In this document: positions 1 to 39,797 of the stretch, piece by piece
How the letters are laid out: each line of letters opens with the position of its first letter
How positions within the stretch are numbered: position 1 is the first letter of the stretch
DNA from: Hydrurus foetidus
Taxonomy: Eukaryota
DNA length: 39,797 nucleotides
NCBI GenBank assembly: GCA_900617105.1
Contig: UYFQ01000493.1
Span: 1-39,797, forward strand
Direction of reading: 5' to 3'
Notes under the pieces: model-generated
Seen by the model: only the letters and a program-made list of their open reading frames with translations
What the model was told of the DNA's origin: nothing
Database searches by the model: none
Translations under genes and position numbers: made by a program

Positions 1-500
1 ACGAGCCGCTGCTGTGATCGAGGTCGCGTGACAGTGGTTCCAGCGGTGGAGAAGTTGTTAAAACAACTGAGTCGAAGTAGTCAGGCAATATGTCATGGCG
101 GTTAGAAGTTAAGTAGCTATGTAAAGTGCTGCTGCTGCTGCTGCTGTTGCCGTCGCTCTGCTGCTGACGAGCCGCTGCTGTGATCGAGGTCGCGGGGGAC
201 AGTGGTTCCAGCGGTGGAGAAGTTGTTAAAACAACTGAGTCGAAGTAGTCAGGCAATATGTCATGGCGGTTAGAAGTTAAGAAGCTATGTGCGCGCTGCT
301 GCTGCTGCTGCTGTTGCCGTCGCTCTGCTGCTGACGAGCCGCTGCTGTGATCGAGGTCGCGGGGGACAGTGGTTCCAGCGGTGGAGAAGTTGTTAAAACA
401 ACTGAGTCGAAGTAGTCAGGCAATATGTCATGGCGGTTAGAAGTTAAGTAGCTATGTAAAGTGCTGCTGCTGCTGCTGCTGTTGCCGTCGCTCTGCTGTT
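1..500. repeat. Tandem repeat, three units of ~166-168 bp (starts at 1, 167, 334) with an internal (GCT)n run; probably continues left of the window
   Basis: ACGAGCCGCTGCTGTGATCGAGGTCGCG recurs at 1, 167 and 334 with near-identical units. On the minus strand a full unit reads as a 56-aa Ser/Thr/Pro-rich peptide (QQSDGNSSSSSSTLHSYLTSNRHDILPDYFDSVVLTTSPPLEPLSPATSITAAAR). Confidence 0.95.
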
Positions 501-1018
501 GAAGTAATTTTATAACAATTTGGCAATGAAAGTCCTTTCTGATCGGCCACCGCTGTGCAACTGCTCAGACTGAGAAAGGTGATCGCCGAAAAGCTGTGCC
601 GTCTATGAGCTGCTGTTACCGATGGCGCAGTGGGCGCCGGAGATTGTTGTTCCAGTTTGGGAAAGTTGTTATAACAACAGATTTAAGTGGCTGCGTTGAC
701 GTCGTTATGTAATGTATATTGCCGATGATGCTGCTATGATTGGGCTTGGCTCGCCCCCAAAGAGGAAAATTTTTCTCAGTCGGTCGGTGATGGAAGAACA
801 TTTGGCTGACGATAGACAGCTGGTTTCCGATCATCTGTTGAAGTAGTGAGTCAGTTTCTGATGGTAGTTGAAGTGAATTCCTGTTTTCCTGGTTGATTTT
901 CATATCATGGAGTTTATTGTCACCTTCAGGGCCTGAAGTAAGCCAATTTGGAGCACTTGAAAGCAACCTCTACATCAGCAGAGAAAGATATTCGTCGAGA
1001 AACGCGAATTTCTGACTC

Positions 1019-1390
1019 TATGCTGTCCACGTAGCTTGGGAGAGCTGTAACGAGGGGCAGGTTTCTTGGATCAACTGCAATGGCTGTTGATCAGTCCACG
1101 AGAATCGCAGACTAGGATGAGCGGCTAACGGCCACAGATTGTCAGCAACAGAAATGTCGCTGGACAGGTGATGGGCTACAGGTAGCCAGTTTGGGTTTGG
1201 TGTTTTGCTTAAGATTAAAGAGAAGTGAAAGGTGCATCGAATTAGCTAGCTGCGAGAATTGCGAGTTGAAGTACTCGAGAAACCAAAAACTGGTGTGAAA
1301 TACTTGTGGTTGTGAGCAACGTGTGCTATGTACGTGCGTACGTGTAAACATGATATATAGTGGAAACTATGAAATAGTGAAACTATAACA
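1019..1390 (-). repeat. Gypsy 3' LTR
   Basis: Direct repeat of 6513-6884; reads TGTTATAG...GCATA on the element strand. Confidence 0.95.
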
Positions 1391-4300
1391 CCACCCTCCT
1401 TCCGGCGAAAAAATATGCATTTGGTAATTTTGAAGAATGATCAGCAGTACCGAACTTCAGCTCAGTGGGTGATAGGCCACCAAGCTCTGAGTTTGGTGTT
1501 GTAGAAAGGGCATGGTTGATAAGAGGTAAGACACTGTCAGACGCCCATTTGTGTGTGAGACGTTCATCATGAACTAAGCGTCGTAAATGGCCCATAAAGA
1601 TTCCATTGACATGTTCGGTACCATTAGATTCGTGACGTCCTACTACGGAGATACGGTGCGGGATACCGAGCCATGAATTGAGTTGTTGGACAACTTGCGC
1701 AGTGAAGGCACTGCCAGGATCGGAGTACAAGGCATCATATGCACCGAAGGTGCAGTAGTGTTGGAATAGCACTGTTGCAACGGTAGGAGCTGTATAGTTA
1801 CGTACTGGATATGCACGTGGGAATTTTGTATCGTGCTCTACGACTAATATTAGTCCGATGTAACCGTCTTCGTCAGGTGGCGTAACAGAAACATGATCAA
1901 TGCCGATGCACCGGGTGTGATGGAGTAGTGTCTCAGTCACTGAAGGAGATGACACTGTTGCAAATGGAATGCGATCTTTTTGGCATATAGGACAATTCGC
2001 GACAAGATCTTGGATTGTGCGGAGAGAGATACCATGACCAGGATAGCGTTGGCAGAGAGTAAGGTAGGTTCGTTTGGCACCATGATGTAGTGATCGCTGA
2101 CCATGAACCGATTGAAACATTTCTTGAAGAGTTGGTGCTGATTCCGTTGATGATAACGATGTAGGTTGGATAGACTGGGGATACATGCGAGACAGCCAGT
2201 CAGCAACACTATTCTTTACACCGGGGATGTGTCGGATGTTGAAGACGTAGCTTTGAAGGAGGACACGCCAGCGTATAATTATGGGCACAAGACTACTTTC
2301 CATCCAGACAAGATTGCGATGGTCTGTCTCGACAATGAATGGCTTGCCTGTTAAGTAGTATCCAAACTGTCGGATTGCGTAGTAGATAGCATATGCCTCC
2401 TTTTTGTAAGTATCCCAATTCACAGCAGCTCCAGAGTATTTGTGTGATGCAAATGCAATAGGCTGATGAATAATGTTACCAGACGAGTCTGTGAATTCTT
2501 GGAAAAGCACGGCTCCAACAGCAGCGTCGGAAGAATCAGACCTGATAATCCATGGGAGATCGTAGTCAGGAAAGTGCAGTGTAACAGAAGCTTGTATGGC
2601 AGTCTTGAAAGTTTCGAAGAGTGAACGGTAGTCTTTCGGCCAATTGTGCGACTTCCAGTCGAAGCCTGTTACGGTGCATTCGTACAAGTCGGATGCCCAT
2701 GAAGCGTAGTTGGGAATATGAGTATGGAAGAAGTTGGCAGCGCCAAGAAAGCTTTGCATTTGCTTTTGTGTGGTCGGAAAGACAAGAGCATTGATTGCAT
2801 CCTTGCGGGATTGCGAGAGGCTCCAGGTGCCTGGGTGTACCTCGTAACCGAAGAAAGTCACGTTAGTAGAACCAATCCAAGACTTTTTCATCTTGAGCAC
2901 GAGGCCATGTAGACGGCAGCGGATAAGGGCGAGCTCTAATTTGCGCTCGGCATCCTTGTAGTCGGAGGCGAGAATGAGGAAGTTGTCGAAGATGACAATG
3001 ATCCAGTCTTCGTAATCTGCGAAAACTCGTCGTACAATTGATTGTAGGATTCCTGATGCAGGACCAACACCTTCAGGAAGAAAGAGAGGTCGGTATAAGC
3101 CCCATGGTGTAGATACTGACAACAGGTTGGAACTGAATTCATCCAGTGGGATTTGGTGGAATGAATTTGTCATGTCGAGATCAACGAAAACTTTCCAACC
3201 AGCAGCCTTTGCGAGGGACTGTTGTACATGTGGAATGGGTTCTTGCGATATCGTTATGAAAGAGTTGATAGGCCTGTAGTCACCGCAGAGGCGTATGAAA
3301 GGGGCGGTAGCTTTGGGGGCGACGACTAAGGGACAGGCAATGGGAGAGTTGGATTTGACGTAGAAGTAGGTTTTCATGCGCTCAAATTCTGTTTTAGCGT
3401 GTTGGTATAGGACATCGCGAATCGGACGAGTGTGAGCCTTCAAGTAGTCAGGCATGCCTGGCTTCGTGTCTAAATGGTAGGGATCCATGTGTATGCCTTT
3501 CCAGGTTTGAGGGACGAAGACATCGTATGCTAGCTCGGAAGTGAGGAGACGGATGATGTTTGGACAGGAAGCACGCATTTGAGGCATGACGTGAGTCTCA
3601 AGATCCTTATTGTATACAAGACGAGCTTCACTCATCGAGGTTGTCAACAACATGAGTATGTCGTCAGGGAAACTAGTTGGATCGGGCGTCTCGGACTCTT
3701 CAGGTGCGATGTCATCGATTGGTTGTGACCAAGGCGGTAAGACAGCACCTGGTGTAGGTTGCCTTAACATTGTGGAAAGTGCGTTGTGTTGGGACTCGAC
3801 GCGATTATCAGCGTAAACGAGACCATGTCGAGGGTGGGAGAGAATGTCGGTCGTTGATCCATTGTGTAGAACAACAGTGAAGATGTCGGTGTTGGGGCTT
3901 GCACATATGGCACGTTTCTGCAGTTTGTAAGCTCGACTTTGCTGATCAAGGTTCTGTGTATTGCCATGATTTGCATCTTGCATCGAACTTTGAATAGTGG
4001 CAGTCAGTGCGGTGAGGTTTTCTCCTATGGCACTTATAGCTGAGCTTCTAGACGACGTTACTGCGTCAGCAAATATATCGTAGAAGGGTCCAACTAGGTC
4101 AATAAGTCCAATAATGAGATCGTGACTAAGGTCATCGAGAACACTGTACCAGAGTGTATGCGTATGATTGTTGCCAGTAGAATCAGTTAAGGAGATCTGT
4201 AGCTGAATCTCTGATTGGACAACAATATGTCGTGCATCCCCAAGACGGACGATGCGATCAGTTGCTCGAGATGCAAGTTTATGCGATGATGGTAGAATAT

Positions 4301-4544
4301 GAAGGAGTTTGCTGGAAACAAAGTTACTACCTTGTGCACCAGTATCAAGGAGACCGCGATTGAAGGAGATAGGATTGAGACCCTTATCTGAAAGCACGAC
4401 ACCAGCACGGACAAAAGGTTTGCAGAGAACTTGAGTTGTAACTGATGTAGTGGAGGCAAGTTGCGAGAGAAGAGCTTGAGACAGAACAGTATCGGGATCG
4501 AAAACTATTGGGTTATGTTCGGCGAGGTGATCCTCCAACTCCAT
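1383..4544 (-). CDS. pol: Gypsy Pol (protease, RT, RNase H, integrase)
   Basis: Protease LLDTGAQ; RT RLCGDYR, DLDMTNSFHQIPL, PEGVG and IFDN; RNase H SDSSDAAVG, EAYAI, TDHRNL and ADWLSR; integrase H..H..CPIC, IDHV and SDPGSAF. The stop codon lies inside the 3' LTR. Confidence 0.95.
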   Translation of the reverse strand: MELEDHLAEHNPIVFDPDTVLSQALLSQLASTTSVTTQVLCKPFVRAGVVLSDKGLNPISFNRGLLDTGAQGSNFVSSKLLHILPSSHKLASRATDRIVRLGDARHIVVQSEIQLQISLTDSTGNNHTHTLWYSVLDDLSHDLIIGLIDLVGPFYDIFADAVTSSRSSAISAIGENLTALTATIQSSMQDANHGNTQNLDQQSRAYKLQKRAICASPNTDIFTVVLHNGSTTDILSHPRHGLVYADNRVESQHNALSTMLRQPTPGAVLPPWSQPIDDIAPEESETPDPTSFPDDILMLLTTSMSEARLVYNKDLETHVMPQMRASCPNIIRLLTSELAYDVFVPQTWKGIHMDPYHLDTKPGMPDYLKAHTRPIRDVLYQHAKTEFERMKTYFYVKSNSPIACPLVVAPKATAPFIRLCGDYRPINSFITISQEPIPHVQQSLAKAAGWKVFVDLDMTNSFHQIPLDEFSSNLLSVSTPWGLYRPLFLPEGVGPASGILQSIVRRVFADYEDWIIVIFDNFLILASDYKDAERKLELALIRCRLHGLVLKMKKSWIGSTNVTFFGYEVHPGTWSLSQSRKDAINALVFPTTQKQMQSFLGAANFFHTHIPNYASWASDLYECTVTGFDWKSHNWPKDYRSLFETFKTAIQASVTLHFPDYDLPWIIRSDSSDAAVGAVLFQEFTDSSGNIIHQPIAFASHKYSGAAVNWDTYKKEAYAIYYAIRQFGYYLTGKPFIVETDHRNLVWMESSLVPIIIRWRVLLQSYVFNIRHIPGVKNSVADWLSRMYPQSIQPTSLSSTESAPTLQEMFQSVHGQRSLHHGAKRTYLTLCQRYPGHGISLRTIQDLVANCPICQKDRIPFATVSSPSVTETLLHHTRCIGIDHVSVTPPDEDGYIGLILVVEHDTKFPRAYPVRNYTAPTVATVLFQHYCTFGAYDALYSDPGSAFTAQVVQQLNSWLGIPHRISVVGRHESNGTEHVNGIFMGHLRRLVHDERLTHKWASDSVLPLINHALSTTPNSELGGLSPTELKFGTADHSSKLPNAYFFAGRRVVL
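1391..1403 (-). other. Gypsy polypurine tract
   Basis: GGAAGGAGGGTGG immediately 5' of the 3' LTR on the minus strand. Confidence 0.85.
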
Positions 4545-4574
4545 TGAGTATAAGGAGGGCCTCGCAGACTCCTA
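4522..4574 (-). promoter_or_regulatory. Putative UAG readthrough signal (stop, 6-nt spacer, stem-loop)
   Basis: UAG GAGUCU GCGAGG C CCUCC UUAU ACUC AAUG GAGU U GGAGG AUCA CCUCGC forms nested stems of 6, 5 and 4 bp; gag and pol are in the same frame. Confidence 0.7.
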
Positions 4575-6305
4575 GTTGGGTTTCGATGGTGGACGTGGGC
4601 TTTTACCAGAAGGCGTGTTGTACTTGCCAGAGCTTTGAGATGTTGAAAACCCTTTGCGATAGTCAGGGCGGGATGGTGCGTTTGAAGTTGAAGACCATGG
4701 AGGCAGCTGACTATGAGCAGACAACTCTCTTTTGCTTAAGAGGTTGAAAGAGTTCAAACAACGTTCTTGAGCTGCTGACGAATGGTCATTGGGACAGTTT
4801 TTTGATTGGGAGCACTTGCCAAAAACGAAAAGCTCGCAACAGTAGCCACGAAATGTAGCCGCGATAGCAGCTCGGGAGGGATTGGAAGAATTATTGGTAT
4901 TGAGTGCTGTCAGAAGAGACTCATCCTCATAATAAGGATTTTCCTCAGTAATGGTAGCAGTGGAAATGTCATGGCTTCTGTAGATGGAATAGTCAGATTC
5001 ATCATCTTGGTCGTTGCTATCATTCTCTTGAGTGTCATCCACAATTCTGGTTTGCTCCTCGGAGTTGATGGTTGTTGAGGAGGTTAGTGCGGAAAAGTTC
5101 GTGCGATATGCAGGAAAAGTCTTATGGACTTCTGCGACGCGTTGATGAGGAAAATTTGAGGCTTTGGAAGTTGCAGTTTGGTGCCTGCCATAAGATTCTC
5201 CTTGGGTGTGGCGCAATTCGCCCCAACGCATAGGCGTTAGTTGAGAGTCAAAGTCTTGTCGGGCTTCACTATGTGAACGTCCCTCCATCAGCTTAAAGCG
5301 TATGAACTTCACGGCTGATTCGAGCGACTTGTGTTTGCATAAGTTGTCTTTGCCAAGCCATTGTAAGATGGAATCTTTTTGAGAACCGAGTGATAAAATC
5401 CAGAGAGAAATGTGTCCAGGGCTATCTTTTGTACCGTAGGTACCAACGGGCATCTTGGCAGCATTGTTGCTGAGTGGGGATGTTTCTTCTGAAAGAAGAT
5501 TGTAGAGGCTGAGTAAATCGTTGAGTGATCTCATGAGCGGCCCGTAGAAAATCTTAGAGAAGTTTTCCGTATTGATGTCCGGGCTTTGTGGAATGCCTTT
5601 GCCGAGGAATAATATAAGCTCCCGGGAATACAGCTCCTTTGTACGAGGTCTGGCAGCTTCAATTAGGATTTCTTGAACCGTAGGATTTGAGAAAGAGAGC
5701 CAGTCTTCAACCATGATTTCCTCATACTCTTGTCCGTCTAGTTGCGATAGCTTAAAACGGTGAGAGTTCCAGTTCGCGACAACGTGAGGCCTAAGATTGA
5801 AAGCGACCATGTGCGCCATCTTGATTTCACGCCCGGGATATTTTGATGCAAGTAGCTGCATCTGTTTTGCGAGGTATTGAAGTCCTTCGAGAGAGGAGAC
5901 TTTCAATTCCTTATCGTAAACGATGTCGGTTTGGAGCACTTGGATACGAGGTTGTAGGGATGGAGATTGCTTCTCGCTAGTAGGTGAGGATTGTCCGAAG
6001 AAGATTGTTGAGCGTCTGTTGCCTTTTGAGCGGTCTTCGTAAGGAGATTCCGTTTCGTCGAGTGTAAAGGAAGTTTCTTGTGGCGGTTGTTTCGACAAAG
6101 ACGCGATTGATGAACGCAATTCAGAGATTGCAGCTCTGTTCTCTTCTTGATCTATAACGCTTTGTCGGCAGAAGCTGGTAATCATAGAACGAAATTCTGC
6201 ATCTTTGTCATCCGTTTCTTTGACAGGAGTTTCGTTTTTCGATGCGGGCTTGCCTGTTTCCGACTTTAGCGTATTCTTCGGAATCGAAGATATTTCTTTA
6301 GACAT
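4572..6305 (-). CDS. gag: Gypsy Gag-like protein with a C-terminal CCCH finger
   Basis: Long ORF between the 5' LTR and pol, first ATG at 6305; C-x7-C-x5-C-x3-H (CELFVFGKCSQSKNCPNDH). Confidence 0.85.
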   Translation of the reverse strand: MSKEISSIPKNTLKSETGKPASKNETPVKETDDKDAEFRSMITSFCRQSVIDQEENRAAISELRSSIASLSKQPPQETSFTLDETESPYEDRSKGNRRSTIFFGQSSPTSEKQSPSLQPRIQVLQTDIVYDKELKVSSLEGLQYLAKQMQLLASKYPGREIKMAHMVAFNLRPHVVANWNSHRFKLSQLDGQEYEEIMVEDWLSFSNPTVQEILIEAARPRTKELYSRELILFLGKGIPQSPDINTENFSKIFYGPLMRSLNDLLSLYNLLSEETSPLSNNAAKMPVGTYGTKDSPGHISLWILSLGSQKDSILQWLGKDNLCKHKSLESAVKFIRFKLMEGRSHSEARQDFDSQLTPMRWGELRHTQGESYGRHQTATSKASNFPHQRVAEVHKTFPAYRTNFSALTSSTTINSEEQTRIVDDTQENDSNDQDDESDYSIYRSHDISTATITEENPYYEDESLLTALNTNNSSNPSRAAIAATFRGYCCELFVFGKCSQSKNCPNDHSSAAQERCLNSFNLLSKRELSAHSQLPPWSSTSNAPSRPDYRKGFSTSQSSGKYNTPSGKSPRPPSKPN

Positions 6306-6512
6306 CCTTGGAATCTTTGTAAATAAAGAAGGAATATTCTTGTAGAAATGTTTTGCTGAATGAAATTTCACTGAGCTTTGAAGATCTTACCCGAACAGAT
6401 TCAGCTCTTGTTTGGCCAGATTCGCAATCTACGACCGTTGTCTGGCTTGAAGAGTCTCTTTCTGATCGGATACTTTATCTCCTCGTTACTGTGTAAACGA
6501 GAAAAGTACTTT

Positions 6513-6884
6513 TATGCTGTCCACGTAGCTTGGGAGAGCTGTAACGAGGGGCAGGTTTCTTGGATCAACTGCAATGGCTGTTGATCAGTCCACGAGAATC
6601 GCAGACTAGGATGAGCGGCTAACGGCCACAGATCGTCAGCAACAGAAATGTCGCTGGACAGGTGATGGGCTACAGGTAGCCGGTTTGGGTTTGGTGTTTT
6701 GCTTAAGATTAAAGAGAAGTGAAAGGTGCATCGAATTAGCTAGCTGCGAGAGTTGCGAGTTGAAGTATTCGAGAAACCAAAAACTGGTGTGAAATACTTG
6801 TGGTTGTGAGCAACGTGTGCTATGTACGTGCGTACGTGTAAACATGATATATAGTGGAAACTATGAAATAGTGAAACTATAACA
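6513..6884 (-). repeat. Gypsy 5' LTR
   Basis: Direct repeat of 1019-1390. Confidence 0.95.
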
Positions 6885-7417
6885 ACTCAGAGGGGCTGAA
6901 TTTGTATCTTCGACGTGTTCGCTACCTGAGTAGTACTTGAAGATGTGAATGACATCGAGAGAACTGAGCTGGCAGCAGCGTCAGGCATCGGGAAACTTGA
7001 CATGAAAATCAGTTTCCGAACTTCGAAAATTAGGAGTAATATCAAAATTCTTAGTGGGATACTTGAGATTGGGCGAACTTTTCAACACTTCGAAAATTAG
7101 GGGTAATATTGGTGGGAAAATTGAAATGGGGAGTACCGCCTGACGGCGGGAAGGTTGTAGTTTTTGAAAAACATATGGGGTGCGTTCGGTAAATTCCAAT
7201 AATAAAAGCTGCAGATTTCACATTCTGAATTTCAACCCAAAATTCGAAATGGGAAATCTGAAAAAGTCTGGGTTCCCTCGTGCGGGAAATTTTACCGAAC
7301 AGTAACGGCATTTCCCGTGAAAATGAAAATGAAAATGAAAATTTCAACTACACTCGCCTTTCAATTATCTCCACAATTATCTTCACAACAATCTCACTGC
7401 CCCATATCTGAATAGAT

Positions 7418-8581
7418 ATGGATGCCAATGGTGAAGTCAATGTCTTGCTCTTAGTAGCTCTTGTACTTCTTGGTGTCTACCAAGTACGCATGCAGCCAAT
7501 TCCACAACATAATTCAGTCCTCACAGGGGATCTCTATTACAGAGAGATAATGGGTACAGTCAATGTCAACCGATTCTTGCAAGTTGTAAGAATGGATAAG
7601 GAGACATTCATCTTGTTGAAAGACGTTCTAACTGGTCCCGGTGAATTACGAAATTCAATGTATATTTGCGCCGGTCAGAAGATAATGATATTGATCCATG
7701 TTCTTCGCGGCCACACGAGCCGAGAGACAGCAGAAAGATTTCAGCACAGTAGCGCGACCATTTCCGAGATAATTCATGAAGTGAGCGACTGCCTCATAAG
7801 TGTTAAACATTTGATATTCGTTCCTGCAAAGGAAGGTGATCCAGTTCCTTCGCAAATAGCGAACTCAGCGAAATTTTCTCCTTTCTTCAACGACTGTATT
7901 GGGGCAATTGATGGGACGCATATTCATGCGGTCATTCCTTTGGCATTGCAGGGTCCATACCGCAATAGAAAAAAATTTATTTCGCAGAACGTACTCGGAG
8001 TTGCAAATTTTGATCTTACTTTCGGATACGCTCTATTTGGATGGGAGGGATCTGCCCACGACAGTAGGGTGTTGGACGACGCTCGAGCGAGGGGATTACC
8101 TTTAATACCTGGAAAGTACTATTTGGGCGATGGTGGATATGGGCTTAGTAAGTATGTTCTCACGCCGTATAGGGGAGTACGTTATCATCTTGTTGAATTC
8201 GACCTTAATGGACATGGTCCCCTGAACAGTAAAGAGCTTTTTAATTTACGTCACTCATCTCTAAGGAATGCGGTAGAAAGACTGTTCGGTGTGAATAAAC
8301 GGAGGTTCCCTGTGCTAGTGAAAATGAGCCCCTATTCATTTGAATTTCAATGCAATATAGTACATTGTTGTTTTTTACTTCATAATTTTGTCCGTATCAA
8401 TCAGTTGTATGAAGATGAATTTTTTGAATTCGATGATAATAATGTACCTGACAATGCAAATGACGACGACGATATTGAGGTTGAAGAAGGTGGTGCAGAA
8501 ATGAATGCTTTGAAAGCATGGCGGAATGGCATCGCTGATGCTATGTGGGCCCAATACCAGATTCACTTAGCTAACTTATGA
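7418..8581 (+). CDS. Harbinger (HARBI1-like, DDE_Tnp_4) transposase
   Basis: Motifs CIGAIDGTHI, GWEGSAHDSRV, YYLGDGGY and FNLRHSSLRNAVERLFG; intact 387-aa ORF. Confidence 0.95.
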   Translation: MDANGEVNVLLLVALVLLGVYQVRMQPIPQHNSVLTGDLYYREIMGTVNVNRFLQVVRMDKETFILLKDVLTGPGELRNSMYICAGQKIMILIHVLRGHTSRETAERFQHSSATISEIIHEVSDCLISVKHLIFVPAKEGDPVPSQIANSAKFSPFFNDCIGAIDGTHIHAVIPLALQGPYRNRKKFISQNVLGVANFDLTFGYALFGWEGSAHDSRVLDDARARGLPLIPGKYYLGDGGYGLSKYVLTPYRGVRYHLVEFDLNGHGPLNSKELFNLRHSSLRNAVERLFGVNKRRFPVLVKMSPYSFEFQCNIVHCCFLLHNFVRINQLYEDEFFEFDDNNVPDNANDDDDIEVEEGGAEMNALKAWRNGIADAMWAQYQIHLANL

Positions 8582-8807
8582 ACTATTTAAATTTGCTAAC
8601 TTCAAATAACTTTTTTTACACAAGTTAATTTTTTACTTAAGACTGAATCAGGAATGACGCAAAAAAAAGAACATACAAAATAGGCGCGAAAGCAATTTGA
8701 AATTGAAGCTGAGAGAGCAAAACATAAATGTTACTGTGAGTTCATGAGATGTACGACTATACATCTCCATTGATTTGAACTACTTATGATCACATGGGGC
8801 AGACAGT

Positions 8808-10092
8808 TTACATCTTGCTTTTATTTTTTTGGATAAAAATATCACGTTGGTGTTCAGTAAATGACAGAAATTGCTGAACAGCAGAGGGGCTATCAGCAAA
8901 CAATGTGATAAATTCCATCGACTCTAAGTCGGTAAGGCCAAAGCTGAATCGGTCCTCGAAAATTTTGATCACCTTATCGTAGGGAGACATCCGGCTATGA
9001 AAGCCCTCCTGGGAGGCGATGATCTGGCGAATGAGCTCTGGTACAACGCCTTCTGACTTTGTCTTGAGCTTCTTCACGAAGGGACGCACAGTGGAGGGCT
9101 GTGGGACAATCGATGAAAATGTCTTGAGTGCAGATTCTGCGGGAGGTGGTGTCTTTGGGGCCTCCATGACGACGTCGATGGGGACGTCTGCATCATGAGA
9201 ACGTCCAACTGTGATGATAGGGACGTCGTCGGAAGTTTTCGGTGCGATAGAGCTCATGGAACGCTTAACTCCAATCGAAGATGTGGTGTACTGACCAGTT
9301 GCTACATCGCCTTAAAAATACAGGAGTGAGATGGTCGGTCGATCGGTCGGCGAGTAAGTCAGTCAGCAGGTCGGTCGGTCGGTCGGTCGGCCAGTAAATC
9401 AGTCAGCAGGTCGGTCGGTCGGTCGGTCGGTCGGTCGGTCGGTCGGTCGGTCGGTCGGTCGGTCGGTCGGTCGGTCGGTCGGTCGGTCGGTCGGTCAGTT
9501 GGTCAATGTAAGTGGTGTCGAATAAAATAGAACAAGAAAAGTGTGAGGCTTTCTGCAGAGTAGAGTCAAGTTTCTTAAGGAGATATTGAAAGAAACACTC
9601 ACGTCCAAAGAGCTCCAGAAGTTCTTCGTAGAATGCCAGCGGAGCATTTGCGAACTGCACGGCTCCGCTGTGACTAGCATAGTAGGTATTCAACACACTT
9701 GGTGCCGCCGTTACCACGCCTCGAGCATCAACGCCAAATCCGCTTTGAGTTGCGTAATGGTGAAATGTTGTCAAGTTACGCTTCAGAGCGGCGACTTGGG
9801 TCTTCAACATAAGCTTCGTGTATGCCAGCCCTACAGAGTTGAAAGTCGAACTGTCATTAGAGTTGCTGAAAAACTGTGAAGCTAGGCGTTCTTGGCTACA
9901 TGAAAATCAGTGAGACTCTCCTGTAGCGGCGTGAAAGTCCTTCACAACGAGCAACCACTTCTTTTTGTCATTAAGAAGGTCGTTGCACCTCCCACCAGAA
10001 TGCATGGTGAGGGTTTCGATGAGAACTCTCTTGTTGACATCTGTCCAGTTCGCAGTTGGTTCTTTCTTTTTTTGGTCGCCTGTAGAAGTCAT
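8808..10092 (-). CDS. Harbinger Myb/SANT-like DNA-binding protein; three exons 10092-9921, 9830-9603, 9310-8808
   Basis: ANWTDVNKRVLIE..KKKW..TGLAYTKLMLK, SGFG and FYEELLELFGRDVATG. Intron 2 is GTGAGT...AAG and keeps frame; the intron 1 donor reads GAGAGT. Confidence 0.75.
9369..9496. repeat. (GGTC)n microsatellite (a short run plus a ~22-copy run) in intron 2 of the Myb-like gene
   Basis: Directly visible; it produces the spurious PTDR repeats in ORF 9403-9810. Confidence 0.97.
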
Positions 10093-10694
10093 GGTGACGG
10101 GTAATGAATTGTTGTAGAGTGGAGTATGTTCGCGCCTAAAAATGCATGTGAATTTGACGGCAGCGTTCGGTAACTCACTTCGAGAACGCGACGAAGCTGC
10201 AGTGTCCAGAATTCTTGTAAAAGATGTTCTTCGAAAGAAGTGAACTTTTAAGGATTCAGGACGCTTCAGAAGTATTACCGAACAGCGGTTCTAGGAAAAT
10301 GAAAGATATTCCAGAATCGGAGGGGAAATGGTGAGATATTCACGTTTTTCTCGATTACCGAACGCACCCATGGTCGGTAGGCTTCAGCAGCGGCTCTATA
10401 CCGAAATATACCGACTGTACCGGAATATCCGGATGGTAGATGGTAGCGGAAGATTCCGCAATGAAATTAAATCGAGCAGCAAATGCGGGCACCGGGGCAC
10501 AAGCGTACGCACGACGAAGTCACCGTGCTGTATGAATGTTCCACAGGTTTCCCATCTCAATTCATGACAGGGCACAAGATGTCGAGTTTCAGGACGAGTT
10601 GAGTTATGGAAGAAGTTGAGACGAAAAGGAAAAGGATATCTTAAGAGAGTCTTACTAAACTTGGAATTCTGACGAGGAGCAATTGGTTACAGAT

Positions 10695-12882
10695 ATGAAT
10701 TTCGGTCAATTTGCCGCGTCAACCCAGTTTTATTTGTTTGGTAAGAATCACTGCACCAGAACGGGATGGGAGAGAGCTGTTCTGAAGTACGCAAAACCAG
10801 ATATTGTTGAGGAGTCCATGCGCACATTGGCCGGGCGAGTTTACCTCGTAACGGGTGCGAATACAGGGATAGGGAAGGAAATTACCACACATTTGGCCAA
10901 GAAAGGAGCCACAGTTTATATGGTATGCAGAAATTTGGAAAAAGCTGAGAAGGCGAGACAAGAGATCATCAGCAAGTCGAACAGTCCTTCCGTGCATGTC
11001 CTCCAGTGCGACTGCAGTCTCGAGTCGGACGTACGAAAACTATGGGCAGACTTCGAGACTGCTCAAAAAGCCATACCAGCCACAAGCACTACTGAGAAGA
11101 AAGTTCGACTTGACGGTATCGTTTGCAACGCTGGCGCCCTTCTCAACGAGAAAACTCTGACGTCTGAAGGCGTTGAGGTACGAAAAACTCTGTTTAATTA
11201 TTACCATTCGCAGCTAACTGCTCAAATGTTATTTGACGACCAGGTGACTTTCGCTGCACATCTGTTGTATGGGACATATCTTCTTGGTTCCCTCGCGATG
11301 GAAACGCTTGAAGCGACGGAAGATTCAAGATTCATCGTAGTGTCTAGGTACAGTGGCGGTAACAATGTCACTGAATTTCACACACAACTTCTAATAACAT
11401 AGAACTGATGAACATGCATCTTCGCTTCCTGTCTTGAGCAGCGGAGGAATGTACAACACAAAATTTCCTGTTTGGGAAGATGCCACTTCTACTGGTAACA
11501 AGAAATATGACGGTCAATTTGCGTATGCGTATGCGAAGAGGGGCCAGGTTTTACTTTGTGAAAGATGGGCTGTAGAACATCCGAAGGTATCAGTAAATGT
11601 CAAGAGCTGAATGCACTGCAGCATGATTCCATCTTGAAATTCAAGAATCAATTCAAACCATCAAACTATCTCTTCTGCGACATAGGTAAAAGTGGTTTCG
11701 TGTCATCCTGGCTGGACCCTCACCGAAGGTGTCGAAGCAGCATACGGCGAGAAAAAGAGTTATTTGGAGGTACAGAACCCTGAAGAGGAATTGTATAATT
11801 GATTCACAATCGGGAGCGGACTTCGTTATTTGGTTGTCTGCAGATTTATTGTAACTCAAGAATATTGTGTAACTTGTGACTATTCCCTGTCTCCAATAAC
11901 TGATGTGTGCAGCCGCTTAGAACTCTCTGGCAAGGGGCGGAAGGAATAATCTGGCTATGTATGGCAGAAGGGAAGGACATCAAGTCTGGAGAATTCTATT
12001 TAGACCGTTCAACACAGCCGAAGCACATGGCAGGTAACCTATCAGTCACTTACAGAATGTAAACTGCGGTAATGATATCCATACAGACTCCCTGAAATAT
12101 TCATTCTCTTATTTTTCGTAGGTGCTTTTTTTACTGAGGGTAGTTTCACTAAGAACACAGCCTCTGAAATTGACTACATGATGTCACAACTCAAGAAATG
12201 GTCAAGTGGAGACAAGCCCACAGTTGAAGAGTCAGCCCAACTAGCATCTCTGAAGCTGCCTCTTACTGGTACTCCTGTACCAGTGGACATACCGAAATTC
12301 ATGGGGAAGTGGTTTGTGATGGCCAACATCCCCTTGTACCTGGAGGTGGGTGCTTCCAACTGCGTTGAGAACTACACATGGAACAAGGAAGCACAGTCTA
12401 TCGAAGTTCTGTTTGAGTTCGTTGCCAAGGGAGGATCTCCTGCAGCACCAAAGTCGACATCAGAGATGCGTGCCAAAATAGCGAATAATCCTGTCAACTC
12501 TTTCTGGACTCTCAATCCAAAGATCTTGGGCATTTACTTACCTCTTGGCTTATCTTATCTCGTGCTTGATGTTGCTGAGGACGGCTCCTACGCTCTTGTT
12601 GGTGTTCCTGACCGCCAAAACCTCTGGGTTCTTACACGGTTGAAGCCCACCAAGAAGGCCGGTGGGCCATATCTGAAACCGAAGAATGATTCCGCTGGAA
12701 GCCTAGAAATCAATCCCATGACTGCCGCATCAGACAATTCTCTGCCTTGCGTCAGCGCTGCACGTGAAATATTCGAACTTGATGCCGATATGGAGGGTGC
12801 GATTATGCGAAGAGCGTTGGCGAAGGCAGCTGACTTGGGTTACGATGTCAACAAGGTGTTGTCAATTGAGTGGACAGAATGA
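10695..12882 (+). CDS. DHRS12-like short-chain dehydrogenase/reductase fused to a C-terminal lipocalin (Blc-like) domain; exons 10695-11177, 11244-11347, 11442-11586, 11686-11769, 11913-12033, 12122-12882
   Basis: SDR motifs TGANTGIG, CNAG, VSSGGMY, YAYAKR, HPGW and FYLDR; last exon has VDIPKFMGKWFVMANIP...YALVGVPDRQNLWVLTR (lipocalin). All five GT-AG junctions keep frame. Confidence 0.88.
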
Positions 12883-14226
12883 GCACCCCTTCTTTGCTCT
12901 CGCCATTTTTCCGCTGTCCACCTCACCAAACTGTACGCTTGCTATCTCAAGAGCTGGTCGCTCTAGCTGTGCAAAGTAACTTTTTTTCCTTCATTAATAT
13001 TACATGTGCGACTGCCTTCGATGCCCTGCACTTTTGGTAGCTTCAACTTGGCGGAGCTGTCACAGCAAGAAAGTATTAGCTTTTGATAAACCATGTCACA
13101 GACTGACTGTGAAGTATTACGCTTCAGCAAATGGATCCGTTTAATCAAGCTCGTCTATTAGCGTTTCGTGAAAGTTCTTAATGTGTGACTTTTCGGGTGA
13201 GGATGACTCCTTTGTTATTCGAATACGTAGTAAAGACAATTTATTTGTTCTCATTAACCTTGTCTTTTCCAAGGAAGAACAGCGATCCTAATAGACAGCG
13301 ACGCTGCCGCAGATTTTAAAAGCGAGATCGCATTGCTGCTACTAGCACAGTAAAAAAATTAGGCTTCATGTCAAAATCAATTAAAATTGTCTTTTTCTAG
13401 ACGAGATGATACTTCTTGTCGCTCTACAGAAGTTAAAAGCGCCGGTCGCTGCATCGTTGAAACTGGCATATTACTCAATTTACCATAAAGCGACCCGAAA
13501 AATTGAGTACGACGTATGACTGTTCATATCTATGGTGTGCGTTAAAATGAACGCTCGCTGTTAAAAGTAATTAAAAAGGATTGATCAATAGAATATTTGG
13601 TGAAAAAAAGTAACGACGTTATAATTAAAAAAATATTATCATGGCATAGATAGTTCTAATTACATATATTATAGTTTGCATTAAGCGTAGCAAAATCATG
13701 CAATTTATTAGGATACTGCAAATTTATTTAAAAAATAGAACATGACAGCTAACTGTAAATGTTAGAGAGGACCTACCTGATCCTGTAAATTAAAAGTCAT
13801 CAATAGCACCCTCTTGATCTATGCAATGTTCTACTCGCTTCTGATATGTAGACTGGACAAAAGAAACAGTAATAATTTTTTTTAGATAATCAAAAGTGTA
13901 CTGTTTTTTTTCGTTACAAATAATTTTAAATTGTAAAGAAGAAAAGACACCTTGTTGTAGAGCACCCCTAAATCAGCTCTTTTGTCGAGGTTTCCTCTAC
14001 TCCAAATAGAAAAACCTTCATGCAACTGGGTGACCCAGCAGTTTATTTTTATTTTATATTGTAAGGTGACGATGTTCCCAAAGGGATAAAGTTACACTAT
14101 ATCCGACAGTGGACATTCCAATTCGAACGCATAACGCATAGTACCCCGTAGTAATCCGTGACGTACCTCTTAGCAGCAGCGGGCAGATCAGTTTACTGTG
14201 CAAGAAAGGGGACTGTGTCGTGGATT

Positions 14227-17200
14227 ATGTCGAAAGCAGCTGATAACGGGGCGTGTGTGAGTGAGCTTGACAAATGGCTGAAGCGATTTGGTGCATGGAA
14301 TACAAAAAGAACTAAGGCGACATGCAGTATCTTCTCAATTCCTAACAAACTACTGTGTAACCAGTTCGTCGAAGTAGAGTCTGCAGTGACTGTCCCCATA
14401 ACAGTTTCAAGCACGCATCAATCAAGCACTACTGATGAGAAAGGCCTCACCTGCCGTGCTTGCAACGTGATATTTCCAGATCATTTTGAGCAGCAACAGC
14501 ATTTCAAGTCCGACTTGCATCGAATAAATCTTGTGAGAAATCTGGCCGGCAAGGAACCTTTTAAAGAATTAAGTAACGAAGAGCCTGAGTCCGGCAGCAG
14601 TACATCTGAGGGCGGGAGAGGAGTGCACTTCGCGGAGAATGAGGGGGACAGCAGTGGCAGTGATGAGGAGGATGATTTAATCTATACAGCTGCTGATTTT
14701 TTCGATCAGGGTCAGAGCGACGATGAGCGAGATGAAAACGTAGCTCAACGTAGGATTGAGTACGTCACTGATGAAGGTGTCGCTAGAAAGTATATTTCGA
14801 AGCAAGATGGGCCACAGTATCTGTTCTCACCAAGAACAGATAATTCGTGGGATATATCAGTGTCAGTGGGAGTCCTCCACGAAACCACAAATGTGGACTC
14901 TTATCGCGTGGAGCCCTGGAGCTTGCTCTCGAAAGCAGTTCACAGAGTTCAAGGTGAGTTGAAACTGGACCCTCCTCTCATTGAACTTCTTTTCTCACAG
15001 AAATTCACCTGTGTCGTGCGTGTCTCAGTAGTAACAGCCTGTATCGTATAGTCCCTGTGTGACAAAATTTTCTCATTATTCTCTTATTCTTTCACTATTC
15101 CGATTCCTTACAGATAAGAGAGGGTCGATGTGGTGCGTTCTAATTCTTCGAAGTGGAAAATTTGCAGGAGCTATCTTCGACGGCCACACAATACTGACGC
15201 ATAAGGTAAATACCAGCAGATTTTATTGTGATACCTGCTGCGTCGATGACTTAGATGCCCATAAACCAATCTAATGTGCCGTGTGTACTGATCTACGTAG
15301 CTGTAAGCATATGAAATTTCAACGCATTTCATAGTATATTCGGATTCCGACAAGTTGAGCGGAAGATAAGATAAGATGAGATAAGATGCGTCATCACAGC
15401 TTACAGATGAGAATAAGTCAATCACTGGACACTATCACTCACTTCAACTACAGGTGCTGAGGCGCTACACAGTGAGAGCAAAGGCAGGTGGCAGTCAGTC
15501 ATCCCATGACGGCCAAGGGAAGAACGCCAAGTCAGTCGGAGCGATGCTGAGACGCTATGGAGAGCAAGCGCTCACAGAGGATGTCAGGGCTTTGCTGAAA
15601 GACTGGAGTGCGCACCTCCAGAGCTGCAGCGCTGTGTTTTTATCGTGTCCCAAGACAATGCGATCTGTGATATTCGAGGAGGGGCTGAAGGAGAAGGAAA
15701 CCCCTCTGAGAAGAACCGACCCACGGGTCAGACTGGTGCCCTTCATGGTGGGTTATGATTCATCCTCACTCCGAAGTGTTTTATGCTACTGACTATTTGA
15801 TGTTGCTGCCAATGCTCTTATTACATGCAATTGACACCCCACCACTGTGCCGCATTACATCGTATCATGTCTTATTATATCGTTGCAGGTGAAGAGACCG
15901 ACATTTGAGGAGGTAAAGCAAATACACACTCGGCTCTCGACAATCTCATTCCATCCTCGCGGGTCTCTGGATGCGCCTCCCACAGAGAACACACATGATG
16001 GTCCATCCAGCATCAATATAGACGACGTAGCTGCGAAGAGAATAGCCGTTGAACTGGCTCCTGCCCCACAGCTGCCCAATTGCAGACAATCTAAGCGACT
16101 GTTTATCACTGCTGCTGCTGGCGATTTAGATCAACTGAAGTTACTATTAGAAGACATCAACAGGGATGATATTGTGTATCTCCTGCCTGAAAGCAGCACA
16201 GAACACTCCTCTATTTTCTCTCCATCGGAGGTGTTAATCTCACAGGCAGAGGCAGATGAGAAAGCGAAGGTGGACAATGAGAGCGATTTATGGGATCTGA
16301 AGGACGTGTTGAACATGCCGGAAACGCTAGAGGGAATGAGTACGTGTCTGCACATGGCATCTGAGCGAGGTGAGAGTGTAATATATCTGCTCTTACAGAC
16401 CTCGCACATCAAGGACTGAAGGGACTGTCATTTCCTGCACCACTATTAGGATTGGCCTCTGTAGTTTCGTTGCTACTAGCTGCTGGAGCGGATCCAACAC
16501 GACTGGACGTCAGGTACTCATCACATAGACTCGTATCATACTGTCCAGATGAGATGCACGTGACCAGTGACTTTGGAGAAGTGAAGAGTTGCTATCCACT
16601 GCTATAATCGATAGTGCCGCTCACTTTTTCTGTCTTCTTTAAATGCCGCTCTTATCCTTTCTTCTCTTTTCAGGGGCAGACCTCCTTACTTCTTGGCGAA
16701 GACTAAAGAAGTCAGAGACGCCTTCAGGAGAGCCAGAGTGAGTGCTGAAGGTGAGGACTTTCTCTCCTCATACCACCGCTATTTGCTGAGCTTACTTTAC
16801 ATGACATTTTGTAAGCTACCAGAGTACCTTACATTTAAAAAGAGAGTGTCTATGAGCATCAGTGTTCGATGTTCGATTTCTATTGATATTGATATCAGCG
16901 TATTTGAGGGGTGTAGAAATGTGCTGATCAGCAACACAAATATTTCAAACACGTTCTATTTCCACATTTCATGTACCCTTCATTGCAGAGCTGTTTGCGT
17001 GGGATGCTGCGGGCGTGCCCGCTGCTCTGACAGGTGCGATCACAGAGTCATAAAACGCTGTCAAGAAAAACATTCTTAAACTTTCCAGTAATCATATTAC
17101 CTCACTGTTTTTTTTACTCATTTTAGAGGAAATGGAACAAGCGCAGCGTGATAAAGAAAAAGAAAAGAAAAAGAGGTCGAAAGCCAACAAGAAGGCGAAG

Positions 17201-17567
17201 GACGAAAAGGATGCTCAGACAGCAGCTCAAGCGGCACTGGATAAAGTAGCACAAAAAGCGGAAGCTGTGAGGGATTCAGCAAATCGAGCGGTGAGTAATC
17301 AAAGAAAACACTGCAGTCTTGTCTACGTAGTGTGCACCTTGCGACTGGTATATACGCATCATCTCCACCCCCTCTTTCTTACTCTCTTGCTCTTCTTGCG
17401 CTGTGCAGGCGATGGCAGGTGTGTGTGCCCAGTGCGGTAAGAGTCTGCACGGCGTGAAAGCCCTGGACGTGTTCGACAGGCGATGCTGCTCCTCCGCCTG
17501 TGTGCTGCTGCTCAGGAGAGAGCTAGCTGCTAGAGCTGCGGAGAACAGAACGGCCACCAAAGCGTAA
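14227..17567 (+). CDS. ANKZF1: ANKZF1/Vms1-like protein (ribosome quality-control tRNA endonuclease), multi-exon
   Basis: C2H2 finger CRAC..HFKSDLHRINL; VLRF1 domain LRSGKFAGAIF..RRYTVRAKAGGSQS; ankyrin repeat CLHMASERG..LLLAAGADP; coiled coil; C-terminal CAQCGK..CCSSAC finger. Confidence 0.9.
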
Positions 17568-17760
17568 CCACCGCAGTGAGTGAAAATTTCATTGATATCA
17601 TGTCAGACCGAATGCTTTGGGGGATCGAGAGATCGGTGCCTGAACATGTGCAGTAGCATTCTAGTCAGCAGACATCTCTCTGGTCCTAAATTGTATCACG
17701 TCAGACTGAGGAGTCCGTTTCAAGCAGAGGTAATGGTTCCCAGTACGAGTCATCTTGACA

Positions 17761-20075
17761 TCAAGGGATCAGCTCGATTCCAGCTGTGCTTGGGTTAACC
17801 AGAGCAGTCTCTGTCAGAGTGACTTCCTCCTCAAGAACATCGAGGCCAAAGAGAACGCGTCCAAGAGGAGTCACGCAAGAGAGCGAGTCCGATATCTCCA
17901 TCTCCCTCTTGACGGCCACTGCCCTCCTCATCAGTCGGGACGGAGCAGACACACTAAGAGGAGGCACTGACTCCTCGCAGCTAATACCGCCCCCAACTAC
18001 TGCATCCCCGCTGTTCCCCTCATTACTACTGCCTCCTTCAGCCGGGAATGATTTGCTGCGTGGGAATGCTTTGAGGAACTGTGCCATGCGACAAGAGGAC
18101 GAGGTGTTCGGTGCGCTGCCGTGGAACATTGTTTGGTCCCAGACCAGGACAGAGCCCTGCATGGAATGAAAGGGATGTGAGCCGGGGACAATCTGTTAGA
18201 GAGAGGGCTGTCTGTAAAACCACTTTCTAAGTCCATCTACATCAAGGCGCAGACTTCAACGCAGGTCGATTCACAATATCGCTGCTAACCTCTCTCATAG
18301 GCACTCTCTGTGCCAGAGCCAGCAAGGCCGTCTCTTCATCACCAGTGCTTACGTTGCTTCGCACGTTGGGTTGTTGCTGCTTCTTTTGCTTCTGCTTTTT
18401 GGTGACGAATTTCCTTCCACCTGCACCATACGTGCCTGAAACCGCATCATCTGCATCAACCCCTGGACTAACGGGCACATTGGTATCGATACCAGCATCT
18501 GCCGAATCAGCTCCAACTATTTTACTTTCTTTATTTTGCTTTTTTTCAAAGGTTAGGAAGGGCACTTTGTTTCTAAGATGACAGTTATCTGCGCACCACT
18601 GTCTAATGTGCTTGTGGAACTTTGGCACGATGATTGTGCCTCCATCCTCCTCTAGATTGTTAGCAAAGTTGAGCACGCATTGGACGTGTCTGCAGTGAAG
18701 TGAGAACATCAGATCATCTCCTCAATATGGGATGCAAAAGCAATGAGGCGTCAAATTCTTTCTTGGTAAACATAGACAAGGATGGAGATGACTTCTAGAT
18801 CCTCTACGATGCGCAATTTGATATCAATTTCAGATCTGTTAAAGTGATAATGTAGCACTATTTCATCCCTCTCCGTGCTTCAGACTCTCCGATCTGATCA
18901 ATAAATGGTCAACACTATCACGACATCTCATTACCTGCCCATGCACTCTACTACAAGATTGTTCTCCCGAATGAAGTCCTAACTCGGTGGATCAATTAAT
19001 GGAGACAAGTGCTTGTGTTAGATGCAGTAATCTATCATGCATAATATATGAAAAAAGTGTTGTTGCAACGGCGTGAAAGATCACAGCTCACAGTCCTGTG
19101 TACCTGTGGGTCATCGTATAGCAGCGAATCCGCTCCTCCGAGGATCGCATCGGAACTCTCAGACCACCACCACGGGTTCATGTCAAGATGCACATTTCGC
19201 TGACCTGGCGATGTAATAGATCTTGAAGATGTTAGAGTAGTGAAGGATGTCTTCAAAGTTGAAGAGGCGAATAGAGTCGACCAATTTCATTCAGAGTATA
19301 TGTGGGTGTATCTGCTATCAAAGAGATCGCTGTGAGTTGTCAGAGATTGATCACCTGTCGAAAATTCCGAGTCACCTTTGCCAACATCATCAACTGCATC
19401 AAGTGATACAGTTGCGCGATAAATCGTGAATCTACGATTAAAACAGAGTTCAATGGCAATGTCAAAGGTCATCGAAGTCTAACGATCTTCATCAATCATT
19501 CGCTGGTAATCGAACCTATCGTGGCTAACCATGAGGTCGGTGACTGGAGTACCCACAAGAGCGGCTAAAATGTTCGCGAGCACTGGATTCTGACGATTCT
19601 GAACTAGTATCTGATCGAAGGATGGACCTCTCGTGGACAGGCCATACTTCCCTACTCCTTTCATGGCGCTCCATGTGGAGATATCGTCTCTATACGAGAG
19701 TTTGCAGCATAAGTATAAGATCAGATTATCTGATAGATATTATGACAATACCAACCTCTGAAATCCCTGATGGGAATCTTCTATAATGCCCCACATCGCA
19801 TCTCTTGATATCTCACACTCTGTCTCTGTGAACACATTTCTGATGACGATAAAGCCATTTTCCTGGAAATAAGATAAGCCTTCGCCATCCCACTCGATGC
19901 AACTTTGGACATCAAAAGAAACGACATATTCAGGATTTGTTAAATCTCGCTGAATAGAATTGTATTGTAAGTTGGCTGTCGTCGGACTCATTGAATTTAA
20001 CGGAGACAGTTGTTGTTCGTACAATTGATTGAGAAGGACTCTTCGAAAGTTCTCATCAGCAGGAAGAATGGACTC
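17761..20075 (-). CDS. Phytanoyl-CoA dioxygenase (PhyH)-like 2OG-Fe(II) oxygenase, multi-exon; 5' end not resolved
   Basis: YFQENGFIVIRNVF; VSHDR; NVHLDMNPW (HxD); VQCVLN..EDGGTIIVPKFH; GSVLVWDQTMFHGSAPN..RMAQFL. Confidence 0.8.
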
Positions 20076-20245
20076 TTATCAGAATGCAACCAAATCGATC
20101 ACGTTGGGCATTCCACAGTTGTATTCACTAACGCACTATATTGCTTTTCGCTTCAAGCTTCAAGCAAGGGTATACTTCATACTTCAAACTTCATACTGAC
20201 GTTTCGACCAAGAAGTTGTCGGTGCAGCTTATTAATGGAAGAGTG

Positions 20246-21329
20246 TGTTGTGATATCCGGATTAGACTAGGATCTTGTACCCTGTGTGATGTCTGATTGT
20301 TTTCATGCACGGGTGTACGTAGAGTGGTTTACCTATTGTTTCTTAAATTTCAATTAAGAGCACACTAAATTTTTTGGGAATACGGATTTAAGTATCAAAA
20401 TCTGTATTCCGTACTTGTAATATCTGTATTCCGTATACGCCTTATGTTATCGTGTATATAGGCTTCATAGGGCCCATATAAGTCATTAATGACAGTTCGG
20501 GATGAAGCGGCGAGAGCGTTTTAGCAATATTGATGAACATGTTAAGATATTACTTATTACTTAAAGAGAGAATGTTGTTACTATGATGAATCAATCATAA
20601 ATATATCATCGCTAGATGCATTATCATAGAACACTTTTAAGCATTTGACGTCAGATTCGGATGGTTCCTCACAGCAATAACAATTTGAATTTTTTACTCT
20701 ATAGTTGATGAAAATTTTTGATCCTTGTCAATGCCCCATGCCTCATGTTCAGCAGCTTACAGTGCACCAAGGTGTGGCCGTATCTAACCGTTTCCGGTAA
20801 AATATTTTACCGGAAACGAGAAAATTTAGCCGGATCCCGTTAAAGTACCGTATAAGGAAATTCGTAAACGGTTATTTGAATACGGATTTTGAACCATTTC
20901 CGTGTATTTCAGCTAATTAATTCTATTTAAGCACAGGGGTAGCACCCAACATTTAGACCCCCCTGGTTTGAAGCCTTTCCAGTCATCAGAAAAAATAAAA
21001 AAACAGCCTACATTTTTCTTCAGACACAGACGAGTTCAAAAACGTACTCAGAATTAGAGTGTGATAAAAACTCCGGGTCCTAGAATTTTTTGAAATCAGG
21101 TGTGCTTATAAAGGTAAACCACTCTACATTCAGCGATAGCATTGACCGCAACCCTCGCACTCATGTTATGCTACCTAGATGTAATCGACAGCATGTCACT
21201 GTCGTTTAATCCAACTTACCGAATAGAACGTCTTCTTCTCTTTTGAGCAAGCGTTGCTAGCAGTCGGAAGTGCAGGGATTGTTTGGGAACTCGGAAGAAA
21301 TTCCGTGTAAATCGCCCAGATTTCCAACA
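20246..21329 (+). repeat. Copia A 5' LTR, interrupted by an 803-bp MITE
   Basis: 20246-20321 plus 21127-21329 matches 26806-27084. Confidence 0.93.
20322..21124. mobile_element. Non-autonomous TIR element (MITE) with TA TSD, a Tc1/mariner-type target
   Basis: 13-bp TIRs GAGTGGTTTACCT and AGGTAAACCACTC, flanked by a duplicated TA; the empty site is visible in the 3' LTR (GTACGTACATTC); no ORF. Confidence 0.93.
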
Positions 21330-21340
21330 TAAACGACAGT
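21330..21340 (+). promoter_or_regulatory. Copia A PBS position, complementary to its own LTR
   Basis: TAAACGACAGT is the exact reverse complement of LTR 21198-21208 ACTGTCGTTTA; no TGG start. Confidence 0.8.
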
Positions 21341-21384
21341 CATCCTTAGATAGATTAGCTAGAAGTTGCAAAAGTTTTGCAAGG

Positions 21385-24300
21385 ATGAGAGGACGAGGCG
21401 ATGGGAGATTCCAGTCCCGTGGCGGGGGCAGGGGTCGATATGGTAGAGGGCAAGGAGAGCCTCATAAACCCATATCTAAAGGTAGGAAGCCCGAGGTAGG
21501 TGCTTACCTGGATTTGCCGCGAGGACAAGCGGCAGATCCAGAATCTGTGTTGAAATGGCTCGAATGTTTTCGAGTATATATGTACAGTACTTATGAATCA
21601 ACTGTAAAAGAAATAATAGGTATAGACGGGATCCTCTACGACTACGTAGAGCAGGTGGAACCTGAGGACCCGCCTGAAGGAGCAGGACTCGTCGCCATAG
21701 AGAGATGGAAAACTTCACGTAAGAAATATGAAGCTGCATCTGAATTACTTATAAAAGACTGCGCGAAATTGTATGGTGTACTACTAGGCCAAATGTCAGA
21801 GGCGTCGCAGACGCGGGTCAACGAGATGCCCGCGGGAAAGAGAGCTATGGAGGAATGCGATCCTCTAGGTCTGTTGACATGTGTGGTTGCAACACACATG
21901 AGCAACAAAAGGTATGGAGAAACTTATAACATTATTACAGCAGTTAGAAACTTTTATAATAACAAAATGACTCAACACGAAGATCTAGCAGCTTACTATA
22001 GTAGGTGCAGGACTCTGCTATTCGTCAAGAGCGAAGCCTACAGGTTGGCAGACGAAGACGCACCAGAACACACAGATGAGTTCCATGCTGTCTTATTCAT
22101 AACTGCACTGAATTCAAACTATTCAGACTATATTAATACGTTTAAAAATAAGGTTCGGCCATGGCCGCAGACCATGGCTGATGCCAACCAGGACGCGGCC
22201 AACTTCCTCATGGGAAGGCCCGTCCACGGAGGAGCTCCCCCGAACTCGGAGAAGCGAAACGTTTTCGCGGCCAGTCGGGGTGGGAGAGCGGGTTCCGGTG
22301 GGAGAGGCGGCAGAGGCCGCGGAGGCAGTCAGGGAGCTGAGAAGGGAGGGTACGATACCCCCGGCAGCGAGAGTACAGCGAGGGCAGGCACTCCCTATAG
22401 GGATAGGGAGGCCACCCCGCAGAGAGAGAGAGGAGGTGCCGTACAGGAGTACGGTACCCGTTACGGAGCCTGTAACAACTGCGGGGAGGAGGGCCACTAT
22501 GGGTACGAGTGTAAGAAGCCCCCGAGGAAGAACGCACCTGCGCGTCACACTTCCTCGGAAAAGTAAGTCCCGTATATGTTTCTTTACCTGATTCACTAGC
22601 TAAGGATGTAAATGTTCCGTGTGGGGAAACCGGACTGCATGACGTATTTGCAACGTCGACCGGTTACCCTGCGTTTGTGCCATTGTTAGATAAAGCATGC
22701 AGCTTGGAGAATTTTTGTCCACTGAACAGTAAAAATTGTGGGGGTGACCCTGTGATTTTTAGTGCGAATGTATATACACACAGTTCCACATTTACAGATA
22801 GACAAGTGTTGTTAGATACATGTGCAGCAGAGTCAGTATTTTGTAGTGGAGATTTATTTTATAGTATTATGCCGTCCGCTACCCCGATGATTATTAATGG
22901 AGTGAACCCTCAGGGGAACCCTTGATAATCACGGAGTGTGGCGAGACGGACTTCGGAACAGTTTACTACGATAGCAATTGTATAGCGAATATATTATCCT
23001 TCGGTAACATAGTCAGCTCGAGCGAGTCAGTTAGCTATGACAGTGACCAGGATTGTTACAAAGTTAGGATGATTAAGTTAGGACCTGTATATAGATTTGT
23101 CCATGATCAGTCTACGAACATATATCTATGCGACTTAGACAGAAATGTCAGTTACAAGAATGTATCGTTCGATAAATCGATCATGGTCATGACAGTTAAG
23201 GATAAGAAGAAACTGTATACAGCTAGACAAGTTAAGTCAGCAGAGTTAGCTAGAGAGTATCAGAGAAAGTTAGGTTACGCCAGCCCAGGACAGTTAATTA
23301 AATTAATAGGTCAGGGGAAATTAGATAAGAGTGACATAACAGCGCAAGATGTAGTTAGAGCATTAGATATTTTTGGACCAGATTTGGGTTCCCTTAAGGG
23401 GAAAACAACTAGTCACAAAACTGAGTTAGAGGAAGAGATGCCAGTTGTAGATAGGCAGTTCCTGAACCAGGTTATGTACATAGATTTGATGTTTGTGAAC
23501 TCGATACCCTATCTAGTCACAGTTACAAATCCCTTAGAATATGTGATGATATGTAAACTCTCACGTAAAAACAAGTCTTCCTTATGGATGAACTTAGAGA
23601 GCAACATACATCACATTACTAAGTATGGATTTAAGATAACTATGATAAGAATAGACGGAGAGTCGGCAGTTAACACTATAAGTTTTGAGAGTAAGCTAGC
23701 CGCACTAGGTATTATATTAGACAGTACTGGAGCAGGAGAAGCAGTAGCTGTAGTTGAGAGGAAGATCAGAGTGATCAAGGAACGTGTTCGTGCCATCATC
23801 AACACGGTACCTTTTTCACTGAGTGAGCTACTAGAAAGTTGGTTACTTAGATATGTTGTGAACAGATTAAATTTAGTACCAACTAGAAACAGTGTAGCTT
23901 ACGTCAGCCCCAGAGAGAAATTATACGGTAGAAAGATTAACGTAGATAAGGAGTTGAAACACGGTTTCGGTGATTACGTACAAGTACATACCGACTCCGT
24001 GGACAACTCGACTAAACCCAGATCACAGGCAGCAATAGCATTAGTTAGTGCAGGCAACCTAGAAGGTTCATGGTATTATCTGCTGTTAGCTAACTTAAAA
24101 GTAGTAAAGAGGACAAAGGCTACTAGCCTACCATGACAGATGATGTGATCAGTTACCTCGATAAGTTAGCATCTGAGAGGAAATTAAATATGTCAGTGAA
24201 TGTCAAGCAACCTATTTTCGAACAGAGTAATCAAATCCTCGAAGACGATGGAAATGATTACTCCAACGATGAATTTGAGTTGCAGACACCTGACATGATA

Positions 24301-26294
24301 ACACCGTATAGTTACCCTACAGAAGACGAATTTGTGCATCATGAGATAGCAAATAATTTTGACTCATACGATGGCAATTCTGATGTAGCTTACGAATCAG
24401 AGTTCGAACAATTAACAGAATACATACCAAATGATATATACGTTAATGAAGGAGAGGATGTAGTGTATGACGATACACCAACTGACCCCGATGCATTAAT
24501 GAATGATATATTTGGTGTAGACAGTGATGATGAGGTAGATACCCCCACCACAGAAAATAGCAAGTCAGAGGAAATTCTAGATAAACAACCCAGACGTAGT
24601 GCTAGAAACCATCAGCCAGGTAGATGGAACAAGAGATTAGTAGGTTTAAGTATACCTAGCTACAAAGATTCAGTTATGTGTAAGTACATGATGAACATGA
24701 CCGTAACAGAAGGAGTACAGAAATTAGGCGAGATAGCCGTAGATTCCATTAAAAAGAGTTACAACAGATGTGTGATAAGAATGTGTGGGAGGCAGTTCAC
24801 CTCAACAGTCTTAGTTACAATCAGAGGAAAAGTATCATAACCAGCAGTATGTTTTTAAAAGATAAGTATACAGCAGATGGTAAATTTGATAAGCTAAAAT
24901 CTAGACTTGTAGCAGGAGGTCACTTACAAGATAGAAATATATATGATAACGGTTCATCACCAACTGTTAGCACCACTAGCGTATTTATTGTTGCTGCAAT
25001 TGCTGCTAGTGAAAATCGAGCGGTCGCTACGATCGATTTTCCTGGTGCATTCCTCAACAGTGATATGCCACTAGACGGTGACCATGCAGTGCTGATGAGA
25101 CTGAATAAATATTTGACTAACATATTAGTTAGCATTGACAAGTCCTATCAGAAGTATGTAAATGAGAAAGGAACAGTAGTAGTTAAGCTTAAGAAAGCAT
25201 TATATGGATGTGTAGAGTCAGCTAAGTTATGGTACGATAAAATATCATCAGACTTAACACAGTTAGGCTATAAGGTAAATCCATCAGACATATGTGTATT
25301 CAATAGGACTGAGCTAGATTCCACTCAGACTACTTTAGTTATCCATGTTGATGATATGATGATCAGCAGTAGGGATGAGAAGCGTATAGATAGTATAATT
25401 TCAGAGATAGAAAAACTATACCCAGGCTTGACTAAGAGTAGAGGCAGAGTGTTGAATTATATAGGTATGACTTTTAACTTTGAGCAGTTAGGCAGAGTTG
25501 TCATATCCATGGAAGGTTTCATAAAAGACTTGTTAGACGATTGCATAGAGATTGTGGGGGTGTCTAGAACACCTGCCGACGATAATCTATTTAAGATCGA
25601 TCTTAACAGTCCTTTATTGAAAGATAAAGAACGTGAGAGATTCCACTCACTAACAGCTAAGTTGTTATATTTAAGTAAGAGAACCAGACCAGACATACTG
25701 ACATGTATAGCATATCTAACTAAAAGAGTCTTAGAACCTAGAACCGACGACTGGAATAAGTTAGCGCATACTATACGGTATATCAGAGAGACTAGAGCTA
25801 CGCCGCTGACCCTAGAGGTAGATACTCCGGTTAAGGTTATAGCCTATATAGATGCATCATACGCTGTACATGCAGATAAGAAGAGTCACACTGGCTGTAT
25901 TATAACACTAGGTAAGGGAGCAATATATGGTAAGAGTTCCACTCAGAAATTAAATACTACGTCTAGCACAGAGGCAGAACTAGTAGCTATGACTGAAGCA
26001 GGTAATCAGGTTTTATGGACTAGGAATTTCCTTATCCATCAAGAGTATGAGGTAGGTCCAGCTTTAATTTACCAAGATAACCTATCCACAATTCAGTTAG
26101 TTAAGAACGGTAGGTCCAACAGTGAAAGAACTAGACACATAGACATCAAGTTTTTCTTCCTGCATGACCGAATTAAATCAGACCATATTATTGTAACCTA
26201 CAAGAGTACTAAAGAAATGATTGCAGATTTGCTGACCAAGCCACTGCAGGGGAAGCTATTCCAAGAGCTACGTGACCAAGTGCTCAATGTATAA
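21385..26294 (+). pseudogene. Copia A gag-pol, broken into five ORFs by four single-base (-1) shifts
   Basis: RGG-rich Gag with CCHC CNNCGEEGHYGYEC; protease LLDTCA; integrase YIDLMF, RIDGE and VERKIR; RT KSRLVAGG, KALYG and HVDD; RNase H YIDASYA, SSTEAE, QDN and ADLLTK. Confidence 0.9.
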
Positions 26295-26805
26295 AGAAAT
26301 TCAGGGGAGTTATTTATTGATTTTGACTTACCCACTTATAGCGCTTTTTCCAGATAAATTACAAAATAAAAATAAAAATCTGATTTCGCTTTAAATCAAC
26401 ATTTGTTTGATAGGACCGCGAGGGACATCGATGCACCGCTTTTGCGACATCGAATGTCGACGTTTTAGCGGATTTAAGGGCACCAACATCGGTTGGATCG
26501 AACTCGAGACCGGTCACCAGCTGAGGCTTTTTTGACGGTTTAGAAATAGTTTTTCTCGAGTAATACTTACCCGCTAATCCAACCACCCATGTTTTATTTT
26601 ACACCACATCACGACGCAACTTGTCAATATTAAATTATTCCGTGAAAAATATTTTTAAGAAAATTTACTGTTTACCATACCCTAACACTAAGTTCCCTAT
26701 CTGAGTGTTGTGTGAAACATAATGAACAATAACCAATAAGTATACTATATAAGCATATACTAATTAACATATTCACTTATTCAAACAATAACCATCATGG
26801 GGGTG

Positions 26806-27084
26806 TGTTGTGATATCCGGATTAGACTAGGATCTTGTACCCTGTGTGATGTATGATTGTTTTCATGCACGGGTGTACGTACATTCAGCGATAGCATTGA
26901 CCGCAACCCTCGCACTCATGTTATGCTACCTAGATGTAATCGACAGCATGTCACTGTCGTTTAATCCAACTTACCGAATAGAACGTCTTCTTCTCTTTTG
27001 AGCAAGCGTTGCTAGCAGTCGGAAGTGCAGGGATTGTTTGGGAACTCGGAAGAAATTCCGTGTAAATCGCCCAGATTTCCAACA
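26806..27084 (+). repeat. Copia A 3' LTR
   Basis: TG...CA ends; matches the 5' LTR. Confidence 0.95.
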
Positions 27085-27267
27085 GAGGGGGTATTGAGAG
27101 TGGGCGGTAGCTCGCGGACGCCTGCGCAGATTCTCCGCAGAGTGAATGACTGATCCACACCTTCCAGTTCAGGATTGCGGGGTGCAAGCCGGAATGTATG
27201 CGACGTGATTTCAAGTCGATTATTAAGCTGCGTTGGTACATAGGCATAGGGTCCTATATAGGCTTTT

Positions 27268-27540
27268 TGTCAGTGAACTACGTACACTGCTTATTAATCT
27301 CACCACATCCAACAGAATCTCATCTAGCCGTTAACAACCGCCCTCCTGCCAACTGAAAATGACGACCAAAGGCCGACTATGACGACGACCTCAACTGCTC
27401 ATGACGATCTTTCTTTCCTTTCGTTCACTACACATTCGATCCATTCACTCCACTACATTGATGTATACTCACAATCTTTCGCTGTAATACTATAAGCAAT
27501 TCTGATTGTACCGTATAGTTTTCGGACCACAGACCTGACA
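27268..27540 (+). repeat. Copia B 5' LTR
   Basis: Direct repeat of 32586-32858. Confidence 0.96.
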
Positions 27541-27554
27541 ATTGCTTATAGTAT
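27541..27554 (+). promoter_or_regulatory. Copia B PBS position, complementary to its own LTR
   Basis: ATTGCTTATAGTAT is the exact reverse complement of LTR 27487-27500 ATACTATAAGCAAT; no TGG start. Confidence 0.85.
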
Positions 27555-27559
27555 ATATC

Positions 27560-30500
27560 ATGCTCTCGACACCAACCGCCCTCCCAACAACAATCATCCT
27601 CGACCTCCCGAAAGACAATTGGTCAGCATGGCATCAAGCTCTCAAGCTCCTGTGCTTCACCAAGTTCGGCGTCGCCGGCCAGCAAATCCTCTCCGATACG
27701 CTCATCCCTCTTCAGCCGTTCGCCGCCGAGCCGACCAAACTCGATCTCGACATCAACCTCGCTGGCCAACCGATTCCTGGTCAACTCACATACTCCAGGC
27801 GCTCGCTTACAGCCGAGGAAGTTGATCTACCTCTATTAAACCACGCAACCCTACCCCTCAGCCCTCAAGACAATACCAACTTCCGCGACGACCGCAAGAT
27901 TTTTACGGAAGCCAAGCGCCACTTCTCGGACCACGACACGGAGTGTCTCGACCACCTTTACCGCCATCTATCGCCCGCCTCCCACACCTCCATCAAAACT
28001 CATGCGGACTACCCCGCCTACCAACTTCTTCCTATCGGTGCCCGAAGCTACGCCTTCTACACCATGGCACGTAGCATCCACTCCACCGGCAACGCCGCCA
28101 CGAAGCTGCACCGCACGCGCCAATATATGAACATCTCTCAAGCCGACTCTCCCCATGAACTGTACATGGATCATATTACTTCAATGACCGAAACATTCCG
28201 ACTTGACTTCGAGTCTACCGACCACCCTGGACACGTCTCTATCAATGAACTTGCGAGCTTTCTCTACCTCGCCGGCCTGAACCGCGGCAAATTCCGTCGC
28301 GCACTCGACGAACTTCTACAGGACCACCCAACTGGTCGCTTTCCCAACCCTACCGCGTTAATGTCCCAGCTACAAAGCTGGAAGATTGCAAACTCCCTCT
28401 CCTTCACGCGAGATGAAGTCTCCACACAAGGCTCTGCCCTCATCGCCTCACCACCACCCAACCCTACCCAACGCCCCCGCCCTCCTCCCTCCTTCCCTCC
28501 CTTCCCCACTCCATGCACTGGTGCCATTCCGTTCACCTCTCCTCCCACTTCCACCTTACCCTCCTTCCTTCCACACCCTCTCATTCATCCTTCGACTACC
28601 CAGACTCCGCCTGACTCCCTACAGTCACCTCGTCTCATCCACCTACTACCGTCCACCCCTCGCGCTTCTGTCCTACCCCCTCGCCCTCGCCTCCGTTGCA
28701 CAGCCCCCTCTCCACCCTACTCTCTCATACTGGGACAACGCGTGTTCCTTTCACACAGTCCATGATGCATCCCTCCTATACGACCTGCAGCCACTTACAA
28801 GTCCATTCTCGATAGGCGGCGTAGGTGGCTCCTGCGCCGTCACTCACCGCGGGTTCCTCCACTGCCTCCCCGCCACAAACTCTATGAACTTAGCATACCT
28901 CTCACCTACCCTACCCGTCAACCTGTTCAGCCTAAGTCAGATGCAGCGCTGTGGCGCGGTGTATGGTCCTGACCCACTCCGCCCTCGGACCCATGTCTCC
29001 ATCTCGTCCTCATCCTCTGGTCCGTCCCTCGCCTTCGCCACTCTCTCCTCACATAACCTCCTCCCAGTCAACTTCGACGACCTACACACCGCCTCCAAAC
29101 TATCACCACATGCATACCACCCTGCCGCCTTTACGGCCACCTTTCTCACACCCCACATCAACGCCGAGCAGCGGTCCAGAGCTGATGCCGCCGAAGAACT
29201 TCACACCGATCTCTGCCACCCCTCTGACCGCAGCCTTTGCGCCAACCTCTCTACAGGCAAACTTCCCTTCAGTACACTCACCTGCTCTGACGTCACCCTC
29301 AACCGCCAGCTCCGCGGCCCCTGCCCCCACTGTGCAGCGGGCAAGCACCGTAACCCACCCCATCCACCATCCCCCACCGCACCTGCCACTTCCATCGGAG
29401 CTGTCATAAGCTTCGATCCCCAACTTCTACCTGAAGCCTCTCCAGGCCTCCATACCCATGAGATCATCCTAGTCGATGAATTCACTGGCCACTTATCCGT
29501 CGTCGGAGCCTCATCAAAATCTACTCCCGCCATCTTCAAAGCACTCCAACACGTCATCGCCACCACCTACAACTCCTACGAGCACCGAGTCCACATCCTT
29601 CACGGGGATTGTGAAAAGATTAACACTTCTCTAGCTGCTCCCCTTGGCTCCCTAGGGATAACCCTCCACACATCCCCTCCTGGGGAACACGCGGCTCGCG
29701 TTGAGCGATCCATCCTCACCCTCAGACAACTCACCACTGTCACACTTTCTTCACTCCCCTACCACCTACCCCTGAAGTACACCCTATTCCTCCATAAAGC
29801 CATTGCAGCCACCCGCAACACTCTTATCAACACACGCAGCTCACCATCCACTCCTGACGAGCTCCTGCGCGGTACGAAACCCACTCGTCGCCCCTTTCCA
29901 TTCGGCACTTGCTGCATGGTTACACAGCACGCTGACAAGCGCCATTCTCTCGCCCGCGCACATCACACCGCGGCCAACGCTGAACCTAAAGCCGAACTAG
30001 GCGTCTGCATGGGCCCGGACTTAATCACCGGTCGCACCCTCTTCCTCCTCGCCAACGGCTCCATCGTCCCGCGCCGCCCGACCAACCCATTCCCACCTTA
30101 CTTTGTCCCCTTCGACTGGACCCCTAAACAATTCGTCCTCCGTACACCCCTCCCAGACCCGACTCCATCCTTACCCCTCCCCATCGACACCAACACCGTC
30201 ATCCAGCTTCCCGACATATCCCATGTTGAAGCTATCGCCTCCATCACCGGGCACATCCCATCCCCTCTGCCAACCGACCTCATCTACTCTCTCCAGTCAC
30301 CCACTTCCCTGACACCACCTCTTCCAACCCTACCGATACCATCAACACCTCCATCGCTTGAGATCTCACTCACTACTCCAACTCCCCATCAGCTACCCAT
30401 CCTCGAGCACACACAGCTCCACCAGCCACTACCAGTGGCCCAACCAACATCACCACCACATTCTGACTCCACACCCGCCGCTGCAGCATCCCTTACGTCA

Positions 30501-32475
30501 GCACTTACGCCCTCGCCTGCACCAACCCCTTCGTTACCACTACCAACCCCGCACCTAACCATCACCGCGGCAACCCCTCCGAGCCTCGATCCCCCAACAC
30601 GCCGATCATCTCCAACCTCCCATCCACCCAACTTCTGGAAAGGTTGCTACACAACAGCGCAAGCCCCTGCAGCGCACACACCTACAGCTCTCCCAACTGC
30701 ACTCCCACCCAAACCCACTAACGCAGCTCAAAGAAACAGAGTCAACGCGCGATTGGCTGCAATCCGAAACCGCCAACACCGCCTCAACAATCTCCCCGGC
30801 ATCCCCCTAAATAAGCGCCCTACTTCTCTTGAACCCCAACCCCTACCCACTAATCGAGCTGAAATGTCGATCCGTAGGGCATCCCTTGTCCTTCCTACTC
30901 CAGACATAGCAGCCGGTATCGCCAAAGAACTCGGTAAGCACTTTGACACATACGAGTCCCTCAAGCTGATCTCTCGCTGCAGTGTTGAACCAACAGCTAT
31001 ATTCCTTCGCAGTCAAATGCTAATTAAGAAGAAGTCCAAGGGCACTGTTACTGCCCGCTTAGCCATTGACGGCAGCCGCCAACCCCGCGAGTCATACAAC
31101 GACACATACGCCAGAACCTCTGACACCACCAACCGCGCCTTCATTCTCAGTGCCTACCTCGCCGACGCCACCAGGCGCGACTGCCTCAATCATCTGCTAC
31201 TTGGTGATTTCGACTTTCCAGGCGCCTTTCTCCATAACAAACTTACCCGCGATATGACAAATGGTCACCAGCTCAGCGCCACTCTACCCTCAGACCTCCC
31301 TAGCCCATTAGCTGGCAAGCTAGCAGAAATCACGGGTTGCTGTTATGGAATTAAACAAGCAAACCATGAATTCGACAAAGACCTCGTCACTATACTAACC
31401 AAAGCCGGCTTTGTCCCCACCCCCTCCGACCACCACAGCTTCCACAAGCGCTGCCCCATCGACCCCGCCGAATCTCTCACCCTCAACATGCATGTCGACG
31501 ACGGCTGGTACGTCACTTGCTCCCCTACTCTCCGCGACGAACTTAAGACGATCCTACAACAGCGCTACGGACCCATCGCTTTCAACGACGAATCTACCGG
31601 AGTCTGTGGCGTCCGTTTGACAAGACACTCCAATCACTCCTGCACTCTCGACCAAGGAACCCACATCCTCAAGTTCCTTCATCAGTCTGGTATGGATCTC
31701 GTCCCCCCAGCCCTTACACCCTCCACAGCTAATTTCTTCGACCCACCAACTGATGCGACACCTGTTGACCGCACTAGGTTCATGCGAATCAACGGCACCC
31801 TAGTATTCTTGCTCCCCATCCGCCACGATATTAGAAAAGAAGTTATCCACCTCTGCACTCGCAACTCCGCACCCACCCGGTCCGACCTCTCCAAGCAAAT
31901 CCACTTACTTAGGTATCTGAAAAGCTGCCCTAACCTCGGCCCAACTTTCTCAACCAACCCAAATAGGCGTCACTCTACGCGCCGCAGCAGACTCCTCACA
32001 CGCATGCCATCCTGACGGCCACTCGAACACCGCATACACTATCCAAATTGGAACTGTCAATGCACCTTTTGTCGTCCACTCATCCGCAAAGACAGCCAGC
32101 ATCGCTCTCAGCCCTTGTGAAGCGGAGTACCTCGCCCTAGGCCGATGCGCCAAAGATGTCGTCTTCTTCCGCCAATTTGCCTCTGACATTGGGTTCCCTC
32201 AGAGCCTTCCCACCATCATCCTAGAGGACAACCAACCTGCAATCAATCTCACCACCACGAACCAGATCACCCGCAAATCTCGGCACATCGCACTCAAATC
32301 GCATTACATCAGGTGGCTCTACTCAACAAAGCAAATACTACCCCAACACATAAGCACTCATGACATGATAGCGGATGGGCTCACCAAGAGCCTTAGCCCC
32401 TCCAAATTCCTATGGTTCCGCAGCCAACTTATGAATTCACCAGCTACACCACAGAAGCCTCTCGTCAGAATTTAA
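27560..32475 (+). pseudogene. Copia B gag-pol with two frame breaks (~28450-28700 and ~31960)
   Basis: Gag NWSAW; protease WDNACSFH; integrase LHTDLCHP..CPHC, SFD, HGD and VER; RT ARLAIDG, CYGIKQA and HVDD. RNase H is in a shifted frame (ADSSHA, SPCEAEY, EDN, ADGLTK) and ends at TAA 32473-32475. Confidence 0.9.
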
Positions 32476-32585
32476 TACTTTGTAGTCCTTTCTTATTTAT
32501 TTACACTTTCTCCTCACCTTCAAATGACTACACATGTATTATAAGCAATACCCTCATACTCATTCACGTTTAGCTTACCGGCGCA

Positions 32586-32858
32586 TGTCAGTGAACTACA
32601 TACACTGCTTATTAATCTCACCACATCCAACAGAATCTCATCTAGCCGTTAACAACCGCCCTCCCGCCAACTGAAAATGACGACCAAAGGCCGACTATGA
32701 CGACGACCTCAACTGCTCATGACGATCTTTCTTTCCTTTCGTTCACTACACATTCGATCCATTCACTCCACTACATTGATGTATACTCACAATCTTTCGC
32801 TGTAATACTATAAGCAATTCTGATTGTACCGTATAGTTTTCGGACCACAGACCTGACA
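32586..32858 (+). repeat. Copia B 3' LTR
   Basis: Direct repeat of 27268-27540. Confidence 0.96.
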
Positions 32859-33182
32859 CTTTTGATGGAATACCCTATATAGTACCCTATATATAGGAAC
32901 CGGGTGTTCCCTATGTTTTTTAGAAAGTCCTAGTTCGAACACTCAGACTGTTTCCTCGACGCTCCTGTCTCGTATCTCCTGGGTGCAATTCGAATTGAAT
33001 TGCAGCAAACTTGAATACGACGATTCGCAACTTACTACAAGTTTGGTTACAATCTGTCAATCTATACGCCTAGTAAATTTAATCATGCAAAGTCATCTGC
33101 TCGCTACCTTTGTCGCTACCTCTGCCCGAGGGATATCAGCTCGAGCTGCAGTCCAATAAACCGATAATTAGATACTGCTGGC

Positions 33183-33368
33183 TTGTTCGAATGGACCCTA
33201 ACCAACAAAGTATGGAAGTGCAAATTGTGTTGCAAAGAATTTACTGGATCAAACATTGTGGTTGCCACGCATTACTGGCCAAAACTCAGCACTCAGTCAT
33301 GCCGGAAATGTCAAGCAGTTTTACCTCCAGCTCATGAATCACTAGGAAAGCTGAATGCCACGATTTGA
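33183..33368 (+). pseudogene. BED zinc-finger remnant of a hAT transposase
   Basis: FEW...VWKCKLCCKEFTGSNIVVATHY...CRKC inside the TIR element; no catalytic domain. Confidence 0.65.
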
Positions 33369-33989
33369 TCATATGTCAATTGAATTTCATGCACTGTTCG
33401 AACGACACCTCTATTTTCATGTGACATGAATAAAATACTTACGTACACTTTCCGTTTTTTTTCATGTACCGTACTGACCGCGAACGAACATACCATAACC
33501 CTATAGGGTAACCTATATAGGGAAACGGTGAAAAGCCCTATGCATAGGCAATAGGAAAACGAAAAAAACCCTATGTACCAACGCAATTATTAAGTGACGC
33601 CGGGAACTTGTGCACTTGCGGATTGGGTTCTCTGGATCGAAGTTGGATTGGAACCGGTGCGAGCCGCTCCTTTTCAGATCCAAAGTACAAAAGGCTTGTA
33701 TACGAAATTCCTTGCGAAATTTTGAGAGGTAGAGTACAGGACAGAACACAGAGCAGATGTGGATGTAGATGTAGAACACAATACAACATCTGTTTTCAGT
33801 TTTGTGTGCGCACGCATACTATACGGTTCTGTACGCATCTCACTGGGTGCTTGTCGCAAACCTTTCAGTTTGTTGCAACTTGTGGTGCAAGTCTTCGGTG
33901 TATATACTTAGTGTATTTAGATTGAATATCATACAGTTTTAACACGTTTGCTTACTGAATCTTTCAAGTTAAAGAGATTTTTTCAAACC

Positions 33990-35720
33990 ATGAGTCTTAT
34001 TCCTCTTGTTCACCCTGGAATTGGCGGCACAGTTAGCGCTATCGCAGCTCTCACGAGTCTAGCGAATGATCGGCCACCGACAAATGTGATCAATCATGGT
34101 CTACCTGAATACGCTATTCTTTCTGCGGCAGCAACGGCGTCATTGAACATCATCTCCAGCTTCAGTCATGATGCGTATCAAGGAGAGGGTACACTGCGTC
34201 TCAGCTTCAACGCATCACTGACGCCATGGCAGGAAATGGATAAGAAGTCAACCTTCCTGCTTCCTGCTACTGCACTACCAGAGGGTACAAACTTGACGTT
34301 GGGATTTCTTGACAATTCTATGGTCCAATTGTGGCAGTTGCGCGGCAAGCCAACTAGCACAACGACGTACGCGATGCTTGTGGGGCTAGCTGGGCACGGA
34401 CATCAGATGCATGGAGCTCTCGCGATAGGCAGCAGGATTAGCGTTTCCACACCACCATACTTTCTGTTGGCAATGGAAGATCTAGAGAACGTTGCACTGC
34501 AGCACGCTGCCGCTTGGTCTGCGTCAGAAAGGAAGAGGCTGGAGGAAGCACGCGATGAGAGCATTGAGAGCGAGCACGTGGAGAAGCGGATCCGACTCGG
34601 TGTGCAGGACGACTTGGGAGTGCACAGCCAAGGTGAGAAGGTGCACGTGAAGGTGTTGATAGATTTAGAGGGTCGACCACATACGACGAGGGTTAAGACA
34701 GATTTAGCAGAGAGGGAGAAGAACTTGGGTGTGGTGTTCCGAGTGTGCGATGAGAGGAGATGGCAATTCATCATGGGAACTGAGTGTGTACTCCAGGTTG
34801 AGGAATATGCTAGGGTGATTAACGAACAGTCTACGCTACAGATTAGCGAACGAGACCCCGGATTCAAATGCTGCGGTCTGCTCGATAGGGTCTATGGTCT
34901 GAGCTTCTCAGTCGACATTCCGTTGCTCAAGAAACTGCTTACCGGTGATTTCGGTGGTCCCCTTGGGGATGCTTTGGACCTGCAAAAATTTGCTGGGAGG
35001 ACGGTCAAGATTCCAGTCGAGCTCACACCTTGCACACAGCAGAACAGAGCCCTAGTGGTGGCGATCAAGAACATGGAATTGGTATTCGTGATCTTCTACG
35101 GGTCTGCGTTTCACAAGTCGACCAACCGTTTTGTCGACCTGTTGGAGGGACTCCATCGGCCCCTGGAACTCGCACCGTCCGGATTCCTCCTGTACTCATT
35201 GGAGGTAGCGTTGTCAAAATTCTTTAGGACATTGCGCATGGCTACGACCACGTCTAATAAGACTCTCCGAGATGTCAGCAGTCCAACTGCATGCGCTGCT
35301 TATTTGAGCGCGGTGCTCAAGGACTTTGTGAGTGCACTCAACACACAAGAAAAACTGAATGAAGCCATGGCGAGGTACCAGCTGCTCGACTATCGAAGTC
35401 GTCTTGGTAATCAAACCAAGGGAGCCGCTGGAGCTTCCAAGACAGAGGCGAAGGCCAAAACGGCACCCTCTCCCGCAAGCATTGCAGTGACGAAGGCAGT
35501 GTGCGGGGAACATTTTGCGGGGCAACTGAAGGCACAAGATCCAAAAACGTCACGTACATTCTCCTGTACGTACGGCGACGGTTGCCGATTCGCTCACGAT
35601 GACATCAGCAGATGGACTGAAGACAAGAAGTCGGCGACTGCCGCTACCCTCGCGTACAGGTTCCGCCAGCCTTCATTGGATGCTCTCGGTAAGGTCAAAA
35701 ACGGCAAGACCCGTGTATGA
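33990..35720 (+). CDS. ORF1, Gag-like, with a C-terminal CCCH-like finger
   Basis: First ATG at 33990; lies before RT; C-x20-C-x5-C-x3-H (CGEHF...CTYGDGCRFAH). Confidence 0.75.
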   Translation: MSLIPLVHPGIGGTVSAIAALTSLANDRPPTNVINHGLPEYAILSAAATASLNIISSFSHDAYQGEGTLRLSFNASLTPWQEMDKKSTFLLPATALPEGTNLTLGFLDNSMVQLWQLRGKPTSTTTYAMLVGLAGHGHQMHGALAIGSRISVSTPPYFLLAMEDLENVALQHAAAWSASERKRLEEARDESIESEHVEKRIRLGVQDDLGVHSQGEKVHVKVLIDLEGRPHTTRVKTDLAEREKNLGVVFRVCDERRWQFIMGTECVLQVEEYARVINEQSTLQISERDPGFKCCGLLDRVYGLSFSVDIPLLKKLLTGDFGGPLGDALDLQKFAGRTVKIPVELTPCTQQNRALVVAIKNMELVFVIFYGSAFHKSTNRFVDLLEGLHRPLELAPSGFLLYSLEVALSKFFRTLRMATTTSNKTLRDVSSPTACAAYLSAVLKDFVSALNTQEKLNEAMARYQLLDYRSRLGNQTKGAAGASKTEAKAKTAPSPASIAVTKAVCGEHFAGQLKAQDPKTSRTFSCTYGDGCRFAHDDISRWTEDKKSATAATLAYRFRQPSLDALGKVKNGKTRV

Positions 35721-37823
35721 CTACCTGAGGAGAGTAAAGAGAAACTCAACAGGGTCAGAGAGGTGCTACCCATCATCCCGCTAGTGCTGATAGATGAGAT
35801 CAGTAGCATGGCGGATTCATATTTTTCTCGCTCAAGTCGGCTACCTCGCGCATATCTCGAAGCAGTGGTCAGCGAGGCAATCGCAGCATCGGATGAGCAG
35901 TATGGAATCGATGCAGCGGTAGCATGGGCAGGTGGCTACACCTTCCCGAGAGCCATGTTGTTGAGCGACATGAAGTGTTTTCAGGCTGCCCAACTGGACC
36001 TAGTGGTGATGGTACGCCGGAGATTGAAAATCTTATCCGGAGACAGGCTTAGTAGCGCGAGAGTGGAGCGCCTAAGGTCAGACAATCCCGAGAGGGACCT
36101 CCTTCATGACCTAGCGATTGGCATGCGAGTACCCCTGCCGACTGACTTTGTGCCGAACGGTACCCAACCATCAGCAGCCTTGAGGAGTACGTACCTGAAG
36201 GTAGACACCGCAGTGAATAAGATGCTTGGCAGTATTGTGGAACAGAGGTTGGCATTCCTATTACCAAAGGATTTAGCCGTACAATGCATACCCAACCTGC
36301 ATCTCGGAGCTGCACATTGGAACCCTAGTGGGCGGCCAATAGGAGACCTCACCTACGTTACCGGGACTCCTCTGAACAGTGAAGAAACCACCACAGCTGC
36401 AGCAGAGCGATATGGTGTGATCAAGCACCCGACTATCGCAGAGATAGTGCGCATGATGATGTCGTTTTGGGAGAAGGCTGTGGAGTCGAACGCAGCAGTG
36501 CAGTGGAGTCATCTACGTCTTTGGAAGATGGACCTGAAAGGAGCGTACACTCTTCTTTCGTTTCGTCCTGAGGATGCAGGCTTATTCGGTATGGAGATCA
36601 CCGGCGGCCTAGTCTACTTACAGATAGCTGGTATATTTGGATGGGCATGCACGCCGGCTGCCTTCCAAACTATCACTCGAGCCATCAAATGGGAGCTCTC
36701 GCACAGTCTGAGAAGCTCCATTGAGATGTACGTTGATGACATCATCGGCGTATGCTTCGAAGAAGATCTCGCGGAAGATCTCGTACGTGCCAGGGGAGTA
36801 TGTACGGACCTACTCGGATCCTCGGCAGTGGCAGATGATAAGACAGAGTGGGGAAGGCGATTGGATATCATTGGCTTCACGGTCGATCTAGACCTAATGA
36901 GTGTCACTATCTCGCGAAAGAATTTTCTTAACACCCTATACGGCTTCATGTCGATCGACCTGGAAGCATCTATTTCACTGCGTATGGTTCAAAGGCTAGC
37001 ATCGTGGGGGAGTAGATATGGGTCAATATGTCGAGCCATGCGGCCATTTAGTGCGGCCCTCCATAGAATGGCCGCAGGGAGAACCACACGCATGTCAACT
37101 TTTCTCGTGAACAGTGAGGCGAAGTTAGCTATCCGGCTGTGGCGCACCATGTTGGTGCTTGTACGTTTCGATGAGGCGAGGTACAGCAGGCCTATGCAGT
37201 CGTTTGTCAAAACGATGCCGGAGTACATCATCGAGTTTGATGCCTCCCTATCCGGAGTGGGTATTCTGTGGTATAAAAGAGTCAATGGCGCTGAGTTGTG
37301 TCTGGGTGGCAGCGCAGTGAGTCTCCGCGGTTTAAGTTTCGAGGGCGACTCCTCCTATCAGAATCTCTGCGAATTCATTGGCGCGATGCTTGGGCTGATC
37401 GGCTTAAGCAAACTCGGTATCAGAGGAGTAGACGTAACGATGAGGGGAGACAGCATTTCTGCCCTCACGTGGGTGAGTACGGAGAGATATAGAGGCGTGA
37501 ATGTCTCGAACGCCTCCATGGTGTTTACTATGCTCTGTATTAACCAAGAGCTAATCGTCAAGGAGTCTGTACACATACCTGGCAGTGATAATGGCAGATG
37601 TGACGCACTCTCTCGTCTGTGGGAGTCGGGGAAGACTATGAAAGAAGTGATGACGAGCATCGGACTTGAGAATAGCAGAGAGGTGGACCTCCAAGGTTGT
37701 CAGCATGTTCAAAACCTCCTCGCAAGTTGCGATCCGTCCATTAAATTTAATGCAGAAGCGGATTTCCTCGGTTTCTGGGGGGGCGTCAGGGACGCTTTGG
37801 AGGGGGTGGTCAACGGAGTGTAG
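35721..37823 (+). CDS. ORF2, DIRS-type reverse transcriptase plus RNase H, in frame with ORF1
   Basis: RT LWKMDLKGAY, FGWACTP, YVDD and IIGF; RNase H FDASLSGVG, QNLCE, RGDS and HIPGSDNGRCDALSR. Confidence 0.93.
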   Translation, partial: LPEESKEKLNRVREVLPIIPLVLIDEISSMADSYFSRSSRLPRAYLEAVVSEAIAASDEQYGIDAAVAWAGGYTFPRAMLLSDMKCFQAAQLDLVVMVRRRLKILSGDRLSSARVERLRSDNPERDLLHDLAIGMRVPLPTDFVPNGTQPSAALRSTYLKVDTAVNKMLGSIVEQRLAFLLPKDLAVQCIPNLHLGAAHWNPSGRPIGDLTYVTGTPLNSEETTTAAAERYGVIKHPTIAEIVRMMMSFWEKAVESNAAVQWSHLRLWKMDLKGAYTLLSFRPEDAGLFGMEITGGLVYLQIAGIFGWACTPAAFQTITRAIKWELSHSLRSSIEMYVDDIIGVCFEEDLAEDLVRARGVCTDLLGSSAVADDKTEWGRRLDIIGFTVDLDLMSVTISRKNFLNTLYGFMSIDLEASISLRMVQRLASWGSRYGSICRAMRPFSAALHRMAAGRTTRMSTFLVNSEAKLAIRLWRTMLVLVRFDEARYSRPMQSFVKTMPEYIIEFDASLSGVGILWYKRVNGAELCLGGSAVSLRGLSFEGDSSYQNLCEFIGAMLGLIGLSKLGIRGVDVTMRGDSISALTWVSTERYRGVNVSNASMVFTMLCINQELIVKESVHIPGSDNGRCDALSRLWESGKTMKEVMTSIGLENSREVDLQGCQHVQNLLASCDPSIKFNAEADFLGFWGGVRDALEGVVNGV

Positions 37824-37925
37824 GGTAGGGGGATAGGGAGGGATGGGATGAAGGGGGATAGAAAGGGATGGGATGAGGGGTGGAAGGGGATGGGAGAGGG
37901 TGAAAGAAGTAGGGATGAAGGCATA
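37822..37925 (+). repeat. Purine/G-run tract with G-quadruplex potential
   Basis: About ten runs of three or more G separated by short spacers, directly after the RT stop codon. Confidence 0.8.
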
Positions 37926-37980
37926 GGAGACGCTGTAATTGATGTAGCCTCATTACCACTCGATGTGGGTGGGGAACAAG

Positions 37981-38020
37981 TACTAACAGTTACATTATCC
38001 CTACACTCTGTTTGAAACAG
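37981..38020 (+). promoter_or_regulatory. Branch point and 3' splice site preceding the YR exon
   Basis: TACTAAC at 37981-37987, a pyrimidine-rich stretch, then CAG| ending at 38020. Confidence 0.75.
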
Positions 38021-39218
38021 GTCACTCAGGACTTACGGCCGAGGGTAAGGCTGTACTAGGGGACTTCCTGAGGAAGTCGGTCACAACGGGAACAGCGAAA
38101 ACATACGATGGTCAGTGGCATGGGTGGTGCGAATTCATCGACAACATAGAATGGGGGAAGGACCCATACATGAGAGAGGAGCGTGAGGATGATAAGGCGG
38201 CGCTAGTGGCTTTGTACCTACAGAGTCGGTACGATAAGGGAGCCCGTGGCAAGAGTGCGACATCAGTTACAGCTGGTCTGCGGCACTCCTTCATGACAGC
38301 ACTTCTGCCATGTCAATTCCTGGACTCACCTATTATTGTAGCAGCTCGGACGGCATGCAGACTGAGCACGACAGAGCTACGGGAGAAAAGGAACGAGGGT
38401 GCGAGTACCAGTGTGAAGCTCCTCTATGTGAGAGCATTCTGATCAGGATGAGGCACCGCTTATGGGTGAGTTGTGGGTGGGACCGGGGGGGGATAGATCA
38501 AAAGATGATCTACCTGGCAGCGATGTGGGCGTACAATATGGACGCACGGGTGAGTGAGTACACGGCACCGGAGAGAGGGGGCGAGGACCACTGTGTACGA
38601 GTGGGCGACCTAGATTTCGAGATGGTGTGTGGGGAGAGAAAGAGAGGGGGGCAGATGCTGCCTGGGTCAGAGTCAGTAGTCGCCTGCTGGGTGAAGGCGT
38701 CATCCCAGAAGACGGGCTCATTTATGAAAATGAAACTGATAGGGAGAAGGACCCCGGAAGAGGGTCAGTTCCTGGATGACCTCATAAGCTGGGTGACTCA
38801 CTCAGGGGTGACTGAAGCTGACAGACTCTTTTCTCGGTACACTGAGCTTAAATGCGGAAGAAGGTCGAAGAAAGAGCTCACTGCGAGGATGATAAGGGAC
38901 CAGATAAAGGAGACGTGCGCACTGGAGAACCTACCAGCTGAGCATTTCTCAAGTCACTCATTGCGCAAGGCCGCTACGACTCACATGCGGGCGCTTGGAG
39001 CATCGGAGGAGGATATGAGAGATAGAGGAGGGTATGCATCCGGATCGAGGGTGATGACATACACCTATGACTACTCGTCCGCGGGCCATGGGCCACTCTC
39101 CTCGAATGCACTAAACGGAGGTGCCCGCCCTGATGTTCAAGACATCCTGCGGTTTATACCACAAACAAGGAACACGGACAGGGCTCACCTTGGACTGTTG
39201 GGTGAAGGTGATCGCTAA
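38021..39218 (+). CDS. ORF3, tyrosine recombinase (no start codon of its own; one -1 shift at ~38420)
   Basis: N-terminal domain SVTTGTAKTYDGQWHGWCEF; catalytic motifs ARVSEY, SQKT, SHSLRK and RGGY..MTYTY. Confidence 0.88.
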
Positions 39219-39545
39219 CCTAGACCAGAACCCAGACCCACCGGTTGGCTGAGTAAGATCGAGCCGGCAGTGTTGGAGTCTTGGGGGAGGCGCCTGGGCA
39301 CACTAGTGCACCCTAAGTAGAAAATTTCAACGGTAACAAATACAACTGCCCCACATGAAATAGTAAGTACGTACGTTCCACTTTGTATCGACGGCTTTTT
39401 AGAGGCGCACGGACATCTTTAGTGACGTACAGACATCGCAACTGAGCATGAACGTACGTACGGACAGGTTGTGAGATCGTACGTACGTACGTTCAAATGT
39501 GAGAATGTGAACGGACGATCCGTAAGAAACGAAGATTGTGAATCC

Positions 39546-39575
39546 GGGTATGTACGTTCTATACCGTACATACCC
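39546..39575. other. Perfect hairpin, 11-bp stem with 8-nt loop
   Basis: GGGTATGTACG-TTCTATAC-CGTACATACCC. Confidence 0.8.
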
Positions 39576-39797
39576 ATATGCGAACCAGAGGGTCGGGACC
39601 GTTGTGACCTTGGAAGGCTAGAAAGAAGGGAGGTCTAAAGGCTAAAAGGAACTGATTAGTTAGGGATGCGAACAGAAGGTACGCTAGTAACTTCTGCAAA
39701 GCAGCACAAACTAGCTAGTGACTGATAGTCGTGGCTGTGAACACGAAGGTACTAAGGTGGAAACAGCATCTAATCGGCTGAATGGGGTAGCAGACCT

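Follow-up and report, generated by a model that had tools for sequence, protein, structure and literature searches.

A Ty1/copia lineage that likely primes reverse transcription with the 5' end of its own transcript

INTRODUCTION

How does an LTR retrotransposon start reverse transcription when the primer-binding site (PBS) beside its 5' LTR is complementary to that LTR itself? This question is raised by a Ty1/copia element, here called Copia A, on a Hydrurus foetidus contig (UYFQ01000493.1; the window, 39,797 nucleotides, is the whole stretch analyzed). In the literature found, self-priming is demonstrated for Tf1, a Gypsy element, and predicted for one plant Copia lineage. In Tf1, pairing involves the first 11 bases, and RNase H cleaves the RNA between base 11 and base 12 (PMC7175516); Tj1 is a self-priming relative (PMC4600332). 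The plant Ty1/copia lineage TAR (Houba, Osr-1) is predicted to self-prime in 89% of 203 elements (PMC6317226, supplement 3), judged by an LTR complement of at least 10 nt located 0 to 5 bp past the LTR, and the same source extends the prediction to Tcn1. A sequence-only reading of the window had proposed an 11-nt self-complementary PBS in Copia A, a similar one in a neighboring element (Copia B), and a self-priming mechanism shared by the divergent Copia families of this host. Here, we ask how far each part of that proposal holds.

MATERIALS AND METHODS

Relatives of Copia A were obtained from eukaryotic contigs mis-binned into prokaryote metagenome-assembled genomes (MAGs). The set comprised 14 loci from a reverse transcriptase (RT) scan, 2 from a gag scan, and 100 contigs from the same assemblies, chosen mainly for long open reading frames (ORFs) or gag matches. 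The contig pool consisted of 75 + 22 + 49 RVT_2 matches plus gag and integrase searches, part of whose matches were taken. Two of these MAGs are heavily contaminated by eukaryotic retrotransposons: on single-ORF-like contigs, G001 has 67 Copia RT matches and G011 has 49. The metagenome gag-alignment scan gave two loci among 96 matches, L016 (47-nt leader) and L069 (88-nt leader), both too short to score; among 21 pattern matches on viral contigs there were no relatives.

In total, 20 + 18 leaders and 20 3' tails were scored for the longest exact complement starting 0 to 2 nt past any CA, compared with dinucleotide shuffles. L069, L006, L009, and L012, which belong to the 18-row RT clade described below, were left out of scoring. 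LTR ends of most relatives were inferred from the CA beside the arm; for L003, a near-copy (L004) has a second LTR, which gave the end independently. RT trees were built with FastTree on 94 rows and with IQ-TREE on 38 of those rows.

RESULTS

Anatomy of Copia A. Copia A has TG...CA LTRs, target-site copies matching at 4 of 5 positions, and a polypurine tract, as is typical of Ty1/copia elements (Table 1). Its RT was assigned to RVT_2 by domain search, with integrase homology upstream. The pol frame switches near 22915, 24133, and 24755, each time beside a short homopolymer run, and these switches may be read errors. The LTR is 279 bp long (TGTTG...CAACA), and its two copies differ at 1 of 278 compared positions. 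This amends the earlier picture of the LTRs: an 803-bp MITE-like element sits inside the 5' copy, and a 205-bp repeat is only the LTR part downstream of the insertion. Since contigs from all four public runs compared join 20319 directly to 21125, other copies of Copia A do not carry the MITE-like element, which entered the U3 of the 5' LTR after Copia A had integrated. It ends 74 bp upstream of the predicted transcription start, and two of the four runs show depth over parts of it.

Copia A was present with at least half of its words in 15 of 24 public runs among those listed, namely freshwater, biofilm, sediment, and glacier metagenomes plus one coded organism. No tRNA or Rfam matches were found in a scan of the window, and a PDB sequence search with the Copia A RT profile gave no match. 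The junction GGGTG|TG between polypurine tract and LTR is conserved, being common to Copia A, L003, L006, L015, L069, L106, and L124.

Table 1. Positions of the features of Copia A and Copia B within the window
Feature	Positions	Strand	Remarks
Left target-site copy GAGTG	20241..20245	+	right copy GAGGG, 27085-27089; 4/5 match
Copia A, whole element	20246..27084	+	Ty1/copia LTR retrotransposon
Copia A 5' LTR	20246..21329	+	279 bp plus insertion
MITE-like DNA transposon, 803 bp, in U3	20322..21124	.	13-bp exact terminal inverted repeats, TA duplication
CGACAG	21186..21191	+	hairpin with primer motif possible in RNA starting upstream of CGACAG
TC-A, initiator-like	21196..21198	+	predicted transcription start 21198; YCA enrichment in relatives
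Predicted self-primer, first 11 nt of R	21198..21208	+	complement of PBS
Primer-binding site, no TGG	21330..21340	+	exact complement of 21198-21208
gag ORF, CCHC zinc knuckle	21385..22566	+	zf-CCHC domain match
pol, protease-integrase-RT-RNase H (Copia order)	22722..26294	+	four reading-frame pieces
Polypurine tract GGGGGTG	26799..26805	+	adjoins 3' LTR
Copia A 3' LTR, uninterrupted	26806..27084	+	279 bp; motif copy 26953-26963
Copia B LTR motif	27487..27500	+	complement of own PBS; no YCA in front
Copia B primer-binding site	27541..27554	+	14-nt perfect match to own LTR

The PBS of Copia A is an exact complement of its own LTR. As originally described, the 11-nt PBS (TAAACGACAGT) is the exact reverse complement of an LTR motif that recurs in the 3' LTR, and it adjoins the 5' LTR, beginning at the first base past the terminal CAACA. 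Among dinucleotide-shuffled LTRs, 14 of 20,000 gave a match of at least 11 nt with PBS offsets of 0 to 4; in a stricter test, which allowed any CA as LTR end, 2 of 2,000 shuffles were as good. Folding predicted R-PBS pairing with a mean probability of 0.92 to 0.97 for RNAs extending no further than 21390, regardless of where they start. For RNAs extending to 21450, the mean probability was 0.87 to 0.91 with starts at 21194 to 21198, 0.15 to 0.34 with starts at 21180 to 21190, and 0.71 to 0.84 with starts further upstream. None of the 36 substitution rows among those listed for public contigs of four runs fell into the motif or the PBS. One public contig differs from Copia A at 28 letters over 21196 to 21400, and one loose contig end has a G at position 21340, a change that would reduce the duplex to 10 pairs.

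An initiator-like signature at the start of the motif. The motif begins at the A of an initiator-like TC-A, as had been noted. This region of Copia A reads TCACTGT, and the initiator consensus is YCAYTYY (PMC3599244). Of the 7 core relatives, 5 have a YCA with its A at position 0 or -1 of the arm (P = 1.5e-5 versus local background, with a position window picked post hoc, after the data had been seen). Counted at the arm start, the YCA is present in 8 of 12 elements, or 8 of 15 after adding L103, L073, and L076; it is absent there from these three, from L011, and from Copia B. As a sequence-based rather than a mapped assignment, the signature supports a transcription start at 21198. In L007 (274-288) and L106 (1453-1464), a one-base bulge lets the pairing reach back to the YCA, and short perfect arms may thus understate primer length.

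The upstream CGACAG does pair with the motif, as the sequence-only reading had suggested, in a 6-bp hairpin; when the bases upstream were shuffled, 4 of 100 trials gave one as strong. The idea that a U3 hairpin generally masks the 3' copy of the motif was considered and rejected: only Copia A (4/100) and L007 (3/100) stood out, and in the other 10 elements 12 to 76 of 100 shuffles were as strong.

The pairing is concentrated in one RT clade. The RT phylogeny, proposed earlier as a way to see whether the trait marks a clade, placed Copia A in an 18-row clade (support 88/90, IQ-TREE), and the trait is concentrated there. All nine in-clade relatives with a leader and a gag start have a perfect match of 9 to 16 nt at offset 0 after CA, seven of them at a level reached by at most 5% of shuffles (Table 2). 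In L011, 266 nt separate the arm from gag; L104, the sister of L011, is without a match (6 nt). The four clade members scored by a 3' tail, with no gag start, gave one positive (L076, 12 nt, 0/200), one weak match (L073, 9 nt, 35/200), and two negatives (L001 and L104). A match frequency no higher than chance, which the earlier reading had named as evidence against itself, is contradicted by this survey.

Table 2. Longest perfect match between PBS and own LTR in in-clade relatives
Relative	Match	Shuffles as good	Remarks
L003	16 nt	0/300	
L005	15 nt	0/300	
L008	15 nt	0/300	
L056	14 nt	0/300	
L015	14 nt	1/300	
L103	11 nt	3/200	
L007	10 nt	4/300	
L011	10 nt	19/300	weak, not significant alone
L106	9 nt	28/300	weak, not significant alone

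Outside the clade, 1 of 23 RT-bearing leaders was positive (L124, 2/300, on a long branch), and 63/300 was the best value among the remaining 22. This control is underpowered because some leaders are shorter than 300 nt or have no proven LTR end. Two of 13 out-of-clade tails fell at or below 5%, L136 (4/200, low complexity) and L128 (9/200). Of five leaders without an RT row, four were negative and one, L107, was positive (15 nt, offset 2, 0/300); its gag resembles the clade profile.

The trait was found in contigs of several unrelated assemblies, and Copia families with and without it coexist in assembly G001. These two observations, together with the negative result for the Gypsy element of the window (see below), rule out a host-wide trait. 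Judged from the contigs at hand, the distribution marks the predicted pairing as a trait of an element lineage and not of one host.

Pairing persists while the letters change. Among the eight core elements, the first letters of the PBS are shared at a mean of only 3.0 of 9 positions. Each PBS matches its own LTR over 9 to 16 nt, versus a maximum of 8 nt between elements (56 cross pairs, mean 4.2), and none of 12 elements has a TGG within 6 nt past the LTR end. Thus, pairing persists with different letters across the clade. A constant PBS would be expected under a tRNA primer; since unrelated PBSs are seen, the partner is self-encoded. Of the mechanism shared across the Copia families of this host that was inferred originally, self-priming is therefore well supported by covariation, and its host-wide extent is not.

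Copia B and other elements of the window. Copia B shows the same signature, with the length of its perfect match corrected to 14 nt, which no shuffle equaled (0/20,000; 0/2,000 in the stricter test). It had been taken as independent support. It is an independent example in sequence, with an RT 23% identical to that of Copia A over 355 residues; its placement is unstable, and an independent origin is one possibility beside a single one. FastTree put Copia B loosely with the Copia A group, IQ-TREE left it unresolved outside, and the AU test did not reject a single clade of both (p-AU 0.27). L101, beside Copia B in the FastTree tree, was negative. The two elements lie 183 bp apart (27085-27267) in the same orientation, and Copia B is flanked by an exact target duplication, CTTTT, but a clear purine tract is missing upstream of its 3' LTR.

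At the LTR end of the Gypsy element (6884-1021, minus strand; LTRs of ∼370 bp), a match of 5 nt was seen with the boundary set two bases off, and in the stricter test 46 of 500 shuffles were as good. Its PBS position, without TGG and without a long LTR complement, is occupied by a 12-nt palindrome (AAAAGTACTTTT) followed by a hairpin. The window also contains a DIRS-like element (33921-39218) with gag-like and RT-like ORFs plus a tyrosine recombinase (PF00589), and a Harbinger/PIF-type transposase (DDE_Tnp_4; 7412-9906) with a second ORF on the opposite strand, split by a GGTC tandem run.

DISCUSSION

We estimate at about 80% the probability that Copia A primes its own reverse transcription without a tRNA, by analogy with Tf1. 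RNA polymerase II would start at the motif or one base before it (A 21198 in TC-A), and the first ∼11 nt would fold back on the PBS, closing an R-U5 loop of 121 nt. Copia A RNase H, if it acts as in Tf1, would then cut past the paired stretch and leave a 3'-OH, from which RT would extend across U5 and R to produce minus-strand strong-stop DNA; the GGGGGTG tract would prime the plus strand as usual. With a self-encoded primer, the PBS and the start of R can drift together, so that each family would come to have its own pair of 9 to 16 nt.

Covariation shows that the pairing is selected and leaves its function to be argued. The R-PBS duplex might instead have a structural role in packaging, dimerization, translation control, or presentation of the RNA to RT, with the primer coming from elsewhere; fungal GalEa Copia elements do have, where the PBS would lie, a conserved hairpin for which no primer is known (PMC5445492). 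We consider this unlikely for Copia A: the right arm begins at the first base past the LTR in all nine anchored relatives, exactly where the 3' end of a primer must lie, the left arm often begins at an initiator-like YCA, and no other primer site (TGG) is present.

Complementarity to a tRNA had been named as a finding that would speak against self-priming, and a possible case of it was seen. The Copia A PBS fits an anticodon-loop register of tRNA-Asp: its complement reads as Y32-U33-GUC-R37 with an A31-U39 pair, and anticodon-loop priming by tRNA-Asp has been described for a fungal Copia (PMC10886601). Priming by the 5' half of host tRNA-Asp(GUC), with the LTR copy of the motif being incidental, is nevertheless very improbable. 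Any anticodon register fits only two of the eight core elements, the second one without the 31-39 pair, and the other six fit none; the PBSs are unrelated between families, and the exact LTR copy (2/2,000 shuffles) would be left unexplained. Known cytosolic tRNA-Asp loops are moreover CUGUCAC or CUGUCGC, not CUGUCGU.

The presence of the motif in both LTRs would also allow the copy near the RNA 3' end, in R of the 3' LTR, to serve as primer by a free 3' end instead of a cleaved 5' fragment. This we regard as scarcely credible: the RNA would have to end, without a poly(A) tail, precisely at 26963, the R copy required for strand transfer would be occupied, and the CGACAG hairpin partly hides the Copia A motif in U3-containing RNA. 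A chance inverted repeat, for which the shortness of 11 nt might be cited, can be dismissed given the stricter shuffle test (2/2,000) and the recurrence with unrelated letters in the clade, which refutes it.

Self-priming by Copia A would resemble several known systems. In Tf1 and Tf2 of Schizosaccharomyces pombe, in Tj1, and in the Tf1/sushi and Tcn1 chromoviruses, the PBS beside the 5' LTR likewise complements the element's own LTR and not a tRNA. The Tf1 group, however, belongs to Ty3/gypsy, whereas Copia A has the Copia gene order and an RVT_2-type RT and so falls outside Tf1/sushi; the Tf1 mechanism is demonstrated, that of Copia A predicted. The equality of its 11 nt with the Tf1 self-primer, pointed out earlier, is real but incidental, since the arms of relatives vary by family between 9 and 16 nt, a span that also excludes a fixed arm length of 11 nt. 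Nor is predicted self-priming unprecedented in Copia, given the prediction already made for TAR (PMC6317226). TAR is a plant lineage; the Copia A integrase, in contrast, groups with a protein of the diatom Attheya, and the element turns up in metagenomes of freshwater, biofilm, and sediment. Because the Attheya integrase (P0248) nests within the 35-row integrase group of Copia A (SH-aLRT 92, quick tree), we call Copia A diatom-type. GalEa elements of fungi, with their Conserved Hairpin Site, similarly have no tRNA PBS, but the whole of that hairpin is located past the LTR, its sequence is conserved, and no complement to it was found in the LTR (PMC5445492), whereas the partner in Copia A lies in the LTR and is free to change in sequence. 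Skipper elements are described as having no PBS complement (PMC5006619). A match of TAR-type PBSs to U2 snRNA was also considered and dropped, as none of the papers listed supported it.

CoDi elements (Copia from diatoms; Maumus et al. 2009) are diatom-linked like Copia A. The words "tRNA" and "primer binding" are absent from the main text of the CoDi paper (PMC2806351), which gives no priming mode; PBSs may be listed in its supplements. In a literature search covering mainly freely accessible journals, no report of self-priming in a diatom or stramenopile Copia was found. What we describe is a real feature and likely a known mechanism, in a Copia lineage for which no published report of it was found. 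Beyond this, we lean slightly toward a broader view, in which a deep and large diatom-type Copia clade, possibly including Copia B-like families, would have lost tRNA priming independently of Tf1/sushi and TAR and would use a capped, drifting self-primer of 9 to 16 nt set by the initiator.

If self-priming holds, a Copia RNase H would perform the RNA-duplex cut so far shown for Tf1 only. The joint changes of PBS and LTR between families of the Copia A clade amount to natural compensatory-mutation evidence, and both a repeated origin of tRNA-independent priming and RNA-duplex cutting by Copia RNase H can be tested now. Programs that accept an LTR element only when its PBS matches a tRNA would overlook or mislabel this abundant Copia group.

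Finally, the end of gag deserves mention. At 22558 to 22568, a GTAAGT overlaps the gag stop and is followed by several in-frame acceptors; a gag-pol intron from this donor is possible, with 5 of 10 nearby acceptors in frame, and L016 is without the donor. In 72 of 93 gag homologues with a terminal knuckle, the last residue is Lys or Asn, which may point to a conserved signal for recoding where gag stops.

What the first reader, a model, noticed from the sequence alone, without database searches (positions are those of the whole stretch)
27487..27554. Copia B has no tRNA PBS; a 14-nt perfect complement of its own LTR sits there instead (candidate self-priming Copia)
Seen: the bases directly after the 5' LTR (ATTGCTTATAGTAT, 27541-27554) lack the TGG that pairs with tRNA CCA. 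They are the exact reverse complement of LTR 27487-27500, or 15 nt if the terminal A is counted. Known: Schizosaccharomyces pombe Tf1 and related Ty3/Gypsy elements prime from the first 11 nt of their own transcript annealed to the PBS, whereas characterised Copia elements use tRNAs or tRNA fragments. Inference: tRNA-independent self-priming in a Copia lineage. I do not know a documented example, but I could not search the literature.
Basis: partly seen in the sequence, partly recalled or inferred. Interest (0 to 1): 0.9.

Follow-up and report, generated by a model that had tools for sequence, protein, structure and literature searches.

The report
Self-priming Copia clade in freshwater protists
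This jumping gene and its distant relatives have no site for a borrowed tRNA; the bases right after the left repeat pair with a piece of that repeat and change in step with it, so the group likely starts copying itself with its own RNA, as shown for yeast Tf1 and already predicted for one plant Copia lineage.

Summary
27541-27554 is the exact complement of LTR 27487-27500, and no shuffle of 5000 exceeded 9 nt. LTR ends are fixed by a 5-bp TSD and empty sites. The pairing is a clade trait: 16 of 17 elements (31-52% RT identity) pair at least 8 nt from the first base after the LTR, and the 17th has one G-U. Eight different cores occur, with 13 inferred changes all matched on the other arm. Self-priming is likely (about 0.8), but the transcription start is untested. 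Pairing extends about 26 nt upstream and no Tf1 pretzel was found, so the primer could be longer than 14 nt or come from the 3' LTR. The clade also lacks a polypurine tract. Neighbouring Copia A shows an 11-nt version. The novelty claim is wrong: self-priming is already predicted for plant TAR Copia (PMC6317226), and this scan noted it repeatedly in diatom Copia on other DNA. Verdict: a new variant of a known kind.

The parts
27263..27267 (+). Target-site duplication CTTTT (left copy; right copy 32859-32863)
   Evidence: empty-site joint in 4 of 4 runs
27268..27540 (+). 5' LTR, 273 bp, TG...CA
27483..27487 (+). TGTAA; its TAA (27485-27487) lies 15-18 nt before the motif's 3' end in 11 of 13 dereplicated elements. 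Poly(A) signal or start-site element, undecided
   Evidence: PMC6413133 passages
27487..27500 (+). LTR motif, predicted self-primer; conserved core 27493-27500
27501..27540 (+). 40-nt loop between motif and LTR end; would be the template of minus strong-stop DNA (14-43 nt in relatives, 92 in L021)
27541..27554 (+). Primer-site position, exact complement of the LTR motif; conserved core 27541-27548
27560..28765 (+). gag reading frame (out of frame with pol in this copy; other copies carry an extra base near 28655-28658)
28362..32015 (+). pol frame: protease motif 28731, integrase HHCC/DDE 29202-29694, RT motifs 31053-31491
31921..32475 (+). RNase H frame (shifted in this copy; other copies carry 11 more bases at 31958)
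32540..32549 (+). 10-nt partial third copy of the motif before the 3' LTR; absent in 16 of 16 relatives, probably chance
32570..32585 (+). Conserved non-purine motif where the polypurine tract should be
32586..32858 (+). 3' LTR; second copy of the motif at 32805-32818
21198..21208 (+). Copia A (separate element): LTR motif complementary to its own primer-site position
21330..21340 (+). Copia A primer-site position, 11-nt complement of 21198-21208, no TGG

Best explanation
This is a young copy of a divergent Ty1/Copia clade whose primer site pairs with a motif in its own LTR, and the clade likely primes minus-strand DNA synthesis with that piece of its own RNA instead of a tRNA. Shown: an 8-bp duplex (14 bp here) starts at the first base after the LTR and covaries across the clade, with weaker pairing out to about 26 nt. 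Inferred, by analogy with Tf1: the transcript starts roughly 15-30 nt before 27500, its 5' end folds onto the primer site, and it is cut after 27500, probably by the element's RNase H. The new 3' end copies 27540 back to 27501 and the short cDNA jumps to the 3' LTR. Plus-strand copying of the retained primer would rewrite the primer site from the LTR motif, which would explain the near-perfect covariation.
For: 16 of 17 elements have at least 8 perfect pairs from base +1 and the 17th (L012) has 7 plus one G-U. Only 1 of 285 other CA sites in the same regions reaches 8. In 13 dereplicated elements 103 of 104 core pairs are Watson-Crick, against a permutation mean of 78.8 and a maximum of 99 in 100,000. 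Among 8 distinct cores each pairs 8-14 nt with its own LTR and 2-6 nt with the others. On the RT tree, 13 minimum changes in the primer site all fall with the matching LTR change. The duplex always abuts the LTR end, where a primer's 3' end must sit. None of 8 cores fits a tRNA half ending at positions 38-41 with both U33 and purine 37 (the invariants are recalled). A distant Copia from the same scan (L023/L024) has a TGG-type site. Tf1 mechanism and primer copying: PMC7175516 and PMC11042837 passages.
Against: No start site, poly(A) site or primer was observed. Extra pairing reaches about 10 nt beyond the conserved TAA (P = 0.003), longer than a Tf1-type primer. The Tf1 pretzel pairing is absent (P = 0.66) and the loop is not consistently structured (mean z -0.75). 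L004, L007 and L017 leave only 14-18 nt between motif and LTR end, which is very little homology for the first strand transfer. The 8-bp core alone is weak (-4 to -9.5 kcal/mol). In L033 the complement is not in the 46 nt of LTR held, which is inconclusive. LTR ends of relatives were called by eye from TG/CA inverted ends on contigs holding one LTR. The host tRNA set was not available.
Confidence: 0.6

Rival explanations
1. Self-priming from the far end. The 3' LTR copy of the motif (32805-32818), on the same or a second RNA, pairs with the primer site. The conserved TAA/TGTAA would be the poly(A) signal and would put the RNA's 3' end at or near the motif's end.
For: TAA lies 15-18 nt before the motif's end in 11 of 13 elements, against 8% background. 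UAA (diatoms) and UGUAA (Ochromonas) are reported poly(A) signals, with such signals placed about -30 to -10 (PMC6413133 passages). The motif ends in AA in 15 of 17. Pairing extends to about -26. It would avoid the 14-nt transfer problem.
Against: I found no precedent in the papers read. If the 5' copy is transcribed it should fold first. The window copy has T-A instead of A-T at the first pair, which fits a templated end better than a poly(A) end. A poly(A) tail would have to be removed.
Confidence: 0.2
2. The duplex is a structural U5-leader stem (packaging, translation or dimer control) and some other RNA primes.
For: Pairing continues past the core as an imperfect long stem. Fungal GalEa elements have a conserved hairpin at the primer site with no known primer (PMC5445492 section 10).
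Against: A structural stem need not start at base +1 in 17 of 17 elements, nor stay 103 of 104 Watson-Crick. No conserved sequence is left to bind an outside primer, since 8 different cores occur.
Confidence: 0.13
3. A host tRNA half or other small RNA primes, and the LTR match is secondary.
For: Half-tRNA priming is known in Copia lineages without a 3'-end TGG site (Osser, Bryco, Bianca; PMC6317226). The host tRNAs could not be searched (no genome; none in the window).
Against: Each of 8 cores would need its own tRNA, and the LTR would still have to follow each change. 0 of 8 cores satisfy U33 and R37 together for ends 38-41.
Confidence: 0.05
4. A chance inverted repeat or an assembly artefact.
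For: The region is AT-rich.
Against: Shuffles, conservation across 17 elements, and DNA contigs of other runs that cross the LTR/leader junction (table 8).
Confidence: 0.01

Closest known systems
Plant Ty1/copia TAR lineage (Houba, Osr-1), predicted self-priming (PMC6317226)
   Same: Copia superfamily; the primer site is complementary to the element's own 5' LTR; prediction from sequence only.
   Different: TAR is a land-plant lineage, mostly single-ORF, scored at 10 bp or more. Here the conserved core is 8 bp (only 2 of 17 reach 10), gag ends in an in-frame TGA in 12 of 12 relatives, and the RT scores below the RVT_2 cut-off. No TAR sequence was available for a tree.
Tf1/Tf2 and the Tf1/sushi group (Ty3/Gypsy), experimentally self-primed (PMC7175516, PMC10085805 passages)
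   Same: No tRNA site; LTR-derived sequence pairs from the first base after CA.
   Different: Other superfamily. Tf1 uses the first 11 bases plus a pretzel with LTR sequence downstream of the primer. Here the extra pairing is upstream of the core and the pretzel test fails. Tf1 has a polypurine tract; this clade has none.
Fungal GalEa Copia with Conserved Hairpin Site (PMC5445492)
   Same: Copia without a tRNA site; conserved base pairing at the primer-site position.
   Different: The GalEa site is a palindrome pairing with a partner 12-41 bp downstream, and the authors found no LTR complement. Here the partner is upstream, inside the LTR.
Diatom CoDi Copia lineages (PMC2806351, PMC2774666)
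   Same: Divergent Copia of protists. The RT motifs of Copia A and B resemble CoDi motifs as I recall them (a lead, not tested).
   Different: Neither paper discusses the primer site in its main text. No CoDi reference was aligned.

Membership tests
Ty1/Copia | Two LTRs with TG...CA ends and a 5-bp TSD | tested here: met
Ty1/Copia | Domain order protease-integrase-RT-RNase H | tested here: met
   motif positions 28731, 29202-29694, 31053-31491, 31987-32371 (motif identities recalled)
Ty1/Copia | RT of the RVT_2 type | tested here: met
   weak alone (E 0.0014, under cut-off); 15 of 21 family members hit RVT_2 at E up to 0.1; profile match to the RVT_2-positive Copia A family, probability 100
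Ty1/Copia | tRNA or half-tRNA primer site (usual, not universal) | tested here: not met
   no TGG in 17 of 17; half-tRNA rule fails for 8 of 8 cores; host tRNAs not searched
Ty1/Copia | Polypurine tract before the 3' LTR (usual) | tested here: not met
   16 of 16 elements: longest purine run 1-5 nt, purine share 0.33-0.58
Tf1/sushi group | Gypsy domain order (integrase last) | tested here: not met
Tf1/sushi group | Primer site complementary to own LTR from the first base after CA | tested here: met
Tf1/sushi group | Primer is the 5' end of the transcript, released by RNase H | not testable with these tools
   no raw RNA reads; contigs cannot show starts
Tf1/sushi group | Pretzel: leader pairs with LTR sequence downstream of the primer | tested here: not met
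   own -4.88 vs cross -5.13 kcal/mol, P 0.66
TAR lineage | At least 10 bp of LTR complement starting 0-5 bp after the LTR | tested here: inconclusive
   met by the window copy (14) and L017 (12), not by 15 of 17
TAR lineage | Single gag-pol ORF (79% of TAR) | tested here: not met
   in-frame TGA after gag in 12 of 12 relatives checked; single-ORF members exist further out (L021)
TAR lineage | RT/RH/INT phylogeny within TAR | not tested
   no TAR reference sequence from any tool; the 23 hits are all unnamed environmental proteins
Fungal GalEa (CHS) | Palindromic 9-mer pairing with a partner 12-41 bp downstream | tested here: not met
   partner lies upstream in the LTR
CoDi lineages | RT phylogeny within CoDiI or CoDiII | not tested
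   no reference sequence available

The most novel reading that the evidence does not exclude
A Copia clade that has dropped both canonical primers. The minus strand is primed by the RNA's own 3' end, placed by a poly(A) signal 15-18 nt upstream and held by a two-part duplex, and the plus strand by a conserved non-purine element. Neither is described in the papers I searched.
Probability: 0.17. Interest if true: 0.82.

Novelty: new variant of a known kind. Interest (0 to 1): 0.55.

Why it matters
Self-priming is proven only in Tf1-type Gypsy elements and predicted for one plant Copia lineage. Covariation across a clade with 31-52% RT identity is strong comparative evidence that it also runs in protist Copia, and two deeply separated Copia families in one 40-kb window show it. 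The published screen (10 bp or more) would miss 15 of 17 members, so self-priming may be undercounted. The clade offers natural extremes for testing reverse-transcription rules: an 8-bp core, 14-nt strong-stop templates and no polypurine tract. It also bears on the proposal that hairpin priming came before tRNA priming in LTR elements (PMC3601003 passage).

Tried and rejected
No whole genome is held, so host tRNAs and other copies could not be searched; none are in the window. No RNA holder listed. Run X19 (kind unknown) gives a contig that starts at 27484 and crosses the LTR end, but DNA runs break at the same branch points and X8 has a similar depth profile, so it says nothing on the start site. 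Viral collection: no relatives in 3 scans. Solved structures: 0 hits. Host identity: the lipocalin search gave only unnamed environmental proteins and one marine-protist transcriptome hit; the Atlas did not answer. 'Freshwater protist' is inferred from introns, gene content and run habitats. Copia A relatives could not be fetched as DNA, so its covariation is untested. The third motif copy at 32540 is not conserved. A pairing between the PPT-position motif and the whole LTR fails (P 0.96). A narrower window gave P 0.02, post hoc and 1 of 10 windows, kept as a lead only. A hairpin across the PPT/LTR junction is not consistent. Rows dropped before counts: L005 and L010 (same junction as L004, L009); L002, L006, L020, L032 (no junction); L033 (truncated); L022-L031 and L034 (distant). 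L007, L015, L016 and L018 were dropped as near-duplicates for the 13-row tests. The three named hits are multi-stretch arthropod Copia proteins and were not taken as clade members. Four primary Tf1 papers were not held and Capy 2005 was seen only as a reference. Additional file 1 of PMC6317226, which would give TAR primer positions, was too large to read.

Full report
1. Observation. The element spans 27268-32858 with 273-bp LTRs that differ at 2 positions and a CTTTT target-site duplication. Four of four runs laid show the empty site joined across it. The 14 bases after the 5' LTR are the exact complement of LTR 27487-27500. In 5000 dinucleotide shuffles of the LTR the longest such run was 9, and 3 of 39,477 window positions reach 14. 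The stretch folds as a hairpin with z = -3.6.

2. What the element is. Protease, integrase, RT and RNase H motifs lie in Copia order. The RT is so divergent that the long ORF has no Pfam hit at E 0.001 and the RT part scores only E 0.0014 to RVT_2, though 15 of 21 family members hit it at E up to 0.1. The family aligns with the RVT_2-positive Copia A family at probability 100. This copy has two frameshifts relative to other copies, so it probably makes no full protein, or the assembly errs. The 23 protein hits are all unnamed environmental sequences, and a profile finds 210 clusters at E up to 1e-30. Holders are freshwater, sediment, biofilm and air metagenomes plus one coded organism. The host is an unidentified eukaryote, inferred to be a freshwater protist.

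3. Relatives. One metagenome scan gave 31 loci, 21 of them near relatives at 31-52% RT identity. Sixteen hold a distinct LTR/leader junction. With the window copy, 16 of 17 pair at least 8 bases perfectly from the first base after the LTR; L012 has one G-U. Only 1 of 285 other CA sites does so. Eight different cores occur, and each pairs 8-14 nt with its own LTR but 2-6 nt with the others. In 13 dereplicated elements 103 of 104 core pairs are Watson-Crick; permutation gives a mean of 78.8 and a maximum of 99 in 100,000. On the RT tree, where the clade has 100/100 support on a long branch, 13 minimum substitutions in the primer site all fall with the complementary LTR change, in 6 of 8 columns. 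Perfect pairing mostly stops at base 9, so the 14-nt length is particular to this family. A distant Copia from the same scan has a TGG-type site. Caveats: LTR ends of relatives were called by eye, and L033 has a clade-type site whose complement is not in the 46 nt of LTR held.

4. Features that do not fit Tf1. Weaker pairing continues upstream: LTR -22 to -11 with leader +11 to +24 gives -3.78 against -1.81 kcal/mol for cross pairs, reached in 0 of 20,000 permutations. It holds for 10 nt beyond a conserved TAA (P 0.003) and not further (P 0.49). The Tf1 pretzel, described in PMC10085805 (passage), is not seen (P 0.66). TAA sits 15-18 nt before the motif's end in 11 of 13 elements against 8% background. 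It may be a poly(A) signal, as UAA and UGUAA are in diatoms and Ochromonas (PMC6413133 passages), or a start-site element. Three elements leave only 14-18 nt between motif and LTR end. None of 16 elements has a polypurine tract; a conserved non-purine motif takes its place.

5. Mechanism. Shown: the covarying duplex abuts the LTR end, and no fixed sequence is left for an outside primer. Inferred: an LTR-derived RNA end primes the minus strand (about 0.8 in all). The most likely source is the 5' copy cut after 27500, by analogy with Tf1, where RNase H cuts between bases 11 and 12 (PMC7175516 passage) and the primer is copied into cDNA (PMC11042837 passage); I put this at 0.6. The 3' copy is the main rival (0.2). 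A structural stem with another primer gets 0.13 and a tRNA half 0.05; none of 8 cores fits the recalled U33/R37 rule, but the host tRNAs were not searched. The start site could not be tested.

6. A second case. Copia A in the same window also lacks TGG. Its first 11 bases after the LTR are complementary to 21198-21208 of its own LTR (maximum 9 in 5000 shuffles). It sits apart from Copia B on the tree. Its covariation is untested.

7. Novelty. PMC6317226 (passages, section 10 and supplement 5) predicts self-priming for 89% of 203 TAR Copia elements, so a self-priming Copia is not new as a prediction. Nine literature searches listed no paper on self-priming in protist Copia or on this clade; most subscription papers are not covered. 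The two CoDi papers searched do not discuss the primer site. Earlier notes of this scan report the same idea for diatom and other Copia on other DNA; neither RT matched any of their windows by sequence. The element is a Copia, works like Tf1 in outline, and is not a member of Tf1/sushi. Membership in TAR or CoDi was not tested by tree. Verdict: new variant of a known kind, interest 0.55.

Noticed in passing
window 20246-27084 (Copia A): Second Copia with an 11-nt LTR-complementary primer site, motif 121 nt from the LTR end, a G-rich tract before its 3' LTR and a zinc knuckle; 2012 protein relatives.
   Followed up: partly
window about 20322-21124: An insertion of about 800 bp with terminal inverted repeats splits Copia A's 5' LTR; looks like a non-autonomous DNA transposon.
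   Followed up: no
window about 6470-6515, minus strand (Gypsy, LTRs about 6513-6884 and 1019-1390): This Gypsy also lacks TGG. A 12-bp palindrome followed by a hairpin sits right after the LTR, recalling the GalEa hairpin site. All three LTR elements in the window lack a tRNA 3'-end site.
   Followed up: partly
window 32570-32585; L001-L021 before the LTR: Conserved non-purine motif in place of the polypurine tract; part of it is weakly complementary to the LTR's TAA element (P 0.02, post hoc).
   Followed up: partly
L003, L004, L007-L009, L011-L014, L016-L018, end of gag: Gag and pol are in frame and separated by a single TGA in 12 of 12, which suggests stop-codon read-through.
   Followed up: no
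window 33921-39218: Gag-like, RT/RNase H-like and tyrosine-recombinase frames; looks like a DIRS-type element.
   Followed up: no
window 7412-8581 and 9293-9524: DDE_Tnp_4 (Harbinger-type) transposase frame and a GGTC tandem array.
   Followed up: no
L032, L033, L034: Copia contigs inside three bacterial metagenome-assembled genomes, probably mis-binned eukaryotic DNA.
   Followed up: no
window 27484-27555: Contig branch points suggest that subfamilies about 87% alike elsewhere are identical over this block, from the TAA element to the end of the primer site; 135 variant rows were not shown.
   Followed up: partly
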